Source: an uncultured delta proteobacterium
GTDB lineage: Bacteria; Desulfobacterota; WTBG01; CAIYCZ01
Direction: 5' to 3'
DNA length: 64,000 nt
Assembly: GCA_963803975.1 (NCBI GenBank)
Contig: CAWDOY010000003.1
Span: 112,446 to 176,445, forward strand
The notes below the pieces were generated by a model, which made no database searches, had not been told where the DNA came from, and worked only from the letters and a program-made list of their open reading frames with translations. Position 1 is the first letter of the stretch. Each line of letters begins with the position of its first letter. Shown one piece after another: positions 1 to 64,000 of the stretch. A program made the position numbers and the translations under genes.

Positions 1-823
1 TTGCACCATCGTAAATCCCTCGTCTTCAAGAAGGCAGGTATTCACGCTGTCTGTGCCCTGCGGAAATACACCGTAGCTCAGTAATTTTCCAGGGCCGACA
101 CCAATGCTTAAATAATCAGCATAATAACCGCCGGGACTAAAAAGAAGGTTCATATCCGGAATGTAGCTGCCGGTGATGAAGGTCTTTATATCGGTGAGCA
201 GACGTGGTCATGGTGGCAATATCAGCAGCTGACGGGTGTCGCAGAATTCCCGCCTCCGATGAAGGTTGCTCCATGGGGCTGTTTGCCCGCCGAGGATTGC
301 GCAGATGGTGTGGGCTTTTCTCCTGGCGGTAAGGGCTGCAACGTAATTCCCGGTTAATGCGTTTGTGTCTGCTAAATTAGGCCTCCTGTCGCCTCCATAG
401 ATCGGCGCCCAGGGGCCCAGTTCAAGGTGCCAGCGCCAAGGACCGTGGAGGACGGCATATCAATATAGTCCTGCAGCATAGAGGTGTAGCAGTGCAGGAC
501 GTGGCTGTGCAGAAATTCAGCGCCGTGAATGAGGTTGTGTCATGAGCCTGCCCTTGGGCGTGGGCTGAACATTTGCAGCAACATCCATGGCATTTACCGC
601 TGCAATGGCATGGATAGTCGGGACAAACGCCGCACACCCGCTGGGTAATGAGCGGTGCATCAAGGGGTTCCTGGCCGACCATGAAATTTTCAAACCCTCG
701 ATACATGTTCCCTGCCATCTGTGCATCTGTTACCGCCCCATGGTAGTGTTGTCAATGGTCAGGATGACCTTCAAGATGTCCTTCAATCCTTGGTATTGGA
801 TCTATTATTGTTGTTACAGCCAT
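1..823 (-). pseudogene. [NiFe]-hydrogenase large subunit, N-terminal remnant with multiple frameshifts
   Basis: Minus-strand start at 823 (RBS aaaaggag) gives MAVTTIIDPIPRIEGH. Downstream frames contain the RxCGxC L1 motif (ITQRVCGVCP) and HAIAAVNAMD (~HALASVRAVD). Reading requires several frame changes within a few hundred nt. Confidence 0.5.
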
Positions 824-845
824 AGTGTGCTCCTTTTATAATAAG

Positions 846-1930
846 TCAATTGTTATGTTCTAATTGTTTTAATTCGGGAACGGTAATGTTATTTATTTGA
901 CGGTTAAAAGGAACTGCTGGAAACATCGGTTGTGAGCAGCCGATGCAGAGATGGTTAATGCCAGGGGCATTGCACCATTTTCCGTGTGCCGCCAGTTCCC
1001 GTGCTGTTCCATCCCCTTGTGGGGCAGTCCGCATAGGTTTCTGTGCCTCTGCAGCCGACTGCTCTTAAACATTTAACCGGGTCACCGACACTGAATCGGC
1101 AAAGTTGCCCGACGTCATGCTGCGGTTTTCTCGGGCATTGGCTGTGAACGGTATTTTGGAAAAGAGGTATCACTGTTGTTCCGATGGTGACGGTTGTCGG
1201 TCTTCTATAACTATCTCGTGGAGGCAGAATAGCAGCCAGTTGGTGCTAATAATATGTACAATTGACAGTACTATCCAGTCAGGATGTACCGGGCATCCGG
1301 GGATATAAGACGCTTCTTGCGACGGTAGTTTATAATTCGTATTCCAGCGTAGCCCACATAAGGTGCACTCCAGTATGGATTGGCGGTGATTGCTTCTGGG
1401 TACATTCTGGAACTGATTCCCCCCGATGGCATTTACTCCACCATAAGCAGGCGCAGGCACCCACATAGATTACAGCCTTTGCGCGCTGCTCCCACCGGTT
1501 AAAGGCATCAATCAACATTCATGACTCCAACTGCGCAGTAGTGCTGTCTTCTCCTACAATGGCATAGCCATTAAGATTGCTTAAAGCACCCGGTTAAGAC
1601 AAGAATATATGGTGTCGTTGGGTAATTATCAGTATACCGCCTTTGCCTGCATCAATGGCCATTTGCCCGGATGCCCCCATGAGAACGCTTTCGATATTTG
1701 AGTTCAATGTTATTCAGCAGGACACTTTCAATGCCGGCAGATACGCCATCAAAATAATTGGCAAGCGATACAACGCATCCTGAATCCCCAAGCCCTTCAA
1801 ACCATATGACCGGCGGTCTTCCTGAGCCAGCTAATGCCTCATTCAGTTTGAACATGTCAAACTGAGTTGCACCTACTGCTGCAGCTGAATAGGCAGCCAT
1901 CCGTAAAAAGTCTCGACGTGATATTTTCAT
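846..1930 (-). pseudogene. [NiFe]-hydrogenase small subunit (Tat signal), frameshifted
   Basis: ORF 1652..1930 has a Tat motif (SRRDFLR) and PPVIWFEGLGDSGC. ORF 1170..1466 has the IPGCPVHPDW motif. ORF 846..1034 has the CIGCS cluster motif. These lie in three different frames. Confidence 0.6.
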
Positions 1931-1969
1931 AATAAGTTCTCCCTATAAAAGGTTATTGTTACAAATCAT

Positions 1970-2962
1970 TTAGTTTTGATGGAATAGAGAGTATATCCAT
2001 CGCGGAGTTGCCCTGACCGGTTTATGTTCGGTTACAGTGCCGGCTGTATCAACGTCTTCAAGTTTGTATATGTATATAATGCCATTTCTTACATCATCAT
2101 CTACGTAGGTATATTCTGCTCCGGATGTTGCAGTGCCCTTTGCCGGAATCAGCGTGTCATTCAGTTTGGTCATCTCGGATGAACCAATGACACCGCGATA
2201 AATATTGAAGCCTGCCGTGTCTATCTCGCTCTCAGTCCTCCACATAAGTGTTACTTCACCATCTCCAGGGATTGCTGAAAAATTTGAAAGTTCAATTACC
2301 GTTGGTATTGCTGTAGTGGTAGTTGTTGAACCTGTAATAGTTGTTGTTGTGGTTGGTGGTGGAGTTCCCTCATAGATAACCCACACCACATTCTGGATCA
2401 AGCTGCAGTTGAGGACATTCGAGAACTGGACAGTGATAGTGCGTGTATCTTGATCATTCCAGGGTGATGTAATATTCCAATAGGGATAGCTGACGCCGCT
2501 CTGGACCGATTGTACTGGTGTAATTGCGGGAAAAAGCTCTGTTGAAGCAAAAGATGCAGGGTAAACATCCGCAGACCAGTCCATGATACCATGTATTGTT
2601 TGATGCTGTTGCCGTCTGGTCTGCATTAGAGAAAATGCTTGTCCCATCATAGGCCATTGTTGACCAGGCAGCTGATGGTTGTGAACAAAGATTATTTGAC
2701 CACAGAAAAAGATTAACTAAGCGGGGGTTTGTGAGTGTGTCGCCAGAAATATTTTTCAGTTCATAAGTCTTGGTTAAAGTATTTGATACAGGGTCATAAG
2801 AATAGGTCATATTTTGGAGTTGGATCGCAGTACTTAAGGGATCTGGTGCTGCTAAGTAGGTTAAGCTGCTTGGACGTGGGCAGGGTTGGCTGTCATTGCC
2901 GCTATGGCTATGAGCAGGGCAATGGCAATACTGTTTAGTGATGAACTACACCTTCGTTTCAT
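1970..2962 (-). pseudogene. secreted protein with Thr-rich linker and C-terminal beta-sandwich-like domain; frameshifted
   Basis: Signal peptide MKRRCSSSLNSIAIALLIAIAAMTANPAHVQAA at 2962 runs into a stop. The gene resumes in ORFs 2454..2810 and 1970..2650, with a PPPTTTTTITGSTTTTTAIP linker. Confidence 0.4.
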
Positions 2963-3374
2963 AGTTAATCTCCTTTTGCTATTGTTTTTTGCCAGCACTA
3001 TCGGTTTTTAGAACACGACATTGTTACCTCCTTATATTTATTTTTACGACTATCTTATAATTTTTTATGTTACTGAACAGGCACCGCGTACTGCATTTAC
3101 TTTCATTGCAAACAGTATTTAACCATCATAATAGTAGACATTATGGGTAATCAATTTTTAAAAATTAATTACTATGTTTATTTTTAGATGCGTTGCTGGG
3201 AAGGTAGGTGTTTTTTCTGTTGCTGTAATTCGTTTTATGTAATTAAGTATCTTCTTTAAAAATCAAAATGTCAAGAGGATAATGACTGTATTCGAAAAAA
3301 AATAAAATTAACAATAATGCCATAAAAATTAAAATAGCATAAAATAGAAAATATATTAATTAATTATTTGAGCA

Positions 3375-3866
3375 TTATTTTTTATCTGTAATTATTATTG
3401 CTTTTTTTATCAATTCTTTAACAATTAACGCTATTAGTTTAGGGACCTTATCCTTTAAGCAATCACTGAGTTCCATGCCCCATGAGCTCATGTCCTCTGG
3501 TTCTATGCCAAAGAATATAATTTCAGGATTAATACCCAGCATCTTCCACTGATCAAGTGCCTCAAGAAACCCTATATCATGCACGGACATGGCCAGAGGA
3601 GTTGCAAAGTTGATATCATTGCGCGTGAAGCGATAGATAGTGCCGGGTTCACTGCCGGCTTTAACTGCATCGACAACGATTATAGTTTTACAATCCTCTA
3701 TTTCATTTATAAGCGCAAAACCCAGAGTGCCTCCGTCAACTATTTTAACCGGGGGAGAGAAAGTATATTGCTGCTGCAGCGCTTCAATAACTCTTACGCC
3801 TACGCCTTCATCGCGGAGTAAAATATTACCTAAACCTATTATAGCGATACTGCTGTCGTGTTTCAT
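3375..3866 (-). CDS. hydrogenase maturation protease (HyaD/HybD/HycI family)
   Basis: IAIIGLGNILLRDEGVGVRV motif, 163 aa; adjacent to the hydrogenase remnants. Confidence 0.8.
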   Translation of the reverse strand: MKHDSSIAIIGLGNILLRDEGVGVRVIEALQQQYTFSPPVKIVDGGTLGFALINEIEDCKTIIVVDAVKAGSEPGTIYRFTRNDINFATPLAMSVHDIGFLEALDQWKMLGINPEIIFFGIEPEDMSSWGMELSDCLKDKVPKLIALIVKELIKKAIIITDKK

Positions 3867-3963
3867 ATTTTATATTAATATGATACATAATAAGTACTTG
3901 TCAATGAGATAGGTCTAAAAAAGTAAACTGACAAAATAAAAAATTGCCCTGGAGTATCCAAAT

Positions 3964-4740
3964 ATGAAGGACAACATTAAATTAGCAGTTACCGGCAAGG
4001 GCGGGGTTGGTAAAACAACCATCTCAGCATTGTTGTGCAAAGCCTTAAGCGAGAGGGGGTACACGGTGCTGGCGGTAGATGGTGATCCCAGCGCCAATCT
4101 GGCATCAGCCCTTGGCTTCCCGGAGGATATGGTCATTACCCCGCTGGTGGAAATGAAGGAGCTTATCGAGGAGAGAATCGGGGCCGCGCCCGGCAGCATG
4201 GGCGGGATGTTAAAGTTAAACCCGAAGGTGGATGATCTTCCGGAAAAACTATGGAAAGAAAAAGATGGCATAAAGCTCATGGTGATGGGAACGGTAAAGA
4301 AAGGCGGCGGCGGATGCATGTGCCCTGAGAATATCATACTGAAATCGATGATTCAGAATTTGCTTCTGCAGCGCAATGAAGCCGTGATACTGGACATGGA
4401 GGCAGGGGTGGAGCACCTGGGCAGGGCTACTGCGCAGGCAGTTGATCAGCTTATTGTTGTTGTTGAGCCGGGCAGGAGAAGTATTGATACGGCATTTAAA
4501 ATCAGAGAGCTTGCGGAAGATATACGGCTCAACAAAATATCTGTTATAGTTAACAAAGTCAGGGATGATGCAGATATTGATTTCGTACAAAAAAATTGTG
4601 CAGGTCTCTCCGTGCTTGGGTACCTGCAGTTTGACCAGGGAATTGTGCGGTCTGACATGGAGCGGGTGCCGCCCTGGGAATTGAGCCTTCAATCACTTGC
4701 AGCAATGCGGGAGATAGCCGGGAAACTAATCGGGAGCTGA
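3964..4740 (+). CDS. CooC/MinD-family P-loop ATPase (nickel-insertion accessory type)
   Basis: AVTGKGGVGKTT Walker A and VDGDPSANL; CooC-like rather than NifH-like. Confidence 0.65.
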   Translation: MKDNIKLAVTGKGGVGKTTISALLCKALSERGYTVLAVDGDPSANLASALGFPEDMVITPLVEMKELIEERIGAAPGSMGGMLKLNPKVDDLPEKLWKEKDGIKLMVMGTVKKGGGGCMCPENIILKSMIQNLLLQRNEAVILDMEAGVEHLGRATAQAVDQLIVVVEPGRRSIDTAFKIRELAEDIRLNKISVIVNKVRDDADIDFVQKNCAGLSVLGYLQFDQGIVRSDMERVPPWELSLQSLAAMREIAGKLIGS

Positions 4741-4770
4741 ATTGCTCCTTGAGCTGAAGGATATATTACC

Positions 4771-5701
4771 GTGAAAACCGTTATTATCGGCCCGGGAGCC
4801 ATGGGCTGTCTGTATGCATTTCTGCTCACCAGAGCAGGTTATGAAGCGTGGCTGCTGGATAACAGCGAAGACCGCGCTGAACGGATACGGGCTCAGGGGT
4901 TGAAGATTGAGGGGGTGAGCGGAGCGTATCAGCTGCCGTTCCCGAGAATAAGCGCTTCCCCGGACGTAATCGGTAAGGCAGACCTGCTGATTCTTTTTGT
5001 TAAAGCCTATAGCACGGCAACAGCCCTTGAAAGCGCGCGGGAGCTGGTTACTGCCAATACCATGATTCTAACGCTGCAGAACGGTATCGGCAATGTGGAA
5101 TCCATACGGGACGCGTATCCACAGAATCCAATTGTTGCCGGCACTACCGCACAGGGGGCCACGCTGCTTGGCAGCGGGCACATACGGCATGCAGGCATGG
5201 GTGAGACCATCATCGGCGGAATTGATGCGAACAGCACGTTTCACGCAAAGCTGATCAAAGATCTGTTTATGAGTGCGTATATCCCAACTGAAATGACTGA
5301 GGATGTTCACGGGAGTTTTGTGGGGAAAGCTGCTGGTCAACTGCGGCATCAATCCCCTCACGGCAATCATGAGGGTACCTAATGGGCAGCTGCCAAAAAT
5401 TCCCGACCTTTGTGAAGTAATGAGCAGGGTTGTTGAGGAAGGCGCGGCCATTGCACAAAGCGCCGGTATAACGCTGCCCTACAGTGACCCGGTGGCAAAG
5501 GTCATGGAGGTTTGTGCGGCAACAGCCGGTAACCGCTCTTCAATGCTGCAGGACATCGAAGCAGGGAAAAAGACCGAGATTAATTATCTGAATGGTGCGC
5601 TTGTCAGATACGGTACAGAAACGGGAGTTGCAGCGCCGGTTAACAGTTTTCTTACTCACCTGGTACAGGCATTGGAAACGGGCAGCAGTGCGGTGCACTG
5701 A
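4771..5701 (+). CDS. panE: 2-dehydropantoate 2-reductase (ketopantoate reductase), split by one frameshift near 5320
   Basis: N-terminal VIIGPGAMGCLYAFLL and second ORF GKLLVNCGINPLTAI...NYLNGALVRYG; the two ORFs overlap 5303-5382. Confidence 0.7.
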
Positions 5702-5731
5702 ACACGGTATAAACCCGTTACGCAGCGCTCA

Positions 5732-6601
5732 TTACTTGGCACTTTTCTTCAGCTCCTGCTCAACCTGCTGCGACAGAGCATCGATAGAGCGCCCTCTAAA
5801 AGCCCTGCCATTAATAAAAACTGACGGGACACCTCTAATGCCCAGTTTCTTGCCGAGGTTCAGATCTTCAGCAATGATTGTTTTCAAGGCGTTATCCTCA
5901 CGCTCTTTATCAAAGGCTTCCATGTTGATGCCGGTCTGCTGCGCGTACTCTTTGATGGTCTGATCATTTAAATTTTTAAAATTCTTGAAATAGAGGCTGC
6001 TTAGCTCACGGTATTTATTCTGTTTTGCCGCGGCAAGGGCTGCCATAGCTGCTTTTTCTGCAAACGGGTGCATGCGCAAGGGGAAATGCTTGATAACAAG
6101 ACACACTTTTTGGGGATATTTATCCAGGAGTTGTTCTATCACCGGATATATTGATGTGCAGTAGGGGCACTGGAAGTCAAGAAAGGCAACTATACGAACC
6201 GGAGCATTTTTATCGCCAATAACCGGTGACCGGCCTATCTCGATATCATAGACTGTTGAAATTTTTATAATGGAAACTTTTTTCCCGTCAGTGCTGGCAA
6301 GAAACAGCGACTCTCCATCGGGGGCAACGGACATATGGGAATAATCATCGGTTACAGCAATCTTGTCGGTAATTTCATTGCGCTCAATTGAGTAAACATA
6401 AATACATTTATTGCCCAGTATATATGCCTTGGTTCCATCAGGGGAATTGGCAATATCTAAGGGCTTTTCTTCAAGGTTCAGTGTTTTAATCACTTCCGTC
6501 TCAATGGCGGCATGGGCAATTCCGGCCTTAGAACATATTACACATACCATAGCAGAGACAAGAACTGCCAGGACTGAAGCACTAATTCTCATTCGTTTCA
6601 T
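5732..6601 (-). CDS. DsbA-family thiol:disulfide oxidoreductase with signal peptide and N-terminal beta-propeller-like repeats
   Basis: Signal peptide; YVTN-like blades (SPDGTKAYIL, VAPDGESLFLAS); thioredoxin fold with CPYC. Confidence 0.65.
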   Translation of the reverse strand: MKRMRISASVLAVLVSAMVCVICSKAGIAHAAIETEVIKTLNLEEKPLDIANSPDGTKAYILGNKCIYVYSIERNEITDKIAVTDDYSHMSVAPDGESLFLASTDGKKVSIIKISTVYDIEIGRSPVIGDKNAPVRIVAFLDFQCPYCTSIYPVIEQLLDKYPQKVCLVIKHFPLRMHPFAEKAAMAALAAAKQNKYRELSSLYFKNFKNLNDQTIKEYAQQTGINMEAFDKEREDNALKTIIAEDLNLGKKLGIRGVPSVFINGRAFRGRSIDALSQQVEQELKKSAK

Positions 6602-6918
6602 AGAACCCCCTTTAGCACGAGTGCGTTGTATAGAGATACTGTCTTATAATTTAATGACTCACCAGTTTGTATAATAAATTATTATTTTTTACAATAGAAA
6701 TCTGAACAGGACGCGCTCTCATAATAACAGCTATATAAATTTCGGGGAAAGTCCTGAAATCTGAACGGTTGCAGACTTATTTTTATTGACATTTAAGCAT
6801 GCCTTCCCTTATAAATAAATGTTTACAGTATATATTAGTTCAATGCCCATCATCAGTTACTGGCTGATCATTTTCCATAATCACGGTAAAAATTAACCAC
6901 TGGAGAAGGAAAACAGGC

Positions 6919-9006
6919 ATGAAAAAATATGAATCCAAGGACATACGCAATGTTGCTCTCGTTGGCCACGGCAAATCAGGAAAAACCTCGTTAGCAGAAA
7001 CCTTCCTCTATAACGGAAAAGCCACCGATCGTCTCGGCAGGGTTGATAACGGCGACTCGGTACTGGACTTTGACCCGGAAGAAAAAGCACGACAATTGAC
7101 TATTAACAGCGCTTTTCATCACGTTAACTGGAAAAAGTGCATGGTTAATATAATTGATACGCCAGGGGATGCAAACTTTATTGCAGATACACACAACAGC
7201 CTTCAAGCGGCTGATGGTTCGATACTTGTTATTGAAGCAACCTCGGGCGTTCAGGTGATAACTGAAAAGGTATGGCAATACCTGAATGAGTTTAAGTTGC
7301 CGCGCCTGATTGTGATTAATAAACTCGACAGGGAAAATTCAGATTTTTACGCGACCCTGGATAACATCAAAAACAAACTCAAAATAAACCCGCTGGCACT
7401 GCAAATCCCTATCGGCAGGGAAGCCGATTTTAAAGGTGTTGTTGACCTGGTTAAAATGAAAGGTTTTGTTTTTGCTGATGATGAGTCGGGAGATTTTAAA
7501 GAAAGCGAGATTCCCGATGACTGCAGGGAGCAGGCTGCTGCCCAGCGCCAGAAAATGATTGAAGATGTTGCTGAAGCACATGAAGAACTGCTGGAAAAAT
7601 TTTTAGACGGACAGGAACTCTCGCCGGAGGAAATAAGCACCGGCATCAAAAAGGGCATTTTAAATCAGACCCTCATTCCCGTACTGTGCGGATCAGCGCT
7701 GAGCAATATAGGCATTAAGACCATAATGGATGCAGTGGTAGAATATCTGCCATCTCCCCTGGATAGAGGAGCGTTAGAAGTTTTAGATCTCAAGACAAAA
7801 GAAAAAAAGAAGCTGGAGCCGAAAGAAGCCGCCCCCCTTGCTGCTTTTGTATTTAAAACCATTGCTGATCCATACGCAGGAAAGCTCACTATCTTCAGAG
7901 TTTTCGCGGGGACCCTGAATGCTGACAGCACGGTGTTCAATGCAACCAAAAAGGTTAAGGAAAAGATAGGGCAGATTCTGCTGCTGGAAGGGAAGGGGCA
8001 GAAGCCGACGGAAAGCGCTATTACCGGAGATATTGTGGCCCTGGCAAAACTCAGGGAGACAACCACCGGTGACACGTTCTGTGATGAAAAGAATGAACTG
8101 TCTTTCGATAAGATAAAATTTCCCAGCCCGGTCATTTCATATTCACTTGCTCCTAAAAGCCGCGGTGACGAAGATAAAATGAGCAATGCGCTCGCCCGGC
8201 TTATAGAAGAAGACCCTTCGCTCACCATTCAACGGGAAGAACAGACCCATGAATTTATCCTCTCCGGCATGGGGCAGATACATCTGGATGCCACGATTGA
8301 AAAATTAAAAAGAAAATTCGGCGTTGAAGTGGAAACCGACATCCCGAAAATTCCCTACAAGGAGACGATCAAAGGAAAAACCAGAATACAGGGCAAGTAT
8401 AAAAAGCAGTCCGGCGGGCGGGGCCAGTATGGCGATGCCTGGCTTGAAATCGAGCCGCTGCCCCACGGTGCCGGTTTCGAATTTGCTGATAAGATAGTGG
8501 GCGGGTCCATACCAAGAAATTATATACCATCTGTTGAGAAGGGCGTTGCTGAGTCGATGCATGAGGGCGTGCTGGCAGGATATCCGGTTGTTGACATTAA
8601 AGTTTCAGTTGTTGACGGGTCCTACCATGAAGTTGATTCATCTGATATGGCTTTTAAAATAGCTGCCTCCATGGGGTTTAAGAAGGGCTTTATGGAATGC
8701 CATCCCATTCTGCTTGAGCCGGTTATGAATGTTGAAGTTACCGTTCCGGAGGAAATGACCGGTGATATTATCGGCGACATGAACAGCAGAAGGGGACGGG
8801 TGCTTGGCATGGACCAGGGCGTGGGCGGCCAGGTGGTCAAGGCAACAGCGCCGCTGGCTGAAATGCTCCGCTATGCGTCTGACCTCACTTCGATCACCAG
8901 CGGCAGGGGAATGTTCACCATGGAATTTGATCATTACGATGAAGTTCCGGCGCATTTGAGTGAAAAAATAATTGCTGCAGCAAAAACCGAAAAAACGGAA
9001 AAATAA
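6919..9006 (+). CDS. elongation factor G-like GTPase (EF-G paralog)
   Basis: VALVGHGKSGKTSL and DTPGDANF G-motifs; 695 aa with EF-G domain order. Confidence 0.85.
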   Translation: MKKYESKDIRNVALVGHGKSGKTSLAETFLYNGKATDRLGRVDNGDSVLDFDPEEKARQLTINSAFHHVNWKKCMVNIIDTPGDANFIADTHNSLQAADGSILVIEATSGVQVITEKVWQYLNEFKLPRLIVINKLDRENSDFYATLDNIKNKLKINPLALQIPIGREADFKGVVDLVKMKGFVFADDESGDFKESEIPDDCREQAAAQRQKMIEDVAEAHEELLEKFLDGQELSPEEISTGIKKGILNQTLIPVLCGSALSNIGIKTIMDAVVEYLPSPLDRGALEVLDLKTKEKKKLEPKEAAPLAAFVFKTIADPYAGKLTIFRVFAGTLNADSTVFNATKKVKEKIGQILLLEGKGQKPTESAITGDIVALAKLRETTTGDTFCDEKNELSFDKIKFPSPVISYSLAPKSRGDEDKMSNALARLIEEDPSLTIQREEQTHEFILSGMGQIHLDATIEKLKRKFGVEVETDIPKIPYKETIKGKTRIQGKYKKQSGGRGQYGDAWLEIEPLPHGAGFEFADKIVGGSIPRNYIPSVEKGVAESMHEGVLAGYPVVDIKVSVVDGSYHEVDSSDMAFKIAASMGFKKGFMECHPILLEPVMNVEVTVPEEMTGDIIGDMNSRRGRVLGMDQGVGGQVVKATAPLAEMLRYASDLTSITSGRGMFTMEFDHYDEVPAHLSEKIIAAAKTEKTEK

Positions 9007-9023
9007 AATTTATAGCATTCTCT

Positions 9024-9533
9024 ATGGATAACGAAAACGTTGTTGACGAATCGCAGTTTCCCAAGGAACTGATTGAGGAAAAGGAAGAACCGAAGGGGGC
9101 GCCGCCGGAGCAGAAGATATCCGAGTCACTCTATGGCAAAATCATGATGATGTCGGTAAGCGAAAAAATCAAACTGGCCACCATCGGCAACAGGGAAGCA
9201 CGCAATATTTTAATAAAGGAATCCAACAGAATTGTTCTGAGCGCAGTTATTAACAGTCCGAAGATGACTGAGGATGATGCACTCATGTATGCATCAAACC
9301 GGAGCCTGTCAGACGAAGTAATCAAGCTCATAACCCTGAAAAAAGAGTTTCTGCAGAATTATAGAATTAAACTTGCCCTGGTGACTAATCCCAAAACACC
9401 TCCAACCATTTCCCTCAAACTGCTGAGCCACGTTATGGAAAAAGACCTGCGCAGTTTGTCAAAAGACAAAAACGTTAACCCGCTAATTTCGCGTCAGGCC
9501 ATGCGCGTGCTATCCAAACAGGGTAAGATATAA
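9024..9533 (+). CDS. hypothetical protein
   Basis: 169-aa ORF directly downstream of the EF-G paralog; no family recognised. Confidence 0.4.
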   Translation: MDNENVVDESQFPKELIEEKEEPKGAPPEQKISESLYGKIMMMSVSEKIKLATIGNREARNILIKESNRIVLSAVINSPKMTEDDALMYASNRSLSDEVIKLITLKKEFLQNYRIKLALVTNPKTPPTISLKLLSHVMEKDLRSLSKDKNVNPLISRQAMRVLSKQGKI

Positions 9534-9558
9534 AACCACGGGGATTTTTAAAGATAGT

Positions 9559-10044
9559 ATGAAGGCAGGTATTTTAACTATCAGCGATAAAGGCGCGCGT
9601 CAGGAACGCGTCGATACCAGCGGCCCTGCCGTGGCTGCAGTGCTCGCGGAAATCGGCGCCACGATAGAAAAATATGAAATTATACCTGATGAGAAGGAAG
9701 TCATTGCGCGAAAGCTGGTCGAATACGCTGATACCCTGAGCCTTGATTTAGTGGTGACCACCGGCGGAACCGGTGTGGCGCCGCGGGATGTTACGCCGGA
9801 TGCAACAAAGATGGTTATTGAAAAGGAAGTTCCCGGCATGGCGGAAGCCATGAGAATGGAAAGCTTAAAGAAGACGCCTCATGCGGTTATATCACGGGCC
9901 CTCGCAGGAATACGGGGCAGGACGCTCATTATAAATCTCCCCGGAAGCCCCCGGGGAGCCACTGAAAATCTCCGCACAATCCTCAGCGCAATCCCCCACG
10001 CAGTATCAAAAATACAGGGGGACCCCAGCGAGTGTGCAACGTAG
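9559..10044 (+). CDS. molybdenum cofactor biosynthesis protein MogA/MoaB family
   Basis: GILTISDKGA...VVTTGGTGVAPRDVTPDAT motif. Confidence 0.8.
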   Translation: MKAGILTISDKGARQERVDTSGPAVAAVLAEIGATIEKYEIIPDEKEVIARKLVEYADTLSLDLVVTTGGTGVAPRDVTPDATKMVIEKEVPGMAEAMRMESLKKTPHAVISRALAGIRGRTLIINLPGSPRGATENLRTILSAIPHAVSKIQGDPSECAT

Positions 10045-10098
10045 CACCCCTGTTCACAGTCTCTCTGGAAACCCTTACTGACAGCGCTTATGAAATAT

Positions 10099-10130
10099 TG
10101 ACAAAGGCAGGGCCATTGCTGACCCTGCCT
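10099..10130. terminator. weak hairpin between convergent genes
   Basis: ggcaggg-N10-ccctgcc followed by a T-rich tract. Confidence 0.3.
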
Positions 10131-10153
10131 TACATTTCATTCACCTTGAAGGG

Positions 10154-10765
10154 CTATAAAGCCTTTTTAATTCCAGGTATTAATGTTTTAATCCTCTGTT
10201 TTAGTTTTGCTTTTAACTCAGGCTTATCTTCAATCAATTTTATTAGTATTGGTGAATACTCATAATAAAGTACAACCAACCTTTCCCCTTTCTCTGTTTT
10301 CAAAAGTATTTTATCTCTAAATTCCCTAAGTACATTTAAACATTCATCATCATCTTGCAATATTGTTTCTGCTACACAAGCAGGCCCGCCGCCACCGCCT
10401 GTAGAACACTTGCCTACATTTGCACCAGTTCCGCATACCGGATAATCAGATGGGCAGCAATACCCGTTCCCGCAGTCTATCGGATAATCAGCAGGGCATC
10501 CGCCGCCGCCACCGCCACCGTCTTTACCACACTTGCCTACATTTTCACCAGTTCCGCATACCGGATAATCAGATGGGCAGCAATACCCGTTCCCGCAGTC
10601 TATCGGATAATCAGCAGGGCATCCTGCGGCAGTTGACATTGACTGCTCGGGGATTATGAAACCATCAATTCCACCGTCCTTTATAAACGCATTAATTAAC
10701 TCTCCTGAATTATTATCTGTTGCATAAGCCGGACAATTAAAAAGAATTAAACAACACAACAACAC
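10154..10765 (-). CDS. secreted Cys-rich protein with two tandem CPADYPIDCGNGYCCPSDYPVCGTG modules and a conserved C-terminal domain
   Basis: Signal peptide; two near-identical Cys modules separated by a poly-Gly tract; C-terminal LNVLREFRDKILLKTEKGERLVVLYYEYSP is shared with the 14700..15248 protein. Confidence 0.6.
   Translation of the reverse strand: MLLCCLILFNCPAYATDNNSGELINAFIKDGGIDGFIIPEQSMSTAAGCPADYPIDCGNGYCCPSDYPVCGTGENVGKCGKDGGGGGGGCPADYPIDCGNGYCCPSDYPVCGTGANVGKCSTGGGGGPACVAETILQDDDECLNVLREFRDKILLKTEKGERLVVLYYEYSPILIKLIEDKPELKAKLKQRIKTLIPGIKKAL
10397..10638. repeat. near-perfect ~105-bp direct repeat at 121-bp period (two copies), inside the Cys-rich module coding region
   Basis: acacttgcctacatt[t/g]tcaccagttccgcataccggataatcagatgggcagcaatacccgttcccgcagtctatcggataatcagcagggcatcc occurs at ~10397 and ~10518. 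Confidence 0.8.
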
Positions 10766-11303
10766 CGAAGACAGACATAGTATTAATTTTAATGTGAAGA
10801 CATTTTTTCATAACATATCCCCTTTCCAAAAATTGACTGTATACCACCAGAAGTGACAAACTTTTTACTCTCTCACCTCCTTTCTGCGACGAACTACACT
10901 TTATTACATCCCCTCCGGAGAGTCAAGTCAAGTTTTTAGTTGAATTTTCTGACCTGCTATGTAAATAGACCCTGTATGGCTTGCCCATTTCCTGTAAATC
11001 AATGGCATCCAGTTTCTTCTCACCTCCTGTATAACGTCTCCGCATCATCATGCCCATTTCCAATTAAAATTGCATCCAGTCTCTTCTTCCCCTGTGAAAT
11101 TATCCGTACCTCCGATCTGTCAGTTCTTCACGACCATACAACTGCTCAAATACTTTTCTTGACTCTTTTCTCTTACTGGTATTTAATTTACATTAGTGGC
11201 TCCTTTATTTTTTAGGGCGTCCGTGGATTATGCCACGGGGGGCCACTACCTCAAATTTCAAAAAAATGCAATATATCCACCCTCTTGATGAGAGGAGGCA
11301 TCT

Positions 11304-13232
11304 ATGGTCAATCAACTATTAGAACTGCAGGCAACATTATTGAGGTATCTGTATATCGCCATAAGCGTAATGTTCACAGTTATGGCTGTTCCACAGCAGG
11401 GTTATTCTCTTGAACCCCCCCGCACAGGCGAAATAGAACAGTATAAAAAAGACGGCTCATTTCCCGACCGCAAGTGGTTTGCAGAGTATCTGCAAAACAA
11501 TAAATTTCATCCTGACGTAATCAAGCGGAAAATTGCACGGATGAAGTCCTCTCAGCATGGCAGCCAGATTACCACAAAAACTCTGTTCCCCTATAAAACA
11601 GGGCTTCCGGCAGAGGGTTCGCCTAAAATAGTCGTGCTGTTAGTTGACTTTCCCAACTACCCGCATACCACTGACCCATCTGTGTTTGCAGAGAAACTAT
11701 TTGGCAACGGAGACCCGAGTGCAATACCATTTGACAGCCTGAAAAATTATTATCAGCGTTCTTCGTATGGCAAGCTCAACATACAGGGAACGGTACTGGG
11801 CTGGTACCGGGCACGTCACCGGCGGGGGTTCTATAGCCTTGGATATCAAACCCGTCACAGTATAAACGGCGTTAAAAACCTCATCAAAGAAGCTTTCAAT
11901 CATTATGCTGCTGAGCATGACTTTTCACAGTATGATAACAATGGAGATGGCAAAATCGATTATTTTTGTATTATCTGGACCGGACCTGACAGGGGCTGGA
12001 GTTCAATCTGGTGGGGCTGGTGCAACAATACCGGAAGCTTGTTTGAAAATGATCCCTTTACCGTAAGCGGAAAAGGCCTTAGCGTTTTTTCCTGGCAATG
12101 GGAAAAAAATGAAGGACAAAATCAGCCTGAATATACCCCCCAGACAATCATTCATGAAACAGGGCATGGTCTTGGGTTGCCGGACTACTATGATTATGAT
12201 GAAAAAAAGGGGCCCAGCGGCGGCGTGGGCGGACTTGATATAATGGATGGCAACGACTATGACCACAACTGCTTCAGCAAGTGGATGCTGGAATGGTTAA
12301 CGCCTTCGTGCCAGATCACCAGCGGTGCATATTCCGTATCCCTAAAGCCTACTGCTATAACTAAAGAGTGTGTGGCAATAATGCCCGGGACCGGCACCAT
12401 AGATCCTTTTTCAGAATTCTTCATGGTACAGAATCGCACTGCGGGAATAGAAAATGATTTTAGATTACCCAATAGCGGTTTATTCATCTGGCATATAGAT
12501 GCCCGGCTAAACCAGGACGGGACCAATTTTCAATTTGATAACAGTAACACTGAGCACAAGCTTCTTCGGCTCATGGAAGCTGACGGCAGAGAACACCTGG
12601 AAACTTTAGGCAGGGTAAAAGAGGCATATTTTGATCCGCTTGATTTTTATGTGCAGGGCACAGAACTCACGCCAAATTCAACGCCAAACAGCAGGGATTA
12701 TGCGGGAAACGACACGGGCATTATAGTGAGGAACATCGTGGCAGACCCGGCTACTCAAACAATGATGGCGGATTGTGCCATCGGTGAATATTCCTCTACC
12801 CAAACGACGATTCCAGACAACCCAACAACATCAATTCCCGGAAACATATCTACAACAACCATCATCCCGGGACAAACCACTTCAACAATAATTCCAGGAG
12901 ACACAACAACCACTATTCCTGGCGGCGAGACGACAACAACAATTCCAGATTTCATAACAACAACTACTGCAATTGATGTATTCACAACAACAATACCAGG
13001 GGGGGTAACTACAACAATAATATCATCAAATTGTCCTCCAGAGTATCCTATAGACTGTTATAACGGCTATTGCTGCCCTGCGGATTATCCATACTGCGGT
13101 ATGGGCTTTATATGGGCTTTTGCTTTACAGAACCGCCTGCTCAATGATTATTTAAACTCGCAGCAAGAGCTTTTATTCAAAACAAGGAGGGTATATGCAA
13201 AGAATAAGAACGTATATTTTACCAATTATTAG
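11304..13232 (+). CDS. M6-family (immune inhibitor A-like) zinc metalloprotease with Thr-rich linker and C-terminal Cys-rich module
   Basis: HETGHGLGLPDYYD HExxH motif; (TTTIPG)n linker; NCPPEYPIDCYNGYCCPADYPYCGMG near the C-terminus. Confidence 0.6.
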   Translation: MVNQLLELQATLLRYLYIAISVMFTVMAVPQQGYSLEPPRTGEIEQYKKDGSFPDRKWFAEYLQNNKFHPDVIKRKIARMKSSQHGSQITTKTLFPYKTGLPAEGSPKIVVLLVDFPNYPHTTDPSVFAEKLFGNGDPSAIPFDSLKNYYQRSSYGKLNIQGTVLGWYRARHRRGFYSLGYQTRHSINGVKNLIKEAFNHYAAEHDFSQYDNNGDGKIDYFCIIWTGPDRGWSSIWWGWCNNTGSLFENDPFTVSGKGLSVFSWQWEKNEGQNQPEYTPQTIIHETGHGLGLPDYYDYDEKKGPSGGVGGLDIMDGNDYDHNCFSKWMLEWLTPSCQITSGAYSVSLKPTAITKECVAIMPGTGTIDPFSEFFMVQNRTAGIENDFRLPNSGLFIWHIDARLNQDGTNFQFDNSNTEHKLLRLMEADGREHLETLGRVKEAYFDPLDFYVQGTELTPNSTPNSRDYAGNDTGIIVRNIVADPATQTMMADCAIGEYSSTQTTIPDNPTTSIPGNISTTTIIPGQTTSTIIPGDTTTTIPGGETTTTIPDFITTTTAIDVFTTTIPGGVTTTIISSNCPPEYPIDCYNGYCCPADYPYCGMGFIWAFALQNRLLNDYLNSQQELLFKTRRVYAKNKNVYFTNY

Positions 13233-15248
13233 TCTTAGTTTATTTTTCCTTAATGGATTATTAAACACTGCACATGGTGCTAACGGAATAAAAATATTTG
13301 CAAACGAGCAAAGCAGACAAAATATTCTACACCCATGCCTACCAGAAAGACGGCGCTTGGTTTTCAAACCTCTACGCCATGAATCCTGATGGGACAGAAC
13401 CAACGCAGGTCACCGATTTTTATCCTGCCAATGCATCAGAAGCAAGCATTTCAACTGATGGGCAAATATCTTATATTTCACGTCAAATTATCAATCTTAT
13501 AGAAGCTACAATTATGAAGACATTTTCCGGCTTGAATTCAACGGTCTTAAGCTGACCAGAATTACCGGCATGGAATATGTCTCTGCAAAAAAAACCGGTT
13601 CAGTTGCACAAAAAATAACTGATGACACAGACAGAAGAAATTTCACCAGAGCAGCTATGTAGCATCATTTCAGGGATCGACGACGTATTATAATGTGCAA
13701 AAACTGATTGATACGACAGGCACACTTGATGGCGTCCCTGCCACTAAGGTCTGGGTTAAGGTACTTAAGGATAAATTCATAGGATCGGTTGGTTTTGTTG
13801 ATGTGCCCGCGGGTAAAACAGCTGTTATCAATATGAAACTGAGCGATGGTAATTATCTGGCATACAGCCCCAGCTGTTCACAAGGATGGATCAAAATTTG
13901 CCGGCATTTATGCACATGCTTTTTATGATTGGACTATGATATTCAGAGACCTCAGTCCTAATATCGTACAGACCAATCTGACCACCTGGGATACCAGCGG
14001 CAAGATGATTGACCAGCAGCAGAACAGCGAGACGGGAGATGCCTATCCGCAGTACTCTCCGGATGGCAGCAAAATTGCCTATACCCGGGGTGGCGGAGGG
14101 AAGGAGTCGGTGGTTGTTGTTCCCAGTAATAGTCTCAATGCTGTCCCTACCGTTGTTGCAGAAGGAGGATTTGACACAGCAACGGTTAAAAGCTTTGGGT
14201 ACTCTAATCCAGCCTGGTCATTGGATGGCACAAAAATAGTTTGTACCTATACGGTTTCCTCATCCGCTTCGATAAATGGTAATTTAGTATTACTCAATAG
14301 CGATGGAACCGGAAATAAAATTCAACTCACCAATGTTCCTAAGAATGCTATACCGGTGCAGCCTGCTTTCAGCCCTGACGGCGAATGGGTTGCCTACGCA
14401 CTGGTTACTTCAAAGGGTTCAATATTACGTGATACTGATCTTATGACCCATAACTTTACTGCCAATATATTCAAGCAGTCCATATCCGGAGGAGAGCCCG
14501 TACAGCTTACTACTGACGATGCTGCCGGTGAGCCAAACTGGGGAACTATAGGCCAGGTTACACCACCTGGTGACAACAACGACAACAGTGCCGGGGAGGA
14601 GATGAATGCCCGGAAGACTGGCCAATACCCTGCGGTGGCGGTGATGGAGACTGCTGCTCCCCTGACTACCCCAGCTGCTGTTCCAAACAGAACCCCGTAT
14701 TGAAAAAAATGTGCTGCCCGGCTGATTTTCCCTATTGCGGCCGCCTGGGCAGGAAATGCTATAAGGATCCTCCCGGGATCTGCGCCTTGACAGTTGTAGC
14801 TAAGGGAGATCCTGATGTACTGAAAACACTATACCGGTTGCGGGATACTATTTTGCGTCATACTGATAAGGGCAAGCAATATAAGGCTCTTTATTACAAA
14901 CATTCTCCCGAGTTTATTAAAATCCTCAATGAAGATGCTGCACTGATGGAGCAGGCAGAAAATGTTCTCTACTGGATGCTGCCAGGCATTGAATCATTTA
15001 CTGCAAGCCGTAAAATCACTATGACGCAAGATATGCTCCAGGAGATGCTCAGGCTCTGTGAAAGCATCAGCAAAAAAGCCAGCCCTGATTTAAAGCAAAC
15101 AATAACACTAATAGAAAAAGACCTCAGGCAGGGACAGCTCTTTGATGACCTGGTCAAATTTGATCCTGCTGTGCTTCTGCAAAAGCAGCCTGAAAGCGTA
15201 GAGCCAAAATCCCGTTTCTTGAAGACTTTTACAAGCGCTTCACCTTAA
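13195..15248 (+). pseudogene. secreted TolB-like (PD40) beta-propeller protein fused to Cys-rich module and conserved C-terminal domain; at least 4 frameshifts
   Basis: Signal peptide MQRIRTYILPIISLSLFFLNGLLNTAHGA. PD40 repeats (YSPDGSKIAY, WSLDGTKIV, FSPDGEWVAY) lie across ORFs 13195/13298/13695/13846. ECPEDWPIPCGGGDGDCCSPDYPSCC...MCCPADFPYCG continues in a shifted frame into ORF 14700..15248. Confidence 0.5.
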
Positions 15249-15709
15249 AGAGAGCGTTGTAATAAGACACTCAACCGTTGCATCATATTGTGATGATGTG
15301 TTCCTTTCCAGTAAATCTTTCTGCAGCAGGGACATTGCGAAAAATCGTTTATTGTACTGAATACATAATCAGGGACATTTTCCGCAACCAAAGCTTTTTC
15401 AATTGCTGCGAGCAATTCGTTACATAAAAGGCAGCGGGTGAAAAAACGGGAGCTGTCAGCCTGCAGGCTGAAATGACTGATGACATCCTGTAATTGCTCG
15501 TACGGATAATTGCTTTGAATGAAGTAGCTTGATGCCTGCTGCTCTGAAAGCAGTTGGCCGGTTCTGCGCGTCAACACTGTGCGCTGTTCTGCTGCAGCTG
15601 CCGCGATAATCTGTGACAGGGAGAGGGAACTCGAGTAGCTGGCATCCATCCCCACTATGCGCAAATATTTTGCCAGTTTGCCCAGCATGATATCACAGAT
15701 AAATTTCAT
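15245..15709 (-). CDS. Mut7-C RNase domain (DUF82) protein
   Basis: MKFICDIMLGKLAKYLRIVGMD N-terminus and C-terminal CPCCRKIYWKGTHH. Confidence 0.55.
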   Translation of the reverse strand: MKFICDIMLGKLAKYLRIVGMDASYSSSLSLSQIIAAAAAEQRTVLTRRTGQLLSEQQASSYFIQSNYPYEQLQDVISHFSLQADSSRFFTRCLLCNELLAAIEKALVAENVPDYVFSTINDFSQCPCCRKIYWKGTHHHNMMQRLSVLLQRSL

Positions 15710-15716
15710 ACAGAAA

Positions 15717-16604
15717 TCAGCGAAGATGAAGGTCTGCTGATAATTGTGTCACCACAGCAGCGAGCTTTTCAAATTCAAGCAGCGAAAGTGTTTCTCCCCG
15801 TCTTGAACAGTCAATCCCTTCCTTATGTAAACGGGCTTTTAAAACTGCCGCATCTATTTCCCTGCCTGAACAATAGGCTTTTAAGCAGTTAGACAATGTC
15901 TTCCGCCTGTGGGCTAGCGATGCAGTCACAATCTCTCTATACATATCCTCACCGGGCGTGTCCCAGGCCCGACCCGGCACCGGCTCCATGCGCAACACCG
16001 TTGAATCTATTTTCGGCTTAGGGAAAAAACATGAGGCGGGAACATCAAAGAGACGTGTTATGTTAAAATACCGCTGCGTTTGGATAGAAAGCACTCCGTA
16101 GTTCTTATTCCCGGGTTCAGCAATGAGGCGCTCTCCGGCTTCCTTCTGCACCATGAAGATGCCGCGCTTCATGAGACAGGATATTTCAGCAAACCGGGTA
16201 AAAAGTGACGTAGTAATTGCATAGGGAATATTACCGACCAGGACGGCCCTGGCAGGTGCCTGAATAAAATCTGCTAACGAAATATTGAGGATATTATCGT
16301 TGATAATGGTTATTGAAGCTCCAGCAGGACAAAACCGCTGCAGGATGTCTGTGAGCAAAGGATCAATTTCAATGGCAATAACCTGCTTTGCTTTCTCTGC
16401 CAGAAAAGTGGTGAGTGCTCCAAGGCCGGCGCCGATTTCAATAACCACATCAACGGGAGAGAGATCACTTGAGGTAATAATTTTATGGGCAAGGTGCTGA
16501 TCGATGAGGAAGTTTTGGCCAAGGGCTTTGCTGGGTTTTATATGCAGACTTTTGATAATACTAATCGAAGGGAACACCATAGCGGAGGATACCCTGTTTA
16601 ACAA
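15717..16604 (-). CDS. rsmA: 16S rRNA (adenine1518/1519-N6)-dimethyltransferase
   Basis: LGQNFLID and VIEIGAGLGALT SAM motif. Confidence 0.85.
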   Translation of the reverse strand: MLNRVSSAMVFPSISIIKSLHIKPSKALGQNFLIDQHLAHKIITSSDLSPVDVVIEIGAGLGALTTFLAEKAKQVIAIEIDPLLTDILQRFCPAGASITIINDNILNISLADFIQAPARAVLVGNIPYAITTSLFTRFAEISCLMKRGIFMVQKEAGERLIAEPGNKNYGVLSIQTQRYFNITRLFDVPASCFFPKPKIDSTVLRMEPVPGRAWDTPGEDMYREIVTASLAHRRKTLSNCLKAYCSGREIDAAVLKARLHKEGIDCSRRGETLSLLEFEKLAAVVTQLSADLHLR

Positions 16605-16640
16605 GACCAGCGATATGCCGCGATATTAAGGCTCATAAAA

Positions 16641-17147
16641 CTATTTGGCCGGAGCAATGCCAGCAAAACAGGGAAGGAGCCGGTCATAGGTATCTTCAAG
16701 ATACTCTGACATCACCTGGGTTTGAGCAATCACGGGCATAAAATTGGCATCGCCATTCCAGCGGGCGACAATATGGAAATGCAGATGATTCTCTTCACCG
16801 GCACCAGCCGCCTTCCCCAGGTTTGCCCCGACATTGTAGCCATGGGGCTTGAAGGCCTGTTCCAGAGCACTGATGGATAGTTGGACCTGTTCGAAAAAAT
16901 CAAGAAGTTCCTCTTTTGCAAGCTCCCGCAAATCTTTAAGATGGCGTTTCGGCACTACCAGCAAATGCCCCGGTGCATAAGGGTATTTATTCATGATGAT
17001 CATTGCATAGGTGCTTTCGTTCAGAATCAGGTGCTTCTTTTTGTAGCCTTTTGTTTTTTTAATACAGAATATGCAGGACTCAGATTTCTTGCCCAGTATA
17101 TATTTGATTCGCCAGGGTGCCCAGAGCGTTTTCACAGCAGACCTCAA
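16641..17147 (-). CDS. HIT-family (histidine triad) hydrolase
   Basis: LWAPWRIKYI N-terminus, NKYPYAPGHLLVVP, HLHFHIV triad. Confidence 0.8.
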   Translation of the reverse strand: MRSAVKTLWAPWRIKYILGKKSESCIFCIKKTKGYKKKHLILNESTYAMIIMNKYPYAPGHLLVVPKRHLKDLRELAKEELLDFFEQVQLSISALEQAFKPHGYNVGANLGKAAGAGEENHLHFHIVARWNGDANFMPVIAQTQVMSEYLEDTYDRLLPCFAGIAPAK

Positions 17148-17274
17148 AATAATGTTGGGTTACAGGGTGGAAAAAAGGGTTCAAGGTTTCCAGGGTTCAA
17201 GGGTAATGATGTTATCTTTTTGCCATCGAACTCTTGGCGACACTCAGCCTTTAGACCCTTTGCCTTCTTTAGTT

Positions 17275-18000
17275 TTATAATGCCACCAGATTAATATTGC
17301 CCCACACGCCCATATGCTCATCCTTGATGATGAGTATCCCGGCAACAGCTTCAATCTGTTTTCCGCTGTCAATGGCTTTCTGTATGTCTGAGGCAGCATT
17401 AACCAGATTGCCAATTGCTGTGGCTGCAGCATCTGCAAGAGACGCTGATGAAGAGACAATGGTTACCGCATCAGCAGTACCAAGGCTCAGGGACGGGCCA
17501 ACCGTTCCAGAGGAAGTACAGACTCCCCAGGCGCTGTTTGGCTGACTTATTTTTATGCCAATCCGGTTGCTCAGCGGAGATGCGCCGGCATATATACTGA
17601 GCGTGACGTCGCGGTTGACTTTTAGAAAGATGTCGCCGCCATTTTCCACTATTACCTCATCGCAGGATTTGAGAATCTCCCGGCCGGTATATTCGGCTAC
17701 AGCGCCGGCCACCGCGGCCATGGGTCCTACACCTGCTGCAGCGGAAGCCCGCAGCAGTGCCTGCACAATATCAGGAGCATATGCATCTTCAGGGAGCGGT
17801 ACCAGACTGATCAGGAACTCAGGATGTTTTTCTATATACTGTTCAAGTTTAAAGCGCACATCTAAAACAGCCTCGCGCGCTATTGCCTCAGCATTGTGAG
17901 ATGCGGCAATAAAAAGGTCAGTTTCCTTTATCACTACTGAACAATGAATCAGGCCGTCGGTCTTCAGACTGTCCCGGTATGTTCTTGGCTGATAGGGCAT
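17275..18000 (-). CDS. UPF0280/ApbE-like family protein
   Basis: 241 aa, Ala/Gly-rich; overall similarity pattern only. Confidence 0.35.
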   Translation of the reverse strand: MPYQPRTYRDSLKTDGLIHCSVVIKETDLFIAASHNAEAIAREAVLDVRFKLEQYIEKHPEFLISLVPLPEDAYAPDIVQALLRASAAAGVGPMAAVAGAVAEYTGREILKSCDEVIVENGGDIFLKVNRDVTLSIYAGASPLSNRIGIKISQPNSAWGVCTSSGTVGPSLSLGTADAVTIVSSSASLADAAATAIGNLVNAASDIQKAIDSGKQIEAVAGILIIKDEHMGVWGNINLVAL

Positions 18001-18060
18001 GGTACTACTACTTAAGGATAGTGCTATTGAATAATTTCACTGACCCTGCCACCAATAGTA

Positions 18061-21000
18061 TCAGTTATAGGTAATGCAGTTTTTTCCGACAAGTGCTTCT
18101 ATTTCGCTGACTAACAGTTCTGAAGGGTTTATGTAATAGTCTTTACCGAGGCTGATAACTGTTTCACTGGTGTCGGGAATAATAACATGGATATACACCC
18201 GGGATTTACCGGCATTATTCTGTAAAATATTTTTTATTCTGGTTATTTCATTAATGGTCAGGCGGTCAATATAGCACTTGATGTGGGTGTCAGGATGCAG
18301 TCGTTCACTGGCCTGCTCAAGCGATATGATTTCATTTACCACGATATTACGTTTTGTTTCACCCTCGATGGTAAGCCGGCCTTTAACCAGCAGCGGTTTA
18401 TCGCTTTTTAAAAGAGTGGTATTCTGCTTATACAGATCCGGGAAAACAGTCAGCTCTATAGAACCGGAAAGGTCTTCAAGAGTGACAAAAGCCATAATGT
18501 CGCCTTTTTTAGTTTTATATTCTTTTAAGCTCTGTACGACCCCCCCTATGGTCACATCAGCGTCTTCCTCTGCTGCCTGCGCCTCAAGGGTGTCTATGGT
18601 AGTAAACTTTTTAAGAACACCAAAAACCTTGTTGAGCGGATGACCGGTCAAATAAAATCCGAGGCATTCTTTTTCGTATATGAGCTTTTCATGTTCGTTC
18701 AATTCCGGAATGTCCGGATAGCGAATGGCATCTATATCTTCGCTTCTGCCGTTCTCTTTCAAGGCGGTAAAAATGCTCAGCTGGCTGTTTTCACTTTCTT
18801 TCTGCAGCGCCTGTGCTTTGTCAGCCACTTCCTCCATGATTGCCAGCAGCTGTGAGCGCTTGATCTGCAGGGAGTCAAAGGCGCCGCATTTGATGAGGCT
18901 TTCCAGGACTTTTTTATTTACCTTGCGAAGATCGACACGCGTGCAGAAGTCAAGCAGAGAGATAAAAGGTCCTGACTCAGAGCGAATCTTCACGATGGAA
19001 TCAATGGCATTGACACCGACATTTTTTACTGCTGCCAAACCAAAGCGAATTTTATTGCCGTCTACCGAAAAGTCGCTGGTGCTGGCATTAATATCAGGCG
19101 GGAGGACCTCAATAGCGTGTTCCCTGCACTCAAATATATGCCGCACTACTTTATCCGTATTATCCATCTCACAGCTGAGTAGTGCTGCCATGAATTCAAC
19201 AGGATAGTGGGCCTTAAGATATGCGGTTTGGTAGGCAATAACCGCATACGCAGCACTATGTGATTTATTGAAACCGTATTCAGCAAATTTTAACATGAGC
19301 TCAAATATTTTCTGGGCTTTTGGCTGGGAAATCTTGTTCTTCTTTGCGCCCTCCAAAAACTTTTCCTGCTGCTTCTGCATTTCCGAAGACTTTTTCTTGC
19401 CCATGGCCCGCCGCAGGATGTCCGCATCGCTCAGGGAAAAGTTTGCCAGGGCGCTTGCTATTTTCATGACCTGTTCCTGATACAGAATCACGCCATGGGT
19501 ATCTCCCAGGATCTCCTTCAATTGCGGCAGGTCAGAGGTGGCACCGCCTTTCCCATGCTTTCCCTTGATAAAATCGTCAACCATACCGCTGCCCAGAGGG
19601 CCTGGACGATACAGGGCAAGAAGCGCGATAATCTCATCAAATGTTTCAGGGCGCAGCCGTCTGATGAGGTCTTTCATACCCGAGCTTTCAAGCTGGAAGA
19701 TGCCTTCAGTATCTCCGGAACAGAGCAGCTCATAGGTTCTGGCATCATCGAGGGGCAGATTATTAATATCAAAAAGAGCATCAGGATGGCTGAAATGAAT
19801 TAAATGTATCGCTTCCTGAATGACGGTAAGGGTTCTCAATCCAAGAAAATCAAATTTTATCAGGCCAATTTTACCAACCTCATTCATGGCAAACTGGGTA
19901 ATCACTTCGCCTTTTTGCCCGCGATAGAGGGGGAGATAGTTGACCAGCGGTGCATCTGATATAACCACTCCTGCTGCATGGGTTGAAGCGTGCCGGGGCA
20001 GGCCTTCAAGCGCACGGGAAAGTTTGATGAGCGTTGCCACCTGCGGGTCTTTATCCATGAGCTCTTTTAATTTCGGCTCCTGGACGGTGGCTTGATCAAT
20101 GGTTATATTCAGAACGTTGGGCACCAGTTTTGCAATTTTGTCCACTTCCTTATAGGGCATGTCAAGGGCACGGCCCACATCGCGGAGAACAGCTTTGGCC
20201 TGCATTTTACCGAACGTAATAATTTGTGCGACATTGTCTTTGCCATATTTGTTAGTGACATACTCAATGACGCTGTCCCGGCCATCCATGCAGAAGTCGA
20301 TATCTATATCAGGCGGGCTGATTCGTTCAGGATTTAAAAAGCGCTCAAACAGCAGGCCATAGGGGATAGGATCAAGCTCGGTTATTTTTAATGCATATGC
20401 CACCAGGCTTCCAGCAGCAGAGCCTCTGCCCGGTCCGACGGGAATGTCATGCTGCTTGGCGTAGTTGACGAAGTCGGCAACGATGAGGAAGTATGAGACA
20501 AAGCCGGTCTTTTTTATCATCCGCATCTCTTCGTCGAGCCGCAGATGGTACGGGGCTGCCAGCTTATCAAAGCCCTGCGGATTCTGTTTCTGTAAAACAA
20601 CAAGCCGTTCCGCAAGACCTTCGCGGGCTGCTTTTTCGAAATGCTCCTCAATTGTGGTGTCGGGGGGCGGGGTAAAGGGAGGAAACTTGTACTCATTGAA
20701 GACAATATCAAGATTGCATTCTTCGGCAATGGCAATGGTATTCCTGAGAGCTTCGGGCGCATAGGAAAACGCCCGCTCCATCTCTTCCGGGGACTTAAAG
20801 TAAAACTGATCGGTTGAAAAGCGCATGCGGTCTGCTGAATTTATGGTTTTGCCGGTTTGAATGCAGAGGAGTATTTCATGCGCCCTGGCATCATCGGGAT
20901 TGAGATAATGGCAGTCATTTGTTGCTACCACAGGGAGAGAGAGCTTGCGGGAAACTTCCAAAAGTCCCTGATTAACTTTCTTCTGATCTTCGATGTTATT

Positions 21001-21540
21001 TTCCTGCAGTTCCAGATAGAAACGGCCATCACTGAAGATGCTGCGATATTCATCGGCAACAACGAGGGCCCGGTCCATGTCTCCTGCGAGCAGCGCGTGG
21101 GGAATCTCTCCGTGAAGGCAGCTGCTCAAGGCGATGAGCCCGTCATGGTTTTTGCTTAAAAGATCTTTGTCAACCCGGGGACGGTAATAGAACCCTTCAA
21201 AGTAAGCAGCGGTTATGAGCTTGAAGAGGTTCTGGTAGCCGGTTTTATTTTTTGCCAGCAGCACCAGGTGATGGGAGGCGTCTTTAGCGCCATGTGCCTC
21301 CTTATTAAACCTGCTGCCCGGCGCAACATATATCTCGCATCCTATAATCGGTTTAATGCCATGCTGGATGGCATGTTCATAGAACTCGATAGCACCAAAC
21401 ATATTGCCATGGTCTGTTATGGCCAGGGCAGGCATGCGAAATTCTTTTGCTCTCTTAAACAGATCATCCAGGCGCATTGCGCCGTCTAAGAGGCTGTACT
21501 GCGTGTGAACATGGAGATGAACAAATTCAGCGTGCTTCAT
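18061..21540 (-). CDS. dnaE: DNA polymerase III alpha subunit
   Basis: PHP-domain start FVHLHVHTQYSLLDGA; intact at 1159 aa. Confidence 0.95.
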   Translation of the reverse strand: MKHAEFVHLHVHTQYSLLDGAMRLDDLFKRAKEFRMPALAITDHGNMFGAIEFYEHAIQHGIKPIIGCEIYVAPGSRFNKEAHGAKDASHHLVLLAKNKTGYQNLFKLITAAYFEGFYYRPRVDKDLLSKNHDGLIALSSCLHGEIPHALLAGDMDRALVVADEYRSIFSDGRFYLELQENNIEDQKKVNQGLLEVSRKLSLPVVATNDCHYLNPDDARAHEILLCIQTGKTINSADRMRFSTDQFYFKSPEEMERAFSYAPEALRNTIAIAEECNLDIVFNEYKFPPFTPPPDTTIEEHFEKAAREGLAERLVVLQKQNPQGFDKLAAPYHLRLDEEMRMIKKTGFVSYFLIVADFVNYAKQHDIPVGPGRGSAAGSLVAYALKITELDPIPYGLLFERFLNPERISPPDIDIDFCMDGRDSVIEYVTNKYGKDNVAQIITFGKMQAKAVLRDVGRALDMPYKEVDKIAKLVPNVLNITIDQATVQEPKLKELMDKDPQVATLIKLSRALEGLPRHASTHAAGVVISDAPLVNYLPLYRGQKGEVITQFAMNEVGKIGLIKFDFLGLRTLTVIQEAIHLIHFSHPDALFDINNLPLDDARTYELLCSGDTEGIFQLESSGMKDLIRRLRPETFDEIIALLALYRPGPLGSGMVDDFIKGKHGKGGATSDLPQLKEILGDTHGVILYQEQVMKIASALANFSLSDADILRRAMGKKKSSEMQKQQEKFLEGAKKNKISQPKAQKIFELMLKFAEYGFNKSHSAAYAVIAYQTAYLKAHYPVEFMAALLSCEMDNTDKVVRHIFECREHAIEVLPPDINASTSDFSVDGNKIRFGLAAVKNVGVNAIDSIVKIRSESGPFISLLDFCTRVDLRKVNKKVLESLIKCGAFDSLQIKRSQLLAIMEEVADKAQALQKESENSQLSIFTALKENGRSEDIDAIRYPDIPELNEHEKLIYEKECLGFYLTGHPLNKVFGVLKKFTTIDTLEAQAAEEDADVTIGGVVQSLKEYKTKKGDIMAFVTLEDLSGSIELTVFPDLYKQNTTLLKSDKPLLVKGRLTIEGETKRNIVVNEIISLEQASERLHPDTHIKCYIDRLTINEITRIKNILQNNAGKSRVYIHVIIPDTSETVISLGKDYYINPSELLVSEIEALVGKNCITYN

Positions 21541-21761
21541 GATTTTTTACAGGATGTTTTTATTGCTCCAATGGTGCGGCATTGGGGGAGAACTATCTGC
21601 TATCAAGTGCATATGTTTTTATCATAAGCAACGTCAATTATCCATCTTAAAGTTGTCTATTTACCCCTTGACTCACCTGAGGCTTTTACATATACTCTAA
21701 TCACTGAGTTCTTGATCCCGTGCGGGGAAGAAGGATTGCCAGAAAGAATGGATAGTAAAGA

Positions 21762-22723
21762 ATGTGCATGCAAATGATGGTAAATAAACTCTTTTTAATG
21801 CTTGCGTTATTATTACTATATAATAACGTTTCTGCGCAAGATGAGTTTACCCGGGAGCTGAAGGCCTATCCCTATAACCTCAAGGATACGACGGTTATCG
21901 GATCGACGCTGCGGGCAACCATACGAGCAGAAAGACACGCTTCTTGATGTGGCACGACGCTATGACCTCAGCTACTACAATGAACTGGAGTTTTTATATC
22001 CCCATCTGGATGAATGGCTGCCGCCGCGTGATAAGCCCATGGTGATTCCCACCATGTGGGTACTGCCGCCCACCAGGCATCAGCAGCTGGTAATTAATCT
22101 GCCTGAGCAGCGGCTCTATTATTTCAATAAAACAAGCGCAACGGTTCAGACCTATCCGATTGGCATCGGGGATGAAGGATGGGAAACGCCCGTGGGCACT
22201 TTTCACATTTATGAAAAGCGTCCAAACCCTACCTGGTATATCCCGGCATCTCTGCAGGAGAAATACGGCATGAAAATAATGCCGCCCGGACCTGATAATC
22301 CCATGGGTGATTTTGTTATGAAGTTCTCAGCCGGAGCCTATGGTATTCACGGTACCAATGTCCCCTGGGGAGTTGGCGGTCTGGTTAGCCATGGGTGTAT
22401 CCGCCTCTATCCGGAAGATATTCGCATTTTATACTCTCAGGTAAAGATGGGAACAAAGCTTGAGATCATATATGAACCGGTTAAACTGGGACAGCGCAAG
22501 CGGGCATATTTATATGGAAGCACATCCTGATATTTACCGGCGAATTCCTGATTATTGTCGTTATGCCTGGGATAAATTGAGACAATTTTCACTGGCAGAT
22601 AACGTTGATCTCAAGCGTTTTCAGCTGGCACTTCTCCTGCAAAATGGCATGGTTACCGACATCACCCGTTTACCGGTGACGGATGGATTTGAACGCGAAA
22701 TTATTAATCTCATGATCCAGTAA
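21762..22723 (+). CDS. L,D-transpeptidase (YkuD domain) with signal peptide; two frameshifts
   Basis: Signal peptide ORF 21762..21947; LysM-like TLLDVARRYDL; catalytic SHGCIRL; the C-terminal part continues in ORF 22460..22723. Confidence 0.7.
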
Positions 22724-22815
22724 CTATCTGTAATGAAATTATTATAAGAAATTATTAAATTAAAATAGCAGCCATTTAAAAGGTTTGCATTTTTGATAAA
22801 AATAGTTTATAAAAT

Positions 22816-22851
22816 ATTACTTGATTTTTCCAATAAAGCTGATTATACTTC
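22816..22851 (+). promoter_or_regulatory. sigma70-like promoter (TTGATT-17-TATACT) upstream of the lipoprotein gene
   Basis: ttgatttttccaataaagctgattatact. Confidence 0.35.
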
Positions 22852-22996
22852 TCAAATATAAACTGAGCATATCAAAGGGCACAGCCCAAAAAAATAATCA
22901 AATTAATTAAGGAGGTGAGAGGCGAGAGAAACGATACGAGTCGTTAACATAAAATAAACGGGTACACAGTAAAACAAAAACTTTTAAAAGGAGGAA

Positions 22997-23260
22997 ATGG
23001 TAATGAAAAAGATTTTAGCAGGACTTTTTGTAATGGCTTTTGCAATCAGTTTAACCGCATGCGCTTCGCTGAACGATGTCAGGAAATTAGAGGATGAGGC
23101 CAAGCAGACACTGAGCAAATGCGAGGCTTCAGCAACAAAGGCAGAAGACGCTGCAATGAAAGCTGAAAAATCAGCGGCCAAGGCTGAAGAGATGGCAAAC
23201 AAGGCCGAGGCAATGGCTGACAAGTGCGAGCAGATTTTCAAGAAAAGAATGAAAAAGTAA
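22997..23260 (+). CDS. Lpp-like Ala-rich coiled-coil lipoprotein
   Basis: Lipobox SLTAC; strong RBS aaggagg; Ala/Lys/Glu-rich heptads. Confidence 0.6.
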   Translation: MVMKKILAGLFVMAFAISLTACASLNDVRKLEDEAKQTLSKCEASATKAEDAAMKAEKSAAKAEEMANKAEAMADKCEQIFKKRMKK

Positions 23261-23281
23261 CTTGCTATACGAAGCTCAATA

Positions 23282-23316
23282 AAAAAGGCCAGTTTTTAAA
23301 CTGGCCTTTTTTATTG
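23282..23316. terminator. bidirectional rho-independent terminator
   Basis: aaaaaaggccagtttttaaactggcctttttt: 8-bp stem flanked by an A-tract and a T-tract, between convergent genes. Confidence 0.7.
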
Positions 23317-23332
23317 AATGGGGTTCAATGCG

Positions 23333-24574
23333 TTACGGATTAACGGTCATTATCTTTTTGGCTATAGCCGGATATTTTGCAATAAAAATCAGCTCCTCCT
23401 CAGTCAAAGGCTTTTGCGTGTGGACATTGGCAAAGCGTACCAGATCAAGTATTTCACGGGCTTCTGTCTCATCTTTGAATTCAATTTCTAATTTACCAAA
23501 AACGTGTTGAAATCCTTTAATACCTCCGTACTCACCCGTGGTAATTTTCCTGCCGGTCTCCAGAAATTCAAGCTGTCCTCTTCCCAGATCCTCACAGTCA
23601 TACAGCTCGTAGTTACGCCTGGCTTTCAATGCGCCATCCGCATGTATCCCCGACTCGTGAGCAAAAGCATTATCACCGACCCCTACTTGAAATACCGGTA
23701 TTGGTAAACCAAAAGAGTAGGCTGCATACTTTGCCAGTTTATAGGATTTGGTAAGATCAATTTTTTGCAGGAACTTTGAATAATCATTTTCAAAACCACT
23801 TGATTTTTGAATCGCAAGGATAACCGAAAGCATATCAGCATTGCCGGCACGCTCCCCAACGCCATTAACGGTTGTATTAATATACGCATCCTGACCACCG
23901 TCAAGACAGCCTTTGGCACCTGCCACAGAACAGGCAACAGCCATCCCCAAGTCATTATGACAGTGGAGTTCACAGGGAAGTTTGGTTTTTTCCACAAGGG
24001 TTTTAATGCGCTGGTAAATGGTAAAAGGTTCGTCGTAGCCAAGTGTGTCGCAGTAGCGGATGCGATCTGCGCCGTTTTCTTTGGCCTGCTGGCAAAATTC
24101 AATTAAAAATCCCATATCGGTGCGGGATGCATCTTCCGCATTAACGCCGACGGTCTCGAAGTTTAAATCTTTAGCGCACTTCAAAGCAGCTACCATCATC
24201 TGGATGACATCATCGCGGCTTTTTTTGCCGCCAAATTTTCCCTGGATCATCTGATCTGAGGTGGAAAGAGAAATATTTATATGTTGAAGGCGGGGAACAA
24301 GCTGACGGGCTTCCTTTACATCAGAAACAGTCGCCCTGGTCCATCCTGCAAGGCGCATGGGAGCGAGCACACCCATCTCTGCAAGCTCAATGTTTGCATT
24401 AAGATAATTCAGTTCATGCCGGGTATTAGGAAAACCAATTTCCGACTGAAAAATTCCCATCTCATTGAGCAGCATGTTGAGAAGGGATTTTTCCAGCTTG
24501 GCAAGTCCCAACCGTGAAGTTTGAACACCATCACGGTTGGTGACATCCAGTATATAGATTTTATGCTTGCTCAT
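23333..24574 (-). CDS. homocitrate/2-isopropylmalate/citramalate synthase family (DRE-TIM metallolyase, short form)
   Basis: DVTNRDGVQ, HCHNDLGMAVA and TVNGVGERAGNA motifs; 413 aa with no LeuA regulatory domain. Confidence 0.7.
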   Translation of the reverse strand: MSKHKIYILDVTNRDGVQTSRLGLAKLEKSLLNMLLNEMGIFQSEIGFPNTRHELNYLNANIELAEMGVLAPMRLAGWTRATVSDVKEARQLVPRLQHINISLSTSDQMIQGKFGGKKSRDDVIQMMVAALKCAKDLNFETVGVNAEDASRTDMGFLIEFCQQAKENGADRIRYCDTLGYDEPFTIYQRIKTLVEKTKLPCELHCHNDLGMAVACSVAGAKGCLDGGQDAYINTTVNGVGERAGNADMLSVILAIQKSSGFENDYSKFLQKIDLTKSYKLAKYAAYSFGLPIPVFQVGVGDNAFAHESGIHADGALKARRNYELYDCEDLGRGQLEFLETGRKITTGEYGGIKGFQHVFGKLEIEFKDETEAREILDLVRFANVHTQKPLTEEELIFIAKYPAIAKKIMTVNP

Positions 24575-24588
24575 GATAATCAGCCTCC

Positions 24589-25653
24589 TTATAGACGTTC
24601 AATAATAGTATCTGCCATTTCCATGGTCCCCACATATGCAGCTGGATTCAGATCACGGGTAACATAGCGGCCTTCTTTTACCACAGCTTCAACCGCGTTC
24701 TGCAAACGGTCAGCAGCGTCTGATTCTCCCAGATACCTGAGAAGCATGACGCCGGCCAGGGTCAAGGCACAGGGGTTCATCAGATTTTTTCCTTTATATT
24801 GTGGCGCTGAGCCATGCACTGCTTCAAACATGGCGCAATCTTTTCCGATATTGGCGCTTGGCACCATGCCAAGGCCTCCAACCAGCGCAGCGCACAAATC
24901 AGAAATAATATCTCCATAAAGATTGGGGGCCAGCAGTATATCAAATTTCTGGGGGTTGGAAACCAGCTGAAAACACATGTTATCAACTAAAAAATGATCG
25001 CATGCTATCTGCGGAAACTGTTTTGCGTACGCTTCTATTTCCTGGTGAAACAAGCCGTCAGTAAACTTCATGATATTGTCTTTGGTCACGATGGTGATTT
25101 TGTTGCGCCTGTTTTCCTGTGCATATCTGAAGGCAAATTCTCCAATCCGCCTTGTTGCAGAGCGTGAAATTGGTTTCAGGGTAATACCTGAATCCGGGGC
25201 TATTTCCTTATGCAGGGTGGCTTTTACAAAGTCAATAATCTTAAGGGTGGCAGCATCGCCCTCTTTGAATTCAATGCCGGCATACAGGTCTTCAGTATTT
25301 TCCCGTATGATTACGAGGTCGGCATTTTCAACCGAGCACCTGAAGCCGGTTATGGTTTTACAAGGCCTGATGCAGGCGAAAAGATCAAAATGCTGGCGAA
25401 GCGCAACATTTACGCTTCTATACCCGGTGCCTAAAGGAGTAGTTATGGGACCTTTCAGTGCAATGCGATTTTTTTCTATGGAGTCAAGTACTGACTGAGG
25501 GAGTGGCGTTCCCTGCTGATTAAAAACATCAAGGCCTGCATCTACTGTTTCCCATTGGATCTTTACACCAGTGGCATCAATACATTTCTTAGCTGCAGCT
25601 GTCAGTTCAGGCCCGGTTCCGTCACCGGGAATTAGTGTTACTCTGTGGGCCAT
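24589..25653 (-). CDS. isocitrate/homoisocitrate/isopropylmalate dehydrogenase family
   Basis: TLIPGDGTGPE...LKGPITTP...FDLFACIRPC. Confidence 0.8.
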   Translation of the reverse strand: MAHRVTLIPGDGTGPELTAAAKKCIDATGVKIQWETVDAGLDVFNQQGTPLPQSVLDSIEKNRIALKGPITTPLGTGYRSVNVALRQHFDLFACIRPCKTITGFRCSVENADLVIIRENTEDLYAGIEFKEGDAATLKIIDFVKATLHKEIAPDSGITLKPISRSATRRIGEFAFRYAQENRRNKITIVTKDNIMKFTDGLFHQEIEAYAKQFPQIACDHFLVDNMCFQLVSNPQKFDILLAPNLYGDIISDLCAALVGGLGMVPSANIGKDCAMFEAVHGSAPQYKGKNLMNPCALTLAGVMLLRYLGESDAADRLQNAVEAVVKEGRYVTRDLNPAAYVGTMEMADTIIERL

Positions 25654-25743
25654 CTAGTCACCGTGCTTGGTAATTTAATAAAGAATGCTTAGCATAATTA
25701 AACGGGCAGGGCAAATCATATACCATATATGCAAGGTACATAA

Positions 25744-25776
25744 TAAAAAAGGCTCCCTGGAGGGGGCCAGGGAGCC
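25744..25776 (-). terminator. rho-independent terminator downstream of mmsA
   Basis: Perfect 10-bp stem ggctccctgg/ccagggagcc followed on the minus strand by TTTTTT. Confidence 0.65.
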
Positions 25777-25869
25777 TATAACAGGGGAGACTCGAAATCA
25801 TTTTCAGTATGCAGGGTCCACTATCACATCCGCGCAATCGTTCCTTCCCAGGTGCTGACTTTTCCCTTT

Positions 25870-27408
25870 TTACGTATCCTTGAGCCATCTCGTGGTAACC
25901 GTTTTCGATTCAGTGTAGAATTGTACGCCGTCTCTCCCCATGCAATGAAGATCTCCAAAGAAAGAGTTTTTATGACCGCAGAACGGGAAATATGAAACCG
26001 GTACGGGAATACCCACATTGACACCTACCATGCCGCCGTCGGTTCTCAAGACAAACTCGCGCGCCCAATGGCCGCTTTCAGTGAAAATTGCAGATCCATT
26101 GGCAAACTGGTTGTTGTTCATCAGGGTAATTCCTTCTTCAAAGTCTTTAACGCGCTTGATGAAGGTGACTGGCCCGAACACTTCCTCTTTACCGCAGCTC
26201 ATATCCTCGGTAACAAGATCAAAAATCGTTGGGCCGATAAAATGTCCTTTTTCAAAGCCCGGTACTATCGCATTTCTTCCGTCAAGGATCAGTTGAGCGC
26301 CTTCCTCAATTGCCTTGTTAATCCAGCCGAGAACAAACTGTTTATGTTCTGCGGAAACAACCGGCCCGAGATCAGTTTCAGGGTCATAGGAACAGCCGAT
26401 TTTCCTCAGTTGTGCGTATTTTTTGAGATAGGAAACAAACTCGTCAGCAACACAATCTTCCACAACCATCACCGGCAGAGCCATGCAGCGCATGCCGGCG
26501 CAGCCGAAAGTGGAATTGATGATGCGTTGTGCAGCCACCTCAAGCTCTGCATCACGCATGATCAGCGCGTGATTTTTTGCCTCAGTAAGGCACTGGACGC
26601 GCTTGCCGTTTTTAGCTGCGGTGGAGTAGATATGGGTACCAACCGAGGTTGAGCCGACAAAAGAAATACCGCTGATATCCGGATGCTCAAGCAGGAGGTC
26701 AGCTTCATTTCTGCTGCAGGTAACCAGATTCACAACCCCCGGGGGCAGTCCGGCTTCAATTGCAAGCTCAAGTATTCTCATGGAGGTCATGGGTGTAAGG
26801 CTTGCTGATTTTAAGACAAAAGTATTACCGCAGCTGATGCAAAAGGGAATCATCCATCCCCAGGGAATCATTGCCGGAAAATTAAACGGAACGATGCCGG
26901 CAAATACGCCGATCGGTTCACGATACATCACCGTGTCATGGCCGGTCGATACGTTCAGCAGTGAGTCACCCTGCATGAGATAGGGTGTAGCACAGGCGCA
27001 CTCGACAACCTCGATGGCCTTAATAACATCACCGCGGGCTTCATCAAGGGTTTTGCCAAGCTCTTTAGAAACGCTTAATGAAAGTTCCGCGAGATGGTTA
27101 TCCATGAGAGCTTTAAGTTTGAACATGACAGCAATTCTTTGCTGAATAGGGGTATATCTCCATTTCTGAAAAGCTGTTTTTGCTGCTGCCACTGCTTCCA
27201 GAACTTCTTCCCTGGTACAGCAGGGTGCTTCTGCCATTACCTCACCGGTGCTTGAATCGGTAATAGGCATATATTTGCTGGTTTTTGACTGCTTCCAGCT
27301 ATTGTTAACGCAGTATTTTAATTTAGGTGCAGCGGTTGTTTCACCCTGAAAGACAATAGCTGCGGCTGGTTCTTTTGACATGATGTGGCTCCTTTCATGG
27401 ATAAGCAT
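25870..27408 (-). CDS. mmsA: CoA-acylating methylmalonate-semialdehyde dehydrogenase
   Basis: ALDH fold with FPFCGHKNSFFGDLH...RWLKD C-terminus. Confidence 0.8.
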   Translation of the reverse strand: MLIHERSHIMSKEPAAAIVFQGETTAAPKLKYCVNNSWKQSKTSKYMPITDSSTGEVMAEAPCCTREEVLEAVAAAKTAFQKWRYTPIQQRIAVMFKLKALMDNHLAELSLSVSKELGKTLDEARGDVIKAIEVVECACATPYLMQGDSLLNVSTGHDTVMYREPIGVFAGIVPFNFPAMIPWGWMIPFCISCGNTFVLKSASLTPMTSMRILELAIEAGLPPGVVNLVTCSRNEADLLLEHPDISGISFVGSTSVGTHIYSTAAKNGKRVQCLTEAKNHALIMRDAELEVAAQRIINSTFGCAGMRCMALPVMVVEDCVADEFVSYLKKYAQLRKIGCSYDPETDLGPVVSAEHKQFVLGWINKAIEEGAQLILDGRNAIVPGFEKGHFIGPTIFDLVTEDMSCGKEEVFGPVTFIKRVKDFEEGITLMNNNQFANGSAIFTESGHWAREFVLRTDGGMVGVNVGIPVPVSYFPFCGHKNSFFGDLHCMGRDGVQFYTESKTVTTRWLKDT

Positions 27409-27678
27409 TCTTATCTTCTGCTATTATCAATTTACATGCCAAAAGGTAATTAATTGCAACCATATGAAATTACATGCTAATTATAAGATTCATATCAAAA
27501 TATTTATCTATATTGAGTCAAAGGTCATGTGTATATCCTATGTGGGATAATAATAAGTATTGAAATTCTAATTGCATTGAATTTTAATGATTTTCTATTT
27601 GTTCTCTAAACGGGGCAATGCAAATGTGGAACACGTGCGGAAAGCGAGGTTTGAATGGCTGTTAAAGATATATTATAA

Positions 27679-29229
27679 TTATTCCCATTCAATGGTGCTG
27701 GGTGGTTTTGAGGAGATATCATAAACAATGCGGTTAATTCCCCTTATCTCATTAATTATGCGATTAGATATGGTCCCAAGCAGGTCGTAGGGCAGTTTAG
27801 CCCAGTCAGCGGTCATGGCATCAATGCTCTGTACCACCCGCACGGCAACCACCTTTTCATAGGTGCGCTCATCGCCCATGACGCCAACAGTCTGGATGGG
27901 AAGAAGCACGGCAAAAGCCTGCCATACCTGACGATACCATCCTGATTTTTTCATCTCATCAAGTATGATTTCATCAGCTTCACGAACGAGCCTCAGGTTC
28001 TCATCGGTAATCTCACCAATGATGCGGATCGCGAGGCCAGGGCCGGGGAAGGGATGGCGATAAATAGCATCATCCGGCAAGCCGAGTTCCTTCCCCAGTT
28101 CACGCACTTCATCTTTAAAAAGTTCACGAAATGGCTCAATCAGCTTGAGGTTCATCTTTTCCGGCAAGCCGCCGACATTGTGATGGCTTTTGATGGTAGC
28201 TGATGGGCCTTTAAATGAAATGCTTTCTATAACATCAGGATAGAGAGTGCCCTGTGCCAGAAAATCGACTTTGCCAAGTTTGCGCGCCTCTTCTTCAAAG
28301 ACATAAATAAATTCATGGCCTATAATTTTTCTTTTTCTCTCAGGGTCAACAACACCTTTAAGGTTTTGCAGAAAGCGCTGCGAAGCATCAATGGTTAACA
28401 GGTTCACATTGAAAGACTTTGTGAGTAATTCTGAAACTTTTACAAACTCATTTTTTCGCAGCAGCCCGTTATCAATGAAGATGCAGGTGAGCTGATGACC
28501 TATTGCTTTCTCCAGCAGCACTGCAGCAACAGTAGAATCTACCCCGCCACTGCACCCGCATATGACTTTGTTCTCTCCAACAGCCCTGCGTATCTCCTTA
28601 ATGGACTGTTGAATAAAAGATTTCATGGTCCAGACTGGTGAGCACTTGCAAATTTTGAATATGAAGTTATTGAGTATTTCTTTTCCCTGGGGGGTATGCA
28701 CAACTTCCGGGTGAAACTGTACACCAAAGATGTTGTGTTCTTTATCCCGCATTGCGGCAAAGGGCGAGTTTTCACTGTGGCCGATTATCTCAAATCCCTG
28801 CGGCAGTCGTTTGATCCGGTCGCCGTGACTCATCCACACTTGAATTGTATCGTTTACAGAAAAACCCGCAAAGAGATCGTTGGCAGCATCAATAATAAGC
28901 TCTGCTTTACCATATTCGCGCTTCTGCGATGGCGCAACCTCACCTGCAAGAAGAAAGGTTGTAATCTGCATGCCATAACAAATACCAAGAATCGGAATGC
29001 CAAGCTGAAAAAGGTCTTTTTCAATACAGGGTGATTTTTCATCATAAACGCTGGAGGGGCTGCCAGACAGGATGATTCCCTTGGGCTGCAGCTCACGTAT
29101 CCTGTCTAAGCTGATATTGTAGGGATAAATCTCAGAATAGACCTTGCTCTCACGGACCCGCCGGGCAATGAGCTGGGTATACTGAGAGCCGAAATCAAGT
29201 ATGATTATTTTTTCCTGTTCTATTTTCAT
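27679..29229 (-). CDS. guaA: GMP synthase (glutamine-hydrolysing)
   Basis: GATase start [17 protein letters not shown]; SGGVDS PP-loop; 516 aa. Confidence 0.95.
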
Positions 29230-29238
29230 GGCAGTAAT

Positions 29239-29275
29239 GAAAATCAGCCCCTCCCCAAAAGATGAGGAGGGGTGA
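29239..29275 (-). terminator. possible hairpin/attenuator between guaB and guaA
   Basis: cccctcctc...gaggagggg stem with a short U-run on the minus strand. Confidence 0.3.
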
Positions 29276-29365
29276 TTTTTTTATGGTTATCCTTAGGGGG
29301 GATTAACCATTATTTTGCCGCTGCCGCGCATCCTCTGTAATGAGAAGCACGATCAGGGCAAAAGG

Positions 29366-30829
29366 TTATTCAACCTGATAATTGGGCGCTTCTTTGGTGA
29401 TTATAACGTTGTGAACATGGCTCTCTTTGAGCCCTGAACTGGTAATCTTTATAAACCGGGCTTTCTCACGCAGTTCATGTATGCTGGCGCAGCCAACGTA
29501 CCCCATGCCGGAGCGCAAGCCGCCGACCAACTGATAAATATTAGAGGAAAGGCTGCCGCGATACGGCACCCGGCCCTCTATTCCTTCAGGGACAAGCTTT
29601 GACTGGTTTTCAACATCGCACTGAAAATAACGGTCACTTGAGCCTTCCTTCATGGCTTCAATCGAACCCATGCCGCGGTATACTTTGTAGGTGCGGCCCT
29701 GGTACAGGACCGTTTCCCCCGGGCTTTCATCCGTTCCGGCAAACAGGCTGCCAATCATGACAGAATGCGCTCCAGCCGCAATAGCCTTGGGTACATCACC
29801 GGAATATTTAATGCCGCCATCGGCAATAAGCGGTATGCCATGTTTGTCAGAAATCTTTCTGCACTCCATTATTGCGGTAATCTGCGGCACGCCAACACCT
29901 GCTATTATCCGGGTAGTACAAATGGAGCCGGGTCCCATCCCGACTTTTATAGCGTCACAGCCGGCCTGCATGAGATCCTCTGCAGCCTCTGCGGTGGCGA
30001 TGTTGCCGCCGATAAGCTCACAGTCTTTAAAATTCTTTTTTGTATCACGAATTGCTTCAAGCACTGTTTTGGTGTGCCCATGAGCAGTGTCGATGGCGAG
30101 CACATCAGCGCCGGCTTTTAGAACTGCTTCGGTGCGTGCCTCACGGTCAGGTCCCACGCCGATGGCAGCACCCACGCGCAGCCTGCCGAAGGAGTCCTTG
30201 CATGCCTGCGGATACTGGACAGTTTTTTCAATGTCTTTTACCGTGATGAGACCCTTGAGATTATTATTCTCATCAACTACCAGCAATTTCTCGATGCGGT
30301 TTTTATGTAATAGTTTTTTTGCTTCTTCAAGACTGATACCCGTCGGTGCGGTGACCAGATTTTCTTTGGTCATGACCGAGGAAATCGGCTTTTCAAGTTT
30401 GGTTTCAAAGCGCAGGTCCCGGTTGGTAAGGATACCGACAAGCTTTCCTTTCTTTACGACCGGAAGGCCTGATATCCGGTACTGCTTCATGATCTCCAGT
30501 GCGGTATAAATTTTCTGGTCGGGATCAAGGGTAATAGGATCTACGATCATACCGCTTTCAGATTTTTTTACCTTTTCAACTTCAAGGGCCTGTGTTTCAA
30601 TGGAAAGGTTTTTATGAATAATACCGATCCCGCCTTCCCGTGCCATGGTAATAGCAGTCTGCGCCCTTGTTACGGTATCCATGGCAGCACTGAGCAGGGG
30701 AATATTCAGTTTGATATTTCTGGTCAGCAGTGTTGATACATCTACATCCCGGGGCAGGACCGAGGACTTCGCAGGTACGAGCAGCACATCATCAAATGTC
30801 AGGCTCGTTTGTATATGATCGTTGCTCAT
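29366..30829 (-). CDS. guaB: IMP dehydrogenase
   Basis: [13 protein letters not shown] pair, GSICTT. Confidence 0.95.
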
Positions 30830-30947
30830 TGAAAGTACCTTGTTTAGTAATAAAAAGTCCCCCTTGGGTTGGGGGGAGAAGATGTTAGAAGAGGGAAAAA
30901 GAGTGTTATTTGTGAGTGAGTATAATTATACTAAACCCTGGTTCATG

Positions 30948-31893
30948 TCAAGTATTTACCCCGGCTTTTTCGAGAAGTATTCCCTCCAGAAGCCCGGCAT
31001 CGCTTACCGACAGTTCCTGAACATGCAGCAGCTCCATAATGGTCAATACAATAGCAGTCCCGGCAATAATAACTATTTCCCGACCCGGCTCGAGCCCCGG
31101 CAAATCAACCCTTTCTTTAGAATTAAGGGTAATAATCATATTATAAAGATAATTCAGATAATTATAAGACAAAATATGTTTATTAACCTTATCTATATTG
31201 TACTCAACGAGCTTCAGATCCATTGCTGCAAGGGTGGTAACAGTGCCGGCTGTTCCGATAATGCGGACGTTTTGACTAGTTACTTTTAATTAAATTATTA
31301 ATGATATTACTATTAGTTAAAATTATTGATCTGATGGTATGGTTTAAAATATTGAGGTCATCTTTCAGGGGCGGGTCGTGCTGTAAATACTGTTCAGAAA
31401 GAGTGACAACACCAAGGGGAATACTTTCCACACACTCTATTGACTGGTTGCTGGTAAGAATAAGCTCTGTGCTTCCTCCGCCAATATCGAGGATAAGCGA
31501 CAGATTAGGGTTATCGTTAAAAACAGACTGAACACCTTTCAGGGAAAGGTTCGCTTCTTCCTCTCCGGTTACCAATCTCACCAAAAGATTGGTCTCTGTT
31601 AAAACATTATTTAGAAATGCCCTGCCATTTACAGCTTCCCTGACACATGCAGTTGCAACAGCATAGATATGTTCTGCTCCTTTTTGCCGGGCGCTCATGA
31701 CAAACTTTTTTATGCATGATAACGCCCGGTTCATAGGCTCATTTTGCAGCTGTTTGCTCTCGTTCATCCCCTGACCGAGCCTGACTATCGAGCGATCCCG
31801 GTAGATGGGAACAATCCCGCCATTATTGCTTACATCTGCAACAAGAAGACGAATGGTTTGCGTGCCGATATCAATTGAAGCGTAGCGGGGCAT
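30948..31893 (-). CDS. Ppx/GppA-family phosphatase, frameshifted between the two ORFs
   Basis: IDIGTQTIRLLVA and DIGGGSTE in ORF 31276..31893; C-terminal VIIAGTAIVL...VSDAGLLEGILL in ORF 30948..31223. Confidence 0.6.
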
Positions 31894-31949
31894 AAAAACT
31901 TTGTTCTACTGGTTGATTAGTGTATTAGTTATATTGGTTCCTTAATTGA

Positions 31950-33216
31950 TCAATAGCACCAATCAAAACCAATGAAACCAACATAACCAATACAATTATT
32001 TGATTTTGTTAACAGTTTGTTTAATTCATCCTTTGCCTTAAAGCCAAAATCTTTTATCTTTTCAGGGGTGCTGAGGGCATTGCCTGCAAGTGAGCCGACT
32101 TTCTTTGCAATACTTCCGGCGATCTGCTGAATGATTTTTTCACGTAACTTGAACTTTAATTTATCAAAATTACCCTTCACCTGAAAATCAAAATCTATGC
32201 TGCCGTTAGTTGTTTCCAGTACTTTCATTAGCCCTGCTGCCGGCAGACCCAGGAAGGTTTTGCCCAGAAGGGTTTTATCCCTGCCGGTTAACGTGAGATT
32301 TTTAACCTCAACATGATGGCTGCTGTCCAGATAATCATCTTTAATACTGATCTTTGACGTAACCCAGGCATTGCCATCCTCTATTTTCACGGCAGTGTCA
32401 GGGTAATAATAGTAATAATCAGAGAGGTCTATATTGTCGATTTTGCTTTGCGCCGTAAGGGTAAGCTGTTTTTTAAACAGCAGCCCTTCTCCAGTGCATT
32501 TCAAGGGGGCCTTATGCTGTGAAGAGGTGAGCGAAGCGGTGATGGTAAAAGTAGTTTTAACATCTTTTGTGTTAGGGACTATAACATCTTCTATTTCGAT
32601 ATTCAGTTCAGTTAAAACAATCGTTGGGTCCTGACTGCGGGTTTTGTAATTATAAATCGTAAGGGTACCATCTTTGACAACAAGATTATTGATGTGAAGA
32701 GTAAAGGGTTCGGGAGAATTTTCAGAGGCAACCGGAAAGGAAGATTCTTTTGCCGGCAGAACAGAAGAAGTATTTGTTGCTCTCTCCGCGTTCAAGGCTA
32801 TCAGTCTTTGAAGAAAATATGTAGTCAGTATTAATCTTTTCATCACGGGTCATTATTACCGTAAACTCCGGTTTGATAATGGTGATGTTTTTAAAAGGCA
32901 GGCTATTCCTGAAAAGAGGTAATATTTCAAAATTGCTTTGTAATGATGCTGCCTTTAGCAGGTTCCCCTTTCCAAAGCCCTCCGGCTGCAGCAGCTCAAC
33001 ATCCTTTAATTCAACCATCCAGCGAAAGAGTGAAATATTGACAGAACCGATTTTAAGCCTGTTCTGAAAGATGGGATAAACCCTTTGCTCAACAATTCTC
33101 TGGGCTATGGGATTTATATAAAATGGAACTATCGCAAGAATTACTATTATAATAGCAACAAGTATGAATAGAATTTTTAAGCCCTTATTTTCATAAAACA
33201 TTCCCCTAATCCCCAT
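31950..33216 (-). CDS. membrane-anchored hypothetical protein (AsmA-like/DUF748-like), one frameshift
   Basis: N-terminal TM helix; beta-rich repeats; ORFs overlap 32722-32846. Confidence 0.3.
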
Positions 33217-33579
33217 CTTAATTCAACAATTTTCTATTGCCTTTTGCCTGTTGCCTATTGCCTCACGCTTCTTGCCTTTTACTAATCCCGAACCCCTAAC
33301 TCCCATTCCCTATTTTATAGCAAATTGATAAAATTAAGCAATTATAGTTCATTGACTCTTATCAGGCCATTTGATAAGTTGATACATGTCGTTTGTCGTC
33401 ATTGCTGGCAAAATGTTTTATTATGTGTGACATAAATAGGCTGTAGAGACTATGAAGCACAGTCAAAAGATACCAAGAAGCCATTTGGCCTATTTAAGAA
33501 TCGACGAGCGTAACCCCTTCGATATACTTCTCTCTTTTCCCTGGTTGGCTAACAACCATGCTGGATTGGGAGCGTGTAA

Positions 33580-33876
33580 ATGAATAAAACCCCCCCTGCA
33601 GGACCTGAATCCGCTGAGATCCTCCTCTACCAGACCGAGGACGGACAGACGCGGCTGGAAGTGCGCTTACAAGACGAAACCGTTTGGCTCACACAGAAGC
33701 GAATGGCAGAGCTATTCCAGAAGGATGTCCGAACAATCAACGAACACATTAAGAACATCTTCACGGAGGGCGAGCTCAAGTCGGAATCAGTTATCCGGAA
33801 TTTCCGGATAACTGCGGATCAGAACACAACAGTATCAGAAGGAATTCTCGATGGCAAAAAGAACCGCCTCTCTTGA
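33580..33876 (+). pseudogene. RhuM-family protein, N-terminal fragment
   Basis: ILLYQTEDGQTRLEVRLQDETVWLTQKRMAELFQ matches the RhuM N-terminus; truncated at 98 aa. Confidence 0.6.
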
Positions 33877-33967
33877 TCTGACAGATTGACATCTTTTGGA
33901 CTTATAAAAAAAGAAGGCAGCACTGGCAAAGGCGTCATCTATCGATTGGCCAAAGGGGCATTCGCTA

Positions 33968-34198
33968 ATGGCAGAGAGGCAAACGGTTCATAATTGGCTC
34001 AAATGGCTCATCGGGAACCAGACACCAAAGTGGCCACAAAGGAGCCAAATGCGCCACATCAAGTATCGAAAGGCCGTCGGTGGGATTACCGGGGAAGTTA
34101 CCGGGGAAGTTACCGGGGAAGTACAGAGGCTTCTCAGTGTACTGGCTGGAGAGATGAAACGTACGGTTATCCAGGAGGGCTCTGGCCCTCCGGCATGA
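33968..34198 (+). pseudogene. remnant ORF with three 12-bp tandem repeats ((TGEV)n)
   Basis: ggggaagttacc x3 at 34087-34125; no start context. Confidence 0.25.
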
Positions 34199-34239
34199 AG
34201 ACTACTTCAGGGAGGCTTATCTTCTTCCGGCGCTAACTT

Positions 34240-34560
34240 GTTCGCGGTCAAAGAGTGATTATGGATTGCGATCTTGCAGCGTTAAACGGCATTCCGACCT
34301 TTAGATTTAATGAAGCGGTAAAGCGCAACCAAAAACGGTTCCCTGATGATTTTATGTTTCAATTAACTGCTCCGGAATATGCAGTTTTGACATCGCAATT
34401 TACGATGTCAAAACCTGGCAGGGGTGGACGAAGAACCCTTCCTTATGTCTTTACCGAACACGGTGCCATCATGGCGGCAAACATAAGGCTAAGAGCTGAT
34501 AGCTCTTGCACCGGTGCTGAAGGCTACTAAAAAGAAAAAAGAAGGCAAGATGCCTAGTAA
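34240..34560 (+). pseudogene. ORF6N-domain gene copy A, 5'-truncated and internally deleted
   Basis: IRGQRVIMDCDLAALNGIP...RFPDDFMFQLT...GGRRTLPYVFTEHGAIMAAN, then a remnant of the family's 3' end (gtgaactaaaca). Confidence 0.5.
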
Positions 34561-34611
34561 CAAAAAGAGGGAAATGTGAACTAAACAACAGGCAGATAAC
34601 TATTTAAAAGT

Positions 34612-36190
34612 GGCTGTGGGGGTGTTGAAAAAGTCTCCGTGAGAAATGATTATATGATATGCTGCAGAGCAAAATCAAACATAATCATGGAGACATTATG
34701 ATAGGCAAGCAGGACCGTTGGCAGCGGCACTTATTTATCGCAGGAGACATCGATCAGTTCATTCCTGAAGATCACATACTGCGGCGGGTAGATAGAATCC
34801 TTGATTTGAGCTGGTTGCGAGAAGAAGTGCGGGGGAGTTACTGTGAAGAAAACGGACGGCCAGGGATAGACCCGGAAGCAGCAGTACGGCTGATGCTGGC
34901 CGGGTTTTTTCATGGGGTAGTGCATGATCGGAAGTTAATGAGAGAGGCACAGGTAAATCTGGCGCTCCGATGGTTTGCGGGATACAGTCTGGAAGATAAA
35001 TTGCCGGATCATTCGAGCCTGAGCCGGATACGGCAGCGCTGGGGGGAAGAGCGGTTTAAGAAGATATTTCAGAGGACGGTACAGAGCTGTATAGCAAAGG
35101 GGTTGGTGAGCGGAGAAACAGTGCATATCGATGCGACCTTGATACGAGCGGACGTGTCGTGGGAGAGCATAACCGAGAGACACGCAGAGCAGGTGGTGGC
35201 AGAGAACAATACCGAGGAGGACAACCGGGCGGAAGATCCATTGCCACGGGGGCCGGGACGACCGCGGACAAAGAAGGAGCATCCGAAGAAGGTAAGCAGT
35301 ACCGACCCGGAGGCAACGCTGGTGACCTCACGGAGGGATTTTCACCTTGAGCCGTCATACAAACAGCACACGGCAGTCGATGACAAGGAAGGGGTAATCG
35401 TAGATATTGAGATAACGACTGGAGAAGCGAATGAGGGCCAACGGTTACTTGAGACGGTAGAACGAATTGAGCAGACAACCGGGAAGAAGCTGGGCCGGGT
35501 AACGGCAGACAAGAGCTACGCACATGCACGGAATTATGAGGGGTTAGAGAAACGAGGGATAGATGGCATCATACCGCCGGAGCGGGAGCGGGTGAAGGAG
35601 AAGCGGATACCGATCAGGCGGTTCAAATATGACGGCAAGCATCAACGGGTACGGTGTCCTGGAGGTAAAAGTCTGGAGCGGGCAAACCGTACGAAGAATG
35701 GGTGGTTCTACCGCGCACGGAAGAGTGATTGTAGCGCTTGTCCACTACAGAAACGCTGTATCCCTGAGACAGCGAAGGCACGGGTGATACTCATTGTAGA
35801 CGGCTATGAGGCACTGTTGCGAGCGCGCAGGAGAAAGAACCGTGGCTGGGATACAGATACGCAACGGGTCTATAACCGGCATCGGGTTTATGTTGAAGGA
35901 GTGCATGGTGAGGGTAAAACGCAGCATGGCTTGCGGCGGGCAGTACGTCGCGGATTAGCAAATGTGGCGATTCAAGTGTATTTGATAGCGGCAGTAATCA
36001 ATCTGAAGCGGCTGGCCAAGGCCTTAAGCCCCCGACCAGATGATGGAGACTGGTATTTAATTATTCGTAACAGGTTAGGAGCTGTTATTAAACAGTTTTT
36101 TGGTGATTGGGTAGAAAAACTGTATAGCGCTTTGTTTTGTGCTGCATGACAATACTTATAGAGGGGGTTTTTCAACACCCCCGCTGTCCC
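34612..36190 (+). mobile_element. IS5/IS1182-family insertion sequence
   Basis: Terminal inverted repeats GGGGGTGTTGAAAAA (34618-34632) and TTTTTCAACACCCCC (36168-36182) flank a 496-aa DDE transposase. Confidence 0.8.
34659..36149 (+). CDS. IS5/IS1182-family DDE transposase
   Basis: N-terminal InsH-like domain (IPEDHILRRVDRILDLSWL...PDHSSLSRIRQRW); 496 aa. Confidence 0.85.
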   Translation: MLQSKIKHNHGDIMIGKQDRWQRHLFIAGDIDQFIPEDHILRRVDRILDLSWLREEVRGSYCEENGRPGIDPEAAVRLMLAGFFHGVVHDRKLMREAQVNLALRWFAGYSLEDKLPDHSSLSRIRQRWGEERFKKIFQRTVQSCIAKGLVSGETVHIDATLIRADVSWESITERHAEQVVAENNTEEDNRAEDPLPRGPGRPRTKKEHPKKVSSTDPEATLVTSRRDFHLEPSYKQHTAVDDKEGVIVDIEITTGEANEGQRLLETVERIEQTTGKKLGRVTADKSYAHARNYEGLEKRGIDGIIPPERERVKEKRIPIRRFKYDGKHQRVRCPGGKSLERANRTKNGWFYRARKSDCSACPLQKRCIPETAKARVILIVDGYEALLRARRRKNRGWDTDTQRVYNRHRVYVEGVHGEGKTQHGLRRAVRRGLANVAIQVYLIAAVINLKRLAKALSPRPDDGDWYLIIRNRLGAVIKQFFGDWVEKLYSALFCAA

Positions 36191-36194
36191 CACA

Positions 36195-36614
36195 TAAGGC
36201 GGATTTCCTGAAGATTTCATGTTTGTGCTATCCAGCGAAGAAGCTAAAAACTTGAGGTCACAAATTGTGACCTCAAGTTTACCCCATTGGGGTGGTTCCC
36301 GCTATCTGCCTATGGCCTTTACTGAACAGAGCGTTGCAATGTTGTCCAGTGTACTTAAAAGTGATCGAGCTATAGAGGTTAACATCCAGATTATGAGGGT
36401 GTTCACCAGGCTTAGACAAATACTCTTGGGCAATAAAGATCTAAGGCGGGAACTTGAAGAATTAAAGCGGGTTACTGATGATAGGTTTCGTGTCGTTTTC
36501 GAGACACTGGACCAGTTGTTAAGTAATGATGAAAGGCCCAAACGAAAAATCGGGTTCGAGGTGAAGGAAAGGGCGGCAAGATACCGGGTAAACAGAAAGA
36601 AAACTGTGAACTAA
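36195..36614 (+). pseudogene. ORF6N-domain gene copy B, N-truncated at the IS right end
   Basis: Resumes at RFPEDFMF right after the IS right IR; C-terminus KERAARYRVNRKKTVN. Confidence 0.55.
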
Positions 36615-36649
36615 ACATAAAGTTAAGATAACGGGCGCTGTTCCCATTA

Positions 36650-36760
36650 CCCATTGGTCACGAGACCCGAGTCACGAGCCACGATTCAGCTGACTGCTGT
36701 AGTCTATTTTGCACGATTCACAGGTCACGGGTCACTTGCTTGCGAGCCCCGTCCCTAACC
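36650..36760. repeat. cluster of GTCACG(A/G)G direct repeats
   Basis: ggtcacgag, agtcacgag, ggtcacggg and ggtcactt occur within ~100 bp upstream of 36780. Confidence 0.4.
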
Positions 36761-36779
36761 CCTAGTTAGAGAGAGCATT

Positions 36780-37340
36780 ATGATGAAAAAGACACTACGC
36801 ATACTGTTTTTCATCCTTATCGTGCTGGGTGGTGTTGGATTTTATTTCACGCCATATATATCCTTTCACAACATGAGACTAACGGCTGAGAATCGCGATG
36901 CAGTGACATTGACAGATTATATTGACTATCCGTCGCTCAAGGAAAGCTTGAAAGTAAATTTACATGCCCGGATGTCAGGTGAGGCTCAGGGCAAACAGGA
37001 TAAAGACCCGTTTGAGAAAGTGGGTGAAGCTATTGTTTCAGCTTTTATCAATCCGGTGGTTGATGCATTTGTCACGCCTGAAAGCCTGAGTATGATGATG
37101 CGGGGCTATATACCGCCAGTCAATAAATCAGATCGCACGTCAGAAAAGAAATCAGAAAATGCTTCAAAAAAGAAAACCTCACATGATGATTCGGATATCG
37201 AAACCACAATGTATTATGAGAGCTTTAATCGCTTTGTGGTGAAGGTGAAGAATAAAGATTCTGCTGAAGATCCGGTCGAACTTATATTCAGGCGGGATGG
37301 GGTTATTTACTGGAAACTATCTGCCATAAAGCTGCCTTAG
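36780..37340 (+). CDS. membrane-anchored DUF2939-like protein
   Basis: N-terminal TM segment (ILFFILIVLGGVGFYF); 186 aa. Confidence 0.35.
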   Translation: MMKKTLRILFFILIVLGGVGFYFTPYISFHNMRLTAENRDAVTLTDYIDYPSLKESLKVNLHARMSGEAQGKQDKDPFEKVGEAIVSAFINPVVDAFVTPESLSMMMRGYIPPVNKSDRTSEKKSENASKKKTSHDDSDIETTMYYESFNRFVVKVKNKDSAEDPVELIFRRDGVIYWKLSAIKLP

Positions 37341-37440
37341 TAAAAGAAGCAGCCATGAGGGTGCGGCAATACTTTTAAGAGAAGAGGATTAAAATAACGT
37401 GCTCTATTATTGGCTTCTTCAAGGTAAAAAAGGGGAATGA

Positions 37441-38039
37441 TTGATGAAAGATAAACTATCCAGATATGAGCCAGAAGATATTGAAAGAAGAATTTATACT
37501 ATTCGCGGTCAAAGAGTGATTATGGATTGCGATCTTGCAACATTATACGTCATTCCGACCTTTAGATTTATGAAGCGGTAAAGCGCAACCAAAAACGTTT
37601 CCCTGATGATTTTATGTTTCAATTAACTGCTCCGGAATATGCAGTTTTGACATCGCAAATTGCGATGTCAAAACCTGGCAGGGGAGGACGAAGAACCCTT
37701 CCGTATGTCTTTACCGAACATGGTGCCATCATGGCGGCGAATGTGCTCAATAGCCCGAAAGCAATAGAGATGAGTGTTTTTGTCGTCCGTGCATTCATTA
37801 AGATGCGTGAAACTCTTGCTAATAATAAAGCACCGGCGTTAGAATTGTCAGAGCTTGAAAAGAAACTTACCGGGCGGCTTAATGTCCATGAAAGAGCCAT
37901 TGTGCATGTTTTGGCCGAGATAAGAAAGTTAATGGCTTCAGCAGAGCCGTCACCTGAACCGACAAAACAAAAAATAGGATTTACGGTAAAGGAGAAGGCG
38001 GCAAGATACCAGATAACAAGAAAGAAAACTGTAAACTAA
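37441..38039 (+). pseudogene. ORF6N-domain gene copy C with a 1-nt frameshift near 37570
   Basis: MKDKLSRYEPEDIERRIYTIRGQRVIMDCDLA then a stop; resumes in FPDDFMFQLTAPEYAVL...AARYQITRKKTVN. Confidence 0.55.
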
Positions 38040-38064
38040 ACATAAAGATAATAAACAGGATTCT

Positions 38065-39525
38065 ATGTTTGAACAAGCCTTCAAAAACATCGACGACGTC
38101 CTCTGGAAAGAGGCCGGCTGCACCACCGAGCTGGACTACACCGAGCAGACCTCCTGGCTGCTGTTCCTGAAATACCTCGACGGGCTGGAGCAGGACAAGG
38201 CCGATGGAGGCCGCGCTGGAGGGGAAGAAGTACACCTACATCCTCGACAAGCCCTACCGCTGGGAAAGCTGGGCCGCGCCCAAGGGCAAGGACGGCAAGC
38301 TCGACCACAACAAGGCCCTGACCGGCGACGACCTGCGCGACTTCGTCAATCAGAAGCTCTTTCCCTACCTGCACGGCTTCAAGCAGAAGGCCAGCGGGCC
38401 GAACACCATCGAATACAAGATCGGGGAGATCTTCGGCGAGATCAAAAACAAGATCCACAGCGGCTACAACCTGCGCGAGATCATCGACCACATCGACGAA
38501 CTGCGCTTCCGCTCGCAGACCGAGAAGCACGAGCTCTCGCACCTCTACGAAGCCAAGATCAAGAACATGGGCAACGCCGGGCGCAACGGCGGCGAGTATT
38601 ACACCCCGCGCCCGCTCATCCGCGCCATCGTGCAGGTGGTCAAGCCCAAGATCGGCGAGCGCATCTACGACGGCGCGGTCGGCTCGGCGGGCTTCTTGTG
38701 CGAAGCGTTCGACTACCTGAAGAGCCAAGCCCAAGCTGCACCACCGCCAGGACCTGAAGACGCTGCAGGAGCGCACCTTCTACGGCAAGGAAAAGAAGTC
38801 GCTCGCCTACGTCATCGCGATCATGAACATGATCCTGCACGGCATCGAGGCGCCGAACATCATCCACACCAACACGCTCACCGAGAACCTCGCCGACATT
38901 CAGGAGAAGGACCGCTATCGACGTGGTGCTGGCCAATCCGCCCTTCGGCGGCAAGGAGCGCAAGGAGGTCCAGCAGAACTTCCCCATCCGCACCGGCGAG
39001 ACCGCCTTCCTGTTCCTCCAGCACTTCATCAAGATGCTCAAGGCCGGCGGGCGCGGCGGCGTGGTCATCAAGAACACCTTCCTCTCCAACACCGACAACG
39101 CCTCGGTGAGCCTGCGCAAGCTGCTGCTGGAAAGCTGCAACCTGCACACCGTGCTCGACTGCCCCGGCGGCACGTTCCAGGGCGCGGGCGTGAAGACCGT
39201 GGTGCTGTTCTTCGAGAAGGGCGCGCCGACCCGCAAGGTCTGGTACTACCAGCTCGACCCCGGCCGCAACCTGGGCAAGACCAACCCGCTCAACGATGAC
39301 GACCTCGCCGAGTTCGTCGAACTGCAAAAGACCTTCGCCGACTCGCCCAAGAGCTGGAGCGTGGACGCCAAGAGCATCGACCAGACGACCTTCGATCTCT
39401 CCGTGAAGAACCCCAACGGCGGCGAGGAAGTCACCCACCGCAGCCCGCAGGAGATCATGGACGAGATCGCCGCGCTGGATGCCGAGAGTGCGGAGGTGCT
39501 GGCGAACATCAGGGCGCTGCTATGA
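38065..39525 (+). pseudogene. hsdM: type I R-M methyltransferase subunit, at least 3 frameshifts, ~65% GC
   Basis: HsdM_N start MFEQAFKNIDDVLWKEAGCTTELDYTEQTSWLLFLKYLD; NPPFGG motif in ORF 38923..39525; read through 4 overlapping ORFs. Confidence 0.75.
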
Positions 39526-40770
39526 AGAACGGGTGGCAAACGAAGAACGCTTGGGCGACGTCTGCGAGTCATCGACTACGGGCAAGCACGCCAGCAAAGA
39601 CAATCGACCGTTCTGACGGCAATCACTGACGAATGTGATATCTGCGGTCATTACAGACTGTAACCGATGAAAGTTCGTTGACAGACCGAGACATGTCGAT
39701 ATGGTCAGCGATGCTCGAGCAATTCCAGAAGGGTGACGTTCTGTTTGCGACATCACTGAGTCACGTCGGGCAAGGTCGCGCATTGCATACTGACGAGCGA
39801 GTTGCTATCGGCACGACGATGCGCATTGTCTGCATCCGACCAATGACGCAAGCTATTGACTCGAGATTCTTGCTTTACTATCTGCTTCTATCGACTAGTT
39901 CAAGAGCATGTTCGAGCAGCAGATGGAGTCAGGCGCGACCGTCAAGCGTAATCAAAGTCGAGCTTCAAGAGCATTCAGATTCCCATTCCCCCGCTCCCCG
40001 AACAGCAGCGGATCGTCGGCATCCTCGACGAAGCGTTTGACGGCATCGCCACCGCCAAAGCCAACGCCGAAAAGAACCTCCAAAACGCCCGCGCCCTCTT
40101 CGAAAGCCACCTCCAATCCGTCTTCACCCAGCGCGGCGAGGGGTGGGTGGAGAAGACGCTTGGAGAATCTGTCGAATGATCAACGGCGACAGCGGAAGCA
40201 CTATCCGACCGAGAGAATACGTCGAGACGGCATTCCTGTTGTGAACACCGGACAAACGTTCGATGCACGATGGTACTTGTCGCAGACGATATATGAGTTA
40301 CATTCGACCAAGGATGCTACGAATCCACGAAGACGTGCAAATTCAGCAGGCGGCGACGTCTGATTGTTGCATCGACGGCGCAACCGCTGGAAGAGCGGCA
40401 TTGCGATTGTCCGACACCGCAGCGAGCTTACGACATCTGCTTGATCAGCGTCGATCTCAGTTACAGCAAGCAGTCGCGACATAGTCGCTTCGCTTTATCT
40501 GCTATGCTTCAAGTCCGAGGATCTTTCAGGCAGACATCACGTTGATGACAGTTCTGGCAGCTGCACAACAGCTCAACTTGAGACTAAAGCTGTTGAGACT
40601 CTTCGATGCCATCTCCTGAATCGACCGAACAAGCAAGTCAGTATCTCGAAAGCTCGATGACCTCGTCAGACCGAAACCCAACGCCTCGAATCCATCTACC
40701 AGCAGAAGCTCGCCGCACTGGAGGAGTTGAAAAAATCGCTGCTGCACCAAGCCTTCAGCGGCCAACTTTA
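39522..40770 (+). pseudogene. hsdS: type I R-M specificity subunit, heavily frameshifted
   Basis: LGDVCE..., DSRFLLYYLL..., IPIPPLPEQQRIVGILDEAF... and ...YQQKLAALEELKKSLLHQAFSGQL lie in different frames. Confidence 0.55.
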
Positions 40771-40780
40771 GGAATACGCC

Positions 40781-43196
40781 ATGAACGAAGCCGAAACCCG
40801 AGCCGAACATATCGACCCTGCGCTGAAAGCGGCGGGCTGGGGCGTGGTTGAAGGCAGCCGCATCCGGCGCGAGTATCCGATCACGCTGGGCCGCATCGAA
40901 GGCCACGGCAAGCGCGGCAAGGCGCTGACCGCCGATTATGTGCTGGAGTACCGCAACACCAAGCTGGCGGTGGTCGAGGCCAAGGCGTGGGACAAACCGC
41001 TGACCGAAGGCGTGGGGCAGGCCAAGGACTACGCCGGCAAGCTGGCCATCCGCTTCACCTATGCCACCAACGGCCAGGGCATCTACGGCATCGACATGGA
41101 GACCGGCGCCGAGGGCGAACTGGCGCAGTATCCGACGCCGGATGAACTGTGGAACCGGACCTTTGCCACGCAGAACGCCTGGCGCGACCGCTTCGCCGCC
41201 GTGCCGTTCGAGGACAAGGGCGGCTACTTCCAGGGCCGCTACTATCAGGACATCGCCATCGAGCGGGTGCTGGAGGCCATCGCCGACGGACAAGCAGCGC
41301 ATCCTGCTGACGCTGGCCACCGGCACGGGCAAGACCTTCATCGCCTTCCAGATCGCCTGGAAGCTGTTCCACAGCCGCTGGAACCTGACCGACTGGAAGA
41401 CGGAGGGCGAACCAACGCGCCGGCCGCGCATCCTGTTCCTGGCCGACCGCAACATTCTGGCCGACCAGGCATACAACGCCTTTTCCGCCTTTCCCGAAGA
41501 CGCCCTGGTGCGCATCGCCCCGGACGACATCACGCAAGAAGGGCAAGGTGCCGAAGAACGGCAGCATCTTCTTCACCATCTTCCAGACCTTCATGAGCGG
41601 GCCGCCCAAGGATGGCCAGCCATCGCCCTATTTCGGCGAGTATCCGCCGGACTTCTTCGACTTCATCGTCATCGACGAGTGCCACCGCGGCGGCGCCAAC
41701 GACGAGAGCAACTGGCGCGGCATCCTGGACTACTTCGCCCCTGCCGTGCAGCTCGGCCTGACCGCCACGCCCAAGCGCAAGGACAACGTGGACACCTACG
41801 CCTATTTCGGCGAGCCGGTCTACATCTACTCGCTGAAGGACGGCATCAACGACGGCTTTCTCACGCCGTTCCGGGTGAAGCAGATTTCCACGACGCTGGA
41901 CGAGTACGTCTATACGCCCGACGACACGGTGGTCGAGGGCGAGATCGAGGCGGGCAAGCGGTACGAGGAACCCGACTTCAACAAGATCATCGAGATCAAG
42001 GAGCGGGAGAAGAAGCGGGTCGAAATCTTCATGTCGCAGATCGACCAGCGGGAGAAGACGCTGGTCTTCTGCGCCACCCAGGACCATGCGCTGGCGGTGC
42101 GCGACCTCATCAACCAGATGAAGACCAGCACCGACCCGAACTACTGCCAGCGGGTGACGGCCAACGACGGCGCGCTGGGCGAACAGCACCTGCGGGACTT
42201 CCAGGACAACGAGAAGACCATCCCGACCATCCTGACCACCTCGCAGAAGCTCTCGACCGGCGTGGATGCCCGCAATATCCGCAACATCGTGCTGATGCGC
42301 CCGATCAACTCGATGATCGAGTTCAAGCAGATCATCGGGCGCGGCACACGGCTCTACGACGGCAAGGACTACTTCACGATCTACGATTTCGTGAAGGCGC
42401 ACCATCATTTCAGCGATCCGGAGTGGGATGGCGAGCCGCTTGAGCCGGAAACTGTCCAAAATGCGGCTGCTATCCCTGCCAATGCGAAAAGCCACCGCCG
42501 AAACCTTGTCCGGTCTGCGGCAAGCAGCCTTGCGAATGCGTCGAAAGAACCGTGCCCGAACTGCGGCAAGCGTCCGTGCGTGTGCAAGAAGAAAGCGAAG
42601 GTGAAGCTCGCCGACGGCAAGGAACGCACCATCCAGCACATGATGGTGACGAGCTTCTGGCACCCCGACGGCACGCCGATGTCGGCGCAGCAGTTCATGG
42701 AAGTGCTCTTCGGCAAGCTGCCGGAGTTCTTCAAGGACGAAGAGGAACTGCGCGCCCTCTGGAGCGCGCCGGATACGCGCAAGAAGCTGCTGGAGGGACT
42801 GGCCGAAAAGGGCTTCGGCAAAGATCAACTGGCCGAGATGCAGAAGATCATCGACGCCGAGAAGAGCGACCTGTTCGACGTGCTGGCCCATGTGGCCTAT
42901 GCCCTGCCGCCGCTCACCCGTGAGGAACGGGCCGCAAAGGCCAAGGTCATCATCAGCACAGCATTTCAACAGCAAGCAGCAGGTCTTCCTCGACTTCGTG
43001 CTGTCGCATTACGTGAGCGTCGGCGTGGAGGAACTCGACCAGGACAAAGCTGACACCGCTGCTGCGGCTCAAGTATCACGACTCCATTGCCGATGCCGTG
43101 GCCGACCTGGGCAAGCCGGAGGAGATTGGCAAGGTGTTCGCCGGCTTCCAGAAGTACCTCTATCAGCAGCAAGCGGCAGTAACGCAAGAAAAATAA
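40781..43196 (+). pseudogene. hsdR: type I restriction enzyme R subunit, at least 4 frameshifts
   Basis: N-terminus ETRAEHIDPALKAAGW; helicase motifs [24 protein letters not shown]; read across ORFs 40781/41061/41548/42890. Confidence 0.75.
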
Positions 43197-43259
43197 GTTA
43201 AATACGGGCTAACAAGGCACCGTACACACAGGGCAACAGATACTATTCGTGGAGTATAC

Positions 43260-44327
43260 ATGGTGAGTGATAAACTGCTGAAAAAAACAATTTCGGCACA
43301 GGGCGAAGTTTTACTCTATCAGACCGAAGACGGCGCAACTCGAATTGAAGTACGAATGGAGGGTGAAACCGTCTGGATGACGCAGGGAACCATGGCGGAA
43401 CTGTATCAGAACCACGCCGCAAAATATCACGCTTCATTTAAAAGCCATTTATGAGGAGGGCGAACTGGAGGAAGGAGCAACTTGTAAGGAATTCTTACAA
43501 GTTCAAAATGAAGGGGCGCGGAAGGTGACCCGGTCACGAAAATTCTACAGTCTGCCTGCTATTCTTGCAGTCGGCTATCGTGTGCGCTCACACCGGGGAA
43601 CACAGTTCCGGCAATGGGCAACTGAACGGCTTACTGAATATCTCGTCAAGGGCTTTAACCTTGATGACGAGCGATTTAAAAGAGCTGGCGGCGGCGGATA
43701 TTTCGATGAGCTGCTCGCCCGCATCCGCGACATACGCTCATCAGAGAAGGTTTTCTGGCGCAAGGTGCTTGATATTTACGCCACGAGCATTGACTATGAC
43801 TCTCCACGGAAATGTCACAGAAATTCTTTGCCACAGTGCAGAACAAAATGCACTGGGCTGCCCACGGCCACACCGCAGCGGAGGTAATCGCCGCGCGTGT
43901 CGATTCTGAAAAACCCAGCATGGGACTCACCAGCTGGACTGGCGCTCATCCCAACAAAGATGATGTGAGCATTGCGAAGAACTATCTCGACGAAAAGGAA
44001 CTCGATGCGCTCAATCGCATTGTGACACTGTATTTGGAATTTGCAGAACTTCAGGCATTGAACCGTAAACCCATGTATATGGGCGAATGGATCGCCAAGC
44101 TCGACGAATTTCTACGAATAAGTGAGCGCGATATTCTTACTCATGCAGGCAAGGTGAGCCATGAGAACGCTCTACTGAAAGCTGAAACTGAATATCAGAA
44201 GTTCGAGCAGAAGCGTCTGGCTGAACCGACACAGGCGGAGAAGGATTTTGAGGAAGCCGTGAAGAAACTGAGGAAGCTGAAAGCACCCAGCAGGGGAGCA
44301 AAAAAGCCAAAAGGAAAGATGTCATGA
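43260..44327 (+). pseudogene. RhuM-family protein, full length but in three frames
   Basis: VLLYQTEDGATRIEVRMEGETVWMTQ; VGYRVRSHRGTQFRQWATERLTEYLVKGF; FATVQNKMHWAAHGHTAAEVI. Confidence 0.65.
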
Positions 44328-44449
44328 ACCGTTATGTAAATGCAATCGCCGGGCGATTAAGTCTGCGGCAGCCACAGCGTCGCTTCTTGAGAATTAAAGG
44401 GGCAGAGCCCAAAAGACTGCTTCGGTGAAGAATAATATGGAGATAGAAA

Positions 44450-45692
44450 ATGCCTTTAAAATCCTACGAGCACTGCTGTTCTTCCTGTATTGCTCTTGCT
44501 AATCTCGGAAAGATTGAGGGAGTGATACCCATCCTCCATGGACCGCAGGCCTGCGCCTTCGGCAATCAGATCGGCTCCATGTTCTGCCGGCCATCCCGGT
44601 TGCTGACCATTGGCACCACACTTAAAAAGAGTGAAGTTATTTTTGGCGGTGAAGATAAGCTCAAAGAACAGATTGTTAATGTCTATAAACAATACAAGCC
44701 CAAAATTATCGTGATTATTAACACCTGTGTTCCGCAGCTCATAGGCGAAGATTTAAAGGGAGTAATCATCGAGCTGAAGGAAGAACTGCCGGAGCTGAAG
44801 GTGACCTATTGTGAGACCGGATTCAATCAGCCAAAATCTACCCCACTGGGCAATGACGTATCATGGCGGGCGATTATTGACGTGCTGGAGCCCAGGGATA
44901 TGATCAAGGGCTCAGTGGGAATACTGGGGAGGGCAGGGCAGGATGCGGACAGCATGGGCTGTCTTGACGTCTCTGTTGCGGGAAGCGGGTATTACCACGT
45001 TTGCTTTTCCTGCCGGGCACCTTGAAGAAATGGAGAAGATTGTCCAGGCTGAGTATCTGTTCCCCATTCATTTAGTCCCCTATCTGACCAGCAAACGGAT
45101 TAATGAACGGTTTGGCTCAAAGACTGTTTATATTGAACTGCCGGTGGGGATTGCCGGGACTACCAATTTTCTACGCGGAGTTGCCGACCTGACAGGCAGC
45201 ATTAAACTTAAAGAAATTGCAGACCGTGAAGAAAAAAGATCATTGCCGCGATTAGAGAAAATAAGGGAGCAATTCAGACAGAAGCCAACAAAGGTTCTGT
45301 TAGTATCCGGGCCTGCCAATGAAACATCAATTGGGAAAATACTGGCTGAATTCGGAGCAGAAGTGATTATTGTGCCATCCATGCGCAATGCCTTTGCCCG
45401 CCAGGAGCAGGACATTTTGCAAAAGCGCTATGGCTCCCGCATTATCTTCCATGAAAATGACTTTAACAAAGTTTCAGACCTTGTAGGTTTATATAAGCCG
45501 GATGTTGTGTTTGGTGATTTCCAGGCACGCGTTGAGGTTATACGAAACCTTATCCCCTGTCTCATCAACGAGAACTATTTGAATGAATACGGCTATGATT
45601 ATGCCCTGGACTTTGGTGAAAACTTTTTTGAGAACTTGAAGCAGCCATTTTTTACCGAGTGGAAGGATATTATGCGTCAATACGCAGGATAG
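44450..45692 (+). CDS. nitrogenase component 1-type oxidoreductase, NifD/NifE/BchN-like (copy 1), one frameshift near 44960
   Basis: ALANLGKIEGVIPILHGPQACAFG; the second ORF 44943..45692 continues the fold. Confidence 0.7.
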
Positions 45693-45696
45693 AATC

Positions 45697-45775
45697 TGGA
45701 ACTCAGGAACTCATAAATTACAGCCTAATCAAATTAATCTGGAACTCAGGAACTGCATAAATATGATTTTTAAAC
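45697..45775. repeat. two ~26-bp direct repeats in the D-like/B-like intergenic region
   Basis: aatctggaactcaggaactcataaat ... aatctggaactcaggaactgcataaat. Confidence 0.6.
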
Positions 45776-45810
45776 CCTGTGCACGATCGTAGTTTTGTAT
45801 TGGAGATAGC

Positions 45811-47542
45811 ATGTCTGCAACTGACAGAAGAGATTTTATTGCTCCAGAAATAAAGATGAAGGAGATTCATAAGCCATCTTCTTTTGAAGGCGCTTTATGG
45901 GCCGCGCAGGGGATAACAGATGCCCGGGTGATTTATCATGCACCTCCCGGCTGCTATCTTATGCAGCACATGAACTCCATCTGCAATGAATGGCATCCTG
46001 AGATGTACAGCACGCTCATATCATACGCTGAAGTTATGCAGGGCACCGGGAAAAAGCTGGAGGAGGTGCTGGAAAAGGTTGTCGCTGAAAAGCCGCAGGC
46101 AATTATTATAATAACCTCACCGGTGATTGAGATTACCGGCGATGACGTTCAGGGTGCAGTCGCGGCTGCAGGATTCGAGAAGACGGTAATAATAAGACCA
46201 ACCCTGGGCGGCACACTCGCTGATGGAAAGGAAAAGGCATTTATCGCTCTGACCGGACTGATGAAGACAGACGAAGAGAAGCGGAAAAAGTCCGTCAATT
46301 TAATAGGGCCGACCTATAATACGTTCAACTGGCGGGCGGATGTATTTGAACTTAAAAGAATGCTCTCTGCCATCGGTATCTGCGTCAACGCTGTTTTAAC
46401 AGCTGACTGCACGGTTGATGAAATTATACATGCACCCCGGGCTGAACTAAATATATGCATGTATCCCTATGATTGCGGGATAGAATTTGCCAAGAAAATG
46501 CAGGAGCAGTTCAGCATACCGTATATTGCAAGCCATATTCCCCTTGGCTTCCGAGAATCAGCTGCATGGCTTGATGAAATTGCCCGGTTCTTTCTGATTG
46601 ATGCAAAGCAGTATATTGCACAGGAAATAAAAAGTGCCCGGGACTTTGTCACAACGCTTTTGGTAACCAACACCTTCTTTGAAGCAACGGCTGCCCTCTC
46701 AACTGACAACTGTGATACCTACAGCGTCGGGATAAGCAGTTTTCTGAAAAGAGAACTCGGCATGGATGTTTGCATGGCGTCGGTAGCAACTGATGAGGCA
46801 TTGGAAAAAGTGTCCCAGGTTTGCTCTACGGTACTATTAAATCCAAGCATTGATGAGAAAAAGTCGGTAATGCTGGAGAAATCCCCGACCATTATTCTCG
46901 GGAATTACTATGACCTCAAGCTTGCAACTGACCTGGGATTCAAGAACTTCCTGTTTGCGGATATCCCGCTTATCGGATACATCTTTTCAGAAACTACTCC
47001 ATTCATGGGCTTCATGGGTGCTAAGCATCTGGTGCAGGCCATGGGCAATGAGATTTATACCAAGATATTTATTGAGACCAAGGGGGAAATGGAAGGCGCC
47101 ATATCAGCAGGGGAGGTGCCGTGGGAACTCGATGCGGAGCGGGCGCTGGGAAGGATTGCTGAGATGCTCCCTCATTTTATACGTTCAATCGCGCTGAAGA
47201 AAATTCATCAAGTGGCAGATGAGACAGCCGTGCAAAAAAAATCTTCGGTCACGCTGGGGATCCTGCAGGAGGTCGCCACAAAATATACCCCGACGAGGTT
47301 TAAGTCAAAATATGCCACCATCTTTACGGATATAAAAGATACCCCGCTTGTTCCAGATGGCGCTGAGCAGACCGTGTTTCAGATGGAGTGGGATCAGGGC
47401 TGCTAAAGAGATGCTTGAGATGGTGCCCGATGAGTTCGTGGCAAAGGCGGTGAGGGAAACAGAAGGCTATGCCCGCGAGAACAATTATGGTCAAATAACT
47501 ACAGCGGTTGTCGAGGAATACCGGAAGAAGCTCGGCTTTTGA
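45811..47542 (+). CDS. nitrogenase component 1-type oxidoreductase, NifK/NifN/BchB-like (copy 1) with two C-terminal PCP_red-like domains; frameshift near 47395
   Basis: VIYHAPPGCY; PWELDAERALGRIAEMLPHFIRSIALKK; the last domain WSGIRAAKEMLEMVPDEFVAKAVRETEGYARENNYGQITTAVV is out of frame (ORF 47348..47542). Confidence 0.7.
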
Positions 47543-47555
47543 TTAATTGAAATAA

Positions 47556-48429
47556 CTATTCTTCGTCAAACCGCTTATCCCTCAGACTGTCTACAAACTG
47601 CGGGGTAATGACAGAAATTCCCTTTTCTTTTGCTGCATCAACAACCACTTCTATCATTCCATTCAAAAAGATAGCGGGCACTTTCAAAAGCCGTGCGCAG
47701 GCATCTTCCTGCCATGTGATGTTCGGGTCAAATCGGGAACAGGCATACTTAACGGTTGCCATGGTGTTGCCTTTTCCCCGCGGGATCGGGATAGCATAGG
47801 GCGGTGAGTGCCTGGCAAACCAGAACCGTACATTATCCCGGTATCCATAATCAACGGGCAGGGCAGGGAACCCCTGTCCCTTGAATAAACAATCCCGCCA
47901 TTTTTTCTGCATGATGATTTTGTCAATGCGCAGCAGAAAGTGGTATTCCATGCGCTCTTTATTATGCTGCAGCGTAAAACTCTCATCCCAGCTGCACAAA
48001 AAGACCTGAACCGCCTCTTTCACAATATCAGGATGCGTCGCGCAAACCTGGCGGTTGCGCGGCTTGCCATACGGGGTTGCCGGCAGCAGGGTAAAGATGC
48101 TTCTTTTCATTTTCTCCTCAGTGGTCTCACCGGGATAACCAAGCATAACGCAGTTCTTCATATATTTCTTCGTGTCAGGAATATAATTAAGGGAGCAAAC
48201 TTTCGTGCGTATGATGTTAGCGGCGGTATTGCTGCTGCCGCGTGCGATAAGCATCATGGCGTGCTGCTGGTCTCCCGCGATAATATGGGGAAAGCAGAGT
48301 GAATACGGTCCCAGGTTGATCATCCCGGACTCTGAATAAGGTGCTCACCAGTATCACCGGCATCGGAATAAAACTCGACGTCTGATAAAAGTTATCTACA
48401 ATTCGTATTTCGGTAAAATCCTGAGACAT
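47556..48429 (-). CDS. hypothetical protein with C-terminal PCP_red-like domain; one frameshift
   Basis: TWQEDACARLLKVPAIFLNGMIEVVVDAAKEKGISVIT; ORFs 47556..48323 and 48217..48429 overlap. Confidence 0.4.
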
Positions 48430-48656
48430 GCATGAACCTCCATTGGAAAGAGTAAAATGTTATAATTAACCGCGTTAAACAGATAATATAAGAGCCCTTT
48501 AATTTCAAGAAAAATGAAATTAAAGGGCTGATAAATATATCTTGACTCGAAAGTTGCTTGTGATAATAGTTTGGAAACTAAATATAAGGTATCAAATTAA
48601 ACAGCATGTGGCAACATAATTATTACAGCTGATAATCGGCTGACCATTTACCGGAT

Positions 48657-49157
48657 ATGAAGACAGGAAAGAAAATAATGAAAAATAAAAATGAAAACAT
48701 TAATTTAAAGGAAATTGAGGAGTTCGGAGATCATCTGCGCAATTGGAGAAATTTTTTCACTGAGTTTTTTAATAACGTAATAAAAGACAGCGGCAAAATA
48801 TCAGGCTTTGATTTCAGTATGTCACAGTTTAAGACCATGGGGGCCTTTCGGGAAGATACGGTCTATACCATGGGCGAGTTAAGTAAAAATGCTTCTGTTA
48901 CCATGCCGACCATGACTGAAATGATTGATAATCTGGAGCGGGAAGGAATTGCCGAGCGGATAAGGGATTCTCAGGATCGGAGGGTAGTAAAGGTACGTTT
49001 AACTGCAAAAGGAAAAAAGCTGCGCAAGAAATTCATGGATAAACGAAGGAATGAACTTAAAAACATACTCAGCAATCTGAGTAAAGAAGACCGGGGTGAG
49101 CTTATGAATGCGCTTGCCAAAGCGTACAGCGTACTGAAGAAAAACAGCACGGTATAA
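48657..49157 (+). CDS. MarR-family transcriptional regulator
   Basis: Winged HTH TMGELSKNASVTMPTMTEMIDNLEREGIAERIRDSQDRRVVKVRLTAKG. Confidence 0.7.
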   Translation: MKTGKKIMKNKNENINLKEIEEFGDHLRNWRNFFTEFFNNVIKDSGKISGFDFSMSQFKTMGAFREDTVYTMGELSKNASVTMPTMTEMIDNLEREGIAERIRDSQDRRVVKVRLTAKGKKLRKKFMDKRRNELKNILSNLSKEDRGELMNALAKAYSVLKKNSTV

Positions 49158-49192
49158 TACGGCCTGTAGAATAAACAGATAAGGAGAGGATT

Positions 49193-50438
49193 ATGCTTAA
49201 AAGCTATGAGCACTGCTGTTCTTCAATGCAGGCTTTGGCAACACTGGGGAAGGTGGAGGGAATCATTCCTTTGCTGCATGGACCGCAGCCATGCGCCTAT
49301 CAGATTCAGATAGGAACCATGACCTGCCGTCCATCACGCCTTCTTACCGCTGGTACTTTGATTAAGAAATCAGAGGTGGTCTTCGGCGGCGAAGAAAATT
49401 TAAAAAATCAAATAATCAATATGTACCGCCAGTATAAGCCAAAAATAATCGTAATCATCAATACGTGTCTTCCCCAGCTCATCGGCGAGGATATAAAAGG
49501 GGTAATCAGTGAAATAGAACTGGAACTGCCTGATTTAAAAGTGACCTATATTGACAGTGGATTCAATTTCCCTAAATGTATGCCTCTGGGAAACGATGTG
49601 GCGTGGGTATCGATCGTGAGACTGCTTGAAATAAAAGAGAAGGTAAAGGGATCAATTGGTCTGGTTGGAAGGTCAGGGCAGGATGCCGGAGCTTTTACAT
49701 CATTTGACACGTTTTTAAAGCGGGCAGGGATTACGGTATTCCCGTTTCCCGCTCCGCATCTGAATGAAATGGAAAAAATTGCATGTGCAGAAATTATATT
49801 CCCAGTCCATGTAGTACCGTTCCTGACCTGCAAAGAGATGAGCGAACGCTTCGGGTCAAGGGTAGAATATATTGAAATTCCTGCAGGTGTGCAGGGCACT
49901 ACAAATTTCCTGCGGGGGGTTGCTGATATCCTGAAAAACCAGAAGCTGCATGATCTGGTGGATACAGCAGGAGCAGGAAATGCGGCCCCGCATAGAAGCT
50001 ATAAAAGAGCGCTTTGCCAAAAACCCGATTAAAGTGATGTTTGCATTCGGGCCGGCAAGTGAGTTCGGGCTGAGCAAGATTATGGCTGACTTCGGAGCTG
50101 AGGTCATAATGATTCCTTCAATGAAAAATAAGTTCGCACAGCAGGAGAAAGAGCTGCAGAAGAAGCGATACAACGTGACTATTATTGAGGAAGATTTTGA
50201 TACCCTGGAGGATCTCTATGATCAGTACCGGCCGGATGCAGTGTTTTGTGAAACGCAGGGCCGGGTAGAACTTACCTCGCGGCTTATTCCAACATTTTGC
50301 AACATGACTTATTTAACTGCTTACGGATATGACTTTGCTCTGGATATGGGGGAAAAGTTCCATGAGAGTATGAAGCTCGATGTATTATCATCCTGGAGAG
50401 ATGTGGTTCAGAGATACGGAGGCGATCTCAATGCGTAG
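49193..50438 (+). CDS. nitrogenase component 1-type oxidoreductase, NifD/BchN-like (copy 2), one frameshift near 49990
   Basis: ALATLGKVEGIIPLLHGPQPCAY; paralog of 44450..45692. Confidence 0.7.
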
Positions 50439-52194
50439 TACTGAAGGCAAGGCAATGAAGCAGCTGGAACTGGCAGGCGCCCGCGAGCTGAAGATGAAGG
50501 AGATTCATAAGCCTTCAGCGTTTGAGGGGGCTTTGTGGACGGCTCTCGGTATAAAAGATGCGCGGGTTATTTACCACGCACCTCCCGGCTGCTACATCAG
50601 TCAGCATATGGATGCGCTGATGCATGAGTATCCGTTTGAATTATATACGACGTCACTTTCATATGCCAATGTTATGCAGGGTGCAGAGAACCAGCTCGAA
50701 GCAGTGTTGAGAAAAACCCTGGCACGAAAACCAAAACCGAAACTGGTAATCATTGTTACTTCTCCCAGTGTTGAAATAACCGGCGATGATGTGGAGGGGG
50801 TTGTAGAAAAAGTCGGAGATAAAAACTGTGTCGTAATAAGGCCCCCGATTGGCGGAAGCCTGCACGAGGGAAGGGAAAAGGCGTTAATAAGTCTGATAGA
50901 CATAATGGTTCCAGCTGTTGAAAAGATTGCTAAAACAGTTAATTTTATTGGTCCGACTTTTGATACCTTTAACTGGAGAGCTGACGCATTTGAGCTAAAA
51001 AGAATGCTTTCACGTATCGGCATCAAGGTTAATGCGGTACTGACCGGTGGATCACGAGTGAATGAAATTATTAACGCACCACGTGCTTTATTAAACCTCT
51101 GCTTGTATCCCTATGACTGCGGTATTGAGACGGCGCAGATCATGGAGAAGAAATTCGGCATTCCGTATCTTGCCGGCCATGTACCAATTGGTTTTAAAGA
51201 ATCTGCTGTCTGGCTTGAAGAAATTGCTGGCTTTTTCAAGGTGGACGCACGGGAATATCTTAAAGAAGAGACCGAAATGATATTTGAACTAATCCAGTCC
51301 TTTATGGTGCTGCCTATTACGTTTGAATGCTCTGCTGCTCTGTCGCTGGATAATAACGATACCTATGCAGTGGGCATAAGTCAATTTCTGAAAAAGGAAT
51401 TGGGAATGGAGCTCTCCATGGTGGCTGTAGGCAGTGATGCTGCAGGGGAAAAAGTAAAAGAAGTCTGCAGTAATGTTCTGGTAGAACCTACCATTGATGA
51501 AAAGAAGGAGCAGTTTATCGAAAAGGGCCCGATGATGATTATGGGCAACTTTTATGATTTAAAGATAGCCAAAGAACTTGGTTTTAATAACTTCCTCTTC
51601 GCTGATATTCCAACGCTGGGATACATTGCCACAGAGGCAAGCCCCTACATGGGTTTCCAGGGGGCAAGGAATTTGATTCAGCAGACGGGCAATCAGATTT
51701 ATATCAATTTTCTCATTGAGACCAAGGGCGGCATGGAAGAAGCCATCTCTTTGGGAGAAATTCCCTGGGACCTTGATGCACGGGAAGCGTTTGTAAAAGT
51801 CGCAGCCGTAATTCCGCATTTTATTAAAGCTACCGCCATGAGAAAGCTGCAGAAAAAAGCAGAAGAGCTTGCAGTTAAAAATGGCACGGGAATTACTATG
51901 GATATAATTAGAACGGTAACAGAACAGTACACGCCAACCAGGTTTAAATCAAAATTTTTATCTGCATTGCAGGGCGGTCAAGACGGAGAGCAACAGGGGG
52001 AATTTTCTGCAGAACTAACATTTACCATGGAATGGGATGCACCAGCCAGGGAATTGATGGAAAAGATTCCGCAGGAAGTTAAAACAATGGCAGTTGCAGG
52101 TACTGAGGAATTTGCAAGAGAGAAAGGCTACAAAAAAATAACAGTCGGCGTAGTGAATGAGTTCAAAGAAGAGGCCGGCATGGGGAAAAATTAA
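50380..52194 (+). CDS. nitrogenase component 1-type oxidoreductase, NifK/BchB-like (copy 2) with two C-terminal PCP_red-like domains, intact
   Basis: VIYHAPPGCYISQHM; IPWDLDAREAFVKVAAVIPHFIKATAMRKL; MEWDAPARELMEKIPQEVKTMAVAGTEEFAREKGYKKITVGVV. Confidence 0.75.
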   Translation: MYYHPGEMWFRDTEAISMRSTEGKAMKQLELAGARELKMKEIHKPSAFEGALWTALGIKDARVIYHAPPGCYISQHMDALMHEYPFELYTTSLSYANVMQGAENQLEAVLRKTLARKPKPKLVIIVTSPSVEITGDDVEGVVEKVGDKNCVVIRPPIGGSLHEGREKALISLIDIMVPAVEKIAKTVNFIGPTFDTFNWRADAFELKRMLSRIGIKVNAVLTGGSRVNEIINAPRALLNLCLYPYDCGIETAQIMEKKFGIPYLAGHVPIGFKESAVWLEEIAGFFKVDAREYLKEETEMIFELIQSFMVLPITFECSAALSLDNNDTYAVGISQFLKKELGMELSMVAVGSDAAGEKVKEVCSNVLVEPTIDEKKEQFIEKGPMMIMGNFYDLKIAKELGFNNFLFADIPTLGYIATEASPYMGFQGARNLIQQTGNQIYINFLIETKGGMEEAISLGEIPWDLDAREAFVKVAAVIPHFIKATAMRKLQKKAEELAVKNGTGITMDIIRTVTEQYTPTRFKSKFLSALQGGQDGEQQGEFSAELTFTMEWDAPARELMEKIPQEVKTMAVAGTEEFAREKGYKKITVGVVNEFKEEAGMGKN

Positions 52195-52299
52195 ACGAAA
52201 TGTTCTTAACAGAAAGGAGGCAAACATTTACGCAATAATAGCAGAAAATGAAAGCCAGAGAAAATTTAAAACTATGAAAAAATATGGAGGAGAATTGTT

Positions 52300-53239
52300 A
52301 TGAAAAAAACATTGTCAGTACTGTTTGCTTTTATATTTATGGTTAGTTCCGCCTCTATACTATTTGCTTCAGAAGCAAAAAAGGCAGCAACTGCAGGCGG
52401 CAAAGAAAAGATAGGTATTCTTATGGTTGCCCATGGAGAGCCGGAAACGTTTGATGCTCCGGTATGGGAAAAAGGCTTAAAACTGATGTTCAAAGAGTTT
52501 AAGGACTCCGGCATGGAAGTACCTACTGATGAAGCATTTCCGACAATCCTTGAAGAGATTAAGCATAAATATGAGGTTATGGGAGGTAAATCACGCCATG
52601 CCGAAATGTCACGATTGCAGTGCAAGCTTGTCTGCACAGAAGATGCCCGGCTATGATTTCCGTCTTGGCTTTATGGAGTTTATGGGGCCTGAATTTTCCG
52701 AAGTGGCAGAAGGGATGATTAAGGATGGAATTAAAAAGATAGTCTTTCTGCACATGCTGCAGACGGATTCCACACACACCGGAGAAATAAACAACAAGAT
52801 AAAAGAGATGAAGCTTGAGGAGCGGGGGATAAAATACGCAATCAGCAAGCCACTCTTCTACAGACCTGAACCTACGCAGCTCGTTATCGATAAAATTTTG
52901 AAAGCTACCGGGAATACGCCGTATGAGCAGGTCGGGGTTGTGCTTGCATCACACGGAGAACCTGAGGCCTGGGTTAAAGCGAATCTGTTAAATACAAAAT
53001 GCAAAGAGCAGGAGATTGCATTCTGTAACTGCGTAAAAAAGGGCTTAATTGAGAGAGGCTTTGTTTGGGAAAATATTACCCAGGGATTTAATGAATTCCA
53101 AAAACCGGAAATGCCCGAGGCGGTAGAGCTTATGGCTGAACGGAAAGCAAAGAAAGTGGTTGTCATCCCCAGCTTTGGCACTACTGAAGGAATGCATATC
53201 ACCTACGATATACCGACCAAAGCACGGACAGCTTGGTAG
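52300..53239 (+). CDS. secreted two-domain class II chelatase-fold protein (CbiX/CbiK/SirB-like); one frameshift
   Basis: Signal peptide; GILMVAHGEPE and VGVVLASHGEPE half-domains; VVVIPSFGTTEGMHITYDIP. Confidence 0.5.
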
Positions 53240-53339
53240 ATCCTTCAATAGAACTGGTTTATACCGGAGGATGGAACGATAACCCGCTTCTTATAAAAGC
53301 ATGGGTTGAGCTTGCAAAAGAGGCTTTGAAAAGGTTGTA

Positions 53340-53540
53340 GTGACTAACTATTTTAAAAGGATACTAAGCATGGCAAAAATAGATACAACTAAGTGTGTAG
53401 GATGCGGCGGGTGCATTGACCTCTGTCCAGTGATTGCGATTGCTATGATACAGGATGTGGTGACTGTAGATCAGGATATCTGTACAAAATGCGGCATCTG
53501 CATAAAAGTCTGTCCCGTGCGTGCACCTTACGAAGATTAG
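53340..53540 (+). CDS. 2[4Fe-4S] ferredoxin
   Basis: CVGCGGCIDLCP and CTKCGICIKVCP. Confidence 0.8.
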   Translation: MTNYFKRILSMAKIDTTKCVGCGGCIDLCPVIAIAMIQDVVTVDQDICTKCGICIKVCPVRAPYED

Positions 53541-53577
53541 CACGAATAATTAGACATTTTATAAAAGAGGATGCTAT

Positions 53578-54909
53578 ATGGCAAAAAAATATGATCTCGT
53601 GATAGTGGGCGCGGGCCCTGCAGGATTAATGGCTGGAAGAATCGCTGCTGAGAACGGCTTGAAGGTTGTCATTTTAGAGAGGAAAACAGATATCTGCAAG
53701 GTGAGAAGATTTGACGGCGGCGTGTTTGCTATCAATGAATACACCTTTGGCCAGCTCGCTTTGTATAACGAACGGGATAAGAGGGTCACTTTTCCTGTTG
53801 GCGGATTTTCCACTCGCTATGACGGCCCGTACACCAATGTTTTTGGCTTCCACCTTTATTCGCCGGGAGGAAAAAGGCTGCGGTTTGGTGACTGGACGAA
53901 ACTGAAGGACGATCCAATAAAAAACCGGGTAGCCATAGCGCTCAATAAAGAAATACTGTTAAAAAGCATGCTTGATGATTGTCTGGCAACGAGTGTTGAG
54001 GTGTTACCCAATGTAAATGTCACTGCCGTGAAAACCGGCGATAACCGGGTTACGGTAACCGGCAACGGCGAGGAGTATGAAGCACCGTTTCTGATAGCGG
54101 CAGATGGTTCTAATTCGAGGATTGCACGGCTTGCCGGTTTCAACAAAGAACGGGAGTTTTTTGCTACCTCGCGTCACATCGGTTATGAGGTTGAGGGAAT
54201 GGACTATGATGAATTAAACGGGTTTATCATAGCTCTCACCAAACATGGCTTCTACAGCATACTCCCTTATTTTGAAAAAGGGGTAAATCACATCGGGCAT
54301 CTTACCCATGACCCGTCAGTAGACCTGCATGCAACCATGCAATGGTTCATCAAGGAATCGCCGGTCTTTTCATCCTGGTTTAAAAAGGCCAAGGTGCGCG
54401 AAACAGGACTTACCGGATGTGTTGTGAATGTCTATAAGGCACTGGAAGACCCGTTTAAAGATAATGTGATACTGGTGTCTGATGCTGCCTGGATACAGGA
54501 GGTGAGCATTCCCTCGGCAATGTGTTTTGGCTGGAAGGCGGCAAATGCTGTTACGCTGGCTTTGCATGATGGAAAACCAAACCGTGAAGGAGTGCAAAGC
54601 TATCTTGATTGGTATGGCATTAATTTTTACCAGCCGCACGGCAACAGAAAAATGGTTGCAATTGAAATGCAGAAGTTTCTTGCAACCGAAGACCTTGATT
54701 ATCTGGCAGAGCTGCCGGGGAAGGTCTTTCGCCAGACCATGGATTTCCACTATCTGTTCCATATGCTCGGCGAGATATATGGCGGAGACGGGATGATAAA
54801 AATATCAGAAGAGCGTCCGGATATCATGGAAAAGCTTATTGATGCGCGGGGAAGTATGGCAGAAGCATCTGAGGAAAGACGCAAGATGGGTTTTCCCGGG
54901 AAAAAATAA
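53578..54909 (+). CDS. FAD-dependent oxidoreductase, geranylgeranyl reductase family
   Basis: YDLVIVGAGPAGLMAGRIAAENGLKVVILERK; ~440 aa; cognate ferredoxin directly upstream. Confidence 0.7.
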   Translation: MAKKYDLVIVGAGPAGLMAGRIAAENGLKVVILERKTDICKVRRFDGGVFAINEYTFGQLALYNERDKRVTFPVGGFSTRYDGPYTNVFGFHLYSPGGKRLRFGDWTKLKDDPIKNRVAIALNKEILLKSMLDDCLATSVEVLPNVNVTAVKTGDNRVTVTGNGEEYEAPFLIAADGSNSRIARLAGFNKEREFFATSRHIGYEVEGMDYDELNGFIIALTKHGFYSILPYFEKGVNHIGHLTHDPSVDLHATMQWFIKESPVFSSWFKKAKVRETGLTGCVVNVYKALEDPFKDNVILVSDAAWIQEVSIPSAMCFGWKAANAVTLALHDGKPNREGVQSYLDWYGINFYQPHGNRKMVAIEMQKFLATEDLDYLAELPGKVFRQTMDFHYLFHMLGEIYGGDGMIKISEERPDIMEKLIDARGSMAEASEERRKMGFPGKK

Positions 54910-54927
54910 TAAACAAAGGAGAAGAAC

Positions 54928-55743
54928 ATGAATAAAATCAGATTACCAATAATACCAGTTATAGTTGCAGCACTGATGTGCATGTGGGCATACGGCACCG
55001 TAGCCTACGCAGCCGCAGATATAAAAGCTTTGAAAACTAAAATAGACGATACCTGGGACAGTGGTGATTTTAAAGCATTTGAAAATCTGGAAAAGGAATT
55101 AACTTCACAGGTTAGCGATAAGGATGCTGATGGCTGTCTGGTGCTGGCTAAATTTTACTATTGGTATTCGATGCTCTATGCGGAAAAAGCAAATACTGAT
55201 AAAAAGCACTGGCTTGATGAGGAAAAGTATGCCGGCGATAAGGCACTGTGGGCTAAAGGCGGGGAGATGATTGATAAGGCCCTTGACTTAATTAAAAAGG
55301 CTGATGAAATGAGTCCGGGAAATCCCCAAATACTTCCTTATTATGCTGTAATCAAATATCGCAAGATACGCCATTGCGGCAACATGATATGTGCCATGCT
55401 GCATATGAAGAGCCTTTTGGATGTAACCCGGCTTACCATTGAGAAAGGCAAAAATGACGCAAGCGCCAATCTGGCTTATGGTATCTACAAGCTCGGCAGA
55501 TCACAGAAAATGGGAGGCAATCCCCGTGAAGCCATCAGCTATCTGCAGGTGGTTATAAAACTTGATCCCAACAGGGCCGAAGGATATTTCTGGTACGGTA
55601 AATTTTTCATGAGCCCGAATATAAAATTTCAACCTAAGCTTGCCCGTCCGAATTTTGAAAAGGCGGTTGCTCTTAATCCAAAAAACTGGCTGTATAAGGA
55701 AACGCTTGAACAATTTAACAAAGACTATCCTCCTGAAAAATAA
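54928..55743 (+). CDS. secreted hypothetical protein (helical/TPR-like)
   Basis: Signal peptide; 271 aa. Confidence 0.4.
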   Translation: MNKIRLPIIPVIVAALMCMWAYGTVAYAAADIKALKTKIDDTWDSGDFKAFENLEKELTSQVSDKDADGCLVLAKFYYWYSMLYAEKANTDKKHWLDEEKYAGDKALWAKGGEMIDKALDLIKKADEMSPGNPQILPYYAVIKYRKIRHCGNMICAMLHMKSLLDVTRLTIEKGKNDASANLAYGIYKLGRSQKMGGNPREAISYLQVVIKLDPNRAEGYFWYGKFFMSPNIKFQPKLARPNFEKAVALNPKNWLYKETLEQFNKDYPPEK

Positions 55744-55832
55744 AACAACAATAATTCTGCTATGGTTCGGGACCATCTTTAGTTTAGGCGGTTCCGAACC
55801 TTAATAAATTTAAATACACCAAGAGGTATAGC

Positions 55833-57272
55833 ATGAAAATTCTTAAAATAGTCCTACTATGTATAGTTGTTCTTGTTATCGCAGGGTATGGATTATACAA
55901 GTATAAAAACCTACCACAAAAACCCGATTATTATGAGTTCTATAAGAATCAGGATACCGTGCCTGAAGGGAAGATAGGGGTTCTGGTGGCCGGCTTGATC
56001 ATGCCGGAAAAGATCAGCCCGGTGTTTTTCAATAATGTAGCGAAAAAAATCTTTAAGACGATCGTTCCCTGGCCGGCCCGCAATTTTGTTACAGCAGATA
56101 AAGGGGTCGCTCTGCTTGATCCGGTTACGTTCCACTCTCATGAATCTTTTACGCCGACCAGTCTTATTGACCCTGATGGTAGCGACCGTGACATAGACGG
56201 AATGCCCTATATCGAGAAGTATAAGCAGGGACTGGTGAAATGGGTTCCCCCATCATCCATGCTCTATCTTGATCACGGCTATTTTCTCTACACCGGACGC
56301 AAGGGTGGCCAGCCAACTATTTGCGGGAAAATAATAAATAAATCCCGCATCTGGTATCACAATAAAGGCAGCCTCCAGCATGATCTTCCCCACTGGAAGC
56401 AGACCTTTAAGGTAATTGATGGTGCACATGAAAAGCTGAAGGAAAAATATGGAAATATTGAGTTCCGGGCTGAATGTAATATGTTTTATTATGAGCTGCG
56501 CGAAAAGCTCTATGAACTGCTCGATGCAGGATGCACTACGCTCGTGCTCAGCTCGCCTCTTCCCATGTACTCGCACTTTGAAGAATTTAACTCAGGTTTT
56601 CGCCACTGCTTTGAGTTTATTGAGGAGTGGGAAAAAGAACACCCCGGTAAGAAAATTAAGGTCATCATGGCGCCGCCCATGGGGCTCTATCAGCCCTATC
56701 GAAAGGCGTTTTTAGAAATGCTGAAAGACCGATTGGATACTTTGCCTAAAGATGCCAGCATTACGGTAGTGGTAAGTGTTCACGGCATGCCCTGGGATCT
56801 TTTCACATGGGAAGCATGGATACAGCTTGCTCCACCCTGGCGCGACAAGCTGTTTGAAGAAATCAAGGAGATGGTGGATTCATATAAATTTAAAAAGACT
56901 AATGTGGTAGCAGCACAGGATGAGTTTGCAGACCCGATCTGGGACCCAAAACAAAAATATCTTTCAACCAACCGCGCCTACTGGAATGCAATCAAGGAAG
57001 GATATGATTATGCGATTAATATCCCGATAGAATTTTATGGCGAAAACTCAGATACGATGTTTCACCATGCACTGAAAAACTATCACGGGTTTGATCAGTA
57101 TGATTTGTATAAGCCGATTGATTATCCTGACTGGTCGGTTCCTTTAACCAGAGAATTTGTACAAGGAAAAACCCGCATAATATATAATGGAGTGCCGGTA
57201 GGCAAATATCAAAAGTACGTAATTGAAGCATTTTACCAATCAATTGACTCCATTTTATCTAAGAAAAAATAA
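55833..57272 (+). CDS. membrane-anchored ferrochelatase-like (class II chelatase fold) protein
   Basis: N-terminal TM helix; KIGVLVAGLIMPEK and ITVVVSVHGMPWD resemble HemH signatures. Confidence 0.35.
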   Translation: MKILKIVLLCIVVLVIAGYGLYKYKNLPQKPDYYEFYKNQDTVPEGKIGVLVAGLIMPEKISPVFFNNVAKKIFKTIVPWPARNFVTADKGVALLDPVTFHSHESFTPTSLIDPDGSDRDIDGMPYIEKYKQGLVKWVPPSSMLYLDHGYFLYTGRKGGQPTICGKIINKSRIWYHNKGSLQHDLPHWKQTFKVIDGAHEKLKEKYGNIEFRAECNMFYYELREKLYELLDAGCTTLVLSSPLPMYSHFEEFNSGFRHCFEFIEEWEKEHPGKKIKVIMAPPMGLYQPYRKAFLEMLKDRLDTLPKDASITVVVSVHGMPWDLFTWEAWIQLAPPWRDKLFEEIKEMVDSYKFKKTNVVAAQDEFADPIWDPKQKYLSTNRAYWNAIKEGYDYAINIPIEFYGENSDTMFHHALKNYHGFDQYDLYKPIDYPDWSVPLTREFVQGKTRIIYNGVPVGKYQKYVIEAFYQSIDSILSKKK

Positions 57273-57407
57273 TTTGTTATTTGCCTGACTCGCAAGCAGG
57301 TTCAGACCTTGCCGCATAAGGATGGGTCTGAACCTGCTTGGAAAATTCAATCTGCAACACATAATATATCAACCAGCACTAAATGGGTCTTAACGGTGGA
57401 GAAATTA

Positions 57408-57995
57408 ATGGACATTTTAGCAATCTGTGGAAGTCCCAGAAAACATAAAACTACTCACAGCGTGCTGGAGGCGGTACTGTCTGGAGCAGGCAGGCCATAT
57501 GAAATACTGTGGCCTGCTTTTATGAAGATTGGCCACTGCATAAGCTGTCAAAAGTGTAAGTACAAAACACCTGGCGAATGCTGGCAGGACGATGACATGA
57601 AAGTGGCCATCGAAAAAATGTTTGCAGCCAGAGCGCTTATAATAGCATCTCCCACTTATTTTGGTAATGTACCAGGCCCCTTAAAGAACTTTATCGATAG
57701 AACCATCCCTACCTGCTATACCGGCAAGGGAGACACTTGGATGGGAGCAGAGAACCACGGGAAACGGCCTTTTAAGGGGCAACTCGGCATGATTGTTGTC
57801 GTGTCGGGTGGTGCTGACCAGGAGAAAACAGCAGCTAATCTGCGCCTGGTATTTGATTATTATGAATATGCTGTGATTGGAGAATTTGCCGAGAGCATGG
57901 GTGGGATTATTGTCAGCAAACAAGAATACCCGGATATCTATACCAGGCTTTTTGCTCTTGGCAAAATACTTGATGAAGCCCTGAAAACAAGGTAA
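57408..57995 (+). CDS. iron-sulfur flavoprotein (Isf)/NADPH-dependent FMN reductase family
   Basis: MDILAICGSPRK plus compact CISCQKCKYKTPGEC motif. Confidence 0.65.
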   Translation: MDILAICGSPRKHKTTHSVLEAVLSGAGRPYEILWPAFMKIGHCISCQKCKYKTPGECWQDDDMKVAIEKMFAARALIIASPTYFGNVPGPLKNFIDRTIPTCYTGKGDTWMGAENHGKRPFKGQLGMIVVVSGGADQEKTAANLRLVFDYYEYAVIGEFAESMGGIIVSKQEYPDIYTRLFALGKILDEALKTR

Positions 57996-58004
57996 TATAC
58001 GAAC

Positions 58005-59117
58005 ATGACAATAGAAGGGATAAATTCCAAAACAGGGATAATCATGATTGGCCATGGAGAGCCGGAAGTCTTTGAAGAAGAACTGTGGGCTGAAGCGCTG
58101 CATGAAATGTTTGAGGAGTTAAAGAGAACCGGTATCGAAGCTCCTTCTGATGAAGCCATTCCCCTGATGCTGCCCATAATAGAGGGAAAATATGCAGCCA
58201 TAGGGGGCAGATCAAGACATAATGAGATCATTGGCAAGCAAAGCGAACTAATAGCCCGGACGTTGCATGAACACGTAGTCAGTTATGGATTCAATGAATT
58301 CACCAGCCCGCATTTTACGGCCGTTACCGAGCAGATGATACGTGAAGGAATAACCAGGATGGTGTTTGTTCCCATGCTGATGACAGATTCCTCGCATACG
58401 CAGGAGATAAAAAATAAAATTGAATGCATGAATCTGCAAGAACAGGGTGTTACCTGGGTTATGAGTAAGCCACTCTTTTATAGACCGGAACCAATACAAC
58501 TGGTAATAAATAAAATTATGCGAGCTGCGGGAAACATTCCGCCAGATAAAACAGGCATACTACTCGTTTCCCATGGAGAACCGGATCAGTGGGCTTTATC
58601 GTCCACTATACATACCAAATGCAATGAGCAGGAGAAAGCGTTTGCTTTGAGTGTAAAAAAGGGGCTTATTGAGAGAGGCTTCCCAGGGGAGAATATCGTG
58701 CGGGCATTTAATGAATTCACCCATCCTGAAATAGCAGAAGCGGCTGAAGGACTGGCGCATAAAAAAGTCAAAAAGATTATTGCCGCAGCCACCTTTGGCA
58801 ATACTGACTGTATCCATGTAAACTATGACATACCGGCAAAACTAATAGAATCTATTGATAACGCAGCCGTAGAGATTGTTTGTCTTGATGGGTGGAATGA
58901 AGATCCTCTGCTGATTACCGCATATTGCGAACTGATCAAGGAATCGCTGCTACTGCTATCTGAAAACCAGATTGAAGGTTGCTACCTGTCGAAGGGGGGT
59001 AGCAGCGTCTGCAGTCAGAATGCAAACAATCATTACAGAGCAATAATAAAGCGTCTGGCTGCTGCTCGCATAGGGGCACATGTCTCTTTATCCCTGACCA
59101 TAGAGCCGTACGACTAA
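58005..59117 (+). CDS. two-domain class II chelatase-fold protein (paralog of 52300..53239) with extra C-terminal domain
   Basis: GIIMIGHGEPE and GILLVSHGEPD; alignable over ~300 aa to the 52300 protein. Confidence 0.5.
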   Translation: MTIEGINSKTGIIMIGHGEPEVFEEELWAEALHEMFEELKRTGIEAPSDEAIPLMLPIIEGKYAAIGGRSRHNEIIGKQSELIARTLHEHVVSYGFNEFTSPHFTAVTEQMIREGITRMVFVPMLMTDSSHTQEIKNKIECMNLQEQGVTWVMSKPLFYRPEPIQLVINKIMRAAGNIPPDKTGILLVSHGEPDQWALSSTIHTKCNEQEKAFALSVKKGLIERGFPGENIVRAFNEFTHPEIAEAAEGLAHKKVKKIIAAATFGNTDCIHVNYDIPAKLIESIDNAAVEIVCLDGWNEDPLLITAYCELIKESLLLLSENQIEGCYLSKGGSSVCSQNANNHYRAIIKRLAAARIGAHVSLSLTIEPYD

Positions 59118-59842
59118 AAAATTACCTGAGATACGCATATTTCATCCGGCAGAGGAACGCTTCTTCCCATGGTATCCTCCCCGTAATTAACTTCAGCAAG
59201 CAGCTTGAGATCGTGGAGTGTTTTTTTATCTCCCCGGAACTCAACTGCCGTGATACCCTCCTTTTTTATGATTCCAGCAGCCCACATCATGTCAATGACA
59301 CTCGCGGCATCGAACTCTTTATTGCTTACTACCATGGTTGTTTTAGTGCCGTAGTTGTTTACTGCTTTAGCCACAAGGGTTGATGGTCTAAGATGAAAGC
59401 CAAGTCCCTGGGGTACATTAAGCGTGATGGAATCAACAACGGTATATTTTGTGACAATAGATTCAGCCAGCGTCAGGCCGTCTTTTATAAACAGGGTGTA
59501 GTAATAAAGAGCAAAATTAATAATGGTATTGAGCACTTCTTTTCTGCTGACAATTTTTTCAATGCGCTTCATGGTGCTTTCAGCCCGCACTTTGGTTTCA
59601 TGCCGTTCAACAAAATGACAGAGGCCCTGGGCGATTTCCAGAAAATGGAGGGTAATGGAAATATAGCCGCGTAAACTTTTCAGCGATTCGTCCTTCAATT
59701 CAACCGGCGTTTTATGAATATAGGTATCATACATTGACTGCAGACTGTGCATTTTAGCTTCGATATGACGCAGGATGTCTTCATTGATTTTTGCCGGTAT
59801 GAGTTTTTCTATATTTTTATCAGTGATTTTTTTCTCGAACAA
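59114..59842 (-). CDS. HPr-domain (phosphocarrier-like) protein with N-terminal helical domain
   Basis: C-terminal GLGFHLRPSTLVAKAV...TAVEFRGDKKTLHDLKLLAEV HPr-like fold. Confidence 0.5.
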   Translation of the reverse strand: MFEKKITDKNIEKLIPAKINEDILRHIEAKMHSLQSMYDTYIHKTPVELKDESLKSLRGYISITLHFLEIAQGLCHFVERHETKVRAESTMKRIEKIVSRKEVLNTIINFALYYYTLFIKDGLTLAESIVTKYTVVDSITLNVPQGLGFHLRPSTLVAKAVNNYGTKTTMVVSNKEFDAASVIDMMWAAGIIKKEGITAVEFRGDKKTLHDLKLLAEVNYGEDTMGRSVPLPDEICVSQVIF

Positions 59843-59928
59843 TAAGATGTTCCGAAGCTTTTATAACGGCAAGAAATTCAGCGGCAACGCGGGTAACATT
59901 TTCATTAATTTCATGCACCGTCTCCTCG

Positions 59929-60426
59929 TCAATCGTGTGGGGCAGGATCTTTAACGATCAGATTTTCTTCCACATCTTCTTCATTAAGCACGCAGGATGG
60001 GATGCTCAAGTGGTTAAATAGTTCAGCCTCTTTTTTAAGACTGGAAAAGAGGGATATGATGGACTCATTCAGGAACTGCACTATCAACTGGGCATCCTGA
60101 ATAAAGGAAGTCTCATGTTTATTGTTCAGGCGGTACAGAGTGATGCGGCGCAGTATATGGCTGATTATATAGGCAACGTTTGCAAAGTTGCGGATAGAAG
60201 CGACAAGTTCACCAAAATAGACCCAGGTTTTGTTGTTGCGCGCCCCATGGTCATCGAGCAGGTCTTCTAAATCCGTTGCTTCCTTAATCAGTATCCCATA
60301 CAGCTTTTTGTTGAGCTTGTGGGTATTATCAAGCAAACAGGATGACAGAATAAGCATTTTACGGGCTGCTTTTTGTGCAATGCCCAGAAACTCTTCTTCC
60401 TTTATTATTTCAAGCAGTGATTCCAT
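59929..60426 (-). CDS. hypothetical protein, possibly the 5' part of the HPr-domain gene
   Basis: 165-aa helical ORF separated by 86 bp and a frame change from 59114..59842. Confidence 0.3.
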   Translation of the reverse strand: MESLLEIIKEEEFLGIAQKAARKMLILSSCLLDNTHKLNKKLYGILIKEATDLEDLLDDHGARNNKTWVYFGELVASIRNFANVAYIISHILRRITLYRLNNKHETSFIQDAQLIVQFLNESIISLFSSLKKEAELFNHLSIPSCVLNEEDVEENLIVKDPAPHD

Positions 60427-60466
60427 ATTTCCCCTGTTTGTGTCTCAAGACCAATGGTAGATGGTT

Positions 60467-62186
60467 CTAATCGTTAATGGTATCAGGCTCCTGGCTCATG
60501 AAAATGTGAAAAGGCCAGGGGATAAGGGCCGCATTCAGCTCTAAGGAATCATCAACCGCAGGGTTGATATTTTTTCTTATACAGGGAAGATAGCCGGGCG
60601 CTGCAATAGTAATGTCAGTTTTGCAGACCGGAAGATCCAAAGTATAGAATCCCTCTGTATCTGTTTTAGAAAGCGCACCATAGCCGGTGCTGACGACAAC
60701 AGCTTCAATTGGCTTCCCGGTAAAGATATTGTGTACTGCTCCGTGAACAGTTCCCATGCCAGCAGCTTCAAGTAAAACATCCTGCTCCAGTATGTTATCA
60801 CCAGACACGACAATATCAGCTTGTGCTCCGGAGAGGTAACAAGGGTGCGACACGTTGACGGTATGGCTGCCGGGCTCTATATCTTTCAGCATATATCTGC
60901 CATCAGAAGAGCTGATGCAGGAAACTGCAGGATCTTCCTTCAGGGTTACTATGGCCCCCTTAATGCCACAGCCGTTATGGCGGTCCCGGATGAAACCTGA
61001 AATAATTCCCAGAGGCTGCATTGAAAAATTGAGAGTGGTCACCGTCCCCTTGCCTATTGATACGGATTTCAATATTGGCAGCAAACCCTGCCGTGAGGCA
61101 AACAGGGTCAGTCGTACAGATGCTCGAGTATAATTTATAGGTTCCGTCTTGAGTGCTGAAACTGGCTGCGCCATTATCCGCCTCTACGCGCACACCCGAT
61201 AGCGGAGCTCCGGTATCACGATTGGTAATTAACCCCCGGATGAGTCCGGTACCATTTGTTGTGGGGATGAGAGAGAAATCATAGGTTTTTACAGAAAAAG
61301 GGCTGAGAAAAAAGGTTTGACTGCTGAACTGATAACCATCAGCGCTGACGATCAGGGTAGACAGTCCAAGAGGGGTATCTATGGAATAGAATCCATCACT
61401 GCTTGCGGAGATTTCGCCGGCATTTGAAATAATAATAGCGTCATTTATCCGTATGCCGGTGCAGGCATCCTTGATGATACCTTTAACCGCGATGCGAGCA
61501 GCAGGAGCTGTATTGAGTTCAACATTAAGATTGGTTGTAACATAGGGGTATAGGGGATATTTTTTAACTTGTTTACTGGTAAACCCGTCTGCAGAAAAAG
61601 TAATGGTAACCACGCCTGAGGGGGAAGGCAACCTGAAACTGCCGTCCCTGCCGCTTGAAATGGTTGCGCCGCCAAGGTCCGTTGTGATCAGTGCCCCCTG
61701 AATACCCTCTCCGTTAGAAGAGCGAACTATATGACCCTCAACATAGCCAACCGGGGTGGAAGCGGGTGTAATGCCGAAATCGACCTGTGCAATGTTTCCG
61801 GGAGTAGCGGGAATACCTGATAAGAGATTTGCCGAAGAGTCAGGCGCAGTTGCGATTAACGTATAGATGCTGGGAGGAACGCGTAACACATACGCCCCGT
61901 TTGACGAGGCGGTTGAAACTCCATTTGCCGTTGTAATGGTTGCACCGGTTACCAGCGTACTGCTAAACGTGTTAAATATGGTGCCTTTGATAAATGCGGG
62001 CTGAATAGCATGTGCGGGGATAGCTGAAAAGGGCAGAGAAAACAGAGAGAACAGTAAAAGCGCAAGTATCATAACTGCCGGAATGCAGTTCGACGGTGGG
62101 GTGCTTCTATTTTTCAACAAAAACCCGGTGTCCACTAAAGGGCAGTAGATCGCCTGCCTTAAGATTATATTTTCTGATAATTTCAT
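60467..62186 (-). CDS. secreted protein with tandem carboxypeptidase-regulatory-like domains; one frameshift
   Basis: Signal peptide; 5-6 CarbopepD_reg-like repeats (e.g. GLITNRDTGAPLSGVRVEADNGAASFSTQDGTYKL); ORFs overlap 60975-61174. Confidence 0.5.
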
Positions 62187-62427
62187 TATCGAGCGATACT
62201 TTTTCCCCGCTGATGGTGATATAATATTTACGCATCGGTATTACCATCGCTTTACGAGCGGGCTTTTTTGATGGCTTTTTTATTGCTCTGACCTGTTTTT
62301 TTACCGGTTTCTGCTTTGTCTTGGTTTTGGCTGCTGCGGCAGTGCTGCTTTTTTGCCTGGTGCGAACCTTGCGCTGTACCTTGGTGCGACGGGAGATCAG
62401 AGACTTACTTTTTTTTGCTTTCATCAA
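62107..62427 (-). CDS. AbrB/MazE/SpoVT-type DNA-binding domain protein with Lys/Ala-rich N-terminal tail
   Basis: C-terminal YYITISGEKVSLDNEIIRKYNLKAGDLLPF swapped-hairpin pattern; histone-like basic tail. Confidence 0.4.
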   Translation of the reverse strand: MMKAKKSKSLISRRTKVQRKVRTRQKSSTAAAAKTKTKQKPVKKQVRAIKKPSKKPARKAMVIPMRKYYITISGEKVSLDNEIIRKYNLKAGDLLPFSGHRVFVEK

Positions 62428-62665
62428 CTGGTTTCTGTTTTAACCTTTTCAGTAGATTAATCGGCTTGTGAATAATCTCACATTCCTCTAATTTGTTTTG
62501 CCCGTCAGGCAAAAGACCGGAAATATCTTTTACATATTTTTCCTGTTCTGCTAATTCCATATGCTCAACTAAACGTTTATCCTTTATATCCATGGCAACT
62601 CATTCCTCTCCCAAATTACTGTATGGCGGGGTTTCAAGACATTTTATTTTAAAAAACCATTATGG

Positions 62666-63046
62666 TTATGAAACACCGCTTATCAGGGAATCCCGTATCT
62701 GCAGGATCTCTTCCTTTATCTCTTTTAATACCTCCCGGTATTTATGCGGTACAAAGCCGAGGGGTAACTGTTTCTCTTTATCTTTCTCTTTCTCGTGAAT
62801 GTTTGAATCTTTCAGTTTTAGCTTTGCCCCGGCAATGGTAAACTTATCCTCATAGAGCATTTTTTTTATTTTTAGAATTGATTCAACGTCTTTTTTACGG
62901 TACAGGCGCTGATTTGATTTTGTCCGGTATGGTTTCACTAACTTGAATTCTGATTCCCAATAGCGCAAAATGTACGGCTCAACCCCGGTAATCTTGCACA
63001 CTTCGCCTATTTTAAAGTAGAGCTTATCGGGAATTACTGCTACCAT
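62666..63046 (-). CDS. MerR-family transcriptional regulator
   Basis: [28 protein letters not shown]; follows ihfA, which is conserved synteny. Confidence 0.7.
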
Positions 63047-63186
63047 GATATGTCTGCTCCCGGCGTTTCGTATCTGACTTAGTTATCTTTATATAAATTA
63101 TTAACTAAGTGCAAGGAAATTATAACAATAATTAGAATTTATATGCAGCTTTATGGTAACGCTGCTAAATAAAAAATAAAGTTATA

Positions 63187-63462
63187 TTATCTATTTAGGT
63201 ATTTCTTGAGTACCGGGCTTGCCTTAAAAGTAAGCACACTGCGCGCTGAAATGGCGATCTCTTCCCCGGTCTGCGGGTTTCTGCCCCGTCTCACCTTCTT
63301 TGAACGAACATTAAAATTTCCAAACCCTGATATTTTTACCTTATCGCCGTGCTCAAGGGAAGATCGGATAATTTCAAAAATAAGCTCAACAATCATTGTT
63401 GATTCCTTTTTGGAAAGCCCCACCTTTTCATAAATGTTTGCAATTAAATCTGCCTTGGTCAT
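63187..63462 (-). CDS. ihfA: integration host factor subunit alpha
   Basis: GFGNFNVRSKKVRRGRNPQTGEEIAISARSVLTFK. Confidence 0.8.
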   Translation of the reverse strand: MTKADLIANIYEKVGLSKKESTMIVELIFEIIRSSLEHGDKVKISGFGNFNVRSKKVRRGRNPQTGEEIAISARSVLTFKASPVLKKYLNR

Positions 63463-63487
63463 AAATCAGTGCCCTCCTTGAAATGTG

Positions 63488-64000
63488 TTACCTGAGATCA
63501 GCTCCTACCTCTTTGGTTAGGTGTAGGAGAAGCTTTTCCTGGATTTTATTTATTTCATCATCAGTAAGGTTGCGGCTGTAGGATTGATACTGTATTCGAT
63601 ATGCAAGGCTCTTTTTCCCCGGCGGAATCGTGCCGCCGGAAAAACAATCGAACAGCAGGATATGCTCAATCAGTTTATTTTTAAATGAAGCAATAGCATT
63701 GTGTACCGCCTCTGCGGTTACGCTTTCATCAACTATCAGGGCAACGTCGCGATAAATCGCCGGATGGCGGGGCAGTGGGGCAAACTGAGCAGCTTTTCCG
63801 GAAACAGAGGAACAGATAAAATCAAAATCAAGATCAAACAGATACGCAGTCCGGTCAATATTGAATTTTTCCAGCACTTCAGGATGCACCTCGCCAACAA
63901 AGCCGGCGTAGAAATCATCGGCTACCAGGGACAGGCAATTGTGCGGATGCATGAATGGCTCACGGATATCATGCATAAAACGGATATTTGAAATAGATGC
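63488..64000 (-). CDS. pheT: phenylalanine--tRNA ligase beta subunit, C-terminal part (runs off the window)
   Basis: FDX-ACB C-terminal domain (DVALIVDESVTAEAV...YRIQYQS); pheT-ihfA synteny. Confidence 0.75.
   Translation of the reverse strand, partial: ASISNIRFMHDIREPFMHPHNCLSLVADDFYAGFVGEVHPEVLEKFNIDRTAYLFDLDFDFICSSVSGKAAQFAPLPRHPAIYRDVALIVDESVTAEAVHNAIASFKNKLIEHILLFDCFSGGTIPPGKKSLAYRIQYQSYSRNLTDDEINKIQEKLLLHLTKEVGADLR

Follow-up and report, generated by a model that had tools for sequence, protein, structure and literature searches.

According to excerpts of a 2026 review (PMC13474568), finding the functions of the remaining nitrogenase-like (NFL) systems is among the greatest challenges of the field. 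Of the closest described systems, DPOR and COR differ at the cluster site of the B subunit, where the same excerpts give Asp as the ligand in BchB and Cys in BchZ. In BchB the substrate pocket is reported to be covered by a long helix (residues 398-420), which lies N-terminal of the PCP_red domain (PMC12022308, PMC4071322). Most solved DPOR structures model BchB for only ~418-431 of its 525-536 residues, the C-terminal region being largely missing, and we found no established function for PCP_red in the DPOR literature, the original structure papers (PMC3568340, PMC2930732) lying outside that coverage. A further system, Group VI (NflHDK; Elusimicrobia, Gracilibacteria and 'Myxococcales'), has been delimited by NifH phylogeny as sister to Group V; excerpts of Meheust et al. 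2020 (bioRxiv 10.1101/765248) and of the review (PMC13474568) describe several copies per genome, simple Fe-S clusters, the absence of NifB and nearby radical-SAM genes (some of them B12-binding), and propose tetrapyrrole reduction. The literature on PCP_red, on nitrogenase-like genes in deltaproteobacteria and on anaerobic chlorophyll degradation yielded nothing on a tandem-PCP_red family.

In the 64-kb window, by which we mean the whole stretch of DNA analysed, two nitrogenase-like gene pairs (N1-B1 and N2-B2) flank a flavin-reductase-like gene, whose stop codon lies 13 bp from that of the convergent B1, and a MarR-family regulator (Table 1). N1, N2, B1 and B2 belong to the nitrogenase component-1 superfamily, with Oxidored_nitro (PF00148) scores of 182-227 bits and Foldseek E-values of 2e-22 to 1e-19 for the B2 model against AnfK, BchB, VnfK and MarK chains; searched with the full B2 model, Foldseek returned the generic nitrogenase fold only, and no information on the tail. 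The reading that we prefer, with a confidence slightly better than even, is that the two pairs are paralogous modules of an uncharacterised nitrogenase-like clade of Thermodesulfobacteriota, driven by NifH-like proteins and reducing a tetrapyrrole, in which the PCP_red copies serve as mobile modules.

Table 1. Genes and domains of the nitrogenase-like locus, in positions of the window.
Feature	Position	Strand	Evidence and remarks
N1, nitrogenase-like alpha-type (BchN/NifE-like) subunit, module 1	44450..45692	+	Oxidored_nitro 191 bits (Pfam, repaired protein)
N1, split into two frames	near 44966		single-base insertion vs L007
B1, nitrogenase-like beta-type subunit, module 1	45811..47542	+	577 aa repaired; Oxidored_nitro 220 bits and two PCP_red stretches
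B1, frame break	near 47399-47401		single-base insertion vs L007
B1 d1, proximal PCP_red-like domain	47113..47325	+	PF08369 18.6 bits, E 1.9e-3
B1 d2, distal PCP_red domain	47374..47539	+	PF08369 30.0 bits, E 5.3e-7 (repaired segment); frame A to 47400, frame B from 47399
Flavin-reductase-like split-barrel protein with C-terminal PCP_red	47556..48429	-	290 aa repaired; single-base insertion near 48337
Third PCP_red-like domain, C-terminus of the flavin-reductase-like protein	47571..47723	-	PF08369 20.6 bits, E 4.6e-4
MarR-family regulator	48657..49157	+	Pfam MarR E 2.2e-8
N2, alpha-type subunit, module 2	49193..50438	+	Oxidored_nitro 182 bits; single-base insertion near 49964 vs L007
B2, beta-type subunit, module 2	50455..52194	+	579 aa, intact; Oxidored_nitro 227 bits and two PCP_red stretches
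B2 d1, proximal PCP_red-like domain	51757..51969	+	PF08369 18.3 bits
B2 d2, distal PCP_red domain	52018..52182	+	PF08369 38.9 bits, E 9e-10
CbiX/ferrochelatase-like protein, signal-peptide-like N-terminal segment	52300..53239	+	Pfam CbiX E 1e-16; two frames, split near 52600-52650
FAD-dependent oxidoreductase, FAD_binding_3/Pyr_redox type	53578..54909	+	Pfam; 3' of the B2 orthologue in L001, L033, L039, L041
Ferrochelatase-like protein, N-terminal hydrophobic anchor	55833..57272	+	Pfam Ferrochelatase 26.3 bits, barely below the cut-off of 27
NADPH-dependent FMN reductase family protein	57309..57995	+	Pfam FMN_red E 4.8e-24
Cytoplasmic class II chelatase homologue (CbiX/ferrochelatase)	58005..59117	+	Pfam CbiX E 1.4e-16, Ferrochelatase E 1.4e-15

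The sequence-only reading had placed two PCP_red-type domains at the end of each B-like protein (47090-47542 and 51740-52194), where BchB has one. In a Pfam scan of the repaired B1 and the intact B2, PF08369 matched two stretches per protein, which at the level of sequence confirms in each an Oxidored_nitro core with two PCP_red domains behind it; whole-protein PCP_red scores of 39.5 bits (B1) and 45 bits (B2) both exceed the gathering score of 32.5 bits, and the spans found for the proximal (d1) and distal (d2) domains agree with the positions proposed. Taken singly, B2 d2 passes this score, while both d1 copies, B1 d2 and the third copy described below do not. The distal domain is a canonical PCP_red and the proximal one is divergent, with two 4-residue insertions. 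The AF2 model of B2 (mean pLDDT 79.6) ends in two separate helical bundles, each after a low-confidence linker (423-432 and 507-519); helices are predicted at 440-452, 455-476 and 482-492 in d1, with an extra helix at 495-508 (pLDDT 62-83), and at 529-536, 540-557 and 564-573 in d2 (pLDDT 81-90). Columns invariant across the family are W438, P454, H455 and T493-P494-T495-F497-K498 in d1, and W527, A531, P539 and E551 in d2. When B2 is aligned with ChlB/BchB the tail is joined through d2 alone, which pairs with ChlB 457-510, and a d1 profile matches BchB at residues 470-525 only. BchB thus keeps the single copy attributed to it, matched by d2, and a cryptic second PCP_red in BchB/ChlB was rejected, the d1 profile having recovered nothing but the known C-terminal domain.

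At least 120 B2 homologues are 561-596 aa long, and the tandem tail is kept without exception across at least 120 sequence clusters, which come from Thermodesulfobacteriota MAGs. Tandem-tail B subunits are therefore a fixed architecture of a large, uncharacterised clade of nitrogenase-like enzymes in bacteria of the sulfate-reducer type. The two PCP_red domains of the B subunit arose through duplication within their own clade. Unrelated proteins carry arrays of 3-5 PCP_red domains, and such arrays are found fused to universal-stress-protein (Usp) and rubredoxin-like domains. The tandem tail had been called unusual, which holds relative to DPOR and COR but not within this clade or beside such arrays, and by itself the tail is a modest architectural variant.

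The gene on the opposite strand was claimed to encode a stand-alone third PCP_red protein, antisense between the modules. A further PCP_red does end its product: the C-terminus scores 16.5-20.6 bits against PF08369 (E 4.6e-4 at best), below the 32.5-bit cut-off, and hhalign pairs it with d2 at E 2.6e-10 (probability 97%), the match with d1 being weak (E 4e-3). The protein is not stand-alone, since the first ~235 of its 290 residues form a split barrel and PCP_red occupies the C-terminal ~50 residues, with AF2-predicted helices at 241-249, 252-269 and 276-288. The gene does lie on the opposite strand and between the modules; it converges on B1 as a gene of its own and is antisense to nothing. 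Foldseek with the AF2 model of a 96%-identical homologue (P0121) returned NbaA, 1EJE, flavoredoxins and CobR (E 1e-9 to 1e-7, TMt 0.6-0.7), matches to flavin reductases and flavoredoxins taken together extending to E 1e-6, and the model places the product in the flavin reductase-like split-barrel class (PF01613). In the Pfam scan the window copy has no significant PF01613 match, while a precomputed one is present in about a fifth of the homologues among the matches listed; some homologues carry a precomputed PF08369 match. As a prediction only, d1, d2 and the flavoprotein tail would each fold as a compact three-helix bundle.

This flavin-reductase-PCP_red family is large (>2,600 homologues, ~287 aa) and lies mostly away from N-B genes. 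Among 40 of its loci, an OYE-type reductase is found nearby in 13, a Fe_bilin_red gene in 10 and a B-like gene in only 5, so that the pairing of the flavoprotein with a nitrogenase-like enzyme may be local. A tight pairing as a general rule was rejected, as only the closest orthologues (at least 79% identity) and one other locus lie beside N-B.

Scanned for motifs in all six frames, the 64-kb window showed no NifH/BchL-type gene, which counts against the reading that we prefer. A P-loop candidate at 3964-4740 was rejected as Fe-protein partner, being CooC/CbiA-like. In relatives, the putative NifH-like donors are a conserved paralogue pair directly upstream of N-B. About 20 of 34 surveyed loci have the gene order MarR, NifH_a, NifH_b, N, B, and these include one in the same MAG as our closest relative (L031 and L007, respectively) and another with a B that shares 87% identity with B2 (L033); a MarR gene adjoins N-B in most related loci. 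The MAG of the closest relative comes from Lake Pavin. NifH_a and NifH_b each retain the P-loop as well as the two cluster cysteines, and they score 296-311 bits with NifH/CfbC models against 173-209 bits with BchL/BchX. Several MAGs carry 2-3 N-B pairs each.

The window holds three chelatase homologues (Pfam), and orthologues of the class II homologue lie 3' of the FAD oxidoreductase in four related loci (L001, L033, L039, L041). Elsewhere, Fe_bilin_red, B12-radical-SAM and NAD_binding_10 genes adjoin paralogous N-B pairs; a B12-radical-SAM gene stands beside N-B in seven surveyed loci (among them L003, L006, L011, L012, L013 and L025), and none is present in the window. As predicted from these related loci, a tetrapyrrole is the likely substrate of the N-B enzyme. 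The pre-PcyA/BBAG bilin literature makes no mention of nitrogenase-like genes.

Each B subunit has a component-1 fold that passes into a long helix and, beyond a flexible linker, into two PCP_red domains, predicted to have three helices each. Under the preferred reading of two paralogous tetrapyrrole-reducing modules, electrons would be supplied by ATP-dependent NifH-like proteins whose genes lie elsewhere in the genome, and N-B would reduce a tetrapyrrole, both steps being drawn from related loci. The PCP_red copies would act as mobile tethered modules that either retain the hydrophobic tetrapyrrole or pass it on, or that dock pathway partners carrying the same domain, which is the weakest step; the flavoprotein with its PCP_red tag and the duplicated tail of B could then belong to a single physical assembly of the pathway. 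For PCP_red, docking and hand-off are both putative roles. The substrate-docking module named in the sequence-only reading is an overstatement, as the pocket cover reported for BchB is the helix preceding the domain.

A different account sees in PCP_red a general module for protein-protein contacts or for regulation, without any specific tie to tetrapyrroles, the duplication and the flavoprotein copy reflecting coincidental shuffling. The Usp and rubredoxin-like fusions fit this account, those with Usp having no obvious tetrapyrrole link, as do the BchB C-terminus left largely unmodelled in most DPOR structures and the substrate contacts ascribed to the helix before PCP_red (PMC12022308). We nevertheless hold it rather doubtful: the three PCP_red-bearing proteins of the locus all stand among chelatase homologues, and the flavoprotein family lies beside Fe_bilin_red genes in a quarter of the loci surveyed. 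The characterised carriers, BchB/ChlB and presumably BchZ, are tetrapyrrole enzymes.

The sharing of PCP_red between a B subunit and a flavoprotein that elsewhere adjoins bilin reductases gives a testable idea of what the domain does, and tracking PCP_red becomes a route to partner enzymes. A bolder version, which we regard as improbable, would make PCP_red a portable tag for docking tetrapyrroles or handing them over, one that joins ATP-driven nitrogenase-like macrocycle reductases (with a NifH_a/NifH_b Fe protein, possibly heterodimeric), flavin-dependent reductases and ferredoxin-dependent bilin-type reductases in the oxygen-independent dismantling or salvage of haem- or chlorophyll-derived porphyrin or chlorin rings in Thermodesulfobacteriota, the chelatase homologues acting on the metal and the B12-radical-SAM enzymes on the ring. 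Were this hand-off tag to exist, it would point to a nitrogenase-like counterpart, for tetrapyrroles, of ATP-dependent dearomatisation.

Besides the features noted in the sequence-only reading, we observed that d2 of B1 is out of frame as assembled: the protein stops at 47406 (after 'MEWDQGC') and the remainder of d2 continues in a different frame. Between 44.4 and 53.2 kb five genes have a disrupted frame, namely N1, B1, N2 and those for the flavin-reductase-like and CbiX-like proteins, and the window's own copy of the cluster could therefore be non-functional. It is unlikely, in our estimation, that the cluster is a decaying pseudogene set in this genome whose tandem domains are relics without current function. 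The five disrupted genes support that possibility, and the four insertions mapped against L007 (~44966, ~47400, ~48337 and ~49964) are single bases outside long homopolymers; ten housekeeping genes (5.7-30.8 kb) have retained their full length, which makes uniform sequencing error a doubtful cause, and an IS and restriction-modification island sits just upstream of the N-B cluster. Against it, B1 and N2 have a dN/dS of 0.06 relative to L007, B2 and the flavoprotein one of 0.26, low values that make ancient pseudogenisation doubtful; we saw no in-frame stops or larger deletions, and neither B2 nor any of the five genes at 53.5-59.1 kb is disrupted. Beyond the cluster, the window's second half holds further split genes (an AsmA-like gene, hsdM, hsdR, RhuM and a CarboxypepD_reg gene), a pattern just as compatible with a locally poor consensus. 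The N1, B1, N2 and flavin-reductase genes are intact in relatives 92-94% identical, intact orthologues being seen in L007, L038, L039 and L041. Most likely, the frameshifts are consensus errors or very recent lesions rather than ancient decay.

With respect to the tail itself, d1 might be an ordinary helical linker before a single C-terminal PCP_red, its W..A..P.F likeness due to chance. This would agree with the single-domain scores of d1 (E about 2e-3), with the two 4-residue gaps needed to align d1 with d2 and with the lower AF2 confidence for d1. It is very unlikely, however: PF08369 matches d1 in 24 of 24 sampled homologues (best E-value 1e-7), hhalign pairs the d1 and d2 profiles at E 6.8e-6 (probability 85%), and a search of 177,635 PDB sequences with the d1 profile gave as top matches, helix for helix, the 63-aa PCP_red NMR entry 2kru_A and BchB C-termini. 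In agreement with this, the BchZ model runs through d1, residues 21-476 of B1 aligning with positions 7-458 of its 468; the BchZ region aligned with d1 is presumably the PCP_red domain of BchZ. The family matches, profile comparisons and best PDB matches mean that d1, like the third copy, is more than a chance resemblance, and as judged from these profiles the PCP_red identity of d1 is well supported despite its sub-threshold score.

At the cluster site, Cys46 of the B-like subunit is invariant in 44 family members and its 'HAPPGC' aligns with 'HAPLGD' of ChlB, which puts Cys46 at the position of the ligand Asp; Cys 8, 9, 34, 45 and 92 of the N-like subunit are invariant in the family. N and B may share an inter-subunit [4Fe-4S] cluster held by N Cys 9/34/92 and B Cys46, and this predicted four-cysteine set would match the pattern proposed for COR. 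The putative cluster cysteines of N are spaced by 25 and 58 residues, as in BchN. We give almost no credence to these being ordinary (bacterio)chlorophyll enzymes (DPOR BchNB or COR BchYZ) with a second PCP_red as minor decoration, a reading favoured by the NCBIfam matches, BchB (TIGR01278; B1 151.1, B2 155.6 bits) being the best and BchZ (TIGR02014; B1 130.2, B2 114.1 bits) following, and by the JGI label 'light-independent protochlorophyllide reductase B subunit' on many homologues, but rejected on score, cluster ligand and gene context, with scores about one third of the equivalog cut-offs (490 and 529), Cys in place of the DPOR-defining cluster Asp, a residue other than Asp paired with the BchB proton donor Asp274 (pairwise alignment), associated Fe proteins closer to NifH/CfbC than to BchL/BchX, no bch/chl genes seen in the window or the annotated related loci, and hosts that are Thermodesulfobacteriota MAGs, several of them with 2-3 N-B pairs each.

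Altogether, three marks set this NFL clade apart, namely the duplicated PCP_red tail on B, the predicted four-Cys cluster site and the paired NifH paralogues of related operons, and they can be placed against each known system in turn. The split-barrel flavin reductases and flavoredoxins (CobR 3CB0, flavoredoxin 2D5M/3BNK, NbaA 4Z85) have the fold seen in the first ~235 residues of the minus-strand protein, but most of the chains matched are ~150-200 residues long, roughly the barrel by itself, with no sign of a PCP_red tail. PDB 2KRU and the Usp fusions with 3-5 copies have the same ~45-residue three-helix module and show that tandem repeats exist, but they lack a nitrogenase-like core. Group VI may resemble the clade in its several copies per genome, radical-SAM neighbours and proposed tetrapyrrole substrate; the higher NifH/CfbC than BchL/BchX scores of NifH_a and NifH_b speak neither for nor against a place in Group VI, its reported hosts differ, and the excerpted descriptions, on which rather than on Group VI sequences the likeness is judged, do not mention PCP_red, paired NifH paralogues, bilin reductases or chelatases. 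COR BchZ (Group V) has Cys at the B-subunit cluster-ligand position, as given in the review excerpts (PMC13474568), and a C-terminal region that directly follows the core in the model and aligns with d1, but its model alignment has no distal second PCP_red and the locus has no equivalog-level BchX or BchY. DPOR BchB/ChlB (Group V; PDB 3AEK, 2XDQ, 2YNM, 8VQI) has the component-1 fold in common with the clade (Foldseek E ~1e-20, TMt ~0.8); beyond domain III it continues with a long helix, then a linker and, at its C-terminus, a PCP_red matching d2, and its partner is likewise an N-type subunit with three cluster cysteines. It differs in having one PCP_red rather than two and Asp36 rather than Cys46 as ligand, and in its BchL-type Fe protein, those of the related loci being NifH/CfbC-like.

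The two beta-type (BchB-like) subunits encoded in the window, B1 and B2, each end in two PCP_red domains, a proximal (d1) and a distal one (d2), as the sequence-only reading had proposed. The Pfam model PF08369 matches two stretches in each protein, and d2 scanned alone scores 30.0 and 38.9 bits, the gathering score being 32.5 bits. Scanned in the same way, d1 (18.6 and 18.3 bits, E ~2e-3) and a third copy, the tail of the neighbouring flavoprotein (20.6 bits, E 4.6e-4), fall below this score, so that independent support was required. When sub-alignments taken from 120 homologues were compared profile against profile, d1 matched d2 over 44 columns (E 6.8e-6, probability 85%; two 4-residue insertions in d1), the third copy matched d2 (E 2.6e-10, probability 97%), and it also matched d1 (E 4e-3). 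The homologue alignment shows invariant columns in both d1 and d2. PF08369 was matched by 24/24 sampled family d1 sequences (best E-value 1e-7), and the best matches of the d1 profile in all PDB sequences were 2kru_A, a 63-residue PCP_red NMR structure (PDB), and BchB C-termini, aligned helix for helix. Finally, in the AF2 model of B2 (mean pLDDT 79.6) the core and a long helix (400-424) are separated by a low-confidence linker from a d1 bundle of three helices plus one extra (440-508), and a second low-confidence linker (507-519) leads to a three-helix bundle corresponding to d2 (529-573).

In order to place the two copies, B1 and B2 were compared with known B/Z subunits. B2 aligns to ChlB and BchB via d2 only (ChlB 457-510), and d2 is the counterpart of the PCP_red copy of BchB. 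The BchZ NCBIfam model runs unbroken from the core through d1 (B1 21-476 to model 7-458 of 468); d1 thus occupies the place of the C-terminal region of BchZ, which we take to be its PCP_red domain. Since the d1 profile also matches a single site in BchB, these alignments indicate that, of the nitrogenase-like B/Z subunits compared, only those of this clade carry tandem PCP_red. To that extent the tail is unusual, as had been claimed, but it is neither a local feature, with at least 120 B homologues listed (561-596 aa, 49-95% identity), nor the only PCP_red array. One divergent, N-terminally truncated B relative (P0248) apparently stops after a d1-type copy. With the B2 tail as query, an exhaustive search recovered proteins with three to five tandem copies, joined to universal-stress-protein domains, joined to a rubredoxin-like domain or free of other domains, which makes PCP_red a widely reused small module. 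The tandem tail is an architectural variant of a known domain that is shared throughout the clade, and it is carried by an uncharacterised nitrogenase-like enzyme.

The third copy had been described as a stand-alone protein encoded antisense; instead, its gene is convergent with B1, and a split-barrel domain precedes the PCP_red tail. Once a frameshift near 48337 is repaired the protein has 290 residues, and its more than 2,600 homologues (~287 aa) are often labelled flavin reductase by their sources, some with precomputed PF01613 and/or PF08369 matches. The AF2 model of a 96%-identical homologue (P0121) has a beta-barrel and, C-terminal to it, three helices, and Foldseek matches it to split-barrel flavin reductases, flavoredoxins and the corrin reductase CobR (E 1e-9 to 1e-7). 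Labels, model and matches together make this a two-domain, flavoprotein-like enzyme. Among 40 metagenomic loci with a homologue, each at least 6 kb, an OYE-type reductase was present in 13, Fe_bilin_red (ferredoxin-dependent bilin reductase) in 10, alpha/beta hydrolases in 10, DUF1329 in 8 and a B-like gene in only 5. The genes that recur beside the homologues encode Fe_bilin_red, a reductase of OYE type (Oxidored_FMN+Pyr_redox_2), alpha/beta hydrolases, an NmrA/NAD_binding_10 protein and outer-membrane proteins (DUF1302/DUF1329); together they appear to form a conserved neighbourhood, so far undescribed, that is related to bilins or other tetrapyrroles.

Features of the N-B cluster (gene layout from the ORF map and three-frame translations; all cluster genes except that of the flavoprotein lie on the plus strand) and of related loci and proteins
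Feature	Position or identifiers	Strand	Remarks
N1	44450-45692	+	Pfam Oxidored_nitro; split
N1 CC pair (residues 8-9)	about 44471-44476
B1	45811-47542	+	Pfam Oxidored_nitro, two PCP_red stretches; split
Flavoprotein	47556-48429	-	split
MarR	48657-49157	+
N2	49193-50438	+	Pfam Oxidored_nitro; split
N2 CC pair (residues 8-9)	about 49214-49219
B2	50455-52194	+	Pfam Oxidored_nitro, two PCP_red stretches
CbiX-like	52300-53239		downstream of B2; split
FAD oxidoreductase	53578-54909		downstream of B2
TPR protein	at 54928		between FAD oxidoreductase and ferrochelatase-like gene; signal-peptide-like or membrane-anchor N-terminal segment
Ferrochelatase-like	55833-57272		downstream of B2
FMN reductase	57309-57995		downstream of B2
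Second chelatase homologue	58005-59117		downstream of B2
Other split genes	31950-33216, 38204-39525, 40781-43053, 43525-44327, 60467-62186
Adjacent NifH_a + NifH_b	L002 6834-8599; L005 4985-6682; L010, L014-L018, L020, L021, L023, L024, L026, L027, L030-L034
DUF169/bilin-reductase loci	L003, L006 (7961-20787), L011, L012		bilin reductase genes with small ferredoxins
Recurrent flavoprotein neighbourhood	L035-L037, L053, L055, L058, L059, L073, L075, L080, L086, L095, L109
Proteins with 3-5 tandem PCP_red	P0252, P0253, P0259, P0264, P0271, P0272, P0274, P0293

The second half of the window contains at least ten genes split between frames, some of them beyond the cluster (31.9-33.2 kb, near 61 kb and in the restriction-modification island). 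Relative to L007, a locus of 94% nucleotide identity, single-base insertions map to ~44966 (N1), ~47399-47401 (B1, cutting d2), ~48337 (flavoprotein) and ~49964 (N2), all four outside long homopolymers. The splits may stem from uneven or locally poor consensus quality, or from recent gene decay; the frameshifted genes are intact in L007, L038, L039 and L041, and ten housekeeping genes at 5.7-30.8 kb (dnaE, fusA, guaA, guaB, leuB and others) are full length. The dN/dS values against L007 (0.06-0.26) show the lineage's genes to be under purifying selection. Upstream of N1, a ~10-kb island (34659-44327; GC 0.56-0.60 vs 0.43-0.47 in the flanks) holds a DDE transposase, DUF2939, type I restriction-modification genes (hsdM, hsdR fragments) and RhuM. 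It separates N1 from an AsmA/DUF748 gene, while in the relative L001 N1 comes directly after an AsmA-like gene; the island probably arrived as a mobile insertion. The accessory genes 3' of B2 also differ from one close relative to another: L039, which is 92% identical, has much shorter spans, the one corresponding to the CbiX-like gene (52191-53578) measuring 0.4 kb vs 1.4 kb and the TPR-to-Chel370 block (54916-59122) 2.6 kb vs 4.2 kb, and in L001 a small ferredoxin gene follows the B2 orthologue instead.

Twenty-eight loci were recovered when representative genomes were scanned; with one exception they come from Thermodesulfobacteriota or 'delta proteobacterium' MAGs, and the nearest (94% identity) is in a Lake Pavin MAG. 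Annotation of all retrieved loci with seed proteins distinguished three types. The commonest (about 20 loci) reads MarR, NifH_a, NifH_b, N, B, where NifH_a and NifH_b are paired NifH-like paralogues. A second combines DUF169, N, B, MarR, a P-type ATPase, two Fe_bilin_red genes, ferredoxins and B12-radical-SAM; its bilin-reductase genes belong to MAGs of anaerobe lineages, and we noted no haem oxygenase in its called genes. The window's type (N, B, opposite-strand flavoprotein, MarR, N, B, FAD oxidoreductase, chelatase) recurs in L001/L008, L007, L039 and L041. Several types occur together in single MAGs (L007 with L031, L008 with L010), and in L033 NifH_a/b precede a B2 orthologue (87% identity) followed by FAD oxidoreductase and chelatase; the Fe protein missing from the window is thus most simply explained as encoded elsewhere in the genome. 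A P-loop ATPase of the CooC/CbiA family at 3964-4740, with a weak Fer4_NifH N-terminal match, lies 40 kb off and is probably unrelated to the cluster. NifH_a and NifH_b keep the P-loop and both [4Fe-4S] cluster cysteines and are closer to NifH and CfbC than to BchL and BchX; each forms its own conserved orthologous series. This suggests a heterodimeric Fe protein; to our knowledge, none is on record in the nitrogenase superfamily.

Most of what makes the locus interesting is the enzyme family and the genes around it, rather than the PCP_red duplication itself. Tetrapyrrole chemistry is the best-supported reading, because the closest characterised relatives reduce tetrapyrroles, three class II chelatase homologues lie within the window, N-B paralogues sit with Fe_bilin_red, an NAD_binding_10/NmrA protein and B12-radical-SAM enzymes, and OYE-type reductase and Fe_bilin_red genes lie near flavoprotein homologues. 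Bilirubin reductase BilR belongs among OYE-type enzymes (PMC10769871), and the resemblance of the OYE-type neighbours to it is only a lead. MarR control and paralogue expansion make us lean towards tetrapyrrole degradation or salvage rather than cofactor synthesis. One chelatase homologue has an N-terminal signal-peptide-like segment and another a membrane anchor (52300-52400 and 55833-55920), so that both, with the TPR protein, may act outside the cytoplasm. In DPOR (BchL-BchN-BchB/ChlB), substrate capping is assigned to the helix preceding PCP_red (PMC12022308, PMC4071322), and we found no established PCP_red function in the accessible literature. Most solved DPOR structures model ~418-431 of 525-536 BchB residues (target lengths), which fits a mobile C-terminal region. 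In the mechanism we favour, d1 and d2 would be tethered modules that hold or pass on a tetrapyrrole, or dock partners with the same domain, of which the PCP_red-tagged flavoprotein would be one.

Oxidored_nitro scores for N1, N2, B1 and B2 are 182-227 bits (Pfam). In NCBIfam, the best models for B1 and B2 are BchB (151-156 bits) and BchZ (114-130 bits), at about one third of the equivalog cut-offs, and those for N1 and N2 are NifE, BchN and NifD, all far under cut-off. Nitrogenase-like groups IV-A to IV-F, V and VI are listed in the accessible text of PMC13474568, where, as in that of bioRxiv 10.1101/765248, Group VI is uncharacterised and 'tetrapyrrole-associated'; we found no description of the tandem-PCP_red N-B clade in the papers searched on nitrogenase-like and bilin-reductase systems. 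Besides three invariant cysteines with BchN-like spacing, the N subunits carry two further invariant ones, Cys8 (in a CC pair with Cys9) and Cys45, so that the Fe-S site may differ from those of DPOR and COR (BchX-BchY-BchZ). For COR, the accessible text of PMC13474568 proposes a four-Cys cluster, and conserved residues point to the same arrangement in the N-B enzymes, whereas DPOR is defined by an Asp ligand from its B subunit ('HAPLGD') at the place where the B-like proteins have the invariant Cys46 ('HAPPGC').

Follow-up and report, generated by a model that had tools for sequence, protein, structure and literature searches.

The 64-kb stretch of DNA analysed here (the window), from an uncultured relative of sulfate reducers, carries three chelatase-fold genes on the plus strand within positions 52300-59117. 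These appear to encode two kinds of class II tetrapyrrole chelatase-like proteins: the products of genes 1 and 3, which would act together with neighbouring nitrogenase-like reductases, and the product of gene 2, which would belong to a separate module (probability about 0.6). The preliminary description of the region had treated all three genes as paralogs. This holds for genes 1 and 3, which share 49% identity (E 7e-116), but not for gene 2, whose comparison with gene 3 gives a BLASTP E value of 0.024 and a profile-profile probability of 11.9%. The genes considered are as follows.

44450..45692, plus strand: BchN-like subunit, copy 1, divided by a frameshift into two open reading frames, both with a Pfam Oxidored_nitro match
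45811..47406, plus strand: BchB/BchZ-like subunit, copy 1 (Pfam; NCBIfam BchB 136 bits, BchZ 131 bits)
48657..49157, plus strand: MarR-family regulator (NCBIfam), preceding the cluster at all related loci (synteny)
49193..50438, plus strand: BchN-like subunit, copy 2 (Pfam), interrupted at ~49966 by a +1 nt indel
50380..52194, plus strand: BchB/BchZ-like subunit, copy 2 (Pfam), with a PCP_red C-terminal domain
52300..53340, plus strand: gene 1, exported paralog in a rare dual-triad chelatase family, 346 aa once two 1-nt indels are corrected
53370..53540, plus strand: 2x[4Fe-4S] ferredoxin (Pfam), in a conserved position
53578..54909, plus strand: geranylgeranyl-reductase-family flavoprotein (NCBIfam GG-red-SF 75 bits, cut-off 158.8)
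54928..55743, plus strand: TPR protein (Pfam, synteny), here with a signal-peptide-like N-terminus (hydropathy)
55833..57272, plus strand: gene 2, 479 aa, from a distinct and widespread ferrochelatase-like family, with a single TM helix near the N-terminus (aa 3-21)
57309..57995, plus strand: FMN_red-family flavoprotein (Pfam), assigned to a module with gene 2
58005..59117, plus strand: gene 3, paralogous to gene 1 and cytoplasmic, authentic stop TAG at 59000-59002, 332 aa

Fold, candidate metal ligands and localisation

The class II chelatase fold, two Rossmann-like alpha/beta domains with a central cleft, is found in all three proteins, as the preliminary description had proposed. AlphaFold2 models were obtained for genes 2 and 3 (pLDDT 94.8 and 89.6), and the fold of gene 1 is assigned via its identity to gene 3. 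Foldseek comparison with the PDB places ferrochelatases (HemH, CpfC, FECH) first for both models at probability 1.00, with TM 0.70-0.76 for gene 3 (HemH E 2.6e-14) and target TM 0.61-0.73 for gene 2 (HemH and human FECH on top). SirB, periplasmic CbiK (2xvz, 2xvx) and FetB (9b86) rank lower, SirB and CbiK likewise at probability 1.00, and CbiK and FetB are significant matches to the gene 2 model. Against Pfam cut-offs of 22 bits for CbiX and 27 bits for Ferrochelatase, reconstructed gene 1 scores 64.8 and 56.9 bits and gene 3 scores 61.1 and 57.6 bits, respectively; gene 2 reaches 26.3 bits for Ferrochelatase, just below the cut-off.

The two HGEPE half-domains originally noted in gene 1 are present as two HGEP(E/D) half-domains that are invariant in the gene 1/3 family, and the anticipated His and Glu candidate metal ligands were found. 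Six residues, H17, E98, H131, H190, E237 and H271, show no variation among 32 sequences and make up two His-Glu-His triads of the CfbA/CbiX type, H17/E98/H131 and H190/E237/H271; both halves carry the equivalent of CfbA His9/Glu42/His75. H131 aligns with a His of SirB and CfbA, H190 with HemH His183 of the SAHSLP motif, E237 with CfbA Glu42, and H271 with both CfbA His75 and human FECH Glu343. The N-terminal and C-terminal halves still match each other (E 3e-6). The His and Glu pair of ferrochelatases (B. subtilis H183 and E264, the latter equivalent to human E343) is incomplete in genes 1 and 3, which have H190 but an invariant His271 at the Glu site. In gene 2, H317, E364 and H248 are conserved, and their mapping to chelatase ligands comes from a low-confidence profile alignment; its N-terminal half has Leu in place of the first His of the triad (GLIMPE).

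None of the proteins reaches the TIGR00109 hemH equivalog cut-off of 124.6 bits (gene 1, 46.8; gene 3, 42.5; gene 2, 26.0 bits), and genes 1 and 3 score 55.4 and 61.2 bits against the 120-bit NCBIfam F430_CfbA cut-off. The wide shortfall in these scores, the replacement of the catalytic Glu in the gene 1/3 proteins and the frameshifted state of gene 1 as sequenced weigh against the main interpretation.

The different localisation signals reported earlier are seen in hydropathy: a signal-peptide-like N-terminus in gene 1, one N-terminal TM helix in gene 2, and neither signal peptide nor TM helix in gene 3. The predicted gene 1 signal is of the Sec type, MKKTLSVLFAFIFMVSSASILFA with cleavage before SE; by hydropathy and motif inspection only, it comprises an n-region MKK and an h-region at aa 3-26, followed by LFA/SE. 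The orthologs P0027-P0029 keep the signal peptide; orthologs have VAA/E or MAA/E at the predicted cleavage point. A cleavable export signal on a chelatase fold is a trait of CbiK-P, and the analogy with periplasmic CbiK drawn previously is reasonable for gene 1.

The nitrogenase-like cluster and a possible pathway

Members of the gene 1/3 family are very rare and confined to uncultured Thermodesulfobacteriota-type bacteria: there are 32 matches among 5.8 billion proteins, 6 loci among 185,579 species genomes and, in a set of 1.84 billion proteins, 20 representatives at E<=1e-30. Wherever a source is named, it is an uncultured member of the Thermodesulfobacteriota or a 'Proteobacteria' MAG from Lake Pavin. 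To our knowledge, neither this family nor that of gene 2 has a characterised member. The conserved cluster consists of MarR, in some cases two NifH-like genes, BchN-like and BchB/Z-like genes, ferredoxin, the geranylgeranyl-reductase-like flavoprotein, chelatase and TPR protein, and synteny of chelatase and nitrogenase-like genes is seen at L001, L003, L006, L009 and L012. At every gene 1/3-type locus with enough flanking sequence, BchN/BchB-like genes adjoin the chelatase or lie elsewhere in the MAG. The most constant neighbour of these chelatases is the geranylgeranyl-reductase-family flavoprotein, which is also recurrent beside gene 2 homologs. The association with nitrogenase-like genes first suggested for all three chelatases therefore stands for genes 1 and 3; it fails for gene 2, as none of 83 loci with a gene 2 homolog carries a nitrogenase-like gene. 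A NifH-like partner for the nitrogenase-like genes is missing from the 64-kb window.

That so rare a family travels with nitrogenase-like reductases points to an unrecognised pigment or cofactor pathway. Most likely, the proteins encoded by genes 1 and 3 accommodate a tetrapyrrole in the central cleft and, independently of ATP, either insert a divalent metal into it or remove one. C=C bonds of the same macrocycle would be reduced by the adjacent DPOR/COR-like enzymes with electrons from ferredoxin. Exported gene 1 may have an equal role in the periplasm, or may be a binding chaperone there. Indels, N-terminal signals, fold, conserved residues, rarity, paralogy and synteny are observed, whereas catalysis, metal, substrate and a biosynthetic or catabolic direction are inferred. 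Points against this reading are the missing NifH-like gene, the lack of the methyltransferase, amidase or radical-SAM genes that cofactor-tailoring pathways typically have, and the chance that the known exported proteins of this fold only bind their ligands. As a tentative proposal, possible rather than probable, the cluster would specify an anaerobic tetrapyrrole pathway of Desulfobacterota, leading either to a metallo-cofactor that is new and of a reduced, chlorin- or bacteriochlorin-like type, or else to ATP-driven reductive breakdown or demetallation of haem- or chlorophyll-derived macrocycles, with the chelatase a 'living intermediate' that holds both ancestral triads. If true, a fused two-domain chelatase with both CfbA-type triads, at work in cytoplasm and periplasm alike, would represent an evolutionary intermediate of class II.

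Perhaps the cluster serves salvage or catabolism alone: the exported copy would capture external tetrapyrrole, the cytoplasmic copy would demetallate it, and the nitrogenase-like enzymes and flavoproteins would reduce the macrocycle. Candidate substrates in anoxic lake sediment are breakdown products of haem or (bacterio)chlorophyll, and ATP-driven reduction of the macrocycle might enable degradation or recovery of iron. The predicted export of one paralog and of the TPR protein (hydropathy) is consistent with this, as is the MarR regulator ahead of every cluster, such regulators being typical of substrate-responsive operons. At L009 the chelatase pair is followed by FeoB and a gene of the Fe_bilin_red family, which includes RCCR; Fe_bilin_red-family and PNPOx-like genes also recur beside gene 2 homologs. 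The patchy distribution fits as well, and the cluster holds reductases and chelatases only, with no cofactor-tailoring gene (methyltransferase, amidase or radical-SAM). However, it has no conserved transporter, ring-opening enzyme or hydrolase, the normal direction of class II chelatases is metal insertion, and we know of no precedent for anaerobic porphyrin degradation by nitrogenase-like enzymes. A purely catabolic role is rather doubtful.

It is unlikely that the fold has been reused for non-catalytic binding, with at least exported gene 1 a carrier or chaperone of tetrapyrrole or metal. Exported proteins with this fold that are already known, CbiK-P and P. gingivalis FetB, may be binders and not enzymes, and a carrier or chaperone role has been proposed for both; they are among the significant structural matches noted above. 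Because gene 1 has a Sec signal, any ligand must be acquired outside the cytoplasm. Enzymes, however, are the best structural matches, and no family member, whether exported or cytoplasmic, departs from any of the six triad residues, so that catalysis fits better than simple binding.

Reading frames in the window and a proposed gene 2 module

Gene 1 had been placed at 52300-53239, a span of 940 nt that is not a single open reading frame. In the window it lies in pieces at 52300-52656, 52529-53239 and 53233-53340 (frames 1, 2 and 1 in the ORF listing). Contig L012, 98.98% identical, has an intact gene 1 of 346 aa with a Sec-type signal peptide, and relative to it the window has gained 1 nt at ~52634 and lost 1 nt at ~53232; the true span is 52300-53340. 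In gene 3, a 1-nt deletion after 58990 takes the stop codon at 59000-59002 out of frame and adds an unconserved tail of 38 aa that runs to 59117, giving 370 aa as sequenced. This length occurs in the window copy only among the 13 members of the 90% cluster; the others, short fragments aside, have 312-332 aa. Gene 3 is the cytoplasmic paralog of gene 1 that had been described, but its supposed C-terminal extension of ~90 aa is an indel artefact, arising partly from comparison with truncated gene 1 and otherwise from the 38-aa frameshift tail. BchN-like copy 1 is intact in its orthologs at L001 and L003 (~412 aa), and copy 2 is intact in L012 (414 aa).

Most likely the frameshifts are assembly errors, since the L012 genes are intact and gene 1 differs from its L012 copy by six synonymous and no nonsynonymous substitutions. 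It is distinctly unlikely that they are real and that the cluster is decaying in this strain, with pseudogenes at genes 1 and 3, both BchN-like genes and neighbours, and with NifH-like genes lost. There are indeed 11 gap openings over 14.8 kb relative to L012, 10 of them in genes, together with the missing NifH-like gene and an 11-kb mobile-element insertion directly upstream. Yet substitutions are overwhelmingly synonymous (also one to none in each of genes 2 and 3), and unrelated housekeeping-type and type I R-M genes are split too, which looks like long-read consensus error. Furthermore, at L003, from a different genus, MarR and the N-like gene are direct neighbours too, and a NifH-like gene does not separate them, so this order is not a recent deletion.

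The earlier view of gene 2 as TM-anchored and ferrochelatase-like agrees with hydropathy and with the top fold matches, although not with a Pfam score above threshold. Relative to ferrochelatases it has ~170 extra residues plus the N-terminal TM anchor, and sequence comparison, including that with a profile of the family, detects no PDB ferrochelatase. In 35 of 38 sequences, Lys and Arg count 1.0 ahead of the helix vs 3.6 behind it, which by the positive-inside rule would put the globular domain on the cytoplasmic side. Gene 2 has >352 homologs at ~60% identity, some contigs with two copies; GG-reductase-like genes are recurrent neighbours with the Fe_bilin_red and PNPOx-like genes, and an FMN_red-family homolog is present at 11 of 83 loci. 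Gene 2 and the adjacent FMN_red flavoprotein would form an independent tetrapyrrole-handling module, for which the probability given at the outset is a joint figure with the rest of that interpretation. That one of the three genes, most plausibly gene 2, is the housekeeping protoporphyrin or coproporphyrin ferrochelatase is highly improbable: homologs are annotated at source as 'protoheme ferro-lyase', ferrochelatases are the best fold matches and are commonly membrane-associated, but the low hemH score, the lack of a sequence-level match, the duplicate copies and the flavoprotein and bilin-reductase-family neighbours in place of haem-biosynthesis genes all argue against it.

Comparison with known systems

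The combination of a chelatase with nitrogenase-like tetrapyrrole reductases recalls DPOR (BchLNB) and COR (BchXYZ) with BchP, as well as the F430 genes CfbA-E. The cluster also has two N/B pairs, two NifH-like genes (at related loci) and a flavoprotein of the GG-reductase family. BchB/BchZ-like copy 2 has a Cys at the ChlB Asp36 position (HAPPGC vs HAPLGD, alignment to 2xdq_B), as does BchZ (PMC13474568). However, the cluster scores at least threefold below every equivalog cut-off (BchB 136-156 bits vs 490, BchZ 114-131 vs 529), its chelatase is class II and not the Mg-chelatase BchHID, CfbB/CfbE-type and Bch tailoring genes are absent, and the hosts are non-phototrophic anaerobes. The BchN/BchB-like genes belong to a clade related to, yet distinct from, DPOR/COR by these scores, and this clade is absent from groups IV-VI in a 2026 review.

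CbiK-P of Desulfovibrio vulgaris and FetB of Porphyromonas gingivalis resemble gene 1 as exported class II chelatase folds of anaerobes, but they rank far below ferrochelatases in Foldseek and show no detectable sequence similarity. CbiK-P-type proteins are further marked by a tetrameric assembly with haem between the subunits. Gene 1 does not lie in a locus for cobalamin or haem uptake; it has a cytoplasmic paralog and sits in a nitrogenase-like cluster. Ferrochelatases (HemH, CpfC and human FECH; PF00762) are the best structural match for both models, have a full-length Pfam match to genes 1 and 3, and share the YxxxGGxS motif and the SAHSLP His (H190). Identity, however, is only 15-21%, the hemH cut-off is missed, His271 replaces human E343, and a second triad is kept in the N-terminal half.

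The CfbA/CbiX-S, CbiX-L and SirB group (PF01903) matches both halves above the Pfam CbiX cut-off, the M. jannaschii CfbA triad aligns residue for residue, and the two halves of genes 1 and 3 are still recognisably similar to each other. CfbA is a homodimer of 120-140 aa subunits, whereas the gene 1/3 proteins are single fused chains of 310-346 aa that score below the F430_CfbA equivalog cut-off. In SirB and CbiX-L just one half still has the site; genes 1 and 3 keep it in both.

Reading frames, paralogy and localisation

Features of the window referred to here
45811-47406: BchB-like subunit, first copy
48657-49193: MarR gene followed directly by a BchN-like gene
50380-52194: BchB-like subunit, copy 2
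52300-53340, + strand: gene 1, chelatase-like
53578-54909, + strand: geranylgeranyl-reductase-family (GG-reductase-like) flavoprotein
54928-55743: TPR protein
55833-57272, + strand: gene 2, chelatase-like
58005-59117, + strand: gene 3, chelatase-like

The preliminary description placed gene 1 at 52300-53239, but the ORF listing shows that this region is not a single reading frame. It consists of three pieces, at 52300-52656 (118 aa, frame 1), 52529-53239 (236 aa, frame 2) and 53233-53340 (35 aa, frame 1). Joined over two single-base shifts, these yield a protein of 346 aa that is collinear with the 370-aa product of gene 3. The metagenome contig L012 (ENA ERZ25039459 contig_111696, 16.9 kb) displays 98.98% identity to window positions 49171-64000 over 14.8 kb, with 139 mismatches and 11 gap openings; there, gene 1 is intact at 346 aa and gene 3 encodes 332 aa. 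Relative to L012, the window has one extra nucleotide at ~49966, which splits the second BchN-like gene, one extra at ~52634 and one fewer at ~53232, which are the first and second breaks in gene 1, and one fewer after 58990. Through this last deletion gene 3 reads past the TAG at 59000-59002, which is no longer in its frame, and gains 38 residues. Only the window copy has 370 aa; other members of its 90% cluster, short fragments aside, have 312, 325 or 332 aa. A genuine C-terminal domain on gene 3, proposed earlier as an extension, is ruled out, since the tail is unconserved and created by the 1-nt deletion. Programmed frameshifting in gene 1 is ruled out as well, as the shifts are simple +1/-1 indels that are absent from the 99%-identical contig.

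The indels may be real and reflect very recent pseudogenisation in the window's strain. On the other side, substitutions relative to L012 in the restored frames are nearly all synonymous (6 synonymous and 0 nonsynonymous in gene 1; 1 and 0 in gene 2 and likewise in gene 3), and many unrelated genes are also split, e.g. those of the type I restriction-modification system, Ppx/GppA, AsmA, a 432-aa protein and a CarboxypepD_reg protein. Together with the intact L012 genes, this points to assembly error as the probable origin of the indels, and the pattern resembles long-read consensus error. Within 49171-64000, single-base indels split at least seven genes, and indels are also present at 31276-33216 and 38065-43053.

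The three genes had been described as paralogs, and this holds for genes 1 and 3. Gene 1, in its intact L012 copy, shares 49% identity with gene 3 over 314 residues (E 7e-116), and the comparison also matches the N-terminal half to the C-terminal half (E 3e-6). Between genes 2 and 3 the BLASTP E value is 0.024, with similarity confined to the HG(M/E)P...(D/N)EF stretch. Profile-profile comparison of gene 2 with the gene 1/3 family gives only 11.9% probability, and this low-probability alignment pairs sensible motifs (TDSsH/YSHFEEF, SHGEP/VHGMPW and NEF/DEF). The BLASTP and profile-profile values rule out gene 2 as a close paralog, and the similarities as a whole argue that the trio is two true paralogs and one distant superfamily relative.

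The signal peptide assigned to gene 1 agrees with hydropathy and motifs. The N-terminus reads MKKTLSVLFAFIFMVSSASILFA/SEAKK (the slash marks the putative cleavage position), with a hydrophobic core at residues 3-26 and neither a twin-arginine motif nor a lipobox Cys. Signal-bearing orthologs of gene 1 (P0027-P0029) have VAA/E, WAA/E or MAA/E at this position, which fits predicted Sec export of all four proteins. Gene 3 has no hydrophobic segment by hydropathy. Gene 2 was correctly described as membrane-anchored, with a single N-terminal helix at aa 3-21. In 38 gene 2 homologs, K/R averages 3.6 in the 15 residues that follow the helix, vs 1.0 before it, and the excess is found in 35 of the 38. 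By the positive-inside rule, this excess predicts a membrane-tethered globular domain on the cytoplasmic side; a periplasmic orientation is disfavoured. The TPR protein has a signal-peptide-like N-terminus (AYA/AAD), and its orthologs at loci L003 and L008 begin without one.

Fold and active-site residues

Pfam CbiX (cut-off 22) matches reconstructed gene 1 at 64.8 bits and gene 3 at 61.1, and Pfam Ferrochelatase (cut-off 27) matches both over the full length, at 56.9 and 57.6 bits. With the latter model gene 2 reaches 26.3 bits. The NCBIfam HemH and CfbA equivalog models match the genes far beneath their cut-offs, and a single-sequence search with gene 3 alone reaches solved chelatases at E about 0.03. 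AlphaFold2 models built from family alignments have pLDDT 89.6 and pTM 0.87 for gene 3 (residues 1-329) and pLDDT 94.8 and pTM 0.91 for gene 2. In Foldseek searches of the PDB, the best match of the gene 3 model is B. subtilis HemH (1doz; E 2.6e-14, TM 0.70/0.74), followed by human and yeast ferrochelatase, Listeria CpfC and then SirB. The gene 2 model matches HemH (1ak1; E 7.6e-10, target TM 0.65) and then human FECH, with periplasmic CbiK (2xvz) and P. gingivalis FetB at lower ranks. Since the models match ferrochelatases, the proposed chelatase fold and the ferrochelatase-like character of gene 2 both stand.

Across 32 sequences of the gene 1/3 family, six candidate ligands never vary (H17, E98, H131, H190, E237 and H271); they are part of the motifs HGEPE, NEF, TDSxHTxE, HGEP(D/E), NEF and TDxxHxxYDIP. 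The family profile aligns 'SHGEPD' with HemH 'SAHSLPEK', which places H190 at HemH His183, and 'YEALGGKS' with HemH 'YEAIGGISPL'. The His residues of SirB 'AAH' and CfbA 'GIH' align with H131. A profile of the C-terminal half equates H271 with CfbA His75, E237 with CfbA Glu42 and, weakly, H190 with CfbA His9; H271 is also at the position of human ferrochelatase Glu343 ('SDHIETL'). The scaffold is thus of the ferrochelatase kind, while the chemistry looks to be of the CfbA/CbiX/CbiK type (His-Glu-His), kept in both halves.

In the N-terminal half of gene 2, Leu replaces the first His ('GLIMPE'). H248, H317, E364, E400, E404 and D407 are invariant in the gene 2 family, and H412 is almost so. Neither gene 2 nor its family profile found a chelatase among PDB sequences, and the residue equivalences to known chelatases are for this reason tentative. 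The conserved metal ligands anticipated for all three proteins are upheld in genes 1 and 3, in contrast to gene 2.

Genes 1 and 3 represent a rare, uncharacterised variant of the class II chelatases that retains a double triad. This family comprises 32 clusters among 5.8 billion proteins and six loci in 185,579 species genomes, every one of them from uncultured Thermodesulfobacteriota or a Lake Pavin 'Proteobacteria' MAG. When 1.84 billion representatives were searched exhaustively by HMM, 20 matched at E<=1e-30, of which only about six are core-family members. Below these ranks a larger sister family of ~410-aa proteins (P0157-P0300; L083, 1644-2963), which combine three or four TM helices at the N-terminus with a dual HG(E/Q)P domain and the same His/Glu motifs; it also appears uncharacterised.

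Gene neighbourhoods

Gene orders at related loci (N, BchN-like; B, BchB/BchZ-like; H, NifH-like)
L001: N, B, chelatase
L003: N, B, (-)ORF, MarR, N, B, ferredoxin, GG-reductase-like, chelatase, TPR
L006: MarR, H, H, N, B, ferredoxin, GG-reductase-like, chelatase, TPR, MarR
L008 (same MAG as L009): MarR, exported chelatase, GG-reductase-like, TPR
L009: MarR, H, H, N, B, MarR, N, chelatase, chelatase, FeoB, Fe_bilin_red-family gene (Pfam 40.5 bits)

In the loci compared, genes 1 and 3 are strictly associated with DPOR/COR-like reductases, ferredoxin and the flavoprotein. The window gene order is the L003 pattern extended by the exported paralog and by a block of gene 2, FMN_red and gene 3; the direct succession of MarR and N-like gene is common to the window and L003. 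No NifH-like gene was found in the 64-kb window by tblastn, the only match being to the P-loop of an unrelated ATPase at 3964-4740. Two NifH-like genes are directly upstream of the BchN-like gene in L012 (1-1921), L006 and L009, and homology between the window and L012 ends at window position 49171, 22 nt ahead of the N-like start codon.

The nitrogenase-like subunits are a separate DPOR/COR-related clade, with scores against the BchB, BchZ and BchN equivalogs at or below one third of the cut-offs. In copy 2, the BchB-like subunit ends in a PCP_red domain (Pfam). Both BchB-like subunits read HAPPGC vs HAPLGD in ChlB and thus have Cys in place of the cluster ligand Asp36, as does BchZ of COR (PMC13474568).

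A mobile-element-like insertion of ~11 kb (33200-44400) separates AsmA from the nitrogenase-like cluster. It carries an IS transposase (34659-36149), ORF6N-like genes (36219-36614 and 37614-38039), a type I restriction-modification system (38065-43053; GC about 0.6) and a RhuM-family gene (43812-44327). In L001 and L003, AsmA directly adjoins the cluster without this insertion. An Rfam scan of the whole window gave 0 matches. Three otherwise dissimilar ORFs, at 10154-10765 (-), 11304-13232 (+) and 14700-15248 (+), share a Cys-rich motif (CPADYPIDCGNGYCCPSDYPVCG and variants), and one of the three encodes a large, putatively secreted protein that resembles a protease.

The gene 2 family is much larger, with more than 352 matches at ~60% identity and ~480 aa. 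Among 83 homolog loci (30 of length >=10 kb), none has a nitrogenase-like neighbour, which rules out a tie of gene 2 to these genes; the nitrogenase-like linkage suggested for all three chelatase-like genes is confined to genes 1 and 3. Neighbours of gene 2 homologs, checked by Pfam, are MntP-like (13/83 loci), PadR-family regulator (12), FMN_red-like (11), GG-reductase-like flavoprotein (10), Fe_bilin_red-family (9) and PNPOx-like (5). Given these neighbourhoods and the recurrence of FMN_red, gene 2 and FMN_red look like an independent tetrapyrrole-related module, which in the window's lineage happens to lie within the cluster. L083 has a 410-aa TM family member together with FMN_red, bilin-reductase-like and gene 2-homologous genes. 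Genes of the ferredoxin-dependent bilin-reductase family (PF05996) repeatedly lie beside both chelatase-like families in anaerobe MAGs, at L009 (12057-14813, one after FeoB), L013, L014 and L083, and no haem oxygenase was seen in these four loci.

A candidate pathway and known systems

The gene 1/3 proteins would hold a tetrapyrrole in the inter-domain cleft and insert or remove a metal by ATP-independent catalysis. With electrons from ferredoxin, the nitrogenase-like enzymes would reduce double bonds in the ring of this macrocycle, and the exported paralog may act on, or carry, the compound in the periplasm. Salvage or degradation of external haem- or chlorophyll-type compounds must be given real weight: the cluster has no tailoring enzymes, it has MarR regulators and exported components, and in L009 the neighbours include FeoB and a bilin-reductase-family gene. 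Perhaps the pathway builds a new reduced metallo-cofactor. The preliminary description is partly confirmed in its observation and partly supported in its interpretation, and the gene 1/3 family with its nitrogenase-like partners forms a compact and testable gene set that may encode an unknown anaerobic tetrapyrrole pathway. The set of about eight genes is small and defined, and can be expressed and assayed on a few tetrapyrroles and metals.

Nitrogenase-like enzymes that lack a known function are an open problem, and genomic context has so far been of little help (PMC13474568, a 2026 review). Here, a DPOR/COR-like clade is consistently tied to four gene types: a class II chelatase family of its own, ferredoxin, a GG-reductase-like flavoprotein and a MarR regulator. 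No literature was found on this gene cluster or chelatase family, and nothing that resembles the window's cluster is among groups IV-A to F, V and VI covered by the review (PMC13474568). The Elusimicrobia group VI clusters differ in that they are radical-SAM-rich, and chelatase is not mentioned there.

Identical catalytic residues in exported and cytoplasmic paralogs raise the question of extracytoplasmic tetrapyrrole metallation or demetallation. The CbiX-S/CfbA homodimer has two symmetric sites, and the known fused class II chelatases keep one, in the N-terminal half of CbiX-L and SirB and in the C-terminal half of CbiK and HemH. To our knowledge, one fused chelatase that retains both sites is unusual. 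The gene 1/3 family is therefore of evolutionary interest, as it keeps both pseudo-symmetric active sites where CbiX-L, SirB, CbiK and HemH have only one.
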